A stretch of DNA of 47,826 bases, from assembly GCA_001781555.1 (NCBI GenBank), contig MFLP01000034.1, positions 1,788 through 49,613 on the forward strand, written 5' to 3'. The translations under genes were made by a program, and so were the position numbers. Positions 1 to 47,826 of this stretch are shown in pieces. Origin of the DNA: Candidatus Kaiserbacteria bacterium RIFCSPHIGHO2_12_FULL_53_13 (GTDB lineage Bacteria; Patescibacteriota; Minisyncoccia; Phycocordibacterales; UBA2100). Numbering within the stretch: position 1 is the first letter of the stretch; each line of letters opens with the position of its first letter. The notes beneath the pieces were generated by a model. That model was not told where the DNA came from. It saw only the letters and a list, made by a program, of their open reading frames with translations, and did not search any database.

Positions 1-31
1 GGGGCGGCGCGTGTTTTCGCACCTTCCGAAT

Positions 32-1264
32 CTATTTATCCGCGCGCGTCCGCATCTCTTCCGCGATCCGCTCGATGACATCCGCGACGGCAAGCGCCCC
101 GATCTTCCCGGCGCGCCCTTCGAGCGTCACCGTCTTCGCGTTCGCTTCTTCATCGCCCACGACCGCGAGGTAGGGGATTCTTTGCATCTTGCCGTTCCTT
201 ATGCGCTTGCCGAGCGTGTCTGCGGAATCGTCAAGAAGAACCCGGATATCCGCGCCTTTCAGCACATCGAACACCTCGCGCGCATAATCCGCGTGCTTTT
301 CCGAGACGGGGAGTATCTTCACCTGCGCCGGCGAGAGCCACACGGGGAGCGCCCCGTTCAAGTGTTCGAGTATGACCGATAGGAAGCGCTCGATAGAGCC
401 CATGATGGCCGCGTGGATCATCACGATACGCTCCTTCTCGCCCTTCTCGTTCACGCACGTGAGGTCGAAACGCTCCGGCATGTTCATGTCGAGCTGTATC
501 GTCGCCACTTGCCACTGCCGCCCCAAAGAATCGTTCGCCATGAAATCGAGCTTGGGGCCGTAGAATGCCGCTTCACCCGGACTTTCGACGACCTTCGCTT
601 TCTTCTCGCGCGCGATCTCGCGCAAAATGTCTTCCGCAGACGTCCAGCGCTTCTTGTCGCCGAGGTATTTCTCGGGTTCTTTCGGATCGTGGAATGAAAG
701 GCGTACCGAGAGGTCGAAGCCGAACGTGCCGTAGAACTCCTGGACGATGTCCCAGACTTTGAGGAACTCCTCCTTCACCTGCGCCTCGCGGCAGAACGTG
801 TGCGCATCGTCCTGCGTGATGGAGCGGACACGCGAGAGCCCGTTCAATTCTCCGCTCTGCTCGTCGCGGTAGACCATCGTCGTGTTGGTGTAGCGCTGAG
901 GCATCTCGCGGTAGCTCCAGGGCTTGCGCGCGTAGATCTGCGTGTGGTGCGGGCAGTTCATGGGCTTCATGGCGAACTCGTGGCCCTCGCGCGTCGTGAT
1001 GCGGAAGAGATCGTCTTTGAATTTGTCCCAGTGGCCGCTCGTCTCGTAGAGCTCTTTCTTCGTGATGTGCGGTATCTCGACTTTCTCGAAGCCGCGCGCC
1101 TTGCGCAATTCCCACACGAAATCGTCGAGCAGATTCCGGACGAGCGTGCCGCGCGGAGTCCAAAGGGGGAGACCGCTCCCGACCAGATCGGAGAAGACGA
1201 ACAGGTCGAGCTCGCGGCCGAGCTGCTTATGATCCGGGTTTTCCGACGAATGTGTTTCACTCAC
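32..1264 (-). CDS. thrS: Threonyl-tRNA synthetase, catalytic core plus anticodon-binding domain only (no TGS or editing N-terminus)
   Basis: The ORF track gives 32..1321 (429 aa). It carries a ThrRS-type class II core (DHKQLGRELDLF, LPLWTPRGT, FAMKPMNCPHH, RVRSITQDDAHTF) and a C-terminal anticodon-binding domain. The in-frame GTG at 1264 abuts the 3' arm of clamp element E1 and is preferred as the start. ATG 1321 is the longest alternative. Confidence 0.9.
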   Translation of the reverse strand: MSETHSSENPDHKQLGRELDLFVFSDLVGSGLPLWTPRGTLVRNLLDDFVWELRKARGFEKVEIPHITKKELYETSGHWDKFKDDLFRITTREGHEFAMKPMNCPHHTQIYARKPWSYREMPQRYTNTTMVYRDEQSGELNGLSRVRSITQDDAHTFCREAQVKEEFLKVWDIVQEFYGTFGFDLSVRLSFHDPKEPEKYLGDKKRWTSAEDILREIAREKKAKVVESPGEAAFYGPKLDFMANDSLGRQWQVATIQLDMNMPERFDLTCVNEKGEKERIVMIHAAIMGSIERFLSVILEHLNGALPVWLSPAQVKILPVSEKHADYAREVFDVLKGADIRVLLDDSADTLGKRIRNGKMQRIPYLAVVGDEEANAKTVTLEGRAGKIGALAVADVIERIAEEMRTRADK

Positions 1265-1381
1265 CCCGTTAGAAATAGGACGCGGACTATCAGGGTCGGT
1301 ATTTTTTGTTTTTTTGTCCATAGTCTAAAAGTTGCTGGAATATATTAATCCTGTAAGTCCGCTATTTCTAACGGGGCTCAT
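1264..1381 (-). promoter_or_regulatory. Start-codon clamp element E1 (upstream of thrS)
   Basis: On the minus strand a -10 TAATAT (1390-1395) is followed by 8 nt and ATG 1381. The 5' arm CCCCGTTAGAAATAG (1376-1362) pairs 15/15 with CTATTTCTAACGGGG (1278-1264), whose last G is the thrS GTG. A second stem is CGGACT/AGTCCG. The mini-ORF reads MSPVRNSGLTGLIYSSNF* (1381-1325). Confidence 0.8.
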
Positions 1382-1435
1382 AGTTCCCAATATTACAGTG
1401 CTTTCACGCGCTCAACAACAAAAGAGGGGCGCTCG

Positions 1436-1532
1436 GGGATATCGTGTCATTCGGGTCGCTGTCTGCACGTGCTCGCGCAGCGCTCACTCTCGGCCCGTCG
1501 GCCTGCGAGAGACCCTCATAACACGATATCCC
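1436..1532 (+). repeat. Intergenic palindromic repeat, family A, copy 1 (diverged)
   Basis: The outer 12-bp stem is GGGATATCGTGT/ACACGATATCCC. The core TCGCTGTCTGCACGTGCTCGCGCAGCGCTCACTCTCGGCCCGTCGGCCTGCGAGA matches about 45/55 nt of the cores at 14011-14107 and 23385-23481. It lies between dnaE and thrS. Confidence 0.75.
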
Positions 1533-1602
1533 ACTCGCTGTTTATTAATAAAGGATCGATAGACAAAAAGCCCACTTTCAAACCTATCGACAGAATCTCT
1601 TC

Positions 1603-4600
1603 CTACAAAGCTTTTACGCGTTCAATGACAAAACTCGCTTCCCCGTTCCTATCCGAGAATTTTCCTTTTGCCGCCAAGCACGTTCCGACTGAAAGCAAAG
1701 CGCCAGCTTCTTTGAGCACTCGCGGGAAAGCAACTATCTCTACGCCGTCGGAATAATCGGAAAGACGCGCAAAAAGCATCGGCTCTCCGTTTTTCGTCAG
1801 TATCGTCCGCGCGGTATCAAGAAATCCCGCTATGACCGTTTCCACTCCGCGGGGGAATTTTTCTTTTGCTTCTTTAATGGTGGTTTTCTGACGAGAAAGC
1901 TTTTCCCTGTATTTATCGAGCGGGTGTCCGGAAACATAAAGTCCAAGAAGCTCTTTCTCCCACAGAAGCCGCTGGTCTTGGGACGCAGGAGTTCCTTCAG
2001 GAACGTGCAATGTCGCCTTTGCGTGTGTGTCGGCTCCGAAGAGCGACCCCTGGTTTGTCGGGACGTTCACATGCTCGCGATGAAAGTGGAGAAGCACATC
2101 AATGTTGGAAAGCAGGCTCCCGCGTCCGCCAGCTGGCGGAGCGAGCTCGTCCAAGGCTCCGCACTTGATGAGAGATTCAAGGGATTTTTTATTCAGGTTC
2201 TTATCGGGTATACGCCGCAGAAAATCGGCGATATCAGAGAACATCCCGCTTGATTCTCGCGCAGCAATAATAGAATCGGCCACGCCAGTCCCGAAATTCT
2301 TTATAGAGTAGAGCCCGAAGCGTATCGTTGAATCATCAACGACGGTGAAATTACCCTGGCTCTCTTGGACAGATGGCGGGAGTATCTTAAGCCCCATGCG
2401 CGCACATTCGGCGACGACCTCTGCTATCTTTTCCACCTCTCCGGCATCTGCGGTGAGAATTGCGGCCATGTAATCTACGGGGAAATTCGCCTTCATGTAA
2501 GCCGTTTTGTATGAAAGATTTCCGTATGACGCCGCGTGCGCCTTTCCGAAACCGTATGCCGCGAAAGTCTCTATCTGTTCCCAAAGTTTCTGAACAAGCA
2601 CTTCCTTCATTCCGTGCTTGATGCACCCGCGTGTAAACCTTTCTTTTTGCGCGCGCATCTCAATAGGGATTTTCTTTCCCATCGCCTTTCGTAATTTATC
2701 AGCTTCGGTCCAGCTGTAACCGGCAAGCTTTATAGCGAGCATGAGTACATCGTCTTGATACACGATGATGCCGTAGGAATGTTCCAATATCGGCTCCATT
2801 CTGGGGTCCAGATATTTCACGAGGCGCGGGTTGTGCTTGCGTTCGATATAAGCGGGGATAAAGGCCATGGGCCCTGGACGATAAAGCGCCACCATTGCAT
2901 TGATGTCATGAATTCTCTCGGGCTTTAGGTCTACCAGATAGTTGGTGATGCCGCCGCCTGCGAGCTGGAACACGCCAAGGGTCTCTCCGCGGCTCAACAT
3001 CCCGAATGTCTTGGAGTCGTCGAGAGGGAGATGATCCAGGTCTATGTGGACGCCTAGCCGCGCTTCCACCCGGGCGACGGAATCTGCGAGGACGGAGAGG
3101 TTCGTGAGCCCCAAAAAGTCGAATTTCAAGAGGCCCGCTTCTTCCACTGCATACATGTCGTACTGGGTGATCTTCTTTCCGCCTTTCGGGTCGAATTGTA
3201 TGGGGACATATTCGGTGACGGGGGAAGGAGAAATGACAACGCCCGCCGCGTGTACCCCCACATGTCGCGCGTTGCCCTCTATCTTGCGCGCGAGGTCCAG
3301 ACACTCGCGCGCATCAGGGTCTCTCTTGTATAAGTCCGCAAGTTCCGGAACGCTCTCAAGCGAGCTGTCGATGTAGACGGGGAATCCCTGCTTGCCGAAC
3401 GGAATAAGTTTCGCGATAGTGTCGCCGACGCCGTACGGGTGCCCGAGAGCGCGCGCGACGTCGCGCACTGCCGCGCGCGCCATCATCGTACCGAAGGTCC
3501 CTATCTGCGCCACGTGGTCGTCGCCATATTTTTGCCGGACATAATCTATTAGCTGGTCTCGGCGATTGTCGGCGAGATCCATGTCGATATCAGGCGGCGA
3601 CGGGCGTTCCGGGTTCAGAAAGCGCTCGAAAGGAAGCTGGTATTCTATCGGGTTGACCGTCGTTATGCCGGAGAGATAGGAAACCAGAGAACCGGCGGCG
3701 GAACCACGCGTGTTCGTGAGGATGCCTTCTTTGCGCGCGTGCCGCAATAAGTCTGCGACGACGAGAAAGTAAGGCGAATATCCTTTGTCCGCGATAACAG
3801 ACAGCTCGTAATCTACGCGCTCCTTATTTTCTTTCGTTTCTTCTATGCCGCGTTCTTTAAATCCGGCATATGCGAGATCGTGAAGAACACTGTCGTGCGT
3901 TGCTCCATCCGGGACTGGGAATTCAGGGAAAACCCAGGTGCCGAGGTCCAGTTCCAGGTTGCATGCATCGGCGATTTTCGAAGCATTTTCGAGCGCTTCG
4001 GGTAGATCAACGAAACTATTTTCCGCATCCGCACGCGAGATGAATGAGAAATCGCCAGAACTTTCCGCGGAATCGCGGTTCAGGACGCCGCTTGTGCGTA
4101 TCTTGTCGACGAGTTCTCGCGCGAGTGCGTCCTCTTTTTTCATATAATACACCTCATGCGCGGCGACCAACGGGATGCGCAATTCGCGCGCGAGCTTTTC
4201 TATCTTATTCGCCAATGCTTCATGACCGGGAATTTCCGGGTGATGTGTTATCTCCGCATAGCATCCGCCGGCTGGCGGAGCGCCAAAAGTGCGCGCGTAC
4301 CACTCCGCTGATTCGCGCGCGCGTTCTCCAGCATTGTCGCGCAACGCGCGCGCATGCTCGCCGTCCAAAGAGGGAAGTATCGCGATTAGGCCTTCACGAT
4401 GCAGTTCCAAAAGCTCGCGGTCAACGCGCGGACGATGAAAGAATCCCTCAAGATGACTTTTTGAGACGAGCTGTATCAGATTGTGATAACCCGACTTATT
4501 CGAGGCGAGGAGTACAAGCCGGGAAGGACTATCGTCCACGCGATGCTCCTTATCATGCCTTGTGCGGGGCGCAACAAAGAAATCAACGCCTATTATCGGT

Positions 4601-4782
4601 TTTATCCCGCTTTTCCTGCAATTTTTGTAGAAATCTATCGCTCCATAGAGATTACCGTTATCGGTGAGAGCAAGAGCTTTCTGCCCGTCGACCGCGGCTC
4701 CCGCGACAAGGTCGGGAATTTTCGGCAGTGCTTCCAATAACGAGTAGTGTGAATGAGTATGCAAATGTACAAAATCTTTCAT
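1603..4782 (-). CDS. dnaE: DNA polymerase III alpha subunit
   Basis: 1059-aa ORF. It has an N-terminal PHP domain (FVHLHTHSHYSLLEA), a Pol IIIalpha core (GIITVNPIEY, PDIDMD, FDFLGL) and a C-terminal OB region. On the minus strand TATAAT (4794-4799) lies 11 nt before ATG 4782. Confidence 0.95.
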   Translation of the reverse strand: MKDFVHLHTHSHYSLLEALPKIPDLVAGAAVDGQKALALTDNGNLYGAIDFYKNCRKSGIKPIIGVDFFVAPRTRHDKEHRVDDSPSRLVLLASNKSGYHNLIQLVSKSHLEGFFHRPRVDRELLELHREGLIAILPSLDGEHARALRDNAGERARESAEWYARTFGAPPAGGCYAEITHHPEIPGHEALANKIEKLARELRIPLVAAHEVYYMKKEDALARELVDKIRTSGVLNRDSAESSGDFSFISRADAENSFVDLPEALENASKIADACNLELDLGTWVFPEFPVPDGATHDSVLHDLAYAGFKERGIEETKENKERVDYELSVIADKGYSPYFLVVADLLRHARKEGILTNTRGSAAGSLVSYLSGITTVNPIEYQLPFERFLNPERPSPPDIDMDLADNRRDQLIDYVRQKYGDDHVAQIGTFGTMMARAAVRDVARALGHPYGVGDTIAKLIPFGKQGFPVYIDSSLESVPELADLYKRDPDARECLDLARKIEGNARHVGVHAAGVVISPSPVTEYVPIQFDPKGGKKITQYDMYAVEEAGLLKFDFLGLTNLSVLADSVARVEARLGVHIDLDHLPLDDSKTFGMLSRGETLGVFQLAGGGITNYLVDLKPERIHDINAMVALYRPGPMAFIPAYIERKHNPRLVKYLDPRMEPILEHSYGIIVYQDDVLMLAIKLAGYSWTEADKLRKAMGKKIPIEMRAQKERFTRGCIKHGMKEVLVQKLWEQIETFAAYGFGKAHAASYGNLSYKTAYMKANFPVDYMAAILTADAGEVEKIAEVVAECARMGLKILPPSVQESQGNFTVVDDSTIRFGLYSIKNFGTGVADSIIAARESSGMFSDIADFLRRIPDKNLNKKSLESLIKCGALDELAPPAGGRGSLLSNIDVLLHFHREHVNVPTNQGSLFGADTHAKATLHVPEGTPASQDQRLLWEKELLGLYVSGHPLDKYREKLSRQKTTIKEAKEKFPRGVETVIAGFLDTARTILTKNGEPMLFARLSDYSDGVEIVAFPRVLKEAGALLSVGTCLAAKGKFSDRNGEASFVIERVKAL

Positions 4783-4799
4783 ACGGTAGAGCCATTATA

Positions 4800-4934
4800 C
4801 CCGGTTAGTAGAATTTCGGCTTGCCGAAGGCGAGAGCTGAAATTTCCCCATGTGGCTTCAAAGTTGATACTTCGTGGTCGACCTAGCCATATTCTGCGAC
4901 GGCAAAAAACATAAGCCGAAATTACACTACCGGG
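4800..4934. repeat. Imperfect 22-bp inverted repeat in the dnaE/rnhB divergent promoter region
   Basis: CCCGGTTAGTAGAATTTCGGCTT (4800-4822) faces AAGCCGAAATTACACTACCGGG (4913-4934). Each arm sits just upstream of a -10 box: TATAAT for dnaE on the minus strand and TATAAT 4945-4950 for rnhB. Confidence 0.7.
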
Positions 4935-4957
4935 ATAGCAGGGTTATAATAACGCTC

Positions 4958-5587
4958 ATGAGCTTAGGAAAATTTGTCATCGGCATTGATGAGGTCGGTC
5001 GCGGACCGCTCGCCGGGCCTATTTGCGTAGGCGCTGTCATCATGCCGGCCGCTCTTTCGCGGAAGGATTTCCGCGGGCTCAAGGATTCGAAAAAGTTAAG
5101 CGCAAAGCAGCGCGGAGAGTGGGCGGCGCGCGTCCGCGCGGACGCGCGCCTCAGCTTCGCGACCGCAATGGTCGGACCCCGCACAATAGATAAGATAGGC
5201 ATAGTTCATGCCGGGAATCTCGCGGTAGCTCGCGCACTCGGGCGTCTTGCCCGATTTTTCACGGATGTTTCCTTAGAGCACCATCAGGTTTTACTGGATG
5301 CCGGACTTCGCGCTCCTTATTCTTTCAAACATCAAAAAAGTCTCATTCGAGGAGATGAGACAGAGGTCTCTATCGCGCTTGCTTCCATCGTCGCGAAGGT
5401 AAAACGCGACGCGCACATGGAGCGTCTTGCCGCGCGCTATCCCGAGTATGGGTTCGAGCTGCACAAAGGATACGGCACCACTTTTCATATTCGCGCGATA
5501 CGGAGTTTCGGCCCATGCGAACTTCACCGAGAGAGTTTTTGCAGGGGGATTGCCCGTGGGTTGCACGCTCCCGGAAAATCCCTATAA
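4958..5587 (+). CDS. rnhB: Ribonuclease HII
   Basis: RNase HII motifs are present (IGIDEVGRGPLAGP, LKDSKKLS). Start ATG 4958 is chosen over the ORF-track 4874 because TATAAT (4945-4950) lies 7 nt upstream and the family N-terminus begins here. Confidence 0.9.
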   Translation: MSLGKFVIGIDEVGRGPLAGPICVGAVIMPAALSRKDFRGLKDSKKLSAKQRGEWAARVRADARLSFATAMVGPRTIDKIGIVHAGNLAVARALGRLARFFTDVSLEHHQVLLDAGLRAPYSFKHQKSLIRGDETEVSIALASIVAKVKRDAHMERLAARYPEYGFELHKGYGTTFHIRAIRSFGPCELHRESFCRGIARGLHAPGKSL

Positions 5588-5594
5588 TTGAGCC

Positions 5595-5870
5595 ATGGTA
5601 GTACGAATGCGGGCGAATCGCTCCAAGACCGGAATGCGCCGAAGCCATGCGGCGATATCTGGAACACGTCTTTCAAAGTGTGAGTGCGGGAGCCTGCGGC
5701 TTGCTCATCGGGCATGCCCGGAGTGCGGAAAATATAACGGACGCGTAGCTGTTGATGTCGTGGCAAGGACCAAGCGCGAACAACGCCGCGAAAAGAGACG
5801 GACGACGGAAATGCGGGAATCAGGCAAAGATACGGGGAATAAAGAAAAAGAAACTGCCGCAAAAACCTAA
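5595..5870 (+). CDS. rpmF: 50S ribosomal protein L32
   Basis: The N-terminus MVVRMRANRSKTGMRRSH and a CxxC...CxxC zinc ribbon match bL32. TATAAT 5583-5588 lies 6 nt before the ATG. Confidence 0.9.
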   Translation: MVVRMRANRSKTGMRRSHAAISGTRLSKCECGSLRLAHRACPECGKYNGRVAVDVVARTKREQRREKRRTTEMRESGKDTGNKEKETAAKT

Positions 5871-5910
5871 AGGATGGCACTGCCAGTTCTTTCCCTTGAT
5901 CTTTCGTACA

Positions 5911-6843
5911 ATGGCCAACAGACACCTAGCTCGCTCGGTCGTTCTTCAAGTCCTGTTCGAACGTGACTCTTTAGGGGGCGCAATGACGCCGGACGAGGTG
6001 CAATCGCGCCTTTCCGATTATGCAAAGGAATTCGGCGCGCGCGAAAGCGACATGCCGTTCATGAAGGAGCTTCTTCAGATGGTGATAGCTAAGCAAAAAG
6101 AGATAGATGGAGTAATAGAAGTGGCCGCGCCGGAGTGGCCGCTCGAAAAGATCGCCGCAGTTGACCGCAACATCCTCCGTCTCGGGCTCGCGGAGCTTTT
6201 GTATGCCGATAGAAGCCAGGTGCCGGAAAAAGTCGCGATAAACGAGGCGATAGAATTGGCGAAATCATTCGGAAGCGCCTCGTCAAGCAGGTTCGTGAAC
6301 GGTGTCCTCGGCGCCGTGTATGTTGAGTTGGGCGAACCTGGCAAAAATGACGGAGCGGCGCGGAAGAAGGGCGGGAGCAATTCCGGCAAGATGCCGACGG
6401 AGCATTTGGCAGGAGCTGTCGTGTATGCGCGCTCAAAAGGAGAGGTTTATCTCGCCTTCGTTCATGATATTTTCGGGCACTGGACCATCTCAAAAGGGAA
6501 AGTTGAAGAGAACGAAGATGTAAAGGCAGGCGCCATTCGCGAGATAAAAGAAGAAATGAATCTGGATATAGAGATAGTGGAGGAGCTCGGCGTGAATGAA
6601 TATGTGGCGAATGATCAGAAAGTCGACGGTGGCAAAAAACGCAAGCGCGTGACGTATTTTCTCGCCAAGTCGCCGTTCACGGAGCTTCGGCTTGGACCGA
6701 GCGGAGGGCTCGACGATGCGCAATGGTTCCCGCTTTCAGAAGTCGGTAATCTCAATTTTTATGACGACACTCTTAAAATAATCATTCCTGCCATCAACAT
6801 CCTTGCACAGAAGGATAAAAAACAGGCTTCAGGCAAAAAGTAA
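5911..6843 (+). CDS. nusB: NusB antitermination factor fused to a C-terminal Nudix hydrolase domain
   Basis: The N-terminal ~140 aa are NusB-like (MANRHLARSVVLQVLFERD ... AINEAIELAKSFG..SSRFVNGVLG). A Gly/Lys linker follows. The Nudix box GKVEENEDVKAGAIREIKEEMNL is at 6496-6564. Start 5911 is preferred over the ORF-track 5752, which overlaps rpmF. Confidence 0.85.
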   Translation: MANRHLARSVVLQVLFERDSLGGAMTPDEVQSRLSDYAKEFGARESDMPFMKELLQMVIAKQKEIDGVIEVAAPEWPLEKIAAVDRNILRLGLAELLYADRSQVPEKVAINEAIELAKSFGSASSSRFVNGVLGAVYVELGEPGKNDGAARKKGGSNSGKMPTEHLAGAVVYARSKGEVYLAFVHDIFGHWTISKGKVEENEDVKAGAIREIKEEMNLDIEIVEELGVNEYVANDQKVDGGKKRKRVTYFLAKSPFTELRLGPSGGLDDAQWFPLSEVGNLNFYDDTLKIIIPAINILAQKDKKQASGKK

Positions 6844-6849
6844 TAGGAA

Positions 6850-7542
6850 ATGCATATGGACTTCAAGACTTTTGAAACCAGGATAGGATATTCATTTAAG
6901 AACGGAAACCTGCTTGAGCAGGCATTCACCCACCGCTCGTATTTGAACGAGAATCGCGCACCGGGACGCGAACACAACGAGCGCCTGGAATTTTTGGGCG
7001 ACGCGGTGCTCGAGCTCGTCGTGACGGAATTCCTCTACGGCAAATACCCCGATAAGCCCGAAGGCGACCTGACCTCATATCGAGCGGCCTTGGTGAACAC
7101 CGTGAGCATTTCGGACGCGGCGACGAAGCTTGGGATGAATGAATATCTCTTGCTCTCTCGCGGCGAGGCGCGCGACACGGGGCGCGCCAGGGCGATAATA
7201 CTTGCGAATGCGTTCGAGGCGTTAATAGGCGCTCTGTATCTGGACGATGGATATGAGGAGGCAAAGAAATTCATTGCCGCGCAGCTCTTTCATAAGACCG
7301 ACGAGGTGGTCGCGAAGGGACTGTGGCAGGACTCGAAAAGCCGGTTCCAGGAAATTGCACAGGAGAAGGAGGGTATTACTCCGTCGTATGACGTTGTGAG
7401 CCAGACGGGTCCCGACCATGACAAAAACTTCTTGGTCGGCGTTTACATCGGCTCGACGCGCATTGCAACCGGAGAAGGGAGGTCAAAACAGGAGGCAGAG
7501 CAAAAGGCAGCGGAGAAAGCTCTTGCTACAAAGAGGTGGTAA
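6850..7542 (+). CDS. rnc: Ribonuclease III
   Basis: The RNase III signature NERLEFLGDAVLE is followed by a C-terminal dsRBD (GPDHDKNF...GEGRSKQEAEQKAA). ATG 6856 is an alternative start. Confidence 0.93.
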   Translation: MHMDFKTFETRIGYSFKNGNLLEQAFTHRSYLNENRAPGREHNERLEFLGDAVLELVVTEFLYGKYPDKPEGDLTSYRAALVNTVSISDAATKLGMNEYLLLSRGEARDTGRARAIILANAFEALIGALYLDDGYEEAKKFIAAQLFHKTDEVVAKGLWQDSKSRFQEIAQEKEGITPSYDVVSQTGPDHDKNFLVGVYIGSTRIATGEGRSKQEAEQKAAEKALATKRW

Positions 7543-7551
7543 AGTGACGCC

Positions 7552-8877
7552 ATGGCACGATGCTGGACATGTGGTTCTTCGGTCGCATCCGCGATATACA
7601 AATGCTCCGCATGCGTGGGCGTTGCACAGTTGAAAGGGTTGGGCGACGATTTGGAGTCCATTAAAGACGATATTGAAAAGGGAATAACGATACTCGAGGA
7701 GCTAAATTCTAGTCTTGCATCTATCGGGTCCGTTCTCGAATGGGGATTTGGCGAGATAGCCTGGCGGCAAGAGCAACAAACGGATATCTTGCGCGGGATC
7801 GATGCCACCTTACGTACTCCGGGGGAAACACGTGCCAATGAATTGCGCCTTCAGGCGGAAGAATTGAGGCATCGAGGTTTGTATCCGGAGTCCGAAGAGC
7901 TTTTTCTCAAGGCGATTGATGAGTATCGCCTTGATTACCGCATGTACGTGGGCCTCGCCGAGACATATCTGCGCGTGAACGAATTCGACAAAGCACATAA
8001 TTTTCTTGAGCGCAGTTTGCCGCACGCCCCGAAGCGAGATATCGACTACAAAAGTCACTCGTATCGGCTCATCGGACACATCCACGCATCTCGTGAAGAT
8101 TATGAAAAAGCGTTTCAGGCACTCGTCGCGTCGATCACATTCTCTCCCGAATATGCCGAAGGTCTCTACGATTTTGCGCAGTACGGTTCTCTTTTGGATG
8201 ACGACACATTTGCGCGCGTCGCTTCTCCGACACTCTCCGCGTGGGGAGGCAACTGGGCACTTGGAGATCGTGACCTCGTTCTTCACCTGGCACTTCAGAA
8301 GGCTATACAAGCGCGGCCGGCATACTACTATCTCGCAGAGCACGAGCCGAATTTCGATGGAAGGAAAAAGATCCTGGAACTTACGCTCAAGGTTCTTCTC
8401 AGAAATGCGCGCGCCGGCGTGGAAAATTTCATCAGGCAAGCCGATTACATGCTTGAATTAACCGGACGTGTGAGCGCGGAGGCGGGTAACGCGGCGCGGC
8501 GCGCGAGATATAAAGATGTGCGGTCGCCCTTGATCTTCGCGGACGCGCAATTGCGATTGGATGATGCAAAACAAAAAGTCGCTTCGGGGGACTATAGCGC
8601 GACTTTGGCCGCGCGGCCGATTGCCGAGCAAGCTCTTCAGCTTCTCGGCGAGGCGAAAGAAAAAGCGGCGGAGGAATACCCGCGCTTCAAAGAAATATCA
8701 AGAGGACGCTTCAAAGGTACTATCGCAGCGCTCACTGTCTCTTTATTCGGCGGCTTTTTCGCATTTGTTATAGGAGGCGGTATCGGGAATTGGATTGCAG
8801 GAGACATGGGTTTTATTATCGGCGGGCTCATCGGCATTGGACTTGGCGTGCTCATTTTTTTCGAAAGGAGACCATAG
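7552..8877 (+). CDS. Hypothetical protein with an N-terminal zinc ribbon, TPR-like helical repeats and a C-terminal glycine-zipper membrane segment
   Basis: 441-aa ORF. It has CWTC...CSAC at the N-terminus, helical repeats in the middle and GGFFAFVIGGGIGNWIAGDMGFIIGGLIGIGLGVLIFF at the C-terminus. An extended -10 TGGTAAAGT (7537-7545) lies 6 nt before the ATG. Confidence 0.7.
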   Translation: MARCWTCGSSVASAIYKCSACVGVAQLKGLGDDLESIKDDIEKGITILEELNSSLASIGSVLEWGFGEIAWRQEQQTDILRGIDATLRTPGETRANELRLQAEELRHRGLYPESEELFLKAIDEYRLDYRMYVGLAETYLRVNEFDKAHNFLERSLPHAPKRDIDYKSHSYRLIGHIHASREDYEKAFQALVASITFSPEYAEGLYDFAQYGSLLDDDTFARVASPTLSAWGGNWALGDRDLVLHLALQKAIQARPAYYYLAEHEPNFDGRKKILELTLKVLLRNARAGVENFIRQADYMLELTGRVSAEAGNAARRARYKDVRSPLIFADAQLRLDDAKQKVASGDYSATLAARPIAEQALQLLGEAKEKAAEEYPRFKEISRGRFKGTIAALTVSLFGGFFAFVIGGGIGNWIAGDMGFIIGGLIGIGLGVLIFFERRP

Positions 8878-8909
8878 GGAACATGGGGCATTTGCCGTAA
8901 GCATCTGAT

Positions 8910-8930
8910 AGCACGTGGTGCTGCTTTTTT
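8910..8930 (+). terminator. Weak intrinsic terminator after the 7552-8877 gene
   Basis: The hairpin AGCAC-GTG-GTGCT is followed by GC and TTTTTT. The stem is only 5 bp. Confidence 0.35.
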
Positions 8931-8946
8931 GGTAGAATGAACACCA

Positions 8947-9071
8947 ATGTATCCCGTTAGAAGTTTCGGAAGTTATGATAGCTGTGCAGTCGCGGCAAGT
9001 TTGCACACGGTCGATTGTTTAGTATACGTAGGTATCAAGTCGGAAGCGCAAGCTTCCTACTTCTAACGGGA
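8947..9071 (+). promoter_or_regulatory. Start-codon clamp element E2 (upstream of smc)
   Basis: TGGTAGAAT (8930-8938) is followed by 8 nt and ATG 8947. The 5' arm TCCCGTTAGAAGT (8952-8964) pairs 13/13 with ACTTCTAACGGGA (9059-9071), whose last A is the smc ATG. The mini-ORF 8947-9066 (39 aa) ends at the TAA inside the 3' arm. An inner hairpin GGAAGC-GCAA-GCTTCC is present. Confidence 0.85.
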
Positions 9072-11278
9072 TGTACCTCAAATCCATTGAGCTATCGGGG
9101 TTCAAATCGTTCGCGAAAAAGACCGAACTAGTATTCGGGTCGCGCATCGCGGGCATCGTGGGGCCCAACGGAAGCGGAAAATCCAACGTCGCGGAAGCGT
9201 TCCGGTTCGTCTTGGGCGAGCAGTCGATGAAATCCCTGCGCAGCCGGAGAGGGGAGGACCTAATCTGGGGCGGCTCGCCGGCGCTCTCGCGCTCGAATCG
9301 CGCCGGGGTGAAAGTTGTTTTTGACAACTCGAAGCGCCTTCTCGACCTCGATTTCAAGGAAGTCGCCGTTGAGCGCATCGTCTATCGCGATGGCCAGAAC
9401 GAATATCTTTTGAATGGCACGCAAGTGCGTCTCAAAGACGTGATACGACTTCTTGCCGGCGCGAACATAGGCGGCTCCGGCTACCAGATAATCTCCCAAG
9501 GCGAGGCGGACAGGATATTGAACGCAAGTCCGCGCGAGCGCAGGGAGATGGTGGAAGACGCGCTTGGGCTCAAACTCTATCAGCACAAAAAAGCGGAGAG
9601 CGAGCGGAAGCTCGATGAAACTGCTGTGAATATCGAGAAGACGCGTTCGCTCCGGCGGGAGATAAGCCCTCATCTCAACTTCCTGCGTGTACAAGTGGAG
9701 AAGATTGAAAAGGCGCGCGAGATGAAAGAAGAACTTTCCGCAAAACTCAGTGAGTATCTCGCGCGCGAGCATGCATGGATAACGCAGGAAGACGCGCGCC
9801 TCCTCGCGGAGGCGCGCACACAAGAATCCGAGCTGAAAAAGCTCGGCGCCCGCGTCAACGAGGCGCGCGGAAAGCGCACCGGCGACAGCGACGACACGCT
9901 CAAAGAACTGCAGGGAAGAATTGTCGAGCGCGAACACAAGCTATCCATGGCGCGGCGCGAGAGCGAAAAGCTCAGTCGCGAACTCGGCCGGGCGGAGGGG
10001 GCCGCGGAAGCAACCAATGTGACGGTAGAACAGATCGTCGCCGTCCCGCATGTGCGTCAATTTGCGCGCGAAGTGAGCGAAGCGCTCGCCGGAGCCGAGA
10101 GGACAGACGACATTGCCGCAGTGCGCGGGCTTATCGGACAGATACGCGAGCGCATCAAGGCGTTTGTCGACGGTCTGTCCGGTTCCGCGCCGCAGACAAA
10201 TGAAGAGATGAAGCAGCAAGTGAAGGCAATAGCGAACTCTCTTGAGCGCGTGCAGAAAGAAGAATCGGAGCTAGCCCAAGAGCTGGAGGCGCTTCGCGCG
10301 AAGATCACGCAAGTACGCGACGCCGGGTTTACTGCGGAGCGCGATTTGGTCGGGCTTGAATCCGCCGTGCGCGAAGCGCAGACGAAATTAAGCGCGGTTT
10401 CAGGCGCGCGCGGCAACATTGCAGTAGCGCGACAGCGTTTCGAGGAGGAAGTGCGGGAGGGAATCGTTCTCATCGGCGCCGCTGTCCATGGATGGGAAAA
10501 GAGCGTGATACCGGAAGGAGCGCTCTCCGAAGATCGCGGCGCGCAGGAAAAACGCCGGCGCGAGATAGAACGTTTGAAAATAAAGATAGAAGAATCAGGC
10601 ATCGGCAACGGCGACGCGGTCGTTCGCGAGTTCAACCAGACGAAAGAGCGCGACGTATTCCTCGGTCGCGAGCTTGAAGATTTGGAGCGTTCAGCAGCGT
10701 CGCTCAAAGATATCATTGCGGAACTGGAAAAGACGATAGACGAGCACTTTACTTCAGGGCTCAAGCAAATAAACGAAGCGCTCTCGAGTTTCTTCACGAA
10801 GCTTTTCGGAGGAGGTGAGGCGAAATTGGAGGTAGAGAAACCAAAAAGGCCTCGCGGCGCGAAAGACGATGATCTGGATGAGGACGAAGACGAAGATGAT
10901 ATACCCGAAGAGGAAGAATTATACGCCGGACTTTCTATATCGGTTCAGCTTCCGCGCAAAAAAGTGCGCGGACTCGAGGTGCTCTCGGGCGGCGAGCGTG
11001 CACTCACATCCATCGCGCTTATTTTTTCCATGTCGCAAGTGAATCCTCCGCCTTTTCTTGTTCTGGATGAGACGGATGCCGCGCTCGATGAGGCGAACAG
11101 CAAGCGCTACGCCGACATGATCCGCGAGCTCGGCGGCAAGAGTCAGCTCATCGTCATCACTCATAACCGCGCGACGATGGCGGCGGCAGGGGAGCTTTAC
11201 GGCGTCACGATGGGGCAGGACGGAATTTCCAAACTTCTTTCCGTCAAACTTGAGGAGGCGGAAAAAGTCGCCAAATAA
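9071..11278 (+). CDS. smc: SMC-family chromosome segregation ATPase, unusually short (735 aa)
   Basis: The N-terminal head reads MYLKSIELSGFKSF...GPNGSGKSN, followed by a long coiled-coil region. The C-terminal head carries the signature LSGGERALTSIALIF and Walker B FLVLDETDAALD. An acidic insert DDDLDEDEDEDDIPEEEE precedes the C-terminal head. Confidence 0.88.
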   Translation: MYLKSIELSGFKSFAKKTELVFGSRIAGIVGPNGSGKSNVAEAFRFVLGEQSMKSLRSRRGEDLIWGGSPALSRSNRAGVKVVFDNSKRLLDLDFKEVAVERIVYRDGQNEYLLNGTQVRLKDVIRLLAGANIGGSGYQIISQGEADRILNASPRERREMVEDALGLKLYQHKKAESERKLDETAVNIEKTRSLRREISPHLNFLRVQVEKIEKAREMKEELSAKLSEYLAREHAWITQEDARLLAEARTQESELKKLGARVNEARGKRTGDSDDTLKELQGRIVEREHKLSMARRESEKLSRELGRAEGAAEATNVTVEQIVAVPHVRQFAREVSEALAGAERTDDIAAVRGLIGQIRERIKAFVDGLSGSAPQTNEEMKQQVKAIANSLERVQKEESELAQELEALRAKITQVRDAGFTAERDLVGLESAVREAQTKLSAVSGARGNIAVARQRFEEEVREGIVLIGAAVHGWEKSVIPEGALSEDRGAQEKRRREIERLKIKIEESGIGNGDAVVREFNQTKERDVFLGRELEDLERSAASLKDIIAELEKTIDEHFTSGLKQINEALSSFFTKLFGGGEAKLEVEKPKRPRGAKDDDLDEDEDEDDIPEEEELYAGLSISVQLPRKKVRGLEVLSGGERALTSIALIFSMSQVNPPPFLVLDETDAALDEANSKRYADMIRELGGKSQLIVITHNRATMAAAGELYGVTMGQDGISKLLSVKLEEAEKVAK

Positions 11279-11294
11279 GAAAGGACATGAGTCA

Positions 11295-11323
11295 TTGACC
11301 GTGTCCGCCTAAACTGGTAGAGT
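11295..11323 (+). promoter_or_regulatory. Sigma70-type promoter of rpsP
   Basis: TTGACC (11295-11300) is followed by a 17-nt spacer and TAGAGT (11318-11323) with an upstream TG. ATG 11333 is 9 nt downstream. Confidence 0.6.
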
Positions 11324-11332
11324 GTCGCAACT

Positions 11333-11716
11333 ATGTTAAAGATACGGATGCAGAGGATTGGCCGCATAAACATGCCGGCGTATCGCATTATTGTCGCCGA
11401 GCACACTCGTGGTCCGAAGACAGGCAACATCGTGGAGAAGGTGGGCACGTACAACCCGAAAAGCAAGGAGCGCGTACTGGATGCGGAGCGCATCAAATAC
11501 TGGTTGTCCGTGGGCGCCAAAGCGTCCGGAACTGTACACAACATGCTTATATCCGCTGGAATTATCACGGGGAAGAAGATAAACGTCCTTCCTAAAAAAC
11601 ATCCGCCAGTTGTCGAGAAGATCGAGGAAAAAGTAGCCCCAGAGGCAACTCCAACGGCGGAACCTGTAGCGGAAGAGAAAAAAGAAGAAGTAGCAGCGGA
11701 AGCAGTAACACAATAA
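11333..11716 (+). CDS. rpsP: 30S ribosomal protein S16 with an Ala/Glu/Lys-rich C-terminal tail
   Basis: MLKIRMQRIGRINMPAYRIIVAEHTRGPKTGNIVEKVGTYNP matches bS16. Confidence 0.93.
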   Translation: MLKIRMQRIGRINMPAYRIIVAEHTRGPKTGNIVEKVGTYNPKSKERVLDAERIKYWLSVGAKASGTVHNMLISAGIITGKKINVLPKKHPPVVEKIEEKVAPEATPTAEPVAEEKKEEVAAEAVTQ

Positions 11717-11731
11717 TCTTGAGTGTCTCAA

Positions 11732-12181
11732 TCAGAGGTCTTGCTTCACGATGTGTTTTCTCAGGAAAGACTTTGTGTTTTTTATTATCTCGTCTTTATT
11801 TTTTGGATCGCTTTTGGCAATTCCTGTAGCAAATATATACATAAGCTCGTTTTTTACCGTGAGCCATCTTTGATTCTGTGCAAGAAAATAGAGAAGTGTC
11901 ATCACGGCAACACGCTTGTTTCCATTTTGGAAGGGATGATTCTTGATCATTAAGTAAAAAAGTATTGCTGCCTTGTCTTCAAGACGCGGGTAGAGACTCT
12001 TACCTCCAAATTTCTGAAACGGGTTTTTTAAACAACTTTCGAGACGGTCAGGAAATCGAGTGTTGAATGGGGGTATTGGTTCGTCCCACTCCATAAGTTC
12101 CCGCGCAAGGCTATGGGCAACACTCTCAATTTCAATGAGCGTTAACCCCCTGATGAAAGATCGTCTGGGCTTGATCTTCAT
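11732..12181 (-). CDS. doc: Doc (death-on-curing) / Fic-fold toxin
   Basis: 149-aa ORF with the Fic/Doc core motif HPFQNGNKR. It lies 6 nt downstream of a small HTH gene, the classic type II toxin-antitoxin layout. Confidence 0.8.
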   Translation of the reverse strand: MKIKPRRSFIRGLTLIEIESVAHSLARELMEWDEPIPPFNTRFPDRLESCLKNPFQKFGGKSLYPRLEDKAAILFYLMIKNHPFQNGNKRVAVMTLLYFLAQNQRWLTVKNELMYIFATGIAKSDPKNKDEIIKNTKSFLRKHIVKQDL

Positions 12182-12187
12182 AGGAAC

Positions 12188-12454
12188 TCACTCCCTGCCA
12201 AGACGTCTGAAAGTCACGTGATACTCCTTCACCGCTCTCTTGACGATATTGTTTATCTCTTCTTTTTTTGCGGGAGTAATAAACATCCCAAGAATCGCCT
12301 CCAGTTCTTTTTTCCGGATAATATAGTTCCTACCAACCTTCTCTGCCTTTATTTTTCCTTCCTTGATTTTTTTAAAGACAGCTGTCCTACTCACTCCCAT
12401 TAATTTGGCTATTTCAGACGTGGAAAAATGGCTCTTTTCCGGATTTTTGTTCAT
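12188..12454 (-). CDS. Helix-turn-helix (excisionase/MerR-like) DNA-binding protein, putative antitoxin of Doc
   Basis: The HTH reads FSTSEIAKLMGVSRTAVFKKIKEGKIKAEKVGRNYII. ATG 12454 is preferred over the ORF-track GTG 12460. Confidence 0.7.
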   Translation of the reverse strand: MNKNPEKSHFSTSEIAKLMGVSRTAVFKKIKEGKIKAEKVGRNYIIRKKELEAILGMFITPAKKEEINNIVKRAVKEYHVTFRRLGRE

Positions 12455-12456
12455 TA

Positions 12457-12484
12457 CCACAGGTTAACACATGTTAACCTGTGG
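12457..12484. promoter_or_regulatory. 28-bp palindrome, candidate operator of the HTH-doc operon
   Basis: CCACAGGTTAACA-CA-TGTTAACCTGTGG has 13-bp perfect arms. It begins 3 nt upstream of the antitoxin ATG on the minus strand. Confidence 0.6.
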
Positions 12485-12496
12485 TGCGAACATTCA

Positions 12497-12525
12497 TTGA
12501 CAAAATAGAGGATATCTGCTATTCT
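12497..12525 (+). promoter_or_regulatory. Sigma70-type promoter with a ~190-nt leader for the DEAD-box helicase
   Basis: TTGACA (12497-12502) is followed by a 17-nt spacer and TATTCT (12520-12525). There is no other gene between it and ATG 12718. Confidence 0.55.
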
Positions 12526-12717
12526 TCACAAACCAACTCATCTCATTAGGTTTTTGTCTTGGGAGATACCAAGGCCGTCCCAGAACGAAAGTCGGGATTG
12601 AAACTCTCTCGAGACGCGTTGAAATTAATTAAAACGGGATTTCTAATCCCTCAATGCGGGCATTGGTACTTGGTTTTTCCTAAAACCTAACACCTATTCC
12701 CTAACACCTAAACACAT

Positions 12718-13998
12718 ATGTATCAGCGCAGAGAACATAGTACGAGCCGCACGGGCTCATTCAATAGACGACCGGCAGGCCGGGGCTTTTCACGCTCGTC
12801 TTTTGGCGGGTCACGCGGCAGGAGCTCCTCATTCCGCGGACGTAGCAGCGGTTCAAGCCGCGGTGGCACGAGAGGACCAAGCGGCCAGCACATAGATATT
12901 TCGCGATTCGTCAACAAAGCGGTCATCACGGAGGAAGTGGAAAATTTCATCCCCGAGCATAATTTTGTGGACTTCGCAATAGATGAGCACCTCAAGAAAA
13001 ATATTATCGCAAAAGGATACGCTACGCCGACGCCGATACAGGATCGCGCTATTCCGCACGTCTTGCGCGACGAAGATATCGTCGGTATCGCGAACACGGG
13101 TACGGGGAAAACCGGCGCTTTTCTTATTCCGCTTATCAACAAAGTGCTTCATGACAGGAACGAGCGCGTTCTCATCATGGTGCCGACGCGCGAGCTCGCT
13201 ATTCAGATAGAAGACGAGTTCTGGGGCTTCGCGAAGCATCTTCGCATCGGCGCGGTGACCTGCGTCGGAGGCGCAAATATCAATCCGCAGATAGCGACCC
13301 TTCGCCGGAAGCCGAACTTCGTCATCGGCACGCCGGGGCGCTTGAAGGATGTTATGGAAAGGCGCGCGCTTAACCTTGAAGGTTTCGGCACCGTCGTCTT
13401 GGATGAAGCCGACCGCATGCTCGACATGGGATTCATAGCGGACATGAAATTCATTCTCTCGCACATGAAGACCGCCGAGCGCCACACGCTTTTCTTCTCG
13501 GCGACATTGTCGCGCGAGATAGAGAAGCTCATCGGCGATTTTCTCAAAGATCCGGTGCGCATTTCAGTAAAGACACGCGACACGCCGCAGAATGTGGATC
13601 AGGACATCGTGCGAGTTTCCGCCAGCCAGACAAAACTCGACGTTTTGCACGACCTGCTTGCCCAGCCGGAATTCAGCAAAGTGCTCATCTTCGGACGCAC
13701 GAAGCACGGCGTGGAGAAACTCTCGAAGATGCTTGAACAGAAAGGTTTCAAAGCGGCTTCAATTCACGGCAACAAAACGCAGAGCAACCGTCAAAGAGCA
13801 CTCGGCCTTTTCAAACAGAATCACATTCAAATCCTCGTCGCGACCGACGTCGCCGCGCGCGGCTTGGATATTCCGAAAGTCTCGCACGTCATCAACTACG
13901 ATATTCCGAACACTTACGAAGACTACGTGCACCGCATCGGCCGCACCGGCCGCGCGGGAGAGAAGGGGAAAGCGCTTACGTTCATCGAGGGGAGGTAA
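12718..13998 (+). CDS. DEAD-box ATP-dependent RNA helicase with an N-terminal Arg/Gly/Ser-rich tail
   Basis: Motifs present are the Q motif (GYATPTPIQ), AQTGTGKT-type ANTGTGKTGAF, VLDEADRMLDMGF, SAT and HRIGRTGRAG. The first ~60 aa are RG/RS low complexity. Confidence 0.93.
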   Translation: MYQRREHSTSRTGSFNRRPAGRGFSRSSFGGSRGRSSSFRGRSSGSSRGGTRGPSGQHIDISRFVNKAVITEEVENFIPEHNFVDFAIDEHLKKNIIAKGYATPTPIQDRAIPHVLRDEDIVGIANTGTGKTGAFLIPLINKVLHDRNERVLIMVPTRELAIQIEDEFWGFAKHLRIGAVTCVGGANINPQIATLRRKPNFVIGTPGRLKDVMERRALNLEGFGTVVLDEADRMLDMGFIADMKFILSHMKTAERHTLFFSATLSREIEKLIGDFLKDPVRISVKTRDTPQNVDQDIVRVSASQTKLDVLHDLLAQPEFSKVLIFGRTKHGVEKLSKMLEQKGFKAASIHGNKTQSNRQRALGLFKQNHIQILVATDVAARGLDIPKVSHVINYDIPNTYEDYVHRIGRTGRAGEKGKALTFIEGR

Positions 13999-14010
13999 AG
14001 AGACGCTCGC

Positions 14011-14107
14011 CGGGCATTACACTTTTGCCGTCGCTGTCTGTGCGTGCTCGCACAGCGCTGCCTCTTGCGCCGTCGCGCTGCGAGACACGGCAAAAGCGCA
14101 ATGCCCG
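14011..14107 (+). repeat. Intergenic palindromic repeat, family A, copy 2
   Basis: The outer stem is CGGGCATTACACTTTTGCCG ... CGGCAAAAGCGCAATGCCCG. The core has hairpins CTGTGCG-TGCT-CGCACAG and GCGC-CGTC-GCGC. It is about 93% identical to the reverse complement of 23385-23481. It starts 12 nt after the helicase stop codon. Confidence 0.85.
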
Positions 14108-14197
14108 TACTCACTTGAGCTTGGATTTGACAAATTGCTATTCGAGGTGGATAGTATCAGGCAGTGGTTGTCGGCTGATTCTGTGGCAATAGAAAGG

Positions 14198-14749
14198 ATG
14201 TATATAAATCTCCTTTCTATTGTCACGGAGTGGCAATATGGCGGCTGTGTGCCATTCGCAAAACACAGCATTGATCTCTCGGGGGTCGCGATGGCAAAAT
14301 TGAAGGTCGTTTCAGTTCGTTGGTGGCGCGGCGAGAACGCGCCGAAGGCGGAGGATGTTGCGTCTCTGATGCTCGCCAAGACCGACATGGAATGGCGTCC
14401 CGCTTCTCGCGAGATGTTTCCCCATCAAGAGGCCCTGGACCTCAGCGTCGCAGACTTTGCAAAAGTGCTACACGCAGTACAGCTCATCCAGTCGGAGCTA
14501 TGGACGCAGTATCACGTCCATGCGTACGTGAACATCGACGACGAACCGATTGATGTATACGCCGCAGCTCTGGAACTCAGAGCTGCGGAGCTAGAAGAAG
14601 CGGCCAGAAGTGCGAGCGTCGCGCTCAAGGCAACCCGTAAGTGGGTGCCTGATTACCGCTTTGCACGGATCCGGTATCGTCTTGCCGGAGTGTTGAATCG
14701 GGACAGGTTCGCACATTGCTTGAGCAAGGTGTTGTACCCAGAGCGCTAA
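14198..14749 (+). CDS. Hypothetical protein
   Basis: This is the 3' part of the ORF-track entry 13592-14749. The 5' part overlaps the helicase gene and repeat A2 and was discarded. ATG 14198 follows TGTGGCAAT at 6-7 nt. I recognise no motif. Confidence 0.5.
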   Translation: MYINLLSIVTEWQYGGCVPFAKHSIDLSGVAMAKLKVVSVRWWRGENAPKAEDVASLMLAKTDMEWRPASREMFPHQEALDLSVADFAKVLHAVQLIQSELWTQYHVHAYVNIDDEPIDVYAAALELRAAELEEAARSASVALKATRKWVPDYRFARIRYRLAGVLNRDRFAHCLSKVLYPER

Positions 14750-14839
14750 GACGCGCAACGGGGAGAAGAGGCAGGGGGACCTCTTCTCCCTGCTTCTTTT
14801 ATATTTTCGCTAATCTGGGGGCGGTGGTATACTTTTTCT

Positions 14840-15919
14840 ATGTTACGTGCACCGTTCTACGATCCGGCAAAAAGCTACGAAGAGAATTACGACACGGGAC
14901 CGTTTAGCGCTTTCGCCGACGGTGAAGTATATGCACAGCGAGGCGAGCCAACCGTCGATTTTTACGGGCACAAAGTATACGCGCCGCTCGGCATCCCCGC
15001 AGGGCCGCTTTTGAATAGCGCGTTCTGTAAAGGCGCGTTCGAGAATGGTTTCGACATTTGCGTGTACAAGACCGTCCGCAGCAGCGTCTTCCCGTGCCAT
15101 CCGTTCCCGAATGTTCTCGCGATCCATCCCGTCGGCAATCTTACGTTCGAGAAATTGGAAAAGCCCATCATTGCCGACACGTCGTATGTCGAGCCGCTCT
15201 CGATAACCAATTCGTTCGGCGTGCCGTCGAAGGACCCGGCTGTTTGGCAGGAAGATGCGCGCAAAGCGGTCGCGGCTGCCGGGAAAGGGCAGGTGCTTGT
15301 CCTCAGCTTCATGGGCACGGTGCGCGAGAATCAGACGGCCGATGAATTCGTGGCTGATTTCGCGAAGGCCGCCGAATTGTCCCTGCAAACGGGTTCCCCG
15401 ATATTGGAGGCGAACCTCTCATGCCCCAACATCGGCAACGAGGGATTGGTCTGCTACAACCTCGACGTGACGGAGAAGGTCGCGAAAGGGATCCGCGGCG
15501 CGATCGGGAACACGCCGCTCGTCCTCAAGGTCGGCTACTACAAGAACGATGCCGATATCGAACGGCTCGCGGAGATCGCGAACGAGTATGCGGACGGCAT
15601 TTCGGGCATCAATACGCTACAGGGCGAGATCAGGGACGCACAGGGCAATCAGGCCCTGCCCGGTTCTCCTGCGCGCCTGCGCTCCGGCGTGTGCGGCACG
15701 GGCATTCGATGGGCGGGCCTCGATTTCGTACGCCGCCTCAATGCAATTCGGAAGAAACGCGGCTTCACGTTCGCGATCGAAGGGGTGGGCGGCGTGCTCA
15801 CGCCCGCAGATTACCGCGCGTATCGCGACGCCGGCGCCGATTCGGTGATGTCCGCCACTGGCGCAATGTGGAATCCTTACCTAGCCAAAGAGATCAAGGA
15901 AGCATACCCGGACGCATGA
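14840..15919 (+). CDS. Dihydroorotate dehydrogenase-family FMN oxidoreductase (class 1-like TIM barrel)
   Basis: It carries the NLSCPN active-site-type motif, GISGINT and GVGGV. TGGTATACT (14825-14833) lies 6 nt before the ATG. The substrate is not assignable from sequence alone. Confidence 0.75.
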   Translation: MLRAPFYDPAKSYEENYDTGPFSAFADGEVYAQRGEPTVDFYGHKVYAPLGIPAGPLLNSAFCKGAFENGFDICVYKTVRSSVFPCHPFPNVLAIHPVGNLTFEKLEKPIIADTSYVEPLSITNSFGVPSKDPAVWQEDARKAVAAAGKGQVLVLSFMGTVRENQTADEFVADFAKAAELSLQTGSPILEANLSCPNIGNEGLVCYNLDVTEKVAKGIRGAIGNTPLVLKVGYYKNDADIERLAEIANEYADGISGINTLQGEIRDAQGNQALPGSPARLRSGVCGTGIRWAGLDFVRRLNAIRKKRGFTFAIEGVGGVLTPADYRAYRDAGADSVMSATGAMWNPYLAKEIKEAYPDA

Positions 15920-15941
15920 TAAGCGCCCGTGTTTTCGGCGC

Positions 15942-16898
15942 ATGACGGAGAAATTCGATAAAAAATATCGGCGATTTGCGGAAGCGGCCAAAGGTACGAA
16001 CTCCGTGACGTCGAAAAGTGACAGGAAATTGATAAGGGAAAATCCTGACTTCTTGTTATTTGGCAGGAGCGACAGATTGAAAAAAGAGGTACCTCGTGGC
16101 GCGTTCGCGTCTTTTTTCAGAGTCTTGCAGGGAGATCATAATATTGATCCTCGCACTGTATTGAAAATCGGCAATTTCTTATATGGCCATCGTCCAGATA
16201 AGAGAAACGAAGAAAATGAAAAGAATCCGCCTCTCTCGCCGGAAGATCGGCCTCTCATGGATCTTGCTTGCACGCTCGTCGAAGACGCGTTTTATAGCGG
16301 TGACTTACTGGACTTGCCGAAAGAACATGGCGCCGCACTCGCGTTCACGGTGAACGTCATCGCGAAGATCCTTGAGCAGCGGTCAAGTGGTGCGGAGCTT
16401 GCGGGTTTCGACCGGCAAAAATTCAGACACTTCTTGAATGCTGTGATCGAGTTTGAGAAACGATATTATGATCGCGTGATCCAAAGAGAAGAGGATCGAA
16501 ACGAAGAAGGTCGCCTGCATCGCCTTTTCCTTGCCGGAGCACAACGCGCAGGGACTTTCTCCACAGAAAAGTACACTTTAGCATATTGGATAAAGAATGT
16601 TCTCATGGTTGATAATCGTCTCGGCTCAATTCCTGAGAGAGAAAGACGCGCAGAGGAAGAAGACAATTTACGCGCCAAGTATTTTAAGGAGCCGGGTGTC
16701 CTAAGCGGCGAGTGGCCGGAAGACCGTACACTCATGTACTCGATGCTTACTCATCGGATAACGGATTCCATGCCACAGGGTGAATCCAATTATGCCGGTT
16801 TCCATTTCCTTGAGGAAGACATTCCCCTTGCCGTGTGGACGCTTCGGTATCTGCGCTCAAAAAAGAGACAGAAACGCCCCGAGATTCACTCAATGTAA
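15942..16898 (+). CDS. Hypothetical protein
   Basis: 318-aa ORF in a gap not covered by other genes. I recognise no motif. Confidence 0.55.
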   Translation: MTEKFDKKYRRFAEAAKGTNSVTSKSDRKLIRENPDFLLFGRSDRLKKEVPRGAFASFFRVLQGDHNIDPRTVLKIGNFLYGHRPDKRNEENEKNPPLSPEDRPLMDLACTLVEDAFYSGDLLDLPKEHGAALAFTVNVIAKILEQRSSGAELAGFDRQKFRHFLNAVIEFEKRYYDRVIQREEDRNEEGRLHRLFLAGAQRAGTFSTEKYTLAYWIKNVLMVDNRLGSIPERERRAEEEDNLRAKYFKEPGVLSGEWPEDRTLMYSMLTHRITDSMPQGESNYAGFHFLEEDIPLAVWTLRYLRSKKRQKRPEIHSM

Positions 16899-16938
16899 GC
16901 CATTTTTCGGCGGACGTTCGGCGTGGTACAGTGGCTTA

Positions 16939-18762
16939 ATGTGCGGTATTTTCGCATACACGGGTAAAAAAGACGCTGCGAAGGTCCTCTTGAACGGCCT
17001 TGTTTCGCTCGAATACCGGGGCTATGACTCCGCCGGAATATATTTGCCCGAATCGGGGAGTATTAAATCCGCCGGCGCGGTGGACAGGTTAAAGAAGAAA
17101 ATCCCAAAGACAGGATTCACCGGGAAAAGCGGCGTCGCGCATTTGCGCTGGGCGACGCACGGCGAACCGACGGAATTGAACGCGCACCCACACGCCGACT
17201 GCGACGGCGATATCTGGGTCGTGCACAATGGCATCATCGAGAATTTCAGGGAGCTCAAGGAGAAACTGATAAAAGCGGGACACACGTTCAAATCCGACAC
17301 CGACACGGAAGTTCTTGCGCACCTCATTGAAGAGCACATGAAGAACGAGAAGACATTTGAGGAAGCGACACTCGCGGCCCTCAATGAAATACGCGGCACC
17401 TACGGTGCCGCAATACAGTACCGGCAAGACCCCGAGCGCATCATCGCGGCGCGCATGGGCTCGCCGGTCGTCCTCGGCGTCGGCAAAGGCGAGCGCTTCA
17501 TCGCGTCCGATCCGTCGCCCATCGTCCCGCACACGAAGCAGGTTGTGTTCCTCGAAGATGGCGAAGTCGCCGTCATCACGCCCGACAGCCACACCATTTA
17601 CAAGCTCGACTCGACGCAGGTGAAGCGCCCCACGCTCGAAATAGATTGGAGCGCCGAGGAGGCGCAGAAGGGCGGCTACGAGCACTTCATGCTCAAAGAA
17701 ATCATGGAAGGCCCGGAGGTCATCCGCAACACGCTTCGCGGCCGGCTCATCCCGGAAAAAGGCCTCGCGAAATTGGGCGGGCTTGAGAGCGTGGCCGATG
17801 AGCTCAAGAAAATCGATCGCATTATCATCGTCGCGTGCGGGACGGCCTCATACGCAGCGCTCGTGGGCGAGCACATGCTCGAAGAATATGCAGAAATCCC
17901 CGTCGAAGTCGAACTCGGCTCGGAATTCCGATATCGGAAGCCCGTCGTCAACGAGCGCACTGCGGTTCTTGGCATTTCGCAATCGGGAGAGACACTCGAC
18001 ACGCTGGAGGCCATCCGCGAGGGAAAGCGGCGCGGAGCGCTCACGCTCGGCATCGTGAATACCGTCGGCTCCACCATCGCGCGCGAGACCGACGCCGGCG
18101 TGTACAACCACGCGGGCCCGGAGGTAAGCGTCGCCTCGACAAAAGCATTCCTCTCACAGCTCACGGCGTTGGCGCTTCTCACGATTTTCCTCGGACGCAC
18201 GCGGAAGATGTCTGCCAAAGCGGGAAAAGAAATCGCGCGCGAGCTTCTGGCGCTTCCGGAAAAAATCGAGCGGATTCTTGAGAATCGTGCGGCGATCGAG
18301 CGGCTCGCGAAAAAATACGTGAAAGCCCAGGACTTCCTGTTCATCGGACGCAAATACAACTATCCGATAGCGTTCGAGGGGGCGATTAAGCTCAAGGAAG
18401 TCTCATACATTCATGCCGAAGGGTGCGGGGCAGGCGAGATGAAGCATGGGCCTATCGCGATGATAGATGAGAATTTTCCCACGATGGCCATCGCAACAAA
18501 GGACAGCGTGTACGAAAAAATGCTCTCCAATATTCAGGAGATAAAAGCGCGGAAAGGGAAGGTCATCGCAGTCGCGACGGAAGGCGACACGGAGATAGGG
18601 AAGATCGCCGACGATATTCTCTACGTCCCGAAGACCATCGAGGTGCTGAGCCCCATCTTGAACGTCATTCCGCTTCAGCTCTTCGCCTACTACTTCGCAA
18701 AAGAAAAAGGCCTCAACGTCGACCGCCCCAGAAACCTCGCAAAATCCGTCACTGTCGAGTAA
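16939..18762 (+). CDS. glmS: Glutamine--fructose-6-phosphate aminotransferase
   Basis: It has the MCGIFAY N-terminal nucleophile, two SIS domains and a C-terminal ...RNLAKSVTVE. Start 16939 is chosen rather than the ORF-track 16780. TGGTACAGT (16924-16932) lies 6 nt upstream. Confidence 0.95.
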   Translation: MCGIFAYTGKKDAAKVLLNGLVSLEYRGYDSAGIYLPESGSIKSAGAVDRLKKKIPKTGFTGKSGVAHLRWATHGEPTELNAHPHADCDGDIWVVHNGIIENFRELKEKLIKAGHTFKSDTDTEVLAHLIEEHMKNEKTFEEATLAALNEIRGTYGAAIQYRQDPERIIAARMGSPVVLGVGKGERFIASDPSPIVPHTKQVVFLEDGEVAVITPDSHTIYKLDSTQVKRPTLEIDWSAEEAQKGGYEHFMLKEIMEGPEVIRNTLRGRLIPEKGLAKLGGLESVADELKKIDRIIIVACGTASYAALVGEHMLEEYAEIPVEVELGSEFRYRKPVVNERTAVLGISQSGETLDTLEAIREGKRRGALTLGIVNTVGSTIARETDAGVYNHAGPEVSVASTKAFLSQLTALALLTIFLGRTRKMSAKAGKEIARELLALPEKIERILENRAAIERLAKKYVKAQDFLFIGRKYNYPIAFEGAIKLKEVSYIHAEGCGAGEMKHGPIAMIDENFPTMAIATKDSVYEKMLSNIQEIKARKGKVIAVATEGDTEIGKIADDILYVPKTIEVLSPILNVIPLQLFAYYFAKEKGLNVDRPRNLAKSVTVE

Positions 18763-18820
18763 TCCTTTGCGCGCCGCCCGCCAGTTTCCCCAAAATGCTG
18801 AATTGCGGAATGTCGTTATG

Positions 18821-18842
18821 CTAGTGTTTTGCAAAAGACTAG
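18821..18842. promoter_or_regulatory. Near-palindromic 22-mer, candidate ArsR operator (copy 1)
   Basis: CTAGTGTTTTGCAAAAGACTAG is self-complementary at 20/22 positions. It lies 8 nt upstream of the TAGAAT -10 (18850-18855) of the ArsR gene. Confidence 0.55.
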
Positions 18843-18861
18843 CATAAGGTAGAATTGCAAC

Positions 18862-19143
18862 ATGACGAATGTTAGTAGTGAATACAGAAGGCTAGAGCGG
18901 ATTGTAAAAGGATTTGCGAATCATCGGCGGCTTCAGATCTTGGATCTTTTGAAGCGGGAGCCGGAATTGTCGGTAGAAGACATTTCCGAACGGCTGGGGA
19001 TTGGATACGAGAATGCATCTGACCATGTACGCAAACTCGCGATAGCCGGGCTTGTCCTCAAGCGCAACGAGGGAAGCTCGGTGCGGCACAAGCTTACGCC
19101 CCGCGCGGAGTCTATACTAGTGTTTTGCAAAAGACTGCAATAA
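18862..19143 (+). CDS. ArsR/SmtB-family winged-helix transcriptional regulator
   Basis: 93 aa. FANHRRLQILDLLKREPELSVEDISERLGIGYENASDHVRKLAIAGLV is typical of ArsR. TAGAAT lies 6 nt before the ATG. Confidence 0.85.
   Translation: MTNVSSEYRRLERIVKGFANHRRLQILDLLKREPELSVEDISERLGIGYENASDHVRKLAIAGLVLKRNEGSSVRHKLTPRAESILVFCKRLQ
19117..19136. repeat. Second copy of the ArsR-associated palindromic 20-mer
   Basis: CTAGTGTTTTGCAAAAGACT lies inside the last codons of the ArsR gene and is identical to 18821-18840. Confidence 0.6.
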
Positions 19144-19270
19144 GAAAAGAGTGGGAAGAAGGGGAAATTGAAGTGGGAAGGGGGAGATGAAGTGGGGTGA
19201 AGAAAAGAGTGTAGAGAATGGGAAGGGGGCGAGGCGGGGAAAACGACATGAGGAAGTAGGGGCGGAGCAA
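19141..19270 (+). repeat. Polypurine, G-run-rich tract
   Basis: There is no C between 19141 and 19229. GAAGTGGG(G)AAG-type units recur, with GGG to GGGGG runs throughout. It lies between the ArsR and MazG-like genes. Confidence 0.8.
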
Positions 19271-19308
19271 GTTTCCCAAAAATAAGGAATTGTGGGATAT
19301 TTGGGCTA

Positions 19309-19656
19309 ATGGCAACGTGGAGTGATATTCAGAAGAAGGCGATTGAATTTCGCGATGTGCGGGATTGGAAGCAGTTCAATAATCCGAAAGACTTGGCCTT
19401 GTCGCTTGTTCTCGAAGCGGCGGAGGTCTTGGAACATTTTCAGTGGAGAAACGGAAAGGAGATGGAAGAATATGTCCGCACGCACAAAGGAGAAATTGCG
19501 GAGGAACTCGCGGATGTTTTGTATTGGCTCGCAACAATGAGCCATGATTTGAAAATCGATTTGTTTAGGGCATTTGAAGCGAAAATGAAAAAGAACGAAA
19601 AGAAATACCCGATCAAGAAGTCCAAGGGCAAGCACACCAAGTACGATAGGTTATAG
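19309..19656 (+). CDS. MazG-like nucleotide pyrophosphohydrolase
   Basis: 115 aa. RDWKQFNNPKDLALSLVLEAAEVLEHFQW and EIAEELADVLYWL match the all-alpha NTP-PPase (MazG/YpjD-like) EExxE/D pattern. Confidence 0.75.
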   Translation: MATWSDIQKKAIEFRDVRDWKQFNNPKDLALSLVLEAAEVLEHFQWRNGKEMEEYVRTHKGEIAEELADVLYWLATMSHDLKIDLFRAFEAKMKKNEKKYPIKKSKGKHTKYDRL

Positions 19657-19717
19657 GCAGAAAAGGAGCATCTGAGCGGATTTCCCCAAAGTTCGTATTT
19701 GTGGGATGATCCTATTG

Positions 19718-20551
19718 ATGGCTATTCCAACATACGATAATTTGTTTAACCCAGTCATTGAAGCCTTAAAGAAACTTGGAGGTTCAGGATCAGTTTCTGA
19801 GATTGAAGAGAAAGTCGCCGTATTACTCAAATTGACCGATGAAGAAGTAAACGAAATACACCGAGGTAACAGGTCGAAGTTGAGCTATCGACTTGCTTGG
19901 TCGAGAAATTATCTGAAACGTTACGGAATCTTGGAAAATTCCTCGCGTGGAGTTTGGGCTCTAACGCCATTGGGAACGAAGACAGGAAAAGTCGATAAAG
20001 ACGAGGTCAACAAGGCCGTCAAACTGCTTGACCAAGCGCTCGTCAAGGGGAAGAAAGATGGTAAAAAAGTTATAGACGATGAAGAGCCAGGTTTATGGCA
20101 AGAAGAAATGTTGGAGCAACTTCTGAAACTTTCTCCAGCCGCGTTCGAGCGACTATGTCAACGTATACTACGCGAGTCAGGCTTTGTTCAAGTAGAAGTC
20201 ACTGGCCGATCCGGTGATGGAGGTATTGATGGTCGGGGCATTATAAAGATAGCAGGTCTTCTTAGCTTCTACATTATTTTTCAGTGCAAACGGTATACGG
20301 GCAGTGTATCTGCTCAGCAGATCAGAGATTTCAGAGGTGCGATGGTCGGGCGAGCTGATAAAGGACTTGTTATAACTACTGGGACTTTTACGAGAGACGC
20401 AAGGCAAGAAGCTACAAGGGATGGTGCGCCGCACATCGATCTTATCGAGGGGGAGGAGTTAGTTGAGAAGATGAAGGAATTGCAACTTGGTTTGAAAATT
20501 AAGATGGAGGAATCGGTTGAGGTTGATAAGGATTGGTTTAAAGCTTTCTAA
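19718..20551 (+). CDS. mrr: Mrr-family type IV (modification-dependent) restriction endonuclease
   Basis: The Mrr_N-type start is MAIPTYDNLFNPVIEALKKLGG. The catalytic region reads GDGGIDGRG...IIFQCKRY...GLVITTGTFT. ATG 19718 is preferred over the ORF-track 19706. Confidence 0.85.
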   Translation: MAIPTYDNLFNPVIEALKKLGGSGSVSEIEEKVAVLLKLTDEEVNEIHRGNRSKLSYRLAWSRNYLKRYGILENSSRGVWALTPLGTKTGKVDKDEVNKAVKLLDQALVKGKKDGKKVIDDEEPGLWQEEMLEQLLKLSPAAFERLCQRILRESGFVQVEVTGRSGDGGIDGRGIIKIAGLLSFYIIFQCKRYTGSVSAQQIRDFRGAMVGRADKGLVITTGTFTRDARQEATRDGAPHIDLIEGEELVEKMKELQLGLKIKMEESVEVDKDWFKAF

Positions 20552-20567
20552 ACCAACCCAACTAATT

Positions 20568-21518
20568 ATGAAGAAGAGAGAAAAGAAGAAGAAACAGAAT
20601 TCATGGATAGCAAAAGCCGCAGACTCTATTAAAAGGGCTGGACTTGCGTACAAAACTGTTACCACCAAGAGTTCACAGCATCTTTTGATAAATGCCGACT
20701 GTGAGGACGGGATGCGTGCGCTGCCGGAAGGCAGTGTGGATCTTATTATCACAGATCCACCCTACAACCAGAATCTCGATTATGGTCCGAAATTCAACGA
20801 CAAAAAATCCCGCGGTGAGTTTTATTCCTGGTTTAGAAGACGACTTTCATATATTCCCAGTCTATTAAGTTCACGCGGAAGTTTTTATCTTATTAGCTAT
20901 CCAGAAATTAATGCCAGAATCTTACCGTTTCTTGAGGACGAGCTGGGCCTAAACTATCGTGCATGGATCACATGGCATTATCCAACAAATATCGGTCATT
21001 CGAAAAAGAACTTCACACGCAGCCAAAGATCCATCTTATTTTTTACTAAGGAAAAAGATAATTATATTTTTAACCGGGATATTTTACTCCAGCCATATAA
21101 AAATCCAACCGCACCTGTTATAAGAGAACGAATCAAACAAGGGGCTAAAGGTCGGGTTGCATATGACACACTTCGTTTATCTGATTTATATGAACTCAAT
21201 AAATTGTCATACGATGTACAGATATTAGATCTATTAAAAAACAATTCTCCTGAGAGACTAAGAAATCTGGACGGGCACTTTACCCCTTTCAACGATGATA
21301 AGAAGTTGAAGAGAAATGATCATCCCTGTCAGTTGCCCTTGAGCTTGCTCACACTTTTTATACAAGTTAGTAGCAACACAAATTCTCTGATCCTGGATCC
21401 ATTCGCCGGCACTTTTACCACCTCCGCTGCGGCTGAAAAATTAAACCGCTCTTCTGTGGGAATAGAGCTTAACAAGAAATTCATAGATTTCGGTTCAAAG
21501 AGATTATCTCTCATATGA
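20568..21518 (+). CDS. Beta-class N6-adenine/N4-cytosine DNA methyltransferase
   Basis: Motif IV DLIITDPPYN precedes motif I ILDPFAGTFTTS, which is the beta-class permutation. Start 20568 is preferred over the ORF-track 20517, which overlaps mrr. Confidence 0.85.
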   Translation: MKKREKKKKQNSWIAKAADSIKRAGLAYKTVTTKSSQHLLINADCEDGMRALPEGSVDLIITDPPYNQNLDYGPKFNDKKSRGEFYSWFRRRLSYIPSLLSSRGSFYLISYPEINARILPFLEDELGLNYRAWITWHYPTNIGHSKKNFTRSQRSILFFTKEKDNYIFNRDILLQPYKNPTAPVIRERIKQGAKGRVAYDTLRLSDLYELNKLSYDVQILDLLKNNSPERLRNLDGHFTPFNDDKKLKRNDHPCQLPLSLLTLFIQVSSNTNSLILDPFAGTFTTSAAAEKLNRSSVGIELNKKFIDFGSKRLSLI

Positions 21519-23260
21519 AATATGGACTTGCACAAGCAATAAACATCTTCAATCTAGGGGGAATATTTGCTTGTGATATTGAAGAAACAAAACTTCTAAT
21601 CTCGAAAAGATCCGAGACAGTAAGTGCAGGGAAAATAACGAAGCAAGGAGAGGAGATTGAACTTGACGGCTTTGCGATGAAGGGGGATGTGTTATGGCTC
21701 ATAGAATATACGGACTCGAGGAGCTTAGACACAAAAGATTTTGACAACTTTATTCAAAAGATTACTCTCTTGGGAGACGATGAAAACAAGATGCTTATAG
21801 AAGCCATTAATAAAATCTGGTCAAAATATAAAGTAAAAGAAACGAAACCGAACATCACAGTTAAGACGCAATTAATCGGTCTCTACATTGCGCCGATGAA
21901 AGGTGAGGCTGATGAGGCCACACTCCTCCAAAGAATACCGAGAGACAAGAGAGACAAGACAATATTTTTTTGGGGTCGCGATACTTTTGAGTATTTTTAC
22001 TCCATATGTGAGAGCACCAGACGAAATGCACAGTATGAAATTTACGGTTATTTCAATCTGGAACCTAAGGCCGTCTTCGAGAAGAAGGAAGTCGAAGACC
22101 AAGAGGGCTATGTGTCGAAACCCTATGTAGATATTGAGAAAGGTATTTTCGGATGTCGAATGATAATTTTTAAGATTAGCCCCACATCACTTCTCCGGAG
22201 ATGCTATGTGTTGCGCAACGAGGGCTGGAAAAGCGACAGTTTCCAGCGAATGATAATTCAGGAGAAGTTGAAAAAACTGCGCTCGTACATTGTCGCAAGG
22301 GATGATTCTTCATTTGCGAATAGCATCATTCTCAGTTTGGATCCGAATATTTCGTCAAACGTTTTGAAAGAGGATACAAAGTCAATACTGCTTCCGAATC
22401 GTTTTGCAAGCTTATGTATCATTGATGGTCAACACAGACTTCTCGCGTTTACGCAAGATTTTTATGGAGAGAGCGATCCTTCAGAAAAGGAAAATGATGG
22501 GAAAATTAAGAGACTTGCCGAGAATGAAGATTTAATTGCCACGCTGTTGGTTTTTAATGGAAAACCGCAAGAAATATTGCGTAAACAGACTCAACTTTTT
22601 AGAGATATTAATGCGACCCAAACAAAAGTAAAAAGCGACTTCCTCTATAATCTTGAAGAGATTATAGAGCCTAAGAACCCATCGTCAGTTGGAAACAAGA
22701 TTATCAAATCTCTCAACAGGAGAGAGAACGGTGTATTTCATGAGAAGTTTTCTGTTAAATGGTATCAAGGTGGGAGAATAAAAAGATCTAGTGTCATCCA
22801 ATGGGGATTGGTCGACTTGGTCAAAAAAGACGGACTTCTTTATAAGTGTGCTCCGCGCTCTACGATAGAGAAATATTCAAAGGGTGACGTCGAAGATTAT
22901 GTAGTCTTTTGCGCGAATTCGCTGGAAGACTTCTTTTACGCCATCAGACAAACATTTAAGAAGAAGTATCCTAAGAAAAAGAGCGTGTGGGATTTTTCTT
23001 CAAAAAGTAAACTAATGCTGCTATCGACATCAGCAATCGTGGGATTCCTTAGGCTTTACAGGCATTTCTTGCATTCGAAGATTTTAAAATCCAATTACGA
23101 GGAATACCTTTCCGGTATTGAAGTCAAATTCAACAAAGTTTCTTACAAGTATAGTTCCAGCCAATGGGCAAAGTTAGAGGAGGCAATGTTTGATGACATT
23201 CGCGAAAAATACGGATCTTTTGGCGATGAGTCACTAATAAAAAGATCAAAGAAAATCTAA
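21515..23260 (+). CDS. DGQHR-domain (DndB-like, ParB/Srx-fold) protein with an unassigned ~200-aa N-terminal domain
   Basis: 581 aa. The DGQHR-domain pattern is present: SFQRMI..., IIDGQHRLLAF and LFRDINATQTKV. The ATG overlaps the methyltransferase stop (ATGA at 21515-21518). Confidence 0.75.
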   Translation: MKYGLAQAINIFNLGGIFACDIEETKLLISKRSETVSAGKITKQGEEIELDGFAMKGDVLWLIEYTDSRSLDTKDFDNFIQKITLLGDDENKMLIEAINKIWSKYKVKETKPNITVKTQLIGLYIAPMKGEADEATLLQRIPRDKRDKTIFFWGRDTFEYFYSICESTRRNAQYEIYGYFNLEPKAVFEKKEVEDQEGYVSKPYVDIEKGIFGCRMIIFKISPTSLLRRCYVLRNEGWKSDSFQRMIIQEKLKKLRSYIVARDDSSFANSIILSLDPNISSNVLKEDTKSILLPNRFASLCIIDGQHRLLAFTQDFYGESDPSEKENDGKIKRLAENEDLIATLLVFNGKPQEILRKQTQLFRDINATQTKVKSDFLYNLEEIIEPKNPSSVGNKIIKSLNRRENGVFHEKFSVKWYQGGRIKRSSVIQWGLVDLVKKDGLLYKCAPRSTIEKYSKGDVEDYVVFCANSLEDFFYAIRQTFKKKYPKKKSVWDFSSKSKLMLLSTSAIVGFLRLYRHFLHSKILKSNYEEYLSGIEVKFNKVSYKYSSSQWAKLEEAMFDDIREKYGSFGDESLIKRSKKI

Positions 23261-23384
23261 GTATTCCCTGCAGAGGCGTCTTGCATCAAATCGACGCCGG
23301 TGGACATTGGGCGATTCCAACCTCGTTTGTTTGTTCAGCTAGGTTCATTACTTGAGCCGTTCGCTTTCCCAGCTTAAGCGAGCT

Positions 23385-23481
23385 CGGGCATAGCGCTTCT
23401 GCCGTGTCTAGCAGCGCGACGGCGCGAGAGGCAGCGCTGTGCGAGCACGCACAGACAGCGACGGCAGAAGTGCTATGCCCG
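23385..23481 (-). repeat. Intergenic palindromic repeat, family A, copy 3 (inverted relative to copy 2)
   Basis: The outer stem CGGGCATAGCGCTTCTGCCG ... CGGCAGAAGTGCTATGCCCG pairs 19/20 plus one G-T. The core is nearly identical to the reverse complement of 14011-14107. Homology extends about 20 nt further (CTCRCTTRAGCTKGG). Confidence 0.85.
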
Positions 23482-23743
23482 ACGAGTATCCCTATTGCCA
23501 CCCCCCACCATTTTGTGCTATCCTGGTAATGTGAAATATAGAGGCGTAAACATACAGAATCGCCGTAGGACGCCTTATTTGAGGGTGTTTTAGAGCGTTT
23601 GCATTTATCCAGATCAAACTTTCCGAAACGTCCTCAAAAATGAGGCCGTTTTTGATTAATAGGGTAAAATTACACAGTAAAATAATATGAAAGCACAATA
23701 TCCGTACCACAAGGTAGCTTCATACGAAGGAGATAAAGACAGC

Positions 23744-24949
23744 ATGAAGAAAGTCGTGCTTCTCTATTCTGGCGGGCTTGATACTTCCGTTTTATTAAAA
23801 TGGATACAAGACGAATACAAAGTCAAAGTTATTACGTTAACTCTGGACCTGGGCCAACAGCATGATGACTTGGATGCCATCAAGCAGAAAGCCCTGAAGT
23901 TCGGAGCGGTCAAGGCGATAGCACTTGATGTCAAAGAAGAATTCGCGAACGAGTACCTTGCTAAGGGCATTAGGGCCAATGCCCATTACCAGGGCGAATA
24001 CCATCTTTCAACCCCGATGGCTCGGGCGATTTTGGCGAAGAAAGCTGTAGAGGTTGCGGAGAAGGAAGGTGCCGATTGCATCGCTCACGGCTGCACCGGA
24101 AAGGGGAATGACCAAGTGAGGCTTGATGGTTACATTCTGGCACACAGTCCGAAAATGAAAATAATCGCGCCAGTCAGGGAATGGGGAATGGACAGAAAAG
24201 AAGAAATCCAGTACGCCAAAGAACATGGCATACCAGTTCCTGCAACAGCCGACTTTCCTTATTCGGATGATGACAACATGGGTGGCATTACCTGGGAGGG
24301 CGGAGAAATTACAGATCCGAGCCTCATTGCTCAAGAGGAAAGATTTCTCACTACGTACACGCTTCCCAAGAATGCGCCGGATAAGCCGGAACTCATAAAG
24401 TTGGAATTCAAGCAGGGCGTTCCTGTCGCCTTGAACGGAGAAAAATTGAGCCTCGCCCCATTGCTCATGAAATTAAACAAGATGGCAGGAAAACACGGAG
24501 TCGGCACCTTTCAGGTTCTTGAAGACAGATTGATAGGACTGAAAAACAGAGGAGTCTACGAACATCCTGGGCTTCATACGATCATCGAAGCCCATCGCTA
24601 CTTGGAAAGATACGTCTCAACAAAAATCCTGAATGAAGTGAAAGAAACGATAGACACTCGCTGGGGATATCTCTGTTACGGCGCCTATTGGTTTGATCCC
24701 GTCATGGATGCCATCAACGCCTTCAATGATTCTGTGAATGAAAAGGTAACCGGGGAGGTAACCGTCAGACTCTTCAAAGGCAACACTGCAGTGGTCGCGA
24801 TGAAATCGCCTTTTGCACTTGCGTTTGCCTCCTTCAACAATGCCGAAGGCTACAAATTCAACGTGAATGCAAGCGCCGGGTTCGTTGAGCTATATTCGTT
24901 GCAGATGAAGATCGCGAACGAGATAGCGCGGAAGAAAAAGAAAAAATAA
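23744..24949 (+). CDS. argG: Argininosuccinate synthase
   Basis: The N-terminus is MKKVVLLYSGGLDTSV and the protein contains GCTGKGNDQVR. AAGGAG lies 11 nt upstream of ATG 23744. The ORF-track start 23687 would add 19 atypical residues. Confidence 0.92.
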   Translation: MKKVVLLYSGGLDTSVLLKWIQDEYKVKVITLTLDLGQQHDDLDAIKQKALKFGAVKAIALDVKEEFANEYLAKGIRANAHYQGEYHLSTPMARAILAKKAVEVAEKEGADCIAHGCTGKGNDQVRLDGYILAHSPKMKIIAPVREWGMDRKEEIQYAKEHGIPVPATADFPYSDDDNMGGITWEGGEITDPSLIAQEERFLTTYTLPKNAPDKPELIKLEFKQGVPVALNGEKLSLAPLLMKLNKMAGKHGVGTFQVLEDRLIGLKNRGVYEHPGLHTIIEAHRYLERYVSTKILNEVKETIDTRWGYLCYGAYWFDPVMDAINAFNDSVNEKVTGEVTVRLFKGNTAVVAMKSPFALAFASFNNAEGYKFNVNASAGFVELYSLQMKIANEIARKKKKK

Positions 24950-24990
24950 TTTCCTAACACCTAAACCCAAATCCCTATCACCTAATCTTT

Positions 24991-26280
24991 ATGGCAAAGC
25001 TCTGGAAAAAGTCAGAGGAAAAACTGCATCCGTCCGTTGAGAGATATACGGCCGGGACCGATCACGTATTCGACATGCAATTAATGCCGTTTGATATTGA
25101 AGCCACCCGCGCGCATGCCAAAGGCCTTCAAAAAATAGGGATTCTTACGAGCGAAGAGCTCTCAAAAATACTCTCGGCCCTCGACAGCTTGGAAAAAGAA
25201 TTCGCGAACGGGGAGATAAAAATCACTCCGGCGGACGAAGATTGCCACACCGTGATGGAGAACTACCTCGTGAATAAACTCGGCGACACGGGGAAGAAAA
25301 TACACACCGGCAGAAGCAGGAATGACCAGGTGCTTGTGGCCCTGCGCATGTATATGCGCGCTTGCGCGCGTGAATTACATGGCGCAAGCGTGGAACTTGC
25401 CTCGAGTTTTCTTGATAAAGCGGAGAAGTACAAAGATATGCCGATGCCGGGCTACTCGCACACCCAGCAAGCGATGCTCACAAGCGTCGGCCATTACCTG
25501 CTGGCCTTCACGGAGAGTTTGCTGGACGATGCAGACCATCTTGCGCTAGTCCTCAAGCACATCAACAAGAGCCCTCTTGGTTCTGCCGCTGGATTCGGGG
25601 TCTCAATTCCATTGGATAGGGAATTCACCGCAAAAGAACTCAAGTTCGACGGAGTGCAGGTCAACTCTCTTTACTGCCAGAATTCACGCGGCAAATTCGA
25701 GAGTGTTTTTATGGAAGCGCTGGCGCAGATAATGCTTAGCTTGGGAAAATTTGCGAACGACATGCTCATGTTCACTTCGAATGAGTTCGATTTCTTCTCG
25801 GTTGATGGTTCGCTTACTACCGGTTCGAGCATCATGCCGCAAAAAAGGAACCTGGATGTCATGGAGATACTTCGCGGCAACGTAAGCGTGGTTCTTGCGG
25901 ACCAGCTCATGGTCAAGGACATTTCAAAGAATCTTCTCTCCGGCTATAACAGGGACCTCCAGCTCCTGAAGAAGCCCGTAATGGAGAGCGTTGAGATAGT
26001 CCGGAGCAGCCTGCAGGTGGCAGGGCTTATGCTTTCAGGAATGACGCCGAATGAAGAAAGCATGCGGGCGAAGATAACGCCCGGCATATTCGCGGCTGAC
26101 ATCGCGAATCAGCTTGTGCAGGAAAAAGGCATGCCGTTCCGCGACGCATACAAGCAGGCGCTTGACCTCGTCTCTTCGCGCCCGGTCGACTTGAAGGAGA
26201 ATCTCGATTCAAAGGTAAGCTTGGGAGCACCCGGGAATCTCGACCTCGCTAACTATCGCCGCCGCATAAAAAATGCATGA
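24991..26280 (+). CDS. argH: Argininosuccinate lyase
   Basis: The fumarate-lyase family signature region GSSIMPQKRNLDVMEILRG and TGRSRNDQV are present. Confidence 0.93.
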   Translation: MAKLWKKSEEKLHPSVERYTAGTDHVFDMQLMPFDIEATRAHAKGLQKIGILTSEELSKILSALDSLEKEFANGEIKITPADEDCHTVMENYLVNKLGDTGKKIHTGRSRNDQVLVALRMYMRACARELHGASVELASSFLDKAEKYKDMPMPGYSHTQQAMLTSVGHYLLAFTESLLDDADHLALVLKHINKSPLGSAAGFGVSIPLDREFTAKELKFDGVQVNSLYCQNSRGKFESVFMEALAQIMLSLGKFANDMLMFTSNEFDFFSVDGSLTTGSSIMPQKRNLDVMEILRGNVSVVLADQLMVKDISKNLLSGYNRDLQLLKKPVMESVEIVRSSLQVAGLMLSGMTPNEESMRAKITPGIFAADIANQLVQEKGMPFRDAYKQALDLVSSRPVDLKENLDSKVSLGAPGNLDLANYRRRIKNA

Positions 26281-26398
26281 GTCCCGTTAGAAGTCGCGGA
26301 CGACTAAATATACTAGCAACTATGAACTCAGCATTTATCAACGATAACAAAGTAAGATACGGAGCCCGTTCCGGTTCCGCGTCTTACTTCTAACGGGA
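26277..26398 (+). promoter_or_regulatory. Start-codon clamp element E3 (between argH and argF)
   Basis: The mini-ORF ATG 26277 overlaps the argH TGA as ATGA. The 5' arm TCCCGTTAGAAGT (26282-26294) pairs 13/13 with ACTTCTAACGGGA (26386-26398), whose last A is the argF ATG. A second stem is CGCGGA/TCCGCG. The mini-ORF 26277-26393 (38 aa) ends at the TAA in the 3' arm. Confidence 0.85.
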
Positions 26399-27381
26399 TG
26401 AAACACCTAATTTCTCTTAAAGAACAGAGCGCGGATGATATCCGGGAAATTCTGGATATTGCGTCAGACCTGAAGAAGAAATATCGCGCGGGTATCGCGA
26501 CGAATTTGCTGCCGGGGAAGACTCTCGTCATGCTCTTCCAGAAAAACTCGACGCGGACGCGCCTTTCATTTGAAGCCGGAATGACGGAACTCGGCGGCCA
26601 CGCGATATTCCTGGCGTCATCGCATGCACAGTTGCCGCTCGCGGATTTTAGCGACGAGATACAGGCAATAATGCGATTCGCAGATGTGTTGATGATACGG
26701 TCCATGCACGTCAAAGACGTGCTGACGGCCGCATCATACGACCGCATCCCAGTCATCGATGCTTGCAGCGAGAAATATCATCCATGCCAGGCGCTCGGAG
26801 ATATTATGACGATGTCGGAATATTCCGGTGGACTCAAGAATGTCAAAAAAATCGCGTGGCTGGGAATAGAAAATAACGTGTGCAATACCTTGAAACTGGC
26901 TTGTGCGAAATTGGGCATAGAGGTCGTTCTTGCGACTCCCGAAGTTCATCCGCCAAGCGTTGACAAGGAACTGAACGCGCAGGCTTCCGCGACGGGGAAA
27001 GTGCGGCGCGCTAAACATCCCAAGGATGCCATTGCCGACGCCGACTACGTGCACACCGATACATGGCTCGATGCGGAGTATTTCAATAATCGCACTCCGA
27101 AGCCGGAGTTCAGCGCGGAATTCGAACGGCGCAAGGCCGTGTTCATGCCGTACCAGCTGAATGCGAAACTCATTGATACGTATGCGCCGAAGGCGCGGAT
27201 AATGCACTGCATGCCGATGCACGTCGGGTACGAAATATCACGCGACGCCATCGACCACAAGAACTCCGTCATCTTTGATCAGGCGGAAAACCGCAAGCAC
27301 GTGCAGAAGGCGATCTTGCTCTGGCTTTTGGGCGTAAATATTAATCCTGCAAAACATCGGAAAATAGGGAAGAAGCGATGA
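26398..27381 (+). CDS. argF: Ornithine carbamoyltransferase
   Basis: Motifs STRTR, HPCQ and HCMP are present and the N-terminus MKHLISLKE is typical. Confidence 0.92.
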   Translation: MKHLISLKEQSADDIREILDIASDLKKKYRAGIATNLLPGKTLVMLFQKNSTRTRLSFEAGMTELGGHAIFLASSHAQLPLADFSDEIQAIMRFADVLMIRSMHVKDVLTAASYDRIPVIDACSEKYHPCQALGDIMTMSEYSGGLKNVKKIAWLGIENNVCNTLKLACAKLGIEVVLATPEVHPPSVDKELNAQASATGKVRRAKHPKDAIADADYVHTDTWLDAEYFNNRTPKPEFSAEFERRKAVFMPYQLNAKLIDTYAPKARIMHCMPMHVGYEISRDAIDHKNSVIFDQAENRKHVQKAILLWLLGVNINPAKHRKIGKKR

Positions 27382-27384
27382 CGA

Positions 27385-28437
27385 CTAGATTTTTATTATT
27401 TTTTCCCACGAACGTCTGGCTACTCCGAAATGCCCGTAGGTGGCGGTTTCTCGGAAAATGGGGCGGCGCAAATCAAGGCGTTCTATTATTGCCTGGGGGC
27501 GGAAGTCGAAATTCTTCGTGACGATGTTCGTCAGATTTTTTCCTTTGTCGTCGAACGCTTCTATCATCACGGGCTCTGCTCGCCCGATGGCGTAAGCAAC
27601 CGACACTAGGGCTTTCTTCGCGTAGCCGTTCGCGACCAGGTTCTTCGCGACGAATCGGCACATATACGCCGCCGAACGGTCGACTTTCATCGGCTCTTTT
27701 CCTGAGAAACACCCGCCGCCATGCGGCATGAGGCCTCCGTAGGTATCGACTTGTATCTTTCGGCCTGTTAATCCCGCATCTGCTTCAAAACCGCCTTGCA
27801 CGAACCGTCCTGTCGGATTGACTAGTATTTCTATGTTCTTCGTCGAGCCGAGTACGGGAGTGAAGAGATGTTTTATGAGCTGTTTCCGTATCTCTTCTTG
27901 AGAGACTTTCTTGTCATGCTGCGTGGAGCAGAGCGCCGTCAGGACTTTACCCTTTGAGATAGTCACCTGCGTTTTGCCGTCGGGCTTCAGCCAGGGAAGC
28001 GTCTTGTCGCGGCGCAATTTCTCAAGGCGTCTTGCGAGCGCGTGCGCCAAGACCACTCCAAGAGGAAGCATCTCTTTCGTTTCGTTCGTCGCATAACCAT
28101 ACATGATGCCCTGATCCCCCGCGCCGCCCGTGTCAACGCCCATCGCAATGTCAGGTGATTGCTGTGCGATACGCACAAGCACCTCAAGGTTGTCCTTGTA
28201 GCCGATTTCCCGGTAGACGCGCCTCGCGATCTTTTCAAAGTCGACTTTCGCTTTCGTCCGGACTTCTCCGCCTATCATAAGAGTTCCGTGACTGCCGAAC
28301 GTCTCCACGCCGGCTCTGCTGAAGGGGTCTTGTTCGAGCATTGCATCAAGAATGGCGTCTGATATCTGGTCGCAGACCTTATCGGGATGCCCGCATGTGA
28401 CGCTCTCCACCGTGTACCTCTCAAGTAAATGGAACAT
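27385..28437 (-). CDS. metK: S-adenosylmethionine synthetase
   Basis: Motifs GHPDKVCDQISD, GAGDQG and DTYGG are present. On the minus strand TATAAG (28443-28448) lies 5 nt before the ATG. The stop codon is 3 nt from the convergent argF stop. Confidence 0.93.
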   Translation of the reverse strand: MFHLLERYTVESVTCGHPDKVCDQISDAILDAMLEQDPFSRAGVETFGSHGTLMIGGEVRTKAKVDFEKIARRVYREIGYKDNLEVLVRIAQQSPDIAMGVDTGGAGDQGIMYGYATNETKEMLPLGVVLAHALARRLEKLRRDKTLPWLKPDGKTQVTISKGKVLTALCSTQHDKKVSQEEIRKQLIKHLFTPVLGSTKNIEILVNPTGRFVQGGFEADAGLTGRKIQVDTYGGLMPHGGGCFSGKEPMKVDRSAAYMCRFVAKNLVANGYAKKALVSVAYAIGRAEPVMIEAFDDKGKNLTNIVTKNFDFRPQAIIERLDLRRPIFRETATYGHFGVARRSWEKIIKI

Positions 28438-28636
28438 AATATCTTATAGAACCAAATATCTCCCCGACGGGAGATTATTGATAAAAGTATCTTCCCATAC
28501 GGGCTGGATGTGGCACCTTCTCTTTCGAGGGTTGTCGGCGGGTCATCAGGCCAGTTCCTTCACCGCGCTCTTGATACGATATTCAGTTGTGCACACATGA
28601 TAGCAGTCATCGTGCCGCTGTGCAATACTGCCGCAC

Positions 28637-28738
28637 GTGTCCCGTTAGAAGCCCGGGGGCGCGATATGCTTAAAGAGAATCTAAGACAATCACAAAAAGG
28701 AAGTGGATATGTTTTGCCGCGTACCGCTTCTAACGGGA
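28637..28738 (+). promoter_or_regulatory. Start-codon clamp element E4 (upstream of maf), mini-ORF decayed
   Basis: TGcAATACT (28621-28629) is followed by 7 nt and GTG 28637. The 5' arm TCCCGTTAGAAGC (28640-28652) pairs 13/13 with GCTTCTAACGGGA (28726-28738), whose last A is the maf ATG. Only 1 nt separates the GTG from CCC, so the frame stops at TAG inside the arm. Confidence 0.8.
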
Positions 28739-29304
28739 TGAAAAAAATAATTCTCGCGTCCGCGTCTCCTCGCAGGAAGGAGATACTCAAAAAACTGCGG
28801 CTTCCGTTCACGACGGAAGAAAGCGGCTACGAGGAGGACTTGGGTCTCAAACTGAAGCCGCGCTCTCTTGCAAAGCACCTCGCGCTAATGAAGGCCGAAG
28901 CTGTCGCAAGGCGACGCAAGAACGCCATTGTCATCGGAGCCGATACCATCGTTGTCTTGAAAGGGAAAGTATTGGGGAAGCCGAAGAACGCATCGGATGC
29001 GCGCAAGATGCTGAGCCAACTCTCCGGCAATATACACACGGTCATTACCGGGTTCGCCATAATAGACGTAAAAACAGGAGAAAAAGTGTCGAAAGCGGTC
29101 GAGACGCGTGTGTATTTCAGGGAGCTTGATAAGCGCGAAATATCGGATTACATGAAAACGGGGGAGCCGCAGGGTAAAGCCGGGGCATATGCGATACAGG
29201 GATTTGGGGCTGTACTTATAAAGAAAATCGAAGGCGACTATTACAATGTCGTCGGATTGCCGCTTTCCGCACTTCGTGAGGAGTTAAACAGGATACTGGA
29301 ATAA
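28738..29304 (+). CDS. maf: Maf-like nucleoside triphosphate pyrophosphatase
   Basis: MKKIILASASPRRKEIL and GKAGAYAIQG are typical of Maf. The ORF-track start 28510 would add 76 atypical residues spanning the clamp element. Confidence 0.9.
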   Translation: MKKIILASASPRRKEILKKLRLPFTTEESGYEEDLGLKLKPRSLAKHLALMKAEAVARRRKNAIVIGADTIVVLKGKVLGKPKNASDARKMLSQLSGNIHTVITGFAIIDVKTGEKVSKAVETRVYFRELDKREISDYMKTGEPQGKAGAYAIQGFGAVLIKKIEGDYYNVVGLPLSALREELNRILE

Positions 29305-29478
29305 AAAGTTATACACAGCCCTGCCCGTAAATCACTTTCTTATGTATTGGCGGGGGGTACAATGCCATGGACGTAGGAGTTCTACGGCCCTTGTTTTTTA
29401 ACAAGCGTCAGTTGAAAGCACTCCGAAGTTATTACAAAGGTCTCATATTAATAGGTTTTTAGTAAAAATTAATTCGAT

Positions 29479-29931
29479 ATGAAAGGTATTTCAATCTTCA
29501 AGAGTGCGGGATTCTGGCCGGTGATGGTTGCAGTAGTTGTTTCCGTGTTTTTTGTTGTTGCGACCGTGCAAGCAACCACGACCATTAGTACGGATATTAC
29601 TACGGGGGGGTCACTTACCGTGACCACGGGTGACACTTCGCTCCAGCATGCCTCGACGACGCAGCTCTCTAATTCAGGGGTAGCGTGGTTTACAGGCGAC
29701 ACGACACTTGGACACGCCTCGACTACTCAGTTGACAAGTTCAGGAACGGTTTGGGTTACCACTTCTGACTCCGCCACCTCGACGGTTTCTCTTGGTTGTA
29801 TACAGACAACAGCGACGTCGACATTGACCCCGATTAAGCTCAGCATTGGGGCTGCTTCTACGACAGCAGGAACTACATTTGGTGCTGCCGCTGACGGTTT
29901 CGTCACTTGGACATACGGGACGTGTCCATAA
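29479..29931 (+). CDS. Hypothetical Thr/Ser-rich exported protein
   Basis: 150 aa with an N-terminal hydrophobic segment FWPVMVAVVVSVFFVVATVQA. An internal repeat reads LQHASTTQLSNSGVAWFTGDTT / LGHASTTQLTSSGTVWVT. Two Cys lie near the C-terminus. Confidence 0.6.
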   Translation: MKGISIFKSAGFWPVMVAVVVSVFFVVATVQATTTISTDITTGGSLTVTTGDTSLQHASTTQLSNSGVAWFTGDTTLGHASTTQLTSSGTVWVTTSDSATSTVSLGCIQTTATSTLTPIKLSIGAASTTAGTTFGAAADGFVTWTYGTCP

Positions 29932-30061
29932 TAGTGGTTCATTCATCGGCTAGCTAACTCAAACATGTCATCATGAAACGAATACTCTGCATGCAGACGG
30001 CGACGGTTTGGAGGCGATTCGCTAGCGGTGTGACATTATCAGCTTCAATAGCGAGCGACAC

Positions 30062-31111
30062 ATGAAAAAATTCTTAATTTCGAGTTCGATCGCGGCATTG
30101 CTTCTGCCTGGACTCGCCCTCGCTGATTACAACGACGTAAGCTTGACCGCGAGCACGGTATTAAGCGTTGGCGGCGCAACCTTGAATGTGCACGGCACGA
30201 CCGCGGTCGTGGAGTCAATAACTGTTGGGGCTTCGAGCTTCACAGTGACTTTGCAGCCAAGCTCATCAATCGAGATCCAATCCACCGCTCACCTAACTCT
30301 CGCGACAAATGCGGAACCGGCCTATATAAGCACTAATACCTGCAGTGATACGGAGTCGATACTGAAACTCGTTTCCTCTATGGGTTCTGCGACCATTACT
30401 GTTACTCCTGGAAGTGCATGTAGCGGAACAGCCACAGGGTCCACTAGTAATACCTCAACCACAAGCACTGGTAGCGGCAGCAATGGTGCCCCGGTTGCAA
30501 GCGGCGGAGGCGGTGGTGGAGGCAGTGTCGTCAGAGCAATAACGCCTGAGCTACCTGTAGCAACGCCAGCCGTTTCCACAACGCCCGCAACCACAGTATC
30601 CGCATCCGGCTCTCTCACCGCCGACTTCGGTATTGGAGCAAAGGGCGTGGACGTGGAAGCCCTCCAGAGCTTCCTCGAGGCGAGAGGATTCCTGACTATG
30701 CCGGCAGGAGTTGCAAAAGGAACATACGGTGCTCTGACACGCACAGCAGTCCGCGCCTATCAGCAAAGCAAAGGCATCTCGCAGACTGGCTATGTTGGTC
30801 CGATGACCCGCGCTTCGGTCAATGCTGAACTTGGCGCGGGCACCTCTATGGCGGCTCCAGCATCTGCATCCGCATCCGGCTCTCTCTCCGCCGACTTCGG
30901 CATCGGAGCGAAGGGCAGTGATGTTGAGACACTCCAGACCCTCCTTGAATCGAAAGGATTTCTGACTATGCCAGCGGGGGTTTCGAAAGGAACCTACGGC
31001 GCTCTGACGCGCACCGCAGTCCGGGCATATCAGGAGAGCAAGGGTATTTCGCAGACCGGCTATATCGGCCCGTTGACTCGTGCGGCGGTCAATGCTGAAC
31101 TTGGACAGTAA
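30062..31111 (+). CDS. Secreted protein with two C-terminal peptidoglycan-binding (PG_binding_1-like) repeats
   Basis: The signal peptide is MKKFLISSSIAALLLPGLALA. A Gly/Ser/Thr linker follows. The unit FGIGAKG.DVE.LQ..LE..GFLTMPAGV.KGTYGALTRTAVRAYQ.SKGISQTGY.GP.TRA.VNAEL occurs twice. Confidence 0.8.
   Translation: MKKFLISSSIAALLLPGLALADYNDVSLTASTVLSVGGATLNVHGTTAVVESITVGASSFTVTLQPSSSIEIQSTAHLTLATNAEPAYISTNTCSDTESILKLVSSMGSATITVTPGSACSGTATGSTSNTSTTSTGSGSNGAPVASGGGGGGGSVVRAITPELPVATPAVSTTPATTVSASGSLTADFGIGAKGVDVEALQSFLEARGFLTMPAGVAKGTYGALTRTAVRAYQQSKGISQTGYVGPMTRASVNAELGAGTSMAAPASASASGSLSADFGIGAKGSDVETLQTLLESKGFLTMPAGVSKGTYGALTRTAVRAYQESKGISQTGYIGPLTRAAVNAELGQ
30598..31108 (+). repeat. Intragenic tandem duplication (period ~270 nt) encoding the two PG-binding repeats
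   Basis: ATCCGCATCCGGCTCTCTC...GTCAATGCTGAACTTGG occurs at about 30598-30837 and again at about 30868-31108 with high nucleotide identity. Confidence 0.8.
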
Positions 31112-31143
31112 ATCTCACCGTTTTATTTAGAGCGTTTGAGATA

Positions 31144-31173
31144 CAAAACCGCCCCCTTTTGGGGCGGTTTTGT
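31144..31173 (+). terminator. Intrinsic (bidirectional-type) terminator
   Basis: The stem AAAACCGCCCC / GGGGCGGTTTT has loop CTTTT, with an A-run on the left and a T-run on the right. Confidence 0.85.
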
Positions 31174-40018: not shown

Positions 40019-41791
40019 TTATATTGGCTCTGTAAAGAAGTCCCAAACATGCTCCGTTTCCGTATACCAATCTGCCACGTTCAAGAATCTCTCGGACGGA
40101 GTGATAAGCGCTCCCAACTTTATCCCTTCAAGCGCTTTCGGTACCACATAGATGAATTCAGGCGAGTACAAGAAGATGGCCGGCTGGTCTTTGTCGACTG
40201 CCGCGGCAAAAGTACCGTAAAGCTTCTCGCGAGCCCTGCGATCTGTCGTTGCGCGTGCCTGCGCGAGCAACGAATCGGCTTTGGCATTCGCATACATCGC
40301 GAGATTCAGCCCCGGGTCATTTCGCTGGCTTGAGTGCCAAAATGCAAAAAGGTCAAGCGTGCGCCCGACGACCTCTCCGAAAAATACAGCGTCATAAGAG
40401 CGCGGCCGGATTACATTCGTATTGAATTCCGAGATAGGGTATATATGAACATCTACGACGACTCCCGATGCGCGCCAGAATTCCGCGATCGCATTAGCAG
40501 TTGCCGAAAGTTCCGGAGCGTCGGCTGTTGCAAGGGCGATGGAGAGTGTCTGCTTGTTTTTCTTCCATACCTTTGCTTTTTCGTCGAATATCCATCCTCC
40601 GCGCGAAAGTATGCCACGCGCCTTTTCAGAATATGCGTCTTTCGCGACATTCGCAGTGCTTGAGTTCGGTGCTGACGATTGGTTCAGGAGAACACCCGGA
40701 GGTATCGGGCCATTTAAGACCGCCCCGTATCCTTTGAGAATCTCTTCGACAAGCGTGTTCTTGTCGACCGCCGCCGAAAGCGCCGCGCGCACAGACGCAT
40801 CCCTGAGAGCAGGCGAGTGCCCCTGGTTGAAGAACACTCCGAAGACGCGCGGAAGAGGGACGTGCATGATGACGCTGTCCGTGCGCTTGAGTGAAGCGAG
40901 CCCGGCGGGAGATATGTTTGTCATGCTGTCCACTTCGCCCGCGTTCATGGCTTTGATAAGCGCTTTCTCGTTCGGGTAAAAGAGAAAAGTTATCTTTTGC
41001 AGGTGCGGAGCGCGCGGCGGGAATTGTTTGAACGCCGTGAGAGTAAAGCTCTCCGCCGCGCCCGTGCCGTCCGTTTTGAATGAGGACACGCGATACGGGC
41101 CGCTTCCCACCGGGTGCGTGTTCAAAGGATTGAACGGGAACTCTTCCGAGCTCACGCTGCTCCACAGATGTTTCGGCAAGATACCGAGCGTCGTGTTCTC
41201 AAGGAATGGAGCGTACGCATGCGGTAGTTTGAAAATGACCGTTTGTTCGTCCGGGCTTGAAACGGTAACGCCCTCCCAGTCGGCGCGGCGGGGGCTTTTT
41301 ATATCCGGATTCTGTGCGGCTTGGACCGTGAAAAGTACGTCGGATGCTTTTACCGGAGTCCCGTCATGGAAGGTCGCGTCGGGGCGTATTGTGAAAGTGT
41401 AGGTGGTGCCGTCCTTTGATATTTCGTAATTACTCGCCATGCTTGGCACAACGGAACCGTCGGGAAGCGCACGGGTGAGGCCTGAGTATACGAGTTGTGT
41501 CAGGTCTTCGTCTGCCTGCGAGATGGCAAGAATAGGATTGATAAAACGCGGCGGGCCCACGATGCCTTCCGTAAGAGAGCCGCCGGCGGCAGGAACGATT
41601 ACTGAAACCGCTGAGTTGACTCCAACGAGAAGCGCCAACGTGCTCGCGGCAAGGGCTACGGTCAGGCAATACAAGACCAGCCGCTCACCGGGACGAAAAG
41701 TGCGCAGTAAATTCTCCAGTGTCCCAAAACGCTCAAAACTCCGCGGTCGCGTCATTTTTTCTCTAAGGTCTTCGGGGATTTCTATATCCAT
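40019..41791 (-). CDS. ABC transporter substrate-binding protein, family 5 (peptide/nickel type), membrane-anchored
   Basis: 590 aa with the N-terminal hydrophobic anchor LVLYCLTVALAASTLALLVGV. The length and pattern are SBP_bac_5-like. No permease or ATPase genes lie next to it in this window. Confidence 0.75.
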   Translation of the reverse strand: MDIEIPEDLREKMTRPRSFERFGTLENLLRTFRPGERLVLYCLTVALAASTLALLVGVNSAVSVIVPAAGGSLTEGIVGPPRFINPILAISQADEDLTQLVYSGLTRALPDGSVVPSMASNYEISKDGTTYTFTIRPDATFHDGTPVKASDVLFTVQAAQNPDIKSPRRADWEGVTVSSPDEQTVIFKLPHAYAPFLENTTLGILPKHLWSSVSSEEFPFNPLNTHPVGSGPYRVSSFKTDGTGAAESFTLTAFKQFPPRAPHLQKITFLFYPNEKALIKAMNAGEVDSMTNISPAGLASLKRTDSVIMHVPLPRVFGVFFNQGHSPALRDASVRAALSAAVDKNTLVEEILKGYGAVLNGPIPPGVLLNQSSAPNSSTANVAKDAYSEKARGILSRGGWIFDEKAKVWKKNKQTLSIALATADAPELSATANAIAEFWRASGVVVDVHIYPISEFNTNVIRPRSYDAVFFGEVVGRTLDLFAFWHSSQRNDPGLNLAMYANAKADSLLAQARATTDRRAREKLYGTFAAAVDKDQPAIFLYSPEFIYVVPKALEGIKLGALITPSERFLNVADWYTETEHVWDFFTEPI

Positions 41792-41941
41792 GATACTGGT
41801 TTGTTCTATTGAATTTTAACTGGCCAGGGTCTTGGCTGGCAGTGCTCAGAGGAAGCGATTCGGAATGCGTGCAGTACTTGTCCTTGGCAATATAAGCCGA
41901 GACTATGCCCGGCCAAAGGCAAGGAGCAATTGTATCAAGTT

Positions 41942-42193
41942 CTAGCTAATGAGTAAGTTAATGAGTGCCGAAAGCGCGAAAAGGATACCAAGGATTATGG
42001 TAGCCCAGAAAAGCGTCTTCTCCAAACCTCGGCGCGTGTGGAAACCGGAGCTAAAATTGTCGGCCCCGAATGCGCCTCCGAGCGATGCCCCCGTCTGCTG
42101 CAAAAGGATGGTGACGATGAGGAGCGCTGAGAGCGTTATCTGCACATACGGCAGAACCTGCTGGAGAAATGCCATGTGCCGGAAGTGTAGCAT
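41942..42193 (-). CDS. secG: Preprotein translocase subunit SecG
   Basis: It has two TM helices and LLQQTGASLGGAFG typical of SecG. ATG 42175 (MAFLQQ...) is a plausible alternative start. Confidence 0.8.
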   Translation of the reverse strand: MLHFRHMAFLQQVLPYVQITLSALLIVTILLQQTGASLGGAFGADNFSSGFHTRRGLEKTLFWATIILGILFALSALINLLIS

Positions 42194-42223
42194 AGGTGCG
42201 CCGGAAAATCAAAATGGTGCTCG

Positions 42224-42281
42224 AAGACTTCGTGTTTATTAACGGAGGAATCACTCAAACCGTTAATAAACACGAGGTCTT
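42224..42281. other. Long near-perfect hairpin (22-bp stem, 14-nt loop)
   Basis: AAGACTTCGTGTTTATTAACGG (42224-42245) pairs 21/22 with CCGTTAATAAACACGAGGTCTT (42260-42281). It lies between the small minus-strand ORF and secG. Confidence 0.8.
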
Positions 42282-42309
42282 TTCGCTTATGCCTGGGGAG
42301 GGGGAAGAA

Positions 42310-42346
42310 GAAAAAAAGTACGCCCCCAGGAAGTGTTTCCCTGGGG
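42310..42346 (-). terminator. Intrinsic terminator of the small minus-strand ORF
   Basis: On the minus strand the stem is CCCCCAGG / CCTGGGGG (42346-42322), followed by CGTAC and TTTTTTT. Confidence 0.65.
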
Positions 42347-42371
42347 GGTGCTGCCTTCGTCCCGTACTGGA

Positions 42372-42461
42372 CTTAGGCGGCCTTCTTCGCAGCATTCAAG
42401 GTGTTCGCTTGCGCGAACGCCGGCGCGCCCCGGATGCCCGCGGCGGCCAGTTTGGTCTTCA
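42372..42461 (-). CDS. Candidate 29-aa small protein (MKTKLAAAGIRGAPAFAQANTLNAAKKAA)
   Basis: It is below the ORF-track size cutoff. On the minus strand GGAGG lies 5 nt upstream of the ATG, the best Shine-Dalgarno match I saw in the window. A terminator follows about 25 nt after the TAA. Confidence 0.5.
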
Positions 42462-42658
42462 TGGTTTCCTCCAGTCGCGGCCGAGGCCGCGGATTGAAAG
42501 CCATCTCCCACGAGCCGCTTTCCCATCGGGGGCTTGGAGCCAACCTCCTAGCCTCGCAATGGATCTACTCGCTCTGGCAATACCAGCTTGCTTCAAGCTG
42601 TGAGTAAAGACACATAGGCCGATATGTTTTTTCGGAAATATTCCGGATAAGAAGAAGA

Positions 42659-42686
42659 ATTGACAGGAGATTCTCGCCTTATATAA
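42659..42686 (+). promoter_or_regulatory. Consensus sigma70-type promoter of groES-groEL
   Basis: TTGACA (42659-42664) is followed by a 16-nt spacer and TATAAT (42681-42686). Confidence 0.7.
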
Positions 42687-42749
42687 TGCCCCAACGTTGC
42701 AGTTTCTCTGCACCCCATTAGAAGGTAAGGATCAAATGAATTGATTCAT

Positions 42750-43079
42750 ATGAAAAAACAGTCCAAGGTTAAAAGTAGCAAGATGAGCAAGATACAACCG
42801 CTCTTCGACAAGGTTTTGGTAAAGCCGGAGGAAGTTGCTGATGAAAAGTCGCCATCCGGAATCATCATTCCCGACACGGCGCGCAAGGAAAAGCCGGAGC
42901 GCGGCGTTGTCGTCGCTGTTGGCCCCGGGAAGCCCGGAGATGATAACGAGATAATTCCGATGTCAGTTAAAGTCGGAGACAAGGTCGTCTTTTCCAAATA
43001 CGGCTACGACGAGGTGAAGATCAACGACGAGGAATACTACATCGTCGCGGAATCGAACATTCTCGCCGTCATCAAGTAA
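42750..43079 (+). CDS. groES: Co-chaperonin GroES
   Basis: KIQPLFDKVLVKPEE...GIIIPDTA...GKVVAVGPG matches GroES. The start is uncertain: TTG 42741, ATG 42750 or ATG 42783. Confidence 0.9.
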   Translation: MKKQSKVKSSKMSKIQPLFDKVLVKPEEVADEKSPSGIIIPDTARKEKPERGVVVAVGPGKPGDDNEIIPMSVKVGDKVVFSKYGYDEVKINDEEYYIVAESNILAVIK

Positions 43080-43116
43080 GCATTTACTAAAACCTGCAAC
43101 CTAAAACCTATCACCT

Positions 43117-44775
43117 ATGTCTGCCAAACAAGTAATTTTTGATTCAGAAGTCCGCAACGCCCTGAAGCGCGGCGTGGATATCGTCGCAGGCGCGGTCAAA
43201 GTCACGCTTGGGCCCCGAGGGCGCAATGTGGCACTCGACCGTTCATGGGGGAGCCCGACCATCACCAACGACGGCGTCACTATCGCAAAGGAAATCACGC
43301 TCGCTGACAAATTTGAGAACATGGGCGCCTCTATAGTCAAAGAAGTGGCATCCAAGACGAACGACAAGGCAGGCGATGGCACGACAACGGCCGTTGTCTT
43401 GACGCAAGCCATCGTGCACGAGGGCTTGAAGCGCACCGCGATGGGCGCCAACGCGATGATGGTTCGCCGCGGCATCGAAGCGGCGGCGAAAGATGCCGTC
43501 GAAGCGCTCAAAGCGATGGCGCGCCCCGTCGCGGGAAAGAATGACATCCGCCAGGTGGCGACCATATCCGCCGAATCGGAAGAGCTCGGAAAGAAGATCG
43601 CGGAAGTCGTCGAGAAGGTGGGCAAGGACGGCGTCGTTACGGTGGAGGAATCGCAGACGACCGACATTGAATCGGAATACGTCGAAGGCATGGAGTTCGA
43701 CAAGGGATATGTGTCCGCTTACATGATAACGAACCCGGAGCGGATGGAGGCCGAATCGAAAGATGCGGCCATCCTCGTGACCGACAAGAAGATCTCCACC
43801 ATTAAAGACATTCTTCCGCTTCTCGAGAAAATCGCCCAGAGCGGGAAGAAGGATCTCGTCATCATCGCCGACGACGTGGACGGCGAGGCCTTGGCGACGT
43901 TCGTCGTCAACAAACTGCGCGGCGTGTTCAACGTGCTCGCGGTCAAGGCCCCGGGCTACGGCGACCGGAAGAAAGAGATGCTCGCGGATATCGCCATCAC
44001 ATTAGGCGCGCAAGTCGTCTCCGAAGACCTCGGCATCAAGCTCGAGAACGTGGAATTGAACATGCTCGGCCGCGCGAATCGCGTCGTCGCGACGAAAGAT
44101 TCGACGGTCATCGTCGGCGGAAAAGGGAAGAAGGCCGACATCGAGGCGCGCGTCTCGCAACTCCGGAAGCAGTTGGAGAACACCGATTCGAAGTTCGACA
44201 AAGAGAAGCTCGAAGAGCGCATCGCGAAGCTCTCCGGCGGCGTCGCGGTCATCCGCGTGGGTGCCGCAACGGAGACCGAGATGAAATACTTAAAGGACAA
44301 GATCGAAGACGCGGTGAACGCGACGAAGGCCGCGATCGCCGAGGGCATCGTCCCCGGCGGCGGCTCGGCGCTCGCAAAAGTGGGCGCGAAGCTCGCGAAG
44401 AAAGTCGATGCGAAGGCGCACGATGAATACACGATCGGATACCGCATCCTCCTCTCCGCGCTTTCCGCTCCGCTTCTGCAGATCGTGAAGAATGCCGGAC
44501 GCGAGGACGGCGCGGTCATATTGCAAGACGTCGTGAAGAAAGCCGGCAACATGGGATTCAATGCGGCCACCGAAGCGGAATCGGAGGAGAGCAACATCGT
44601 AGACATGTTCGAGGCAGGCATCATCGACCCGGTCAAAGTGACGCGAAGCTGCGTGGAGAACGCGGCGTCAGCCGCGGCGGTCTTGCTCACGACCGAGGCG
44701 GCTGTTGCCGATATTCCAGAAGAGAAGAAATCTGCACCAGGCGGAATGCCGGGTGGGATGGAGGGGATGGACTAA
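43117..44775 (+). CDS. groEL: Chaperonin GroEL
   Basis: It has [25 protein letters not shown]-like [12 protein letters not shown] and a C-terminal [11 protein letters not shown]. Confidence 0.97.
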
Positions 44776-44780
44776 CGCTC

Positions 44781-44907
44781 GGGGATTTTCCTACGTGGAG
44801 CCCGGCCGCACCTCCAGCGAGGTGCGGCCTTAGGTTCGCCGCACGATTTCGCCTTAGTCGAAAACCATGCTCGCGCGGCTGCACAGACTCCACGTAGGAA
44901 AATCCCC
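44781..44907. repeat. 127-nt element closed by a perfect 20-bp stem, between groEL and lemA
   Basis: GGGGATTTTCCTACGTGGAG (44781-44800) pairs with CTCCACGTAGGAAAATCCCC (44888-44907). The inner hairpin is GGCCGCACCTC-CAGC-GAGGTGCGGCC (44804-44829). An overlapping alternative is GTGCGGC-CTTAGGTTC-GCCGCAC. Confidence 0.8.
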
Positions 44908-44953
44908 TCGCTTGTATTGTGGAGAAAAGACAGAGTGATATAATTGTGTGCAT

Positions 44954-45514
44954 ATGAGTATTCCTTTCATAATCTTACTAGTCGCAGTCATCATCGTCTT
45001 GTGGGCGGTGTTTATTTACAATCGCTTCGTCGCGCTTACGAATCGTACGGAAGAGGCATGGTCCGATATCGACGTGCAGTTGAAGCGTCGGTACGACCTC
45101 GTCCCGAATCTGGTGGAAACAGTAAAAGGTTATGCAAAGCACGAGGCGGGGACATTGCAGAAGGTCACCGAAGCGCGCACGAAGGCGATGAATGCATCAA
45201 CCGTCGCGGAACACGCAGAAGCCGAGAATATGTTGACAGGCGCTTTGAAATCACTTTTTGCGGTTTCCGAGGCCTATCCCGATCTCAAGGCAAACACGAA
45301 CTTCGTCGAGCTCCAGCGCGAGCTTTCCGACACCGAGAACAAAATCCAGGCCGCGCGTCGCTTCTACAATTCCGTCGTGCAGGAGCTTCAGAACGCGCTT
45401 GAGATGTTCCCATCGAATCTTATCGGCAGCGCGTTCGGCTTCAAGACGCGCGAATTCTTCCAGCTCGGAGAAGGGGAGCAGGCGGCGCGGGAGCCGGTTA
45501 AAGTCAAATTCTAA
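44954..45514 (+). CDS. lemA: LemA family membrane protein
   Basis: An N-terminal TM helix is followed by YNRFVALTNRTEEAWSDIDVQLKRRYDLVPNLV, typical of LemA. TATAAT (44939-44944) lies 9 nt upstream of ATG 44954. The ORF-track start is GTG 44948. Confidence 0.9.
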   Translation: MSIPFIILLVAVIIVLWAVFIYNRFVALTNRTEEAWSDIDVQLKRRYDLVPNLVETVKGYAKHEAGTLQKVTEARTKAMNASTVAEHAEAENMLTGALKSLFAVSEAYPDLKANTNFVELQRELSDTENKIQAARRFYNSVVQELQNALEMFPSNLIGSAFGFKTREFFQLGEGEQAAREPVKVKF

Positions 45515-45565
45515 ATTACGCGTGGGCTCCGCTGTCCACTGTAAACTGCTCACTGATTTTTTGAT

Positions 45566-46462
45566 ATGGCTAGTCTATACACACAGCAAGGAAGAAATGT
45601 ATTCCGCACATGGGCGCTGATGAGCGCGTTTTTCCTGTTGGTCATGCTCGTCGGGTGGGCGATCTCGTGGTACATGCAGACTCCCGGAATACTTTGGGTC
45701 GCCGTCGCATTCGCGCTCGTGATGAACATAAGCGCCTATTGGTTCTCCGACAAAGTCGCGCTCACATCCGTCGGTGCCAAAGAGGCCGACCCGGTCAGAT
45801 TTCTTGAGTTGCATCGCATACTTGAGAACTTGTCTATAACAGCCGGACTCCCGAAGCCGCGTTTGTACATAATAGAAGACAACGCGCCCAACGCGTTTGC
45901 GGCGGGGCGCGATCCCAAACACGCGGTCGTAGCCGTGACGACGGGGCTCCTTGCGCGGCTTGACCGCGCCGAGCTTGAAGGCGTGCTTGCCCACGAACTC
46001 TCGCACGTGGGCAACCGCGATATTCTCGTGATGACGGTGGCTGTCGTTTTAGCCGGCCTCATTACCGTCGTTGTTGATATGTTCATTCGCGTCAGTTTTT
46101 TTGGCGGCGGGAACAATCGCGACCGCGGAGGCAACGCCCTGCTTGCGATAGCGGCGATTGCCGCTATCATCCTCGCTCCGCTCGCCGCGCAATTGATACA
46201 AATGGCGATATCGCGAAGGCGGGAATTTTTGGCGGATGCTTCCGGCGCTTTGCTCACGCGCTATCCCGAGGGCCTTGCTTCCGCTCTCCAAAAGATTTCT
46301 TCCTATGAAGCGCCGATGCGGAGAGCGAGCCACGCGACCGCGCACCTTTTCATCTCGAATCCGTTCGGCGCGCACGAGGCGGGGAAGTTTATCGCGAAGC
46401 TTTTCTCAACACACCCGCCGGTAGGAGAACGCGTCGCGGCATTGAAAGGGATGATCGTATAG
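45566..46462 (+). CDS. htpX: Zinc metalloprotease HtpX (peptidase M48)
   Basis: It has the HELSH zinc motif (LAHELSHVGNRD) and four TM segments. The lemA-htpX pairing is common. Confidence 0.92.
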   Translation: MASLYTQQGRNVFRTWALMSAFFLLVMLVGWAISWYMQTPGILWVAVAFALVMNISAYWFSDKVALTSVGAKEADPVRFLELHRILENLSITAGLPKPRLYIIEDNAPNAFAAGRDPKHAVVAVTTGLLARLDRAELEGVLAHELSHVGNRDILVMTVAVVLAGLITVVVDMFIRVSFFGGGNNRDRGGNALLAIAAIAAIILAPLAAQLIQMAISRRREFLADASGALLTRYPEGLASALQKISSYEAPMRRASHATAHLFISNPFGAHEAGKFIAKLFSTHPPVGERVAALKGMIV

Positions 46463-46468
46463 TGCGAT

Positions 46469-46945
46469 ATGCGTATCACGCGCGACGGAAAATTTGAACG
46501 CAGCGATATCTGGCGGGAAGGGAAGTGGCTCGACCTTTGGAGCGTTGTCCATCTGCTCTCCGGCGTATCTTTCGGACTTTCGATAGGGGTTCTTGGTTTG
46601 GGGACTGAAGCTTCAATTATCATCGTGCTCCTCGTTTTCGTGCTCTACGAGACGTGGGAAGCGATGGTGAAGATAAAGGAGACCCCGCAGAACCGGTTCA
46701 TGGACGTCGTGGTCGGTATGGCGAGCTTTGTGCCGACCTTTCTCCTCTCGCCAGCGTTGCCGGAGACACTCCTCATTCTTGCATTTGGATTCATACTGAC
46801 GGCGAACATTACGATGGCCGTATTCGGCTGGACTGCATCCCGCAAAGCCGAGGAGTTCGAACATAGATTGCGACTCAGGCTCGCCGAGCAGCGCAAGCGT
46901 CTCAGGGAGCGCCGCCTGCGCCGCATGGAGAGTCGGCAAAAGTGA
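46469..46945 (+). CDS. Hypothetical membrane protein with a basic C-terminal tail
   Basis: 158 aa with about 4 hydrophobic segments and a C-terminal RLRLRLAEQRKRLRERRLRRMESRQK. Confidence 0.6.
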   Translation: MRITRDGKFERSDIWREGKWLDLWSVVHLLSGVSFGLSIGVLGLGTEASIIIVLLVFVLYETWEAMVKIKETPQNRFMDVVVGMASFVPTFLLSPALPETLLILAFGFILTANITMAVFGWTASRKAEEFEHRLRLRLAEQRKRLRERRLRRMESRQK

Positions 46946-47034
46946 TGCCCTGTGTCCGCGGTGTTTTTTGACAGGATGCAAATTCCTGAAAAAGAAGCAG
47001 TTCTTGGTAATTTAAGTGACATATTAACCTTTAA

Positions 47035-47054
47035 TATACCGATATATCGGTATA
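47035..47054. promoter_or_regulatory. Perfect 20-bp palindrome TATACCGATATATCGGTATA (copy 1)
   Basis: It is identical to 47493-47512 and lies just 3' of the TrpR-like gene. Confidence 0.7.
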
Positions 47055-47063
47055 TAACAGATT

Positions 47064-47459
47064 CTAATCGGTCCAAAGCCGCCTTCTAATATCATTTAGT
47101 CTTTTCTTGTGTCCCGCCCCGGTAATTGGTCTCCCTCCTGTTAATAATAATTCAAGGAGTTCAAGGAATGATACTCTCATGCGTCCTCGCAGCGCTTTTA
47201 TAATGGGTTCATATGCGCCAGCTTCGAGCTCACCATGAATTCTTTTGATGGTAGAGGTGCTCATTTTCAGACTCTTTGAGATGCGATAGTACGAGAATTC
47301 TTTTTCCAACATAACGATAAGCGCAAGGCGTTTTGCCAACATCGTTTGTTCTGTGAGTGTCAAAAGCGACCGTAATATTTCATGGCCTTGCGATCCAGAA
47401 GCAGAAAATAATGCACGCGTGAAATTAGTTGAAATTCGGCTTTCAATCTTGCGCTTCAT
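47064..47459 (-). CDS. TrpR/YerC-YecD-family helix-turn-helix protein
   Basis: LTLTEQTMLAKRLALIVMLEKEFSYYRISKSLKMSTSTIKRIHGEL is typical of the family. ATG 47459 is preferred over the ORF-track 47552, which would read through the promoter and palindrome. Confidence 0.75.
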   Translation of the reverse strand: MKRKIESRISTNFTRALFSASGSQGHEILRSLLTLTEQTMLAKRLALIVMLEKEFSYYRISKSLKMSTSTIKRIHGELEAGAYEPIIKALRGRMRVSFLELLELLLTGGRPITGAGHKKRLNDIRRRLWTD

Positions 47460-47492
47460 TCTGTATTTTGATACATGGGTCATATGCCAGAT

Positions 47493-47512
47493 TATACCGA
47501 TATATCGGTATA
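47493..47512. promoter_or_regulatory. Perfect 20-bp palindrome TATACCGATATATCGGTATA (copy 2), candidate operator
   Basis: It overlaps the minus-strand TATAAT (47491-47496), about 31 nt upstream of the TrpR-like ATG. Confidence 0.7.
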
Positions 47513-47572
47513 CATGTCTTGTCTTAAAATGATTTTGTGGATAGGGAATCATATCGTATACTTTTCACTCAC

Positions 47573-47657
47573 GGAGGCGTCGGATAGTGGTTTATTCCAC
47601 CGCCTTGGAAAGGCGGCATGCCGCAAGGCATCGTGAGTTCGAATCTCACCGCCTCCG
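47573..47657 (+). tRNA. tRNA-Ser (anticodon GGA)
   Basis: The acceptor stem is GGAGGCG/CGCCTCC. The anticodon stem is CCGCC/GGCGG with loop TTGGAAA. A long variable arm CATGCCGCAAGGCATC and T arm GTGAG-TTCGAAT-CTCAC are present. The discriminator is G and CCA is not encoded. Confidence 0.92.
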
Positions 47658-47715
47658 CTCTGAAAAGGAGAAAGCGCAATTATGCAAAGAATTAAATGAG
47701 CTATAATGTACCTTA

Positions 47716-47826
47716 ATGTCGGTCGAGCTCTACCAGACTTTTCTTCTCATCGGATCGATTCTCGGATTTTACCTCGCGTATCTTTATGGAAGAAAAACCA
47801 CACGATTTAGATGGAGTGAGTATTTT
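47716..47826 (+). CDS. Partial (5' end only) hypothetical membrane protein
   Basis: The frame is open from ATG 47716 to the window end (MSVELYQTFLLIGSILGFYLAYLYGRK...). TATAAT (47702-47707) lies 8 nt upstream. Confidence 0.45.
   Translation, partial: MSVELYQTFLLIGSILGFYLAYLYGRKTTRFRWSEYF

Follow-up and report, generated by a model that had tools for sequence, protein, structure and literature searches.

Six inverted-repeat elements at gene starts

In a Rifle groundwater contig assigned to Candidatus Kaiserbacteria, six genes begin exactly where a hairpin-forming repeat of 95-120 bp ends, which raises the question of whether these repeats are leaders with which the host controls its genes or DNA that has been inserted into their start codons. 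The stretch analysed, called the window below, is 47,826 nucleotides long. The preliminary description had taken the six copies (E1 to E6) for dedicated host leaders that clamp the start codon. It was partly supported, as the observation itself was confirmed and its regulatory-leader reading has been replaced by a mobile-element account. We consider it likely that E1-E6 are non-autonomous, MITE-like copies of an element that inserts at start codons, rebuilds the host start with its own last base and has a full form of ~280 bp with a single GIY-YIG gene. The six loci are as follows.

1264-1376, minus strand: E1, 113 bp, at the thrS start (terminal pair C..G)
8952-9071, plus strand: E2, 120 bp, in the smc start codon
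8952-8964 and 9059-9071, plus strand: 13-bp inverted-repeat arms of E2
26282-26398, plus strand: E3, 117 bp, in the ATGA overlap of argH and argF
28640-28738, plus strand: E4, 99 bp, at the maf start
32897-33013, plus strand: E5, 117 bp, at the start of an alpha/beta-hydrolase gene
35204-35298, plus strand: E6, 95 bp, at the ddl start (terminal pair C..G)

All six loci were recovered with paired arms that fold as stems and abut a gene start, and in each of them the pairing ends on the first base of the RTG start codon; at smc this is A9071, the last base of E2 and the first base of the ATG. The starts of smc, argF, maf and the hydrolase gene are supported by the N-termini of orthologues, and the listing of open reading frames (ORFs) shows no earlier in-frame start for smc and argF. 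The lack of a Shine-Dalgarno sequence was also confirmed, the region upstream of the regenerated RTG being the repeat itself, which holds no such motif.

Within the window CCCGTTAGA and its complement form six pairs, with 11 arms exact and one mismatch (CGTG) in the 3' repeat of E5. When up to one mismatch was allowed, CCCGTTAGA matched 17 times, compared to 7.4 ± 3 times in shuffled sequences, none of 100 of which reached 17. An independent repeat search returned arms of 14-15 nt with 100% complementarity for E1, E2 and E6. In RNA folds the arms form the outer stem of all six copies (z-scores -2.4 to -5.3), and the stem extends to ~22 bp in E1, E3 and E5. The elements have no intact coding capacity and hold only decayed upstream ORFs (uORFs). 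Searched against Rfam at gathering thresholds, the window contains only a SAM riboswitch and a tRNA and no family fits E1-E6, and an E-value scan of E3 gave chance-level matches only.

Target-site duplications and empty sites in relatives

A feature overlooked in the preliminary description is that an ATG plus two nucleotides (GTG in E4) stands before each 5' arm and duplicates the host start. The flanking sequences are the following, square brackets enclosing the terminal pair of each element.

E1, minus strand: flanks ATGAG[C..G]TGAG; old ATG 1381-1379; junction start GTG 1264-1262
1380-1377 and 1263-1260, minus strand: E1 duplication TGAG
E2, plus strand: flanks ATGTA[T..A]TGTA
8948-8951 (left) and 9072-9075 (right), plus strand: E2 duplication TGTA
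E3, plus strand: flanks ATGAG[T..A]TGAA; old ATG 26277; argH stop TGA 26278-26280; argF ATG 26398
26278-26281 and 26399-26402, plus strand: E3 duplication, TGAG and TGAA (3/4 bases match)
E4, plus strand: flanks GTG[T..A]TGAA; maf ATG 28738
28637-28639 and 28739-28742, plus strand: E4 duplication, left copy decayed to GTG, right copy TGAA
E5, plus strand: flanks ATGAA[T..A]TGAA; old ATG 32892; hydrolase ATG 33013
32893-32896 and 33014-33017, plus strand: E5 duplication TGAA
E6, plus strand: flanks ATGAA[C..G]TGAA; old ATG 35199; junction start GTG 35298
35200-35203 and 35299-35302, plus strand: E6 duplication TGAA

The 4-bp duplication is perfect in four of the six copies, E3 and E4 being the exceptions. 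Repeated flanks around inverted ends are the signature of a 4-bp target-site duplication.

The corresponding sites were compared with those of syntenic relatives. L126, the closest relative of the same gene order (ArgF 83% identical), has the argH/argF overlap without an element (gcattATGAGGCACCTC) and a plain maf start (gccgcgagtATGAGGAAA). The argH/argF ATGA overlap is empty in L128 as well, and L127 has no element at argF. In L129, a second syntenic relative whose Smc is 83% identical, no element is present at thrS, smc, maf or the hydrolase gene; the start of smc is tggtagaattaccaacaATGTATTTAAAATCC there, compared to tggtagaatgaacaccaATGTA, the element and TGTACCTCAAATCC in the window. The reverse is seen at cofD, which has a copy in L129 and none in the window; this copy is homologous to E6, which lies at ddl. 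Presence/absence polymorphism was thus found as empty orthologous sites for E1-E5 together with a reciprocal insertion at cofD, and the elements are therefore insertions that moved within the lineage and not ancestral leaders. The idea of a dedicated host clamp is not supported, given that close syntenic relatives lack the element at the same genes, that the copies are flanked by target-site duplications, and that their ends are common to the protein-coding mobile copies described below.

A full-length form encoding a GIY-YIG nuclease

The first full-length copies found with the same ends were one of 279 bp (L111) and one of 386 bp that contains a nested short copy (L013). Their ORF is a GIY-YIG domain (Pfam PF01541, E 5.7e-14), for which the nearest solved structure by sequence is the UPF0213 protein BH0048 (1ZG2, E 4.7e-8). 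A metagenome scan with this protein gave at least 554 relatives. Nearly all of the 80 loci fetched share one layout, with YCCCGTTAGAGA located 8-25 nt before the ORF and the ORF extending across the 3' repeat, where CTATCTCTAACGGGR codes for ...RLKRFLSLTG. The protein has 86-95 aa. Among the closest 120 of 4931 protein clusters (E <= 1e-5), 85 are 95 aa long, 73 begin with MNPVRD and 103 end with FLSLTG; in the DNA, the MNPVRD ORFs have ATG-AAY-CCC-GTT-AGA-GAY as their first codons, and their stop is the duplicated TGA. With pN of 0.22, pS of 0.78 and dN/dS of about 0.19, the ORF is under purifying selection.

Of these full-length copies 72 were analysable, with a median length of 279 bp. In 40 of them the right duplicate opens with the stop codon of the nuclease ORF (29 TGA, 9 TAA and 2 TAG), a TGA at this place overlapping the regenerated host RTG, and the junction RTG starts a host ORF in 26. 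A left, host-derived start codon is fused in frame to the nuclease ORF in 12 of the 26 copies having one.

Compared by nhmmer with the full-length model, the short copies share its 13-bp 5' repeat and its last ~23 nt (..F-L-S-L-T-G). Their interiors have no detectable homology to the nuclease gene beyond these ends, so that derivation by deletion rests on the shared termini and on orientation. An asymmetric CCT motif at the 3' end points toward the host gene in 28 copies and away from it in 4, and has the same orientation as the nuclease ORF. The short copies are likely to descend from the full-length form by deletion and decay, as judged from these sequence comparisons. Remnants of the nuclease N-terminus in their interiors were considered and rejected, as nhmmer matched the ends only, and the GIY-YIG protein used as a tblastn query had no match within the window. 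E1-E6 are very probably insertions of this family, defined by the GIY-YIG gene and the 13-bp repeats (YCCCGTTAGARRY).

Some related loci were noted. In L127 a full-length GIY-YIG element with variant repeats lies at 15297-15617, its TGA overlapping the ATG of a histidine-phosphatase gene; in L128 the same two flanking genes are 6 nt apart without an element (14249-14256). In the window, the divergent region between dnaE and the next gene contains an inverted repeat at 4787-4948 (CCCGGTTAGTAGAATTTCGGCTT / AAGCCGAAATTACACTACCGGG) whose arms resemble the variant repeat of the L127 element (TCCCGTTGTGAAGTTTCGGTT), and which may be a diverged seventh member of the family located away from a start codon. 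Two other small GIY-YIG genes of Patescibacteria (L009 4427-4651 and L037 2202-2462) adjoin a tRNA gene and have a partial tRNA copy on their other side, which suggests a different targeting mode in related elements.

Distribution, target site and covariation of the family

One genome per species was scanned for the pattern CCCGTTAGA-N72-102-TCTAACGGG, and at least 119 genome stretches in many phyla matched; the elements are widespread. The matches listed include Saccharibacteria, Paceibacterota and Kaiser-, Nomura-, Wolfe- and Moranbacteria. Others come from bins labelled Omnitrophota, Desulfobacterota, Planctomycetota and further groups, some of which are possibly mis-binned.

In 135 copies the 4-bp direct repeat is perfect in 87, always in one exact register, and shifted registers account for at most 4. 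A 6-bp duplication was rejected, as the outer bases match in only 68 and 58 of the 135 copies compared to 87 for the inner four; since the outer bases match about half the time, the Y..R pair belongs to the element. This terminal pair is T..A in 64 copies and C..G in 63. When reverse complements are pooled, the most frequent duplicated tetranucleotides are TGAA (34), TAAA (16), TGGA (10) and TGAG (10). A preference of the TAAA class for upstream stop codons was not supported, with 7 cases only. Tandem copies with one common duplication occur in L040 and L037.

In 65 of 133 copies an ORF of 80 aa or more begins at the junction RTG; these copies usually also have an ATG six bases before the 5' arm. 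In a wider count the junction coincides with a gene start in 72 of 164 short copies and in 16 of 50 full-length copies. The association with start codons proposed from the window accordingly holds for about half of the copies, and about half lie elsewhere.

Every position of the 13-bp terminal inverted repeats is paired in 94-100% of the copies, the invariance of the nine-base core being by construction because the genome sample was chosen with exact 9-mers and a 72-102-nt gap. The covariation first noticed in the six copies extends to 131 distinct copies, in which positions 0, 10, 11 and 12 are paired in 94-97%, compared to 57-72% after the partners were shuffled. Gene-oriented copies contain 4 G-U and 5 A-C mismatches; these numbers are small and show no excess of G-U on the sense strand. 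No RNA-specific pairing signal was found in this count, and the covariation is therefore no argument for RNA over DNA. Pairing may be maintained at the DNA level and need not be so in the mRNA, for example if a hairpin or cruciform serves as a substrate or if a protein binds symmetrically.

Two unusual forms were observed. Minimal hairpins of 29-46 bp, in which only a few loop bases separate the two terminal repeats (L081 3406-3435, L112 1263-1291, L082 and L101), may be extreme deletion products or excision remnants. In L026 (2167-5033; also L019 and L109) identical 92-bp copies in opposite orientation surround 2.7 kb that contains the gene of an Ig-like-domain protein; in the L026 pair the outer and inner flanks are also inverted repeats, which suggests a composite or inverted-duplication structure.

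Translation of the host genes

An element placed between a ribosome-binding site and its gene poses the problem of how that gene is translated. The uORF that starts at the old ATG spans the element without interruption in 20 of 53 short copies, E2 and E3 included, compared to 4-6 of 53 for the other frames and 5.3 ± 2.1 for shuffled sequences (maximum 13 in 500). Fifteen of the 20 open uORFs end within the 3' repeat on a TAA that is followed by the RTG after 4 nt, as in E2 and E3, and the other 5 stop at a TGA that overlaps the RTG. Of the 10 copies whose uORF would continue in the frame of the host protein, none is open. The distribution of open reading frames fits selection for termination-reinitiation coupling and against N-terminal fusions.

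8947-9066, plus strand: E2 uORF, 39 codons; begins at the original smc ATG (8947) and ends on a TAA in the 3' repeat (9064-9066), with 4 nt left to the regenerated smc ATG

Only E2 and E3 have a full-length uORF among the window copies, that of E3 comprising 38 codons with its TAA stop at 26391-26393. The uORFs of E1, E4, E5 and E6 stop early: E1 has 18 codons, E5 has 23, and E4, which has lost the upstream ATG, has only 3. E1 contains an in-frame ATG for thrS at 1321 (minus strand) and E6 one for ddl at 35274, and these may serve as starts instead. Public gene calls place the ddl start at 35274, inside E6, and the maf start at 28597, before E4, where the maf reading frame is open upstream of the element; gene callers thus misplace starts at element loci.

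The element inserts with a 4-bp duplication into T(G/A)AN tetranucleotides, the usual target in Patescibacteria being TGAA, TGAG or TGTA after the A of a start codon. The left duplicate retains the ribosome-binding context and the ATG of the host, which open the element ORF, or the remnant uORF in decayed copies. The right duplicate supplies the stop codon (TGA) of the element ORF and, together with the terminal purine of the element, rebuilds an RTG for the host gene. According to the model that we propose, a ribosome starting at the old ATG would unwind the repeat hairpin, stop 4 nt before the RTG or overlapping it, and restart there. Because of the proposed stop-restart coupling, no Shine-Dalgarno sequence would be needed and insertion would be tolerated in essential genes. 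On balance, termination-reinitiation coupling is the probable route by which the host genes are translated. In these ultra-small, gene-dense genomes mobile DNA lies within thrS, smc, argF and ddl, where it can be tolerated since the host regains a start codon and coupled translation is possible.

Expression of the host gene by a route that bypasses the uORF appears unlikely. It would involve an outward promoter in the AT-rich interior of the element, an RNase III cut that yields a leaderless mRNA beginning at the RTG, or precise removal of the element from DNA or RNA. The host encodes RNase III and RNase J, and the former gene was identified in the window.

6850-7542, plus strand: host RNase III gene, not part of the element (Pfam Ribonucleas_3_3, E 4e-39)

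RNase III cuts the repeats of Correia elements (PMC10969869) and by analogy could process the hairpins studied here, of which those of E1, E3 and E5 have the extended stems of ~22 bp; the identical 4-bp flanks would also make seamless excision possible. However, the excess of open uORFs, the positions of their stops and the lack of open in-frame fusions are left unaccounted for by such a route. An outward promoter was not supported, as the elements show no enrichment of promoter-like sites and E5 alone contains one. Outside the elements, one promoter-like site was noted before smc.

8930-8938, plus strand: TGGTAGAAT, an extended -10-like box, 8 nt upstream of the original smc ATG

This box is preceded by a terminator-like hairpin (8909-8923) and kept in L129, where the smc site is empty; it is a putative promoter.

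Mobility of the element and alternative origins

The nuclease is the sole conserved coding content between the repeats and might drive the mobility of the element. Movement could possibly occur by cutting and religation through 4-nt cohesive ends, or by a structure-specific cut at the repeat hairpins followed by host repair; strand transfer is not a known activity of GIY-YIG nucleases or of a bare GIY-YIG domain. We propose tentatively, as somewhat less than an even chance, that the ~280-bp element represents a new class of autonomous DNA transposon, and the smallest autonomous transposon known, with the GIY-YIG nuclease of 86-95 aa as its sole protein. Such a transposon would borrow its start, stop and translation signals through the 4-bp duplication at host starts, host genes would survive by stop-start coupling, and it would have spread over Patescibacteria and other phyla, spawning large MITE families. 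If the GIY-YIG protein does move the element, the mechanism of mobility is an undescribed one, and the system is minimal, with ~280 bp and one protein of 86 aa.

E1-E6 could instead be conventional MITEs that depend for their movement on an unseen DDE transposase acting in trans, such as one of the IS1380/piggyBac type, with the GIY-YIG gene as cargo or as an addiction module. Target-site duplications follow naturally from DDE enzymes and not from GIY-YIG nucleases alone, and a 4-bp duplication with CCC...GGG termini recalls piggyBac and IS1380; piggyBac has TTAA as its target and termini CCCTAGAAAG. We regard this origin as improbable, however, as the 1.1 Mb fetched from copy-carrying genomes contained no larger element bounded by these ends and had repeat-pair spacings clustered only at 50-150 and 250-300 bp, and as the only coding content between the repeats is the GIY-YIG ORF, which is conserved and built into both repeats. 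Searches with relaxed repeats for a parent of DDE size gave pairs formed by separate copies or by chance, and the ORFs enclosed were those of an Ig-like protein and of methyltransferases.

A host cis-regulatory RNA, whose stem would sequester the start codon of selected housekeeping genes until a signal opens it, could explain the stable stems, the four covarying stem positions and an RTG at the base of a stem without an upstream Shine-Dalgarno sequence, but it is very improbable and as the origin of the elements largely refuted by their absence at the same genes in relatives with 83% identical proteins (L126, L127, L128 and L129 examined), the target-site duplications that flank them, the copies at unrelated genes and non-genic sites in many phyla, the homologous copies at different genes in sister genomes, and the lack of an Rfam match and of a sense-strand G-U bias. 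A secondary, exapted effect of the hairpins on translation is possible.

Comparison with known systems

As mobile elements, the window copies conform to the structural definition of MITEs. The preliminary description had found no known MITE class with this layout, which was a fair remark in that we found no description of the family, although the element itself is MITE-like. Correia elements of Neisseria, RUP and ERIC resemble E1-E6 in being dispersed, ~100-150 bp long and bounded by terminal inverted repeats and short duplications, and in being co-transcribed with neighbouring genes to form mRNA hairpins. In contrast to them, the target here is a start codon that is rebuilt by the last base of the element, and the partner is a ~280-bp element with a GIY-YIG gene, not a DDE insertion sequence, present in many phyla. 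The family departs in three respects from the bacterial MITEs described, namely the rebuilt start-codon target, the ~280-bp GIY-YIG partner and the start and stop codons taken from the duplication, and it appears to represent a transposable element of an unusual kind for which there is no earlier description.

The mycobacterial MIRUs and the Rickettsia palindromic elements are likewise small repeats within translation units. MIRU ORFs overlap the stop and start codons of the flanking genes; unlike E1-E6, the MIRUs are tandem direct repeats without inverted repeats. Rickettsia palindromic elements are tolerated in frame (PMC10969869). They are translated within the host protein, whereas read-through is avoided here, as the 0 of 10 open in-frame copies indicate.

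The likeness to piggyBac and IS1380 concerns a 4-bp duplication that starts with T and mostly ends with A, 13-bp repeats that start with CCC and contain TAGA, and the possibility of seamless excision. The present element differs from both in being five to ten times smaller, in the lack of a DDE transposase in the 1.1 Mb searched, and in the single variable complementary base between the duplication and CCC. A relation to integron attC sites was rejected, as the order of the arms is reversed (GTTAGA...TCTAAC here compared to RYYYAAC...GTTRRRY).

Among GIY-YIG genes, the free-standing homing endonuclease genes (phage Seg proteins and I-TevI relatives) are likewise selfish and have settled within conserved genes or between them, where start and stop codons often overlap. 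Homing genes encode extra DNA-binding domains, have no terminal repeats or duplications, and use one cognate site by homologous repair. Here the protein is a bare domain (86-95 aa) encoded at many unrelated loci between repeats with a 4-bp duplication; it has the GIY-YIG catalytic domain of homing endonucleases (PF01541), but a single cognate site without repeats was not found. The stand-alone GIY-YIG proteins of the UPF0213/YhbQ type have the same size and domain content. They are annotated as single-copy proteins of unknown function, whereas the genes described here are multi-copy and repeat-bounded, and the insertion site supplies their start and stop codons. Proteins of 95 aa that begin with MNPVRD and bear the name "GIY-YIG nuclease family protein", of which there are hundreds, are ORF products of mobile elements.

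In the literature covered, which included few papers from subscription journals, no description of repeat-bounded GIY-YIG elements or of start-codon MITEs was found, and start codons do not feature in a 2024 review of prokaryotic MITEs. GIY-YIG ORFs have been noted, and left uncharacterised, in non-intron insertions of rRNA genes of CPR bacteria (PMC11270868). The repeats described here can be used to find insertion polymorphisms in genomes of candidate phyla.

Other features of the window

The window contains further small repeats. A second family of hairpin repeats, ~97 bp long with imperfect arms of ~34 nt (CGGGCATNNCNCTTNTGCCGT...), is represented at 14011-14107 and 23384-23482 by two copies in opposite orientations, both just downstream of genes and with short flanking repeats resembling CGAG/CTCG; it is probably another MITE. 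A perfect 20-nt inverted repeat at 44781-44907 (GGGGATTTTCCTACGTGGAG), with 87 nt between the arms and CGCT on both sides, lies between a 552-aa ORF and the next gene and is possibly a third small mobile element. The gene of a 93-aa regulator of the HTH_20 type is flanked at 18816-18847 and 19113-19143 by the same palindrome-containing sequence of ~31 nt (TATGCTAGTGTTTTGCAAAAGACTAGCATA), which looks like an operator pair.

An island at 19706-23260, located between housekeeping operons, encodes a Mrr-like restriction nuclease, an N6/N4 DNA methyltransferase and a DndB-family protein according to Pfam. The SAM riboswitch is found at 28484-28580 on the minus strand, upstream of metK and adjoining E4 at maf. 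The threonyl-tRNA synthetase encoded at 32-1264 (minus strand) has only ~410-430 aa, and that of L129 has 438 aa, compared to a usual length of ~640 aa; the enzyme of the window may be devoid of N-terminal domains.

Follow-up and report, generated by a model that had tools for sequence, protein, structure and literature searches.

The window analysed here is a stretch of 47,826 nucleotides on contig MFLP01000034.1 of Candidatus Kaiserbacteria (CPR), and the segment under study covers positions 18763-23481. An earlier note on this DNA had called five genes in the segment, and profile searches showed that all five calls were correct. All five genes lie on the + strand. The first encodes an ArsR/SmtB-type winged-helix regulator of 93 aa (18862-19143; HTH_5, E 6e-7; NF033788 exactly at the cut-off), and inspection of its translation showed that the ELCVCD metal site is absent. 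The second encodes a MazG-like all-alpha NTP pyrophosphohydrolase of 115 aa (19309-19656; PF12643, E 5.5e-15), for which PADLOC gave no match. The third encodes an Mrr-family Type IV restriction endonuclease (19706-20551; Mrr_N, E 1.6e-19; Mrr_cat, E 3.6e-32; PADLOC mREase_IV, E 6.6e-33). Its translation contains the catalytic motif GIDG...QCK, and an alternative gene call of 277 aa starts at the ATG at 19718. Mrr would act as a stand-alone Type IV enzyme and would cut DNA with foreign methylation patterns.

Starting 16 nt past the Mrr stop, the fourth gene encodes a beta-class N6A/N4C DNA methyltransferase (MTase) of 316 aa (20568-21518; PF01555, E 6.7e-42). Its motif order is DPPY followed by the FxGxG-type "DPFAGTFTT", and its nearest solved structure is M.MboIIA (E 3.5e-24). 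The fifth gene encodes a DGQHR protein of 581 aa (21515-23260; TIGR03187, 66.3 bits, cut-off 58.85; PF14072, E 2.2e-9), which is the candidate restriction component. The stop codon of the MTase gene and the start codon of the DGQHR gene overlap as ATGA, an arrangement of translational coupling.

Three + strand copies of a promoter/operator motif, TTTCCCMAAA-N-TTGYGGRAT, were found in the window, where none was expected; all of them lie in front of arsR, mazG or mrr. Copy 1 (18785-18811) lies upstream of arsR. Copy 2 (19272-19298) is followed 10 nt later by the MazG ATG and reads as an extended -10, TGnGATATT, which suggests that the MazG mRNA is leaderless. Copy 3 (19681-19707) lies at the same distance from the alternative Mrr ATG. 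In 176 other loci the motif does not occur. With one copy heading each, there would be three transcription units: arsR, the mazG-like gene, and an Mrr-MTase-DGQHR operon. The small ArsR-type protein would be a repressor and probably controls all three units of the islet, judging from the position of the motif and its partial dyad symmetry.

Several repeats accompany these genes. A 32-nt near-perfect palindrome in the arsR leader (copy 1, 18817-18848, + strand; direct repeat D12) is 88% identical to 19113-19144 and duplicates the 3' end of arsR. The spacer of about 120 nt between arsR and the mazG-like gene (19145-19265, + strand) is polypurine (G/A-rich), with a GC skew of +0.29. Repeat A3, which the earlier note had reported, is real: it is a dispersed, structured element of 127 nt (23367-23493, no strand assigned) with host-like GC, just to the right of the foreign core. 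The window holds two further copies, one inverted at 13999-14125 (87%) and one partial at 1455-1513. The RNA fold of A3 has an energy of -75.4 kcal/mol (z -5.9).

The A+T-richness and different codon style of about 19.7-23.3 kb, previously judged by eye, held up when computed. The GC content of 19661-23300 is 0.407, compared with 0.531 +/- 0.018 in windows of the same size elsewhere (minimum 0.495; z = -6.8). In tetranucleotide usage, the islet reaches a maximum distance of 0.46 from the rest of the window; elsewhere the distance is 0.14-0.26. GC3 is 0.42 for Mrr, 0.39 for the MTase and 0.43 for the DGQHR gene, against 0.51-0.73 for host genes; among the flank genes it is 0.73 for glmS, 0.63 for metK, and 0.64 for argH and argF. 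ArsR and MazG deviate only mildly (GC3 0.55 and 0.60); the foreign core is Mrr-MTase-DGQHR (19.7-23.3 kb). The site GATC is strongly avoided in the host part of the window (111 observed vs 204 expected, z -12.7; flanks -7 to -10; argG-argH-argF -4.2) and is not avoided in the islet core (19 observed vs 19.8 expected).

We then compared the locus with relatives. In the three closest (L017, L018 and L021; glmS identity 74-78%), the stop of the convergent metK gene lies only 10-27 nt past the glmS stop. Homology to these loci ends at the glmS stop and restarts at the metK stop, so the variable interval is 18763-27384 (no strand assigned) and includes the arg operon. It is a composite of the defence islet followed by argG-argH-argF (23687-27381, + strand), whose composition is host-like. 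The view that the arg operon "resumes" as a housekeeping flank was therefore abandoned: glmS and metK adjoin in the closest relatives, and argG, argH or argF was found within 10 kb of glmS in none of 80 glmS loci. The segment is foreign in composition and inserted relative to its relatives, and synteny of the five genes with glmS is not conserved in the clade. Inspection of ORFs and profiles found no transposase, integrase or recombinase within it. The earlier description of an acquired AT-rich defence islet, placed straight after the glmS stop and without mobility genes, was supported on all three counts.

The MTase gene is firmly linked to the DGQHR gene. An N6_N4 MTase adjoins the DGQHR gene in 13 of 13 independent close-family contexts (the window, L010, L012, L013, L015, L177, L178, L179, L180, L186, L187, L097 and L098). 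In L179 the two genes are convergent. An adjoining MTase was also found in two relatives of 22-24% identity, one on a Rhizobium plasmid and one in the temperate Akkermansia phage Chantilly. As a control, we looked at 78 loci with other DGQHR-domain proteins, and none had such an MTase nearby. The identities of the two proteins co-vary (MTase/DGQHR 66/54, 61/66, 58/47, 52/42 and 27/24%). The close DGQHR subfamily was not found in IMG/VR. The MTase and DGQHR genes are a conserved two-gene unit in bacteria, archaea and a phage, separate from Mrr.

The earlier note proposed an attTn7-type insertion and regarded Mrr and the MTase as an unusual pairing. A stripped Tn7-like cargo with Mrr and the MTase as functionally linked partners would fit the onset of the islet no more than 23 nt past glmS. 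It would also fit the probable co-transcription and similar GC3 of Mrr, MTase and DGQHR, as well as the unrelated genome L012, in which an MTase-DGQHR module and an Mrr_cat gene likewise follow glmS at a distance of a few kb. However, no tns genes, Tn7-type terminal repeats, TnsB-site arrays, flanking direct repeats or target duplication were found at the islet, and in three further relatives the glmS-metK slot holds unrelated, non-defence cargo of 1-3 kb. Of the 13 close-family contexts, only 3 have Mrr_cat genes close to the module, with differing architectures, whereas MTase-DGQHR is invariant. The functional pairing of Mrr with the MTase was ruled out by this linkage and the ATGA coupling, and the Tn7 reading is largely refuted. 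We consider it equally improbable, to a high degree, that the interval is ancestral and was lost by the close relatives, with the AT-richness reflecting gene-specific constraint and no insertion. In favour of this, the islet is present in every contig with an identical glmS (17 of 17) or an identical DGQHR protein (23 of 23), so that the population shows no empty site, and the ArsR, MazG and arg genes are close to host composition. Against this stand the tight glmS-metK junction in three relatives and the other cargo in three more, and the core is unlike the host in GC, GC3, tetranucleotides and GATC avoidance. In addition, the nearest relatives of the MTase-DGQHR module lie in unrelated genomic contexts, one of them an archaeal element with an integrase.

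To describe the DGQHR protein, we modelled it with AlphaFold (full length, pLDDT 89, pTM 0.86). The model has three parts, all encoded on the + strand: an N-terminal PD-(D/E)xK-like domain (aa 1-185; 21515-22069; pLDDT 90 when modelled alone), a DGQHR (DndB-type, ParB/Srx-fold) putative NTPase domain with structural matches to ParB-N and Noc (aa ~200-410; 22112-22744), and a helical C-terminal domain with no recognisable relatives (aa ~420-581; 22772-23260). A Foldseek search with the full-length model gave no match at E <= 1e-3. The N-terminal domain alone matched almost exclusively PD-(D/E)xK nucleases, with Can2 the best (E 6.3e-4, probability 1.0), followed by Shedu, R2 RLE, arenavirus endonucleases and BspD6I, all at low TM-scores (~0.35). 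No sequence profile tied this domain to a nuclease family, and the protein matched none of the restriction-enzyme models in Pfam, NCBIfam and PADLOC. Its conserved residues over 145 members are (E/D)49, D51, E64-x-T66, Y160 and E175, with E-x-T in place of E-x-K, so the canonical lysine is missing. Conservation of the QR, DGQHR and FxxxN motifs in the same members reaches 99-100%.

MTase-DGQHR probably works as a restriction-modification (R-M) system of a new kind. The MTase would mark host DNA, and the N-terminal domain of the DGQHR protein would cleave unmarked DNA. The ParB-fold domain may work as a switch powered by NTP, recognising the methyl mark and releasing the enzyme from self DNA, on the model of phosphorothioate reading by DndI and SspE. 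These two are fusions of a ParB-like NTPase with a nuclease and act as modification-sensing restriction components; DndI is toxic without modification (PMC11662687). A DndB-like protein binds ATP and GTP (PMC12704722). Taken as a whole, we hold it somewhat likely that the segment reached the variable glmS-metK slot by horizontal transfer and is a defence islet of several layers, with an R-M-like module that would be a methylation-based analogue of DndI/SspE.

Two other functions were weighed. The DGQHR protein could be a non-nuclease accessory, that is, an NTP-dependent DNA-binding regulator or loader of the adjacent MTase, in a modification-only (epigenetic or anti-restriction) module whose N-terminal domain is an inactivated REase fold for DNA binding. 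The best-known DGQHR proteins are indeed not nucleases, since DndB is a regulator (repressor) and DpdB an ATPase required for modification, and the family-level matches here are only to DGQHR/DndB/DpdB models. The lack of the ExK lysine agrees with this, and inactive REase folds are known, such as Pfam NA-iREase1, which is among the Mrr matches here. The moron-like position in the temperate phage would suit an MTase-only module too. However, (E/D)49, D51, E64 and E175 are 94-98% conserved over the 145 members, down to ~20% identity, as befits a metal-dependent active site and not a decayed one. Strict co-occurrence and co-variation, in both colinear and convergent arrangements, are the mark of a toxic partner that depends on its cognate MTase, and three conserved domains in 580 aa are more than a regulator would need. 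We therefore regard the accessory role as rather unlikely. Less likely still is an SspE-like activation, in which the nuclease would need host methyl marks for activity and then nick incoming DNA, a modification-sensing system and not a classical R-M. SspE relies on phosphorothioate marks in self DNA for its antiphage activity and is not toxic alone (PMC11662687), and the logic of a ParB-like NTPase fused to a nuclease is shared. However, DGQHR and DUF262 are separate branches of the fold, and the nuclease domains differ (PD-(D/E)xK-like vs HNH).

Compared with known systems, the islet shows both likenesses and differences. The slot resembles the attTn7 hotspot in that the islet starts directly 3' of glmS and the cargo varies among relatives, but it is bounded by convergent glmS and metK and is without Tn7 machinery, ends or target duplication. 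The islet Mrr has the same domains, Mrr_N and Mrr_cat, and the same catalytic motif as E. coli Mrr; in contrast, it has to tolerate the product of an MTase encoded in its own operon. Like DndB and DpdB, the DGQHR protein has the DGQHR domain with its signature motifs and is associated with DNA-modification genes. However, it scores far under their equivalog cut-offs (DndB 17 vs 328 bits; DpdB 33.7 vs 300 bits), is ~200 aa longer with its extra nuclease-like domain, has no dndACDE or dpdA genes near it, and is MTase-linked where other DGQHR proteins are not.

Type II R-M systems with a beta-class MTase (MboII, RsrI) likewise combine an N6A/N4C MTase with an adjoining, co-varying PD-(D/E)xK-like partner, in variable gene order (colinear with overlap, or convergent), and are mobile across bacteria, archaea and phage. 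Here, the putative endonuclease is 580 aa with a conserved ParB-fold NTPase domain and an E-x-T instead of an E-x-K triad, and a Type II enzyme would not normally depend on NTP. DndI and SspE, with the related GmrSD/BrxU Type IV enzymes, consist of a DUF262 ParB-like NTPase and a DUF1524 HNH nuclease. As in DndI and SspE, a ParB/Srx-fold NTPase (DGQ(H/Q)R signature, QR, FxxxN) and a nuclease or nuclease-like domain share one polypeptide, genetically coupled to a DNA-modification module in a defence island. In contrast, the ParB-like domain of the islet protein belongs to the DGQHR/DndB branch (PF14072/TIGR03187), and its nuclease-like domain is N-terminal, not C-terminal. Because it is paired with a single amino-MTase, a methyl group would take the place of the phosphorothioate as the mark.

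The segment between the glmS stop codon (18762) and a structured repeat at 23367-23493 contains five genes on one strand, whose products (OGG69307-OGG69311, from a Candidatus Kaiserbacteria (Patescibacteria/CPR) MAG) are all named "hypothetical protein" in GenBank. The five identities proposed in an earlier note were all borne out by domain and profile matches. The first gene (18862-19143) encodes an ArsR-type winged helix-turn-helix protein (HTH_5, E 6e-7; NF033788, 55.0 bits, equal to its cut-off of 55). Inspection of its translation showed that the alpha3 cysteine motif is missing, with "PELSVEDIS" in its place, so metal sensing is unlikely. It is followed by a MazG-like NTP pyrophosphohydrolase (19309-19656; PF12643, E 5.5e-15) and by Mrr (19706-20551). 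The latter has the Mrr_N winged helix (E 1.6e-19) and the Mrr_cat PD-(D/E)xK domain (E 3.6e-32) of a Type IV enzyme, shows GIDG...QCK in translation and matches PADLOC mREase_IV (E 6.6e-33). The fourth gene (20568-21518) encodes a beta-class N6_N4 methyltransferase (PF01555, E 6.7e-42) with DPPY and DPFAGTFTT motifs in the beta-class order; its closest solved structure is M.MboIIA (E 3.5e-24). The fifth (21515-23260) encodes a 581-aa DGQHR-domain protein. PADLOC models recognized only Mrr and a Type II-class methyltransferase at the islet, and the DGQHR protein gave weak DpdB/DndB matches.

The methyltransferase and DGQHR genes overlap by ATGA, and this linkage is conserved. Full-length DGQHR homologues with 41-66% identity occur in unrelated contexts, which include a defence island that also carries AlwI and RadC-Dam, a second cluster downstream of glmS, this one in another genome, an integrase- and PrimPol-bearing element of Bathyarchaeia, and a site adjoining a Type I system. 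An N6_N4 methyltransferase gene was directly adjacent in 13 of 13 independent close-family contexts, once in convergent orientation. At only 22-24% identity, with full-length hhalign probabilities of 99.7-99.8%, two relatives are also paired with a methyltransferase, one on a Rhizobium ruizarguesonis plasmid beside an IS66 and the other in the temperate Akkermansia phage Chantilly beside the phage integrase. The identities of the two proteins co-vary across loci. Control loci came from a metagenome scan that returned mostly distant DGQHR-domain proteins; where the match was to the central domain only, a methyltransferase of this kind was found in 0 of 78 loci. A scan of IMG/VR with the family profile returned no relatives.

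The earlier note had regarded Mrr and the methyltransferase as an odd pairing. Comparison of the loci gives the methyltransferase another partner, the DGQHR gene, while Mrr_cat is near the module in only 3 of the 13 contexts (the window and loci L010 and L012), with differing architectures. ArsR and MazG are near the module in the window only. Outside these contexts, Mrr_cat also lies beside a DGQHR gene on Cronobacter plasmid pGK1025B_3, which is mentioned in passing (PMC12757443). The literature also mentions in passing a DGQHR gene beside an adenine methyltransferase in Mycobacterium abscessus, and one of these two mentions labels DGQHR "unknown function". Mentions of DGQHR in the searchable literature were passing and confined to 8 papers, and no functional description of the methyltransferase-DGQHR pair was found there. 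A different, likewise uncharacterized DGQHR cluster without a methyltransferase lies on the Agrobacterium sp. S7/73 plasmid (NZ_CP072139.1, 4695-9828), where radical SAM and ATP-binding genes come after two neighbouring DGQHR-domain genes.

The DGQHR protein was modelled with AlphaFold2 from a 26-sequence alignment. The model (pLDDT 89.2, pTM 0.86) has three parts. Residues 1-185 form an alpha/beta domain, which reached pLDDT 90 when modelled alone. In Foldseek against the PDB, this domain matched almost exclusively PD-(D/E)xK nucleases; the best match, Can2, had a probability of 1.0 and a marginally significant E of 6.3e-4, and TM-scores were low, about 0.35. Further matches were the Shedu/SduA nuclease domain, the R2 RLE domain, arenavirus cap-snatching endonucleases, BspD6I and VC1899. 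The full-length model had no Foldseek match at E <= 1e-3. At the sequence level, a profile search of the family against PDB sequences gave no match, and a Pfam scan of the N-terminal domain at E <= 1 gave only scattered, sub-threshold NERD and Card1_endonuc hints. Residues ~200-410 form the DGQHR domain (DndB-type, ParB/Srx-fold), with structural matches that include ParB-N and Noc. Residues ~420-581 are helical, without recognizable relatives.

An exhaustive profile search collected 184 clusters (50% identity) at E <= 1e-30, mostly of 560-620 aa. The DGQHR superfamily is defined by QR, DGQHR and FxxxN motifs (PMC4619093). All three are present here, at Q244-R245, D304-R308 and F362...N366, and the protein scores 66.3 bits against TIGR03187 (cut-off 58.85). 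Among 145 full-length members, these motifs are conserved at 99-100%. In the N-terminal domain, (E/D)49, D51, E64, Y160 and E175 are conserved at 94-98% and T66 at 86%. That acidic residues cluster in a predicted restriction-endonuclease-like fold speaks for an active, metal-dependent site. The main caveat is that the N-terminal motif is E-x-T, without the canonical lysine of E-x-K.

As the main alternative, the DGQHR protein would assist or regulate methylation in the manner of DndB/DpdB, its nuclease fold having been inactivated. The missing lysine would fit such a protein; the acidic residues are nevertheless conserved throughout the family, and we consider this alternative unlikely. The best-supported reading is that the pair would be an R-M-like system. 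Its linkage, architecture and conservation are shown here, whereas cleavage, NTP switching and methyl sensing are inferred. The DGQHR protein would be the restriction component, with its ParB-fold NTPase domain as a switch. The pair would act on unmethylated DNA, complementary to Mrr, which would act on foreign-methylated DNA.

The R-M-like reading has a precedent in two fusions of a ParB-like NTPase with a nuclease, DndI and SspE. In phosphorothioate systems they provide restriction, and their NTPase domain senses the modification; DndI is toxic without modification (PMC11662687). A DndB-like protein binds ATP and GTP (PMC12704722). As a more specific form of this reading, tentatively and with less than even confidence, we propose that the pair might be the founding methylation-based counterpart of DndI/SspE. 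The DGQHR NTPase switch would read a methyl mark and gate an atypical PD-(D/E)xK (E-x-T) nuclease, in a family of ~184 clusters from bacteria, archaea and phages that is missed by defence-finder models. Here the pair would belong to one ArsR-controlled regulon with Mrr and the MazG-like enzyme, and the latter might exclude modified dNTPs from host DNA and so prevent self-restriction.

The window was identified as contig MFLX01000039.1 of GCA_001781675.1. To place the boundaries of the insertion, glmS loci from 80 species were fetched and the window proteins were mapped onto them. In the closest Kaiserbacteria relatives (L017, L018 and L021; glmS 74-78% identical), a convergent metK gene stops 10-27 nt after the glmS stop. 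Beyond metK, Maf, CofD and HhH-GPD succeed one another as they do in the window after 27385. In none of the relatives among the 80 glmS loci were argG, argH or argF found within 10 kb of glmS. From this junction and the absence of arg genes, the variable interval here is 18763-27384 (8.6 kb), a composite made up of the defence islet, the arg operon and one copy of a dispersed 127-nt structured repeat. The proposed insertion directly 3' of glmS was therefore confirmed by the relatives' glmS|metK junctions. The arg operon does not resume as a housekeeping flank after the islet, as had been supposed, and lies inside the variable interval. The argG-argH-argF genes (23687-27381) are host-like in GC3 and in their avoidance of GATC (z -4.2), hence they represent either an older acquisition or a rearrangement. 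The right-hand ancestral border of the slot is metK, upstream of which lies a SAM riboswitch (RF00162, 54.3 bits) at 28484-28580 on the minus strand. Unrelated cargo of 1-3 kb, none of it defence genes, occupies this slot in L019, L020 and L025. Locus L012 (GCA_030603885.1, JAUVWW010000002.1, 1-7740) bears the methyltransferase-DGQHR module ~4 kb 3' of glmS together with an ATP-cone-Mrr_cat gene; it is another, independent defence cluster downstream of glmS, similar in its components.

A Tn7-type element is marked by tnsABC(D/E), terminal TGT...ACA ends with TnsB-site arrays and a 5-bp target duplication 3' of glmS. The segment has no mobility gene, in agreement with the earlier note, which saw no tns, integrase or recombinase gene. 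No Tn7-type ends or att-type flanking direct repeats were found around the islet, and the attTn7 reading of that note was dropped on these grounds. The three TTGYGGRAT-containing motifs of the islet are 400-490 nt apart and share one orientation, and a gene starts shortly after each of them. We sought an empty-site variant in the same population and found none: 17 of 17 contigs with identical glmS bear the islet, which is thus fixed in the sampled population. Taken by itself, the islet is an ordinary kind of feature, a defence island in a hotspot.

The A+T-rich shift, previously judged by eye, proved significant when computed. GC of 19661-23300 is 0.407, compared with 0.531 +/- 0.018 in equal-size windows elsewhere (z = -6.8), and in tetranucleotide distance to the remainder of the window the islet reaches a maximum of 0.46, compared with 0.14-0.26 elsewhere. 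By GC3, Mrr (0.42), the methyltransferase (0.39) and the DGQHR gene (0.43) are clearly foreign in comparison with glmS (0.73) and metK (0.63); ArsR (0.55) and MazG (0.60) deviate only mildly. GATC counts are a second, independent signal of the foreignness of the core. No word is avoided more strongly than GATC in the host part of the window (111 sites, 204 expected, z -12.7), whereas the core has 19 sites with 19.8 expected.

GATC was rejected as the target of the module, and was kept as a marker of foreignness only. Relatives without the module in the loci examined avoid GATC too, and the flanks of most module-bearing loci show no avoidance. The avoidance is strong in many, not all, Kaiserbacteria/Patescibacteria relatives (L017, L018, L023, L024 and L049), which suggests long-term exposure of the lineage to a GATC-specific restriction not linked to the islet. 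A second AT-rich patch at ~11700-12460 (GC 0.43 at 11501-12500) holds a minus-strand Fic-domain gene and an HTH_17 gene according to gene calls. They are probably a Fic toxin-antitoxin-like pair, another small acquired islet.

Upstream of arsR, mazG and mrr we found a 27-nt motif, TTTCCCMAAA-N(8-16)-TTGYGGRAT, with three copies in the window and 0 expected. It is partly dyad-symmetric and can be read as an extended -10 promoter. That it is a general Kaiserbacteria promoter was rejected, because 176 loci from other organisms contained 0 matches. The motif ends 10 nt before the MazG ATG (19309) and 10 nt before an alternative Mrr ATG (19718), which suggests leaderless mRNAs. The methyltransferase gene begins 16 nt beyond the Mrr stop, without a motif copy of its own, so Mrr, the methyltransferase and the DGQHR protein are probably encoded in one operon. 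The small ArsR-type protein is probably the controller of the three units.

The arsR leader contains a 32-nt repeat (18817-18848) that is a near-perfect 30-nt palindrome. Its second copy (19113-19144) forms the 3' end of arsR, ending in the last codons ...LVFCKRL[Q/A]*. The repeat could have been left behind by a tandem duplication of arsR or by recombination, or could be an operator within the coding sequence. The arsR-mazG gap holds a G/A-rich polypurine tract of ~120 nt on the plus strand (19145-19265; GC skew about +0.29) with potential for H-DNA or G-quadruplex formation. The 127-nt intergenic repeat occurs at 23367-23493, 13999-14125 (inverted) and 1455-1513 (partial), 3' of gene ends. 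Its fold is a branched hairpin of very high stability (-75.4 kcal/mol, z -5.9); it has no Rfam match and looks like a REP/MITE-type element. Two 237-nt direct repeats at 30598-30834 and 30868-31104 (81% identity, spacing 270 nt) are probably an internal repeat of a coding region. Just upstream of tRNA-Ser(GGA) (47573-47658), in a lower-GC region, the perfect 20-nt palindrome TATACCGATATATCGGTATA occurs in two identical copies (47035-47054 and 47493-47512) separated by 438 nt.

The value of the locus is in a testable two-gene system rather than in the islet itself. If confirmed, the pair would be a new kind of R-M, in which a ParB-fold NTPase and a PD-(D/E)xK-like nuclease depend on a cognate methyltransferase. 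The principle of an NTP-switch nuclease that reads a DNA mark would be widened from phosphorothioate (DndI, SspE) to ordinary methylation, and the ParB-CTPase-fold field would gain a new functional class. The locus is also an example of layered defence in a CPR genome of very small size. The pair was missed by current annotation (GenBank, PADLOC). For scanning methods, the lesson is that the apparent partner (Mrr) was misleading. Of the interpretation first given to the islet, the insertion 3' of glmS stood; its boundaries with the status of the arg genes, the Tn7 origin and the pairing of the methyltransferase were corrected. The real partner and the real limits of the insertion emerged only from comparative context.

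Compared with Type II R-M systems, the module has a methyltransferase with SAM-binding and catalytic (D/S)PPY motifs, and R and M genes that are conserved in linkage and co-vary. For the product of the adjacent gene, a PD-(D/E)xK-like fold is supported by the structural model and D51, E64 and E175 are conserved, but the motif is E-x-T and there is no profile match; the DGQHR protein matches no Pfam, NCBIfam or PADLOC restriction-enzyme model. Unlike GmrSD, SspE and DndI, it lacks DUF262, whose motif is DGQQR (here DGQHR, PF14072/TIGR03187), and its C-terminus is helical instead of HNH/DUF1524. It scores 17 bits against DndB (TIGR03233; cut-off 328), with no dnd genes in the window or any related locus, and 33.7 bits against DpdB (NF041060; cut-off 300), with no TGT-family (DpdA) gene near the DGQHR gene. 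The methyltransferase-DGQHR module is best classed within a known kind, R-M or modification-sensing restriction, as an apparently uncharacterized and widely distributed member.

Follow-up and report, generated by a model that had tools for sequence, protein, structure and literature searches.

We propose that two overlapping genes in a genome of Candidatus Kaiserbacteria, one for a DNA methyltransferase and the other for a 581-aa protein, constitute a restriction-modification (R-M) module of an undescribed architecture, in which the restriction subunit would combine a variant PD-(D/E)xK nuclease with a ParB-like NTP switch. We assign this reading a probability of about 0.5. The two-gene module measures 2.7 kb and sits within a low-GC islet of the genome. 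Here “the window” denotes the whole stretch of 47,826 nucleotides that was analyzed, and positions are counted from its first nucleotide.

Both genes lie on the forward strand. The methyltransferase ORF runs from an ATG at 20568 to 21518 (316 aa; 333 aa if the alternative TTG start at 20517 is used), and its TGA (21516-21518) overlaps the ATG (21515-21517) of the 581-aa ORF (21515-23260) within the tetranucleotide ATGA at 21515-21518, as read from the sequence. The start of the second ORF is backed by homologues that open with the identical residues MKY. The tightly joined operon recognized in the preliminary description was thus confirmed, and tight junctions recur in related loci: in nine of ten other same-strand loci the genes overlap by 4-14 nt or are separated by 0-1 nt, the sole exception (L090) having a gap of 73 nt. 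From the overlap one may infer a fixed stoichiometry of the two proteins. Scans for promoters and terminators scored no better than shuffled sequence. The islet also contains genes for a MazG-like nucleotide pyrophosphohydrolase (19309-19656, forward strand; PF12643, E=5.5e-15) and a Mrr-type Type IV restriction enzyme (19706-20551, forward strand; Mrr_N and Mrr_cat domains, PADLOC mREase_IV). The pair had been described as flanked by Mrr, and the gene is indeed present, but the module does not consistently include it. Mrr was rejected as a third component because a Mrr_cat gene occurs near only three of nine close-family loci and at varying positions. Ten other large ORFs scanned in the window are housekeeping genes (DnaE, SMC, RNase J, GroEL, Mur ligase, Ddl and others); as had been noted before, there are no dnd, ssp or dpd genes among them.

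By motif and profile criteria, the upstream gene (20568-21518) is shown to encode a complete beta-class DNA amino-methyltransferase. The protein matches PF01555 with E=4.7e-42 and 144.9 bits (cut-off 26.7), and its DPPY sequence (motif IV, 20754-20765) precedes its DPFAGTF sequence (motif I, ~21396-21416, near the C-terminus), which is the motif order of the beta class. Its best PADLOC match is a Type II methyltransferase model (E=1e-45), and its small size of 316 aa resembles that of Type II enzymes. The closest solved relatives are M.MboIIA (3.5e-24), M.RsrI, DpnA and CcrM. Solved relatives are mostly adenine-specific, N4-cytosine enzymes match as well, and the enzyme is predicted to be probably N6-adenine specific. 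Partner-linked homologues of the methyltransferase are 52-63% identical, including the stretch between motifs IV and I. Where the DGQHR partners share only 24-25% identity, the methyltransferases still share 55-64%; a methyltransferase more conserved than its restriction subunit is the usual asymmetry of R-M gene pairs.

The 581-aa protein (21515-23260, forward strand), our candidate restriction subunit, is identical to OGG69311.1 / UniRef100_A0A1F6E6Q2 from Candidatus Kaiserbacteria. An AlphaFold2 model (mean pLDDT 89.2, pTM 0.86) divides it into three domains. Fold and profile comparisons support the assignment of the N-terminal ~190 residues (21515-22084) to the restriction-endonuclease fold of the PD-(D/E)xK type (RecB/Can2-like). 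When the model of this domain (pLDDT 91.8) was searched with Foldseek, the top matches were mostly PD-(D/E)xK nucleases, namely Can2 (E=1.2e-3, prob 1.0), Shedu, Nt.BspD6I/R.BspD6I, cap-snatching endonucleases and the R2 endonuclease domain. The order of its secondary-structure elements fits the alpha-beta-beta-beta-alpha-beta core of the superfamily, and the model is placed in that core fold, though the matches are modest (E ~1e-3, TM ~0.37). A Pfam search with residues 1-212 alone returned no match.

Three motifs mark the putative active site: E49-x-D51 (21659-21667), E64-x-T66 (21704-21712) and D156-xxx-Y160 (21980-21994). The peptide ELDGFAMKGDVLWLIEYT, quoted in the preliminary description, was confirmed at 21659-21712, and what was there a guess at a loose PD-(D/E)xK stretch is now backed by fold search and profile alignment. 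In hhalign alignments D51, E64 and T66 fall on the D, E and K of a relative bearing a true ExK motif. D51 and E64 are placed canonically in the nuclease fold, and conservation of the acidic residues is nearly universal. Across ~100 relatives the signature reads [E/D]xD-x12-ExT...[D/E]xxxY, with Thr in place of the canonical Lys. Among aligned relatives D is conserved in 100/100, E in 99/101 (98%), T in 84/101 (83%) and Y in 105/105, and K occupies the third catalytic position in 2%; the Glu or the entire motif is missing from L097, P0028 and L094. With Thr replacing the canonical Lys in 83% of relatives, nuclease activity cannot be taken for granted.

Residues ~205-420 (22127-22774) form a DGQHR domain of the DndB-type ParB/Srx fold, as the preliminary description had concluded for the C-terminal part from peptides including SFQRMI and LFRDINATQTKV, both of which were confirmed. 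The curated cut-offs of TIGR03187 (DGQHR; E=3.6e-18, 66.3 bits versus 58.85) and PF14072 (DndB; E=2.2e-9, 37.3 bits versus 29.1) are both exceeded, and the family motifs QR (22244-22249), DGQHR (22424-22438) and FxxxN (FRDIN, 22598-22612) are all present; Q244-R245, D304-R308 and F362..N366 show no variation among 26 family members. Structural matches of the domain are ParB-N and Noc, together with models of viral DndB, DUF262, GmrS and ParB. By analogy, we take the domain to be an NTP-binding switch. The remainder of the chain (residues ~421-581, 22775-23257) is an alpha-helical domain, delimited from AlphaFold2 secondary structure and pLDDT, that carries the invariant sequences GFLRLYRHF and SSQW; residues 396-581 searched alone gave no Pfam match. 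The C-terminal HEPN domain reported for DndB gave no hit in the family of the 581-aa protein, and a HEPN_Swt1 domain was found only in the distant relative L012. A PDB sequence search with the family profile gave nothing meaningful (best E-values 1.9 and 2.5), and PHROGs holds no family for the protein.

The pairing proved to be both conserved and specific. The close family comprises nine distinct loci (the window plus L001, L002, L004, L007, L090, L092, L102 and L103) at 41-66% identity. A PF01555 methyltransferase lies immediately upstream on the same strand in all nine, and the remaining neighbors differ. The reverse look-up gave the same answer: three independently chosen methyltransferase homologues (P0107, P0116 and P0191) each directly precede a DGQHR protein. 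Two more distant relatives, found irrespective of gene context, are paired as well. One, on a Rhizobium plasmid, is paired on the same strand (WP_130774219/WP_130774220), and the other, in Akkermansia phage Chantilly (WAK79058/WAK79059), lies beside an integrase with the methyltransferase adjacent but convergent. P0031 pairs with a different PF01555-like methyltransferase. Pattern scans of genomes and metagenomes were dominated by an unrelated ~390-aa DGQHR clade, mostly from Acidobacteriota, and yielded one and two further close members only; loci of this clade were reused as a negative control. A methyltransferase partner was found for none of ~155 short DGQHR proteins (negative control) and for none of five long DGQHR proteins of other families, at least one of which has a C-terminal HEPN domain. 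Likewise, a DGQHR partner was found for none of 18 viral-contig methyltransferases (negative control).

The hosts of the module are CPR bacteria and DPANN archaea, with relatives on the plasmid of a cultured Rhizobium and in the Akkermansia phage. Its neighborhoods are defense islands containing Type I R-M, AlwI R-M, Type III-like helicase and methylase, Mrr, HEPN and HNH genes, and in one related locus a 65-aa HTH_3 gene directly precedes the methyltransferase gene, as an R-M controller protein would. The gene order in these loci shows that the pair is inherited as one unit in unrelated hosts and is located in defense islands. Co-occurrence, on which the preliminary description had staked its claim beforehand, is conserved across bacteria, archaea, plasmid and phage. 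As in R-M systems, a methyltransferase gene is co-inherited with a nuclease gene, the latter in this case being a candidate.

The pair had also been said to belong to no named system, and this held up. In PADLOC-DB v2 no single named system covers both proteins: the methyltransferase matches generic MTase_II models, and the 581-aa protein gives only weak matches to DpdB (6e-8) and DndB (3e-3). The pair is not described in the searchable literature. Membership in Dnd, Dpd or Ssp systems was rejected because the equivalog scores fall short (TIGR03233 DndB, 17 bits versus a cut-off of 328; NF041060 DpdB, 33.7 bits versus 300) and no partner genes, dpd genes included, were found among the large ORFs scanned in the window. 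Pfam and PADLOC found no DUF262 or HNH (DUF1524) match in the 581-aa protein, which therefore falls outside the GmrSD/SspE/DndI group, and with no helicase domain it is not a Type III restriction subunit; L097 is the only related locus that adds a separate ResIII helicase, upstream. Distant relatives of the same architecture do occur in dnd loci. P0029 and P0034 adjoin dndA/C/D/E genes at the usual place of dndB, and the three-domain relatives in L185 and L182 hold the dndB position, divergent from dndCDE. On this evidence from gene context the protein superfamily is Dnd-related, though the pair in the window is not. The reservation in the preliminary description that the pair might belong to a Dnd-related family therefore applies to its distant relatives and not to the pair itself, which misses the DndB equivalog and has no dnd genes among the large ORFs scanned around it.

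A mechanistic precedent is DndI, in which a ParB-like NTPase is fused to a nuclease that cleaves unmodified DNA; self DNA, modified by the products of neighboring genes, is spared because ATP hydrolysis frees it of the enzyme (PMC11662687). DndI, SspE and GmrSD/BrxU all carry a ParB/Srx-fold NTPase (DGQ(Q/H)R P-motif) and a DNA nuclease on one chain, as the 581-aa protein appears to. The differences are in the nuclease domain (an N-terminal PD-(D/E)xK fold here, a C-terminal DUF1524 HNH in DndI, SspE and GmrSD/BrxU), in the ParB-like domain (DndB-type PF14072/TIGR03187 with DGQHR here, DUF262 with DGQQR in GmrSD/SspE/DndI) and in the partner (a single methyltransferase here, phosphorothioation machinery there). 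Furthermore, modification activates SspE and GmrSD but would, on the analogy drawn here, block the 581-aa protein. With DndB and DpdB the protein shares its domain family, the QR, DGQHR and FxxxN motifs and linkage to a DNA-modification gene, but it has an additional 190-residue nuclease-fold domain and scores far below both equivalog cut-offs, and its gene is downstream of and coupled to its partner while dndB is divergent from its own.

The resemblance to Type II and Type III R-M systems lies in a PF01555 beta-class methyltransferase gene directly upstream of, and overlapping, a larger gene with a PD-(D/E)xK-fold domain, in mobility, in residence in defense islands, in the greater conservation of M than R and in the one HTH_3 controller-like gene. 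Like the Res subunit of Type III enzymes, the candidate R joins an NTP-dependent module to a nuclease-fold domain. Unlike Res, it has a ParB-like domain in place of an SF2 helicase/ATPase; the replacement of the catalytic Lys by Thr is a further departure from Type II and III systems. ParB-methyltransferase fusions of phages and plasmids also combine a ParB-fold NTP-binding domain with a PF01555 N6/N4 methyltransferase (PMC12704722). Those fusions are single chains with a canonical N-terminal ParB domain and no nuclease-fold domain, whereas here the functions are divided between two proteins and the ParB-like portion is of the DndB type.

In the R-M reading, the methyltransferase would mark host DNA, probably as m6A, and the 581-aa protein would attack unmarked DNA through the N-terminal metal-dependent nuclease site ([E/D]xD...ExT...[D/E]xxxY). 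The ParB-like domain would act as a switch driven by NTP, making nuclease binding, release or activation depend on whether the DNA is modified, a role modeled on the DUF262 domain of DndI, SspE and GmrSD/BrxU. Given the tight junction and the far stronger conservation of the methyltransferase than of its partner, the R protein may borrow the methyltransferase for sequence recognition, as Res does with Mod in Type III enzymes.

In weighing the R-M reading we counted in its favor the conserved pairing, the defense-island setting, the nuclease fold, the asymmetry of conservation between M and R and the DndI precedent. Counted against it were the Thr for Lys in 83% of relatives, the modest structural matches and the members that lack the Glu or the motif, and also the description of characterized DndB proteins as ATP-modulated regulators rather than nucleases, the same-architecture relatives P0029 and P0034 at the dndB place, and the existence of ParB-like proteins that activate modifying enzymes.

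The last of these leads to an alternative in which the DGQHR protein is a methylation helper and not a nuclease: loaded through its ParB-like NTP switch, it would recruit, activate or spread the methyltransferase, and the nuclease-fold domain would merely bind DNA. Such an arrangement would resemble an unfused form of the ParB-methyltransferase fusions, DpdB with DpdA, or ParB with phage thymine dioxygenases. Fusions of ParB-fold domains to PF01555 methyltransferases are frequent in phages (PMC12704722), a phage DNA dioxygenase needs a ParB homologue to act on dsDNA (PMC13229309), translational coupling fits complex formation, the family has Thr in place of Lys, and one relative is carried by a temperate phage. 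We nevertheless consider the helper role unlikely. At this size and with a complete set of motifs, beta-class methyltransferases, including the closest solved relatives M.MboIIA and M.RsrI, act alone, and a helper leaves unexplained why three acidic residues and a Tyr are near-universal at nuclease active-site positions. The loci are defense islands of cellular genomes, not phage modification clusters, and an IMG/VR scan with the methyltransferase profile found no close homologue (best, 38% identical).

Another possibility is that the module is an orphan methylase with its controller, the DGQHR protein being a DndB-like repressor, DNA-binding and NTP-modulated, that holds down the expression or activity of the methyltransferase. 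The 581-aa protein passes the Pfam cut-off for DndB, DndB itself is reported to regulate the dnd operon negatively under modulation by ATP (PMC4507180), and the three-domain relatives in L185 and L182 occupy the dndB position. However, the gene is downstream of the methyltransferase gene and usually overlaps it, while regulators, dndB included, are usually upstream or divergent. A repressor would hardly need a three-domain chain of 581 aa with conserved residues of catalytic type, the DndB equivalog is missed by far, and horizontal spread of two genes in defense islands is typical of R-M systems and not of regulated orphan methylases. A repressor therefore seems to us distinctly improbable.

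A stand-alone suicide or abortive-infection effector (a nuclease or an NTP-depleting ParB-like enzyme) that the methyltransferase restrains in the manner of an addiction or toxin-antitoxin pair, with no sequence-specific restriction, is very improbable: ParB-superfamily proteins of conflict systems have been suggested to be effectors that degrade nucleotides or act as nucleases (PMC10853773; PMC3632139), and L012, with a true ExK and a C-terminal HEPN domain, occurs without a methyltransferase, but methyltransferase-free relatives belong to other clades with extra effector domains, and a DNA methyltransferase accompanies every close-family member examined as well as the ExT-type relatives outside dnd loci, a linkage that points to a DNA mark as the discriminator between self and non-self.

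A more specific form of the R-M reading, which we regard as quite unlikely in its entirety, casts the 581-aa protein as a restriction endonuclease powered by a ParB-type NTP switch. It would be loaded onto unmethylated sites, perhaps by way of the methyltransferase in the manner of Res and Mod, close in the NTP-bound state, slide or oligomerize on DNA and thereby activate the lysine-less ExT site. If so, a clamp would replace the helicase-like motor of Type I and III enzymes or the GTPase of McrBC, which would amount to a new class of restriction, and the relatives with this architecture in dnd loci would supply Dnd systems devoid of DndFGH with the restriction arm they are missing.

Should the pair prove to be a working R-M system, it would provide a new architecture for a restriction subunit, a PD-(D/E)xK variant nuclease with a DndB-type ParB NTPase, and would place the DGQHR domain, widespread but little understood, in an enzymatic context other than phosphorothioation. 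Its small size, and the existence of relatives in an Akkermansia phage and on a plasmid of a Rhizobium that is in culture, make the module directly testable. The conserved ExT variant bears on how far a PD-(D/E)xK active site can do without its lysine. The module would also link ParB-fold NTP switches, methylation-based R-M systems and modification sensing of the DndI/SspE type, and it occurs in CPR bacteria and DPANN archaea, the defense repertoires of which are little explored.

The methyltransferase gene runs from 20568 to 21518 on the plus strand (316 aa), and the overlap claimed in the preliminary description was read as ATGA at 21515–21518, which holds both the TGA stop of this gene and the ATG that opens the plus-strand ORF for the 581-aa DGQHR/DndB-type protein (21515–23260). 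The enzyme is a PF01555 N6/N4 DNA methyltransferase (E = 4.7e-42) with beta-class motif order, DPPY (motif IV) preceding DPFAGTF (motif I), and its nearest solved relatives are M.MboIIA, M.RsrI, DpnA and CcrM. Homologue alignment prefers the ATG at 20568 as the start, with a Lys-rich insertion after it that is peculiar to this methyltransferase. Public gene calls (P0099, 333 aa) use an upstream TTG at 20517, and the added segment (20517–20567) overlaps the end of the Mrr gene.

The 581-aa protein belongs to the DGQHR domain family, with scores above the curated thresholds of both TIGR03187 (DGQHR domain) and PF14072 (DndB), in agreement with the assignment in the preliminary description, whose quoted peptides were all found in the window sequence. 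An identical protein, OGG69311.1 (Candidatus Kaiserbacteria), is annotated only as hypothetical or "DGQHR domain-containing". Scores far below the DndB, DpdB and DGQHR_dnd_1 equivalog cut-offs rule the protein out as a DndB or DpdB; a DUF262/GmrSD-type enzyme was also ruled out. An AlphaFold2 model built from the family alignment was confident (pLDDT 89, pTM 0.86). The central part of the protein matched ParB-N and Noc, and DndB, DUF262, GmrS and ParB models in a viral library. A remark in PMC3632139 notes that COG1479 domains, which are ParB-like, frequently occur as fusions to nucleases, PD-(D/E)xK enzymes among them.

The N-terminal 200 residues were modelled alone (pLDDT 92) and compared with the PDB using Foldseek. 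They fell among PD-(D/E)xK nucleases, with modest scores and consistent matches. The matches comprised Can2 (nuclease domain; E = 1.2e-3, probability 1.0), Shedu, Nt.BspD6I and R.BspD6I, together with cap-snatching endonucleases of arenaviruses and bunyaviruses, the R2 endonuclease domain and Mus81. From the model and the family alignment, D51 and E64-x-T66, both invariant, lie where the second core strand begins and the third ends, which are the canonical places of D and (D/E)xK. In a profile-profile alignment (probability 99.3%), a distant Chthonomonadales relative of 769 aa has LDAVAY...VVVECK, a true D...ExK motif, opposite these residues. Fold matches and alignment both support the PD-(D/E)xK-like N-terminus that had previously been a guess.

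Searching 1.84 billion representatives with a profile of this domain gave 77 proteins, mostly of 550–630 aa with the domain at the N-terminus. Across ∼100 members, 95% have E or D as the first acidic residue of the signature, D51 is conserved in 100% and E64 in 98%, and the "Lys" position is Thr in 83%, the rest being mostly V, N, A or K. Y160, conserved in 100%, lies four residues past a mostly acidic position, and from its place in the helix after the fourth strand the resulting [D/E]xxxY would correspond to QxxxY in RecB/Cas4-type nucleases. Because of the fold matches and this residue conservation, we regard the N-terminal domain as having a nuclease fold and a signature that resembles an active site, is strongly constrained and lacks the lysine. 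Its conserved acidic residues point to metal binding and probably to catalysis. The lysine is replaceable, as in BglII (Gln) and BamHI (Glu).

Among 5.8 billion proteins searched, 25 were full-length relatives of the 581-aa protein (41–66% identity). In every readable neighbourhood of these (an unclassified bacterial MAG, a Bathyarchaeia MAG and several metagenome contigs), a 283–307-aa PF01555 methyltransferase lies directly upstream on the same strand; close-family loci usually have a 4–14 nt overlap at the junction, and the other neighbours vary from locus to locus. Two further loci from a metagenome scan were paired likewise, giving 9/9 distinct loci. In the reverse direction, three of three methyltransferase homologues looked up (55–64% identity), one each from a MAG, Uhrbacteria and Pacearchaeota, are directly followed by a 513–595-aa DGQHR protein just 24–25% identical to that of the window. 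By tblastn against annotated collections the pair was also found in cultured material: Rhizobium ruizarguesonis plasmid p2 carries a site-specific DNA methyltransferase and then a 594-aa DGQHR protein with 1 nt spacing (stop at 4513, start at 4515), and in the temperate Akkermansia phage Chantilly a 616-aa relative is convergent with a PF01555 methyltransferase beside the integrase. In a further clade (P0031) a different PF01555-like methyltransferase, of 610 aa, follows the DGQHR gene.

As a control, HMMs built from both families were run over all fetched loci. No methyltransferase of this kind lay within 500 bp of any of ∼155 short (∼390-aa) DGQHR proteins, mostly from Acidobacteriota, or of five long DGQHR proteins of other families, at least one of which (at locus L012) has a C-terminal HEPN domain; likewise, viral contigs carried 18 PF01555 methyltransferases, all lacking a DGQHR neighbour. 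Since the pairing is conserved in both directions and the controls are negative, the possibility raised in the preliminary description that the two genes do not co-occur in other genomes can be set aside. The L012 protein (Chthonomonadales, 5473–7779, 769 aa) combines a true PD-ExK, DGQHR and a Swt1-like HEPN domain; its gene has no methyltransferase beside it, and the architecture looks like that of a distinct effector acting alone. A plasmid of Agrobacterium sp. S7/73 (NZ_CP072139.1; L100, 4695–10855) holds a different DGQHR-containing system: two consecutive DGQHR-domain genes, then radical SAM and ATP-binding protein genes, adjoining a PIN-like and ATP-binding pair.

Upstream of the window's pair, on the same strand, are ArsR-type HTH, MazG-like and Mrr genes, and the GC content of 19300–23260 is 38–47% versus 50–60% in the flanks. 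As had been stated before, no dnd, ssp or dpd gene was found; the ten other large ORFs scanned in the window are all housekeeping genes. Related loci are defence islands with Type I R-M, AlwI R-M, a helicase and methylase pair, Mrr, HEPN and HNH genes. In one, a 65-aa HTH_3 gene sits right before the methyltransferase, as controller proteins precede M in Type II systems. In Pacearchaeota GCA_026002795.1 (L097, 1972–7636) the gene for a 1010-aa ResIII/SNF2 helicase runs into the start of the methyltransferase gene, and the latter in turn overlaps the DGQHR gene, an arrangement that looks like a three-gene operon; this DGQHR partner has LIGIN in place of LIExT and so lacks the conserved Glu.

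In the region 16780–23260 the low-GC islet of MazG-like, Mrr, methyltransferase and DGQHR genes lies directly downstream of glmS. In a related MAG (L001, 1183–9740) glmS is likewise followed after a few genes by the pair, and an ATP-cone/Mrr_cat gene lies between them. The site downstream of glmS may be a hotspot for insertions. No transposase was found. The window contains exactly three copies of a 27-nt motif, TTTCCCMAAA-N8-TTGYGGRAT (18785–18811, 19272–19298 and 19681–19707; none expected by chance). They lie just upstream of the ArsR-HTH, MazG-like and Mrr genes respectively and not before the methyltransferase, and could represent a common promoter or operator, or mark a cassette junction. 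Flanking the small ArsR-type HTH gene (18862–19143) are a near-perfect palindrome of 32 nt, TTATGCTAGTGTTTTGCAAAAGACTAGCATAA (18816–18847), and an 88% copy of it (19113–19144), which may be operator sites. Between the DGQHR gene and argG, the GC-rich spacer of 426 bp contains a 35-nt inverted repeat (23384–23482, 80% complementary, 29-nt loop) that could act as a terminator or mark the islet boundary. The SAM riboswitch (RF00162, 54 bits) at 28484–28580 on the minus strand, upstream of metK (27385–28437, minus strand), is ordinary.

We read the pair as an R-M-like module with an undescribed R architecture, with a probability of about 0.5. The value is held there because the canonical lysine is missing and because distant relatives of the same three-domain architecture (P0029 and P0034) lie in dnd loci. 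The methyltransferase would mark self DNA, the 581-aa protein would cut unmarked DNA via its N-terminal site, and the DGQHR domain would act as an NTP-dependent switch. The closest mechanistic precedent is DndI, a ParB-like DUF262 NTPase (DGQQR motif) fused to an HNH nuclease, which cuts unmodified DNA and is freed from self DNA by phosphorothioate-stimulated ATP hydrolysis (PMC11662687); SspE and GmrSD/BrxU are related modification-sensing enzymes. By analogy, we propose that the pair is a methylation-based version of such a scheme. The methyltransferase is far more conserved than its DGQHR partner, the same asymmetry as is general between M and R genes. A Type III-like dependence of R on M for recognition would be allowed, because the coupling is tight and the methyltransferase conserved; unlike a Type III Res subunit, the 581-aa protein has no helicase.

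The missing lysine, the dnd-linked relatives and ParB-like precedents leave some probability for two other roles. That the DGQHR protein helps methylation is unlikely: ParB-like activators of DNA-modifying enzymes are documented (PMC13229309) and ParB-methyltransferase fusions are common in phages (PMC12704722), but small beta-class methyltransferases are self-sufficient. A regulatory role is more doubtful still, although reports describe DndB as a negative regulator modulated by ATP (PMC4507180) and P0029 and P0034 sit where dndB normally lies. Against both roles stand the constant downstream, overlapping position of the DGQHR gene, the large size and catalytic-type conservation of its product, and the defence-island setting.

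The dnd-linked relatives, DGQHR proteins of ∼590–600 aa, occupy the dndB position at L182 (3001–4803) and L185 (4001–5770), beside DndA/DndE/DndD or DndC/DndD/DndE, and share the N-terminal nuclease-fold domain and ExT motif of the 581-aa protein. They are "long DndB" forms that may have nuclease function, and could supply the nuclease arm of Dnd systems without DndFGH, an idea raised in general terms in PMC10853773.

The earlier view that the module is not a named system still stands, with no PADLOC v2 model for the 581-aa protein and no description of the pair in full-text literature searches; among the nearest mentions is a DGQHR protein incidentally co-associated with a Dam-type methylase in Mycobacterium abscessus. 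The appeal of the module, whose function we infer, lies in its compactness, its conservation across domains of life and its accessibility to direct testing.

What the first reader, a model, noticed from the sequence alone, without database searches (positions are those of the whole stretch)
26277..26393. Clamp elements carry mini-ORFs starting MxPVR; two end at a TAA inside the 3' arm, 4 nt before the main ATG
In 5/6 copies an ATG sits exactly 3 nt upstream of the CCC of the 5' arm. All five mini-ORFs therefore begin M-x-P-V-R-(S/N/G):
- E1 MSPVRNSGLTGLIYSSNF*
- E2 MYPVRSFGSYDSCAVAASLHTVDCLVYVGIKSEAQASYF*
- E3 MSPVRSRGRLNILATMNSAFINDNKVRYGARSGSASYF*
- E5 MNPVRGRGRTRQYQISYFNLLRH*
- E6 MNPVRSLISEVYTKS*

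In E1, E2, E5 and E6 that ATG lies 6-9 nt after a -10-like box (TAATAT, TGGTAGAAT, GATAAT, TGGTAGGAT), which is a leaderless-mRNA context. In E3 it overlaps the argH stop as ATGA. E2 and E3 read through the entire element and terminate at the TAA embedded in the 3' arm (TAAcgggATG), a geometry suited to termination-reinitiation. For argH - mini-ORF - argF this forms an unbroken coupling chain.

The last codons A-S-Y-F-stop are kept in E1 (there out of frame with the ATG), E2 and E3, with only third-position differences (GCG TCC TAT TTC / GCT TCC TAC TTC / GCG TCT TAC TTC).

Working model (inference): a 70S ribosome loads on the 5'-terminal AUG, melts the clamp while translating, and is handed to the SD-less main start.
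Basis: partly seen in the sequence, partly recalled or inferred. Interest (0 to 1): 0.85.

Follow-up and report, generated by a model that had tools for sequence, protein, structure and literature searches.

The report
Mobile element inserted at start codons
The "mini-ORFs" are the original start codons of genes, left stranded when a small mobile hairpin element inserted one base after the A of ATG, copied four bases and rebuilt a start codon behind itself; ribosomes may still reach the gene by reading through the element.

Summary
Five of six copies carry ATG 3 nt before the CCC of the left arm, the peptides are as listed, and -10-like boxes lie 6-9 nt upstream.

The "clamp" is a miniature inverted-repeat mobile element, 5'-Y-CCCGTTAGAA...TTCTAACGGG-R-3'. 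It inserts with a 4-bp target-site duplication (TGAA, TGAG, TGTA).

Relatives have empty sites at argH/argF, ddl and maf. These show that the upstream ATG is the gene's original leaderless start. The downstream ATG or GTG is new, made from the element's last purine plus the duplicated TG. "PVR(S/N/G)" is simply the translated left arm, and "ASYF*" is the right arm with its adjoining repeat.

The element occurs in more than 120 representative genomes, mostly Patescibacteria. It is absent from 150 kb of close relatives of this window.

ATG-initiated ORFs, or stop-to-ATG relays, run from the old start into the right arm about twice as often as in shuffled controls. All three frames of the right arm deliver ribosomes to the new start. 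However, there is no peptide conservation, no third-position substitution bias and no sign of RNA-level selection on the stem. No parental transposase was found.

The parts
26282..26398 (+). Element E3, the copy in the finding: Y (T, 26282) + CCCG...CGGG (26283-26397) + R (A, 26398, which is also the A of the argF ATG)
   Evidence: Arms found; coordinates checked; absent from orthologous argH-argF junctions.
26277..26281 (+). Original argF start ATG (26277-26279), overlapping the argH stop TGA (26278-26280); left copy of the target-site duplication TGAG (26278-26281)
   Evidence: Relatives L127-L133, L136, L137, L142 and L150 read ...NNT ATGA(A/G)(G/A)CAC with no element; coordinates.
26399..26402 (+). 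Right copy of the target-site duplication (TGAA; 3 of 4 bases match TGAG). Together with R at 26398 it forms the regenerated argF start ATG (26398-26400)
   Evidence: ArgF confirmed by NCBIfam.
26283..26294 (+). Left terminal inverted repeat CCCGTTAGAAGT. Read in the old-ATG frame it gives P-V-R-S
26386..26397 (+). Right terminal inverted repeat ACTTCTAACGGG. It contains TAA (26391-26393) 4 nt before the regenerated ATG
26277..26393 (+). Mini-ORF of E3 (38 codons plus TAA), running from the old ATG to the TAA in the right arm. An internal ATG at 26322 in the same frame is preceded by TATACT (26309-26314)
   Evidence: no homologous protein family.
1264..1376 (-). Element E1 before thrS. Old ATG 1381-1379; duplication TGAG at 1380-1377 and 1263-1260; regenerated GTG 1264-1262. 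The mini-ORF stop is followed 3 nt later by an ATG in frame with thrS
   Evidence: relay.
8952..9071 (+). Element E2 before smc. Old ATG 8947-8949; duplication TGTA at 8948-8951 and 9072-9075. The mini-ORF 8947-9066 ends at the arm TAA
28641..28738 (+). Element E4 before maf. No upstream ATG and no recognisable duplication (5' flank ACGTGT). Still an insertion relative to L160/L161, which read TGCAATACTGCCGC-ATGCGAAAG
   Evidence: empty site.
32897..33013 (+). Old ATG 32892-32894; duplication TGAA at 32893-32896 and 33014-33017. The right arm is CTAACGTG. The mini-ORF stop is followed 4 nt later by the ATG at 32968, in frame with the gene
35204..35298 (+). Old ATG 35199-35201; duplication TGAA at 35200-35203 and 35299-35302. 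Element termini are C...G, so the regenerated start is GTG (35298-35300)
   Evidence: Empty sites L157 (TGTAGGATAAGGGA-ATGAAGACGATC) and L159; coordinates.

Best explanation
**What it is**

The "clamp" is a non-autonomous mobile DNA element of the MITE type, about 90-130 bp long. Its terminal inverted repeats are 5'-Y-CCCGTTAGAA...TTCTAACGGG-R-3'. It inserts with a 4-bp staggered cut at T-N-N-A/G sites.

**What is shown**

- In this SD-less Patescibacteria genome most genes are leaderless: a -10 box is followed 5-9 nt later by ATG.
- The element has landed in the TGNN that follows the A of the start codon.
- The original ATG plus one copy of TGNN stays upstream. Fused to the left arm (CCC GTT AGA AGN) it reads M-x-P-V-R-(S/N/G).
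- The element's last purine plus the second copy of TGNN makes a new ATG or GTG, so the gene stays intact.

**What is inferred (probability about 0.45)**

- The transcript still begins at the old AUG, and ribosomes load there.
- They translate a short ORF, or a relay of short ORFs, through the element. This opens the arm pairing.
- They are then delivered to the new start, because every frame of the right arm ends there:
  - UUC UAA cggg AUG
  - CUA ACG GGA UGA, an AUGA overlap
  - UCU AAC GGG AUG, an in-frame fusion
- Copies that keep such a path appear to be the ones retained. The peptide sequence itself is irrelevant.
For: **Empty sites**

- argH/argF: 11 related loci (ArgF 70-83% identical) have a plain ATGA overlap with no element.
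- ddl: relatives read TAGGAT-N6-ATGAAGACGATC. The window reads TAGGAT-N6-A[TGAA]C-element-G[TGAA]GACGATC.
- maf: relatives read AATACT-GCCGC-ATG.

**Target-site duplication**

- A perfect 4-nt direct repeat flanks 84 of 140 unique copies, against 21.5 by shuffling (maximum 32 in 2000).
- In copies not at start codons it is 30 of 52, against 5.2.
- The two bases after ATG are identical in 51 of 58, against 24.8.
- Terminal Y and R are complementary in 134 of 140.
- The upstream codon stays ATG even when the downstream start is GTG (9 cases). This is as expected if R belongs to the element.

**Mobility**

- Six copies lie in the 48-kb window, against none in 150,622 nt of relatives.
- More than 120 hits occur in representative genomes of many phyla.
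- Discrete subfamilies are shared between unrelated genes.
- Tandem and nested copies, and short and long versions, exist.
- A second, different insertion sits at the same ATGAG junction in L145.

**Leaderless context**

- TANNNT peaks 6-7 nt before the old ATG: 19 hits against about 1-2 per position elsewhere.
- No gene in the window has an SD sequence.

**Coupling**

Subfamilies with an asymmetric bulge are always oriented the same way relative to the gene, 34 to 0.

**No known RNA family**

Rfam gives no match.
Against: - No autonomous copy or transposase with these ends was found in the roughly 120 loci held.
- 56 of 140 copies (40%) lack a perfect duplication, including E4.
- A plain transposon does not by itself explain two features:
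  - Almost all Patescibacteria copies in the sample sit exactly at start codons.
  - The main subfamilies occur in one orientation only.
- The same arms enclose a tRNA-Ala and abut two other tRNAs, which hints at an RNA-level or processing role.
- For the coupling step:
  - About half the copies have no unbroken translational path.
  - The shuffle controls ignore shared ancestry among copies.
  - No expression data were available.
Confidence: 0.8

Rival explanations
1. The element is an evolved cis-regulatory "clamp" RNA, and its dedicated leaderless mini-ORF (MxPVR...) exists to load 70S ribosomes and hand them to an SD-less start.
For: - ATG is at -6 in 58 of 88 copies.
- A -10 box sits at leaderless spacing.
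- UAA lies 4 nt before the start.
- Stop codons are depleted in the sense frames.
- Orientation is 34 to 0.
Against: - Empty sites show that the ATG and the -10 box pre-date the element.
- The second codon is duplicated too (51 of 58), which no translational model requires.
- 21 of 88 copies have no upstream ATG, and 9 have it out of register.
- There is no peptide conservation.
- There is no G-U bias in the arms.
- Close relatives lack the element entirely.
Confidence: 0.07
2. The element is a mobile insertion as described, but the mini-ORFs do nothing. The gene is expressed in another way: from a promoter inside the element, from an internal ATG in frame with the gene (giving an N-terminally extended protein), by direct internal initiation, or after RNase cleavage of the hairpin creates a new 5' end at the start codon.
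For: - Four of the six window copies have an internal ATG in frame with the gene.
- About half of all copies lack an unbroken path from the old ATG.
- E4 and 20 other copies have no upstream ATG.
- The arms abut mature tRNA ends in L030 and L093 and enclose a tRNA in L117, as a processing stem might.
Against: - -10-like boxes before the internal ATGs show no preferred spacing. The old ATG, by contrast, has a sharp peak at 6-7 nt.
- The frame-specific stop depletion and the relay enrichment would be left unexplained.
- The start codon's first bases are paired in a helix of -28 to -47 kcal/mol, which argues against unaided internal initiation.
Confidence: 0.3
3. The element is a REPIN/BIME-like or IS200/IS605-derived palindromic element, moved as single-stranded DNA by a Y1 (RAYT/TnpA) enzyme rather than by a cut-and-paste transposase.
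For: - The architecture fits: two conserved inverted arms around a variable spacer.
- Copy number is high.
- The hairpin is strong.
- No DDE partner was found.
Against: - A variable 4-nt flanking direct repeat is present in 84 of 140 copies. Y1 enzymes insert next to a fixed target without duplicating it.
- There is no GTAG-type conserved head.
- The pairing is terminal, not subterminal.
Confidence: 0.05
4. The inverted arms are recombination or regulatory DNA sites: an invertible promoter, integron attC-like sites, or paired operators.
For: Two identical inverted 10-12-bp sites lie about 100 bp apart, directly upstream of genes.
Against: - The asymmetric subfamilies are never seen inverted (34 to 0).
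- In each arm, GTT/AAC lies on the opposite side from its position in an attC R''/R' core (my knowledge of attC), and there are no cassette arrays.
- Empty sites with a target duplication indicate transposition.
- Genes of all kinds are affected.
Confidence: 0.02
5. Programmed translational bypassing. The ribosome takes off at the old AUG-NNY and lands on the matching AUG-NNN, skipping the hairpin, as in T4 gene 60.
For: The five bases ATGNN match on the two sides of a compact hairpin.
Against: - The match is explained by the target duplication, and it also occurs at non-coding sites (30 of 52).
- No stop codon follows the take-off codon.
- The nascent peptide would be only two residues long.
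- 21 of 88 copies have no upstream ATG.
Confidence: 0.02

Closest known systems
Bacterial MITEs co-transcribed with neighbouring genes, such as Correia/NEMIS elements of Neisseria and ERIC/IRU of enterobacteria (own knowledge)
   Same: - They are small (about 100-150 bp) with terminal inverted repeats.
- They have a target-site duplication and no transposase gene.
- They occur in many copies per genome, close to genes.
- They form stable hairpins in mRNA that can alter expression.
   Different: - These elements have different ends (YCCCGTTAGAA) and a 4-bp duplication at TNNR sites, not TA.
- In Patescibacteria the sampled copies are mostly exactly at start codons, not merely in intergenic DNA.
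- The terminal purine rebuilds the start codon.
- The interiors are highly diverse.
- The family spans many phyla.
Rickettsia palindromic elements, RPEs (own knowledge)
   Same: They are mobile palindromic elements tolerated inside genes because the insertion preserves the reading frame or function.
   Different: - RPEs are translated as in-frame protein segments.
- Here the element stays outside the mature ORF, and the start codon is regenerated downstream.
- An in-frame read-through from the old ATG occurs in only 1 of 58 copies.
Translational coupling and termination-reinitiation at overlapping or adjacent stop/start codons (AUGA, UAAnnnnAUG), and 70S reinitiation or scanning (own knowledge)
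   Same: - A stop codon lies 4 nt before the main start, or overlaps it.
- The main start has no SD sequence.
- An upstream ORF opens a helix that masks the start.
   Different: - Here the arrangement is created by a transposon end, not by operon evolution.
- The upstream ORF begins at a 5'-terminal, leaderless AUG.
- None of this has been tested experimentally.
REPINs/BIMEs mobilised by RAYT (own knowledge)
   Same: Two inverted conserved arms flank a variable spacer and form one long hairpin. Copy number is high.
   Different: - These elements have a variable flanking duplication.
- They lack the GTAG head.
- They lie at gene starts, not downstream of genes.

Membership tests
MITE (non-autonomous cut-and-paste DNA transposon) | Terminal inverted repeats at both ends | tested here: met
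   A 10-12-nt identical core sits within an inverted repeat averaging about 21 nt. Terminal Y and R are complementary in 134 of 140 copies.
MITE (non-autonomous cut-and-paste DNA transposon) | Short direct target-site duplication of fixed length flanking each copy | tested here: met
   The repeat is 4 nt and perfect in 84 of 140 copies, against 21.5 expected. Other registers and lengths fit worse.
MITE (non-autonomous cut-and-paste DNA transposon) | Presence/absence at orthologous sites, with the empty site equal to one copy of the duplication | tested here: met
   Shown at argH/argF, ddl and maf. At maf the duplication itself has decayed.
MITE (non-autonomous cut-and-paste DNA transposon) | Small size, no transposase ORF, multiple copies per genome | tested here: met
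   Copies are 81-129 nt. Six lie in the 48-kb window, and several 8-kb loci hold 2-3. The E3 peptide matches no protein family.
MITE (non-autonomous cut-and-paste DNA transposon) | An autonomous partner carrying the same ends and a transposase | tested here: inconclusive
   No arm pairs 0.4-3.5 kb apart enclose a transposase in the loci held. Whole genomes could not be scanned.
Leaderless upstream ORF coupled to the main ORF by termination-reinitiation | Upstream AUG at the transcript's 5' end | tested here: inconclusive
   The sequence evidence is only indirect. TANNNT peaks 6-7 nt upstream, and 26 of 58 copies have one within 4-10 nt, against 9 in a control window. No 5'-end data were available.
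Leaderless upstream ORF coupled to the main ORF by termination-reinitiation | Upstream ORF stop within a few nt of the main start, or overlapping it | tested here: inconclusive
   This holds directly in 19 of 58 copies: 14 at UAA-4-AUG and 5 at AUGA. With relays of 6 nt or less it holds in 28 of 58. The remaining copies are broken.
Leaderless upstream ORF coupled to the main ORF by termination-reinitiation | Ribosome occupancy, and dependence of main-ORF expression on the upstream AUG | not testable with these tools
   This needs Ribo-seq, toeprinting or reporter assays.
Conserved functional micropeptide | Purifying selection on the amino-acid sequence (excess of third-position changes; homologues) | tested here: not met
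   Mismatch rates by codon position are 0.20, 0.27 and 0.24 over 10 related pairs. One chance-level hit was found among 1.84 billion representatives. The frame shifts within one subfamily (L075 and L096).
Curated structured RNA family (Rfam) | Match to a covariance model | tested here: not met
   The window gave nothing at the elements at gathering threshold. Six element-bearing loci gave no match at E <= 1.
Integron attC site | R'' (RYYYAAC) at the 5' end and R' (GTTRRRY) at the 3' end, downstream of cassette ORFs in arrays | tested here: not met
   Here GTTAGAA is in the 5' arm and TTCTAAC in the 3' arm, the opposite polarity. Copies lie upstream of housekeeping genes and not in arrays. The attC consensus is from my own knowledge.
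REPIN/RAYT or IS200/IS605-derived palindromic element | Insertion without target duplication next to a fixed tetra- or pentanucleotide | tested here: not met
   The flanking 4-mers vary and are duplicated.

The most novel reading that the evidence does not exclude
The family may be a start-codon-homing transposon adapted to SD-less, leaderless bacteria.

- It preferentially integrates at position +2 of leaderless genes, perhaps by recognising the TGAA-type site in the open promoter complex.
- Its terminal purine rebuilds the start codon.
- Its right end carries stops in two frames at the new start and is open in the third.
- Ribosomes loaded on the old 5'-terminal AUG would therefore always be passed on.

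Insertion would then be nearly neutral. It would also convert a constitutive leaderless gene into one whose translation depends on reading through, and so opening, a hairpin of -28 to -47 kcal/mol. The window density (6 copies in 48 kb) suggests that about one gene in eight could be affected.
Probability: 0.3. Interest if true: 0.8.

Novelty: new variant of a known kind. Interest (0 to 1): 0.58.

Why it matters
- **Explains a puzzling pattern.** Identical "clamps" sit at the start codons of unrelated housekeeping genes (thrS, smc, argF, maf, ddl and a hydrolase gene) in Patescibacteria. They are insertion scars, not a new class of leader peptide.
- **Corrects gene calls.** Gene callers extend or mis-start these genes. 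For example, Ddl is called at 395 aa and Maf at 235 aa; both calls start inside the element.
- **Provides natural experiments.** Each copy separates a leaderless AUG from its ORF by about 110 nt of hairpin. If the relay inference holds, these organisms rely on reinitiation after short ORFs without SD sequences. That would bear on how translation starts in a large, uncultivated part of the bacterial tree.
- **Offers markers.** The insertions could serve as strain-level markers in metagenomes.

Tried and rejected
- **Rfam.** The window at gathering threshold and six loci at E <= 1 gave nothing at the elements.
- **Literature.** Searches for the arm sequence, for MITE with candidate phyla radiation, for leaderless with Patescibacteria, and for MITE with start codon found nothing relevant.
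- **Autonomous element.** No long arm pairs with a transposase were found. In L018, 330-nt inverted repeats flank a Big_5 surface-protein gene, not a transposase.
- **Micropeptide.** Exhaustive HMMER with the E3 peptide gave one chance-level hit. A codon-position substitution test showed no periodicity.
- **RNA-level selection on the stem.** G-U-type and A-C-type mismatches number 24 and 20.
- **Internal promoter.** -10-like boxes show no preferred spacing before internal ATGs. The sigma-70 scan found no more sites than expected by chance (8 against 9.4).
- **Helix extension as the cause of the flanking repeat.** Only the last two bases pair with the start codon, so the rest of the repeat is a true direct repeat.
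- **A 2-bp duplication with A...T belonging to the element.** Rejected because positions -2 and +5, and -5 and +2, covary.
- **Orientation by interior alignment.** This was too noisy and was replaced by the bulge marker.
- **Synteny search for maf in the ArgF loci.** No hits.
- **Possible seventh copy at 42714** (CCCATTAGAAGG, before groES). It has no right arm and is probably a chance match.
Full report
**1. The observation**

The arm motif CCCGTTAGAAGT is strongly over-represented in the window: 12 hits with up to 2 mismatches against 2.7 expected, and 0 of 100 shuffles reach 12.

- The hits form six inverted pairs, each ending directly at a start codon.
- The genes are thrS (minus strand), smc, argF, maf, an alpha/beta hydrolase gene and ddl.
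- All six fold far better than shuffled sequence, at -28 to -47 kcal/mol with z of -3.6 to -6.4. The first one or two bases of the start codon are paired.
- Five of the six have ATG 3 nt before CCC.
- The window has 52% G+C.
- Its contig recurs in groundwater metagenome assemblies.
- The nearest named Ddl homologues are from Kaiserbacteria and Taylorbacteria, so the organism belongs to the Patescibacteria (CPR).

**2.

I scanned one representative genome per species for CCCGTTAGAA-N70-100-TTCTAACGGG.

- Most hits are from many Patescibacteria lineages.
- Others are from Omnitrophota, Planctomycetota, Desulfobacterota-type "delta proteobacteria", Thermodesulfovibrionales, Bdellovibrionales and further groups.
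- Together with the window this gave 141 unique copies. In 88 of them the right arm is followed at once by ATG or GTG.

Listing the flanks showed that the element sits between direct repeats. Examples are ATGAAT[...]ATGAAA, ATGGAT[...]ATGGAT and ATGCAT[...]ATGCAT. At non-coding sites the flanks read GTAAAC[...]GTAAAT or GTTGAC[...]GTTGAC.

| Measure | Observed | Shuffled expectation |
|---|---|---|
| Perfect 4-nt repeat (-5..-2 versus +2..+5), all copies | 84 of 140 | 21.5 (maximum 32 in 2000) |
| Same, copies not at start codons | 30 of 52 | 5.2 |
| Two bases after ATG identical, ATG-bearing copies | 51 of 58 | 24.8 |
| Bases -1 and +1 complementary (T:A or C:G) | 134 of 140 | not computed |

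When bases -1 and +1 are C:G the downstream start is GTG, yet the upstream codon is still ATG (9 cases). The parse that fits all of this is:

- element = Y + CCCG...CGGG + R
- duplication = 4 nt, with preferred target T-N-N-A/G

**3. Empty sites**

This parse predicts that relatives without the element have a single ATGNN. Three loci confirm it.

- **argH/argF.** Eleven related loci (ArgF 70-83% identical) read ...NNT ATGA(A/G)(G/A)CAC, with the argH stop overlapping the argF start. The window reads ...GC A[TGAG]T-element-A[TGAA]ACAC.
- **ddl.** Relatives at 72-75% identity read TGTAGGAT-AAGGGA-ATGAAGACGATC and GGTACGAT-AGAGGA-ATGAAGTCG. The window reads TGGTAGGAT-TCAGAA-A[TGAA]C-element-G[TGAA]GACGATC. 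The GTG start of ddl is therefore new, built from the element's terminal G and the duplicated TG. The upstream ATG with its -10 box is the ancestral leaderless start.
- **maf.** Relatives at 74% identity read TGCAATACT-GCCGC-ATGCGAAAG. The window has the same promoter, then ACGTGT, the element, and ATGAAAAAA. This is an insertion at the same place whose left duplicate has decayed.

In 150,622 nt of the ArgF-related loci there is no copy at all, even with relaxed arms. The window has six in 47.8 kb. One relative (L145) carries a different insertion of about 135 nt at the same junction, again flanked by TGAG.

**4. Consequences for the finding**

- "M-x" is the old start plus the first duplicated codon.
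- "P-V-R-(S/N/G)" is CCC GTT AGA AGN, the left terminal repeat.
- "A-S-Y-F-stop" is the subterminal repeat, its bulge and the right terminal repeat.
- The TAT/TAC difference pairs with A/G in the left arm.
- The -10 boxes at 6-9 nt belong to the original leaderless promoters. Across 58 copies TANNNT peaks sharply 6-7 nt before the old ATG.
- The genes of the window have no SD sequence, and many have a -10 box 5-11 nt before ATG.
- The ATG register is common but not fixed: -6 in 58 copies, -5 in 7, -7 in 2, and none in 21 of 88.

**5. Is the mini-ORF nevertheless used?**

*Evidence against a peptide or a selected RNA stem*

- Among 10 related pairs, mismatch rates at codon positions 1, 2 and 3 of the frame ending at the arm TAA are 0.20, 0.27 and 0.24.
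- The E3 peptide finds only one chance-level hit among 1.84 billion cluster representatives.
- Within one subfamily a shared block (..NRIGFGR..) is read in different frames in different copies.
- G-U-type and A-C-type mismatches in the arms are equally common, 24 and 20.

*Evidence for selection on translatability*

| Measure | Observed | Control |
|---|---|---|
| Interior stop-free, old-ATG frame | 31% | 14% and 4.5% in the other two frames |
| Interior stop-free, frame ending at the arm TAA | 31% | 9% in each other frame; about 15% on the reverse complement |
| Old-ATG ORF reaches the right arm | 20 of 58 | 7.0 with shuffled interiors (maximum 17 in 1000) |
| Relay with gaps of 6 nt or less from old to new start | 28 of 58 | 12.0 +/- 3.1 |
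| Relay with gaps of 30 nt or less | 39 of 58 | 20.7 +/- 3.6 |
| ATG-ORF of 45 nt or more entering the right arm | 49 of 88 | 18 of 88 on the reverse complement |

- The stop positions of the old-ATG ORF are bimodal: either in the first part of the element or at the arm.
- In the window, four of the five ATG-bearing copies have a relay with gaps of 12 nt or less. The fifth needs a gap of up to 30 nt.
- Read directly from the sequence, all three frames through TTCTAACGGGATGA end at the new start: UAA-4 nt-AUG, an AUGA overlap, or an in-frame fusion.
- Subfamilies with an asymmetric bulge next to the right arm are found only in one orientation relative to the gene, 34 to 0. Symmetric ends alone would not predict this.

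*Caveats*

- The copies are not independent.
- The shuffles preserve only base composition.
- About half the copies have no unbroken path.

**6. Most likely mechanism**

*Shown*

The element is a mobile DNA insertion of the MITE type. It makes a 4-bp duplication, and in these genomes it is found one base into leaderless start codons.

*Inferred, about 0.45*

Transcription still starts at the old AUG. Ribosomes loaded there translate into the left arm and open the helix. They then reach the regenerated start by termination-reinitiation, stop-start overlap or in-frame read-through. Copies that permit this are the ones that persist.

*Unknown*

- The transposase.
- Whether the start-codon location reflects targeting or survival. 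The second insertion at the same junction in L145 hints at a hot spot.
- The reason for the orientation bias.

**7. Comparison with what is known**

- The features that define a MITE are met, except that no autonomous partner was found (see the membership table).
- The closest analogues known to me are Correia/NEMIS and ERIC elements, which are co-transcribed hairpin MITEs, and Rickettsia palindromic elements, which are insertions tolerated inside genes.
- What differs here is the exact placement at start codons, the regeneration of the start by the terminal purine plus the duplicated TG, and a right end whose three frames all feed the new start.
- Full-text searches for the arm sequence and for related topics found no description. 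Rfam has no matching family. The library is incomplete, so prior description cannot be excluded.

**8. Verdict**

The mini-ORFs are insertion scars, not an evolved leader-peptide device. Read-through coupling from the old start is a reasonable but untested account of how the interrupted genes stay expressed.
- This is a new variant of a known kind of element, of moderate to good interest for the genome biology of Patescibacteria and for gene-start annotation.

Noticed in passing
window 28484-28580 (minus strand): A SAM riboswitch (Rfam RF00162, 54.3 bits) lies upstream of metK (27385-28437, minus strand). It shares a divergent intergenic region with element E4 and maf.
   Followed up: no
window, upstream of ATG at 12718, 24991 (argH) and 43117 (groEL): CA-rich leaders with repeated ACCTAA / CCTAACACCTAAA units run right up to the start codon. 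This may be an SD-independent leader motif used by genes that are not leaderless.
   Followed up: no
window, all gene starts: No gene has a recognisable Shine-Dalgarno sequence. Many have a TANNNT box 5-11 nt before ATG, for example at 4782 (minus strand), 14840, 23687, 31243 and 28437 (minus strand). Leaderless mRNAs therefore seem to be the norm.
   Followed up: partly
window 4787-4948; also L162, about 60-190 nt upstream of maf: A second inverted-repeat family has arms resembling the first (CCCGGTTAGTAGAATTTCGGCTT / AAGCCGAAATTACACTACCGGG). In the window, one arm ends directly at the TATAAT box of the gene that starts at 4782 (minus strand).
   Followed up: no
window 14011-14107 and 23384-23482: A third palindromic repeat family has 34-35-nt arms (CGGGCAT...GCCG) and a 29-nt spacer, downstream of genes.
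   Followed up: no
L117 5058-5165; L030 1916-2019; L093 3443-3535: In L117 the same arms enclose a complete tRNA-Ala(CGC). In L030 the right arm abuts the 5' end of a tRNA-Leu, and the upstream flank pairs with the tRNA's first bases. In L093 the left arm abuts the 3' end of a tRNA-Val. This could mean passenger capture, or a role as an RNA-processing stem.
   Followed up: partly
L145 1-160: A different insertion of about 135 nt sits at the same argH/argF junction. It is flanked by duplicated TGAG and ends ...ACTTCTAAC|ATGAG, which is the right arm without GGG. Its interior holds a GC-rich hairpin like those in the non-Patescibacteria copies.
   Followed up: no
L018 2046-2369 and 4832-5155: Inverted repeats of about 330 nt, each containing one 92-nt element, flank a 686-aa gene for a surface protein with a Big_5 domain. 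This may be an invertible segment.
   Followed up: partly
window 32-1264 (minus strand) and 9071-11278: ThrRS is only 410 aa and matches the model from position 169 onward, so the N-terminal domains are missing. SMC is only 735 aa against about 1180 for the model.
   Followed up: no
L134, L135, L139, L140, L141, upstream of argF: Relatives in which argF is not preceded by argH share a CT-rich leader, CTTCTTTTGCTTTTTTATTCATTTCAGGYCATTCTTKCTTC, directly before ATG.
   Followed up: no
L070 1263-1290, L059 6508-6553, L026 1796-1850; L069 6920-7198, L126 3889-4164, L051 180-363: The same arms also occur as bare hairpins of 28-54 nt and as longer versions of 184-279 nt. Tandem and nested copies exist as well, in L027, L096, L110 and L095.
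   Followed up: no
window 19706-23260: An Mrr-like restriction enzyme gene, an N6/N4 DNA methyltransferase gene and a DndB-like gene form a small defence island just upstream of argG.
   Followed up: no
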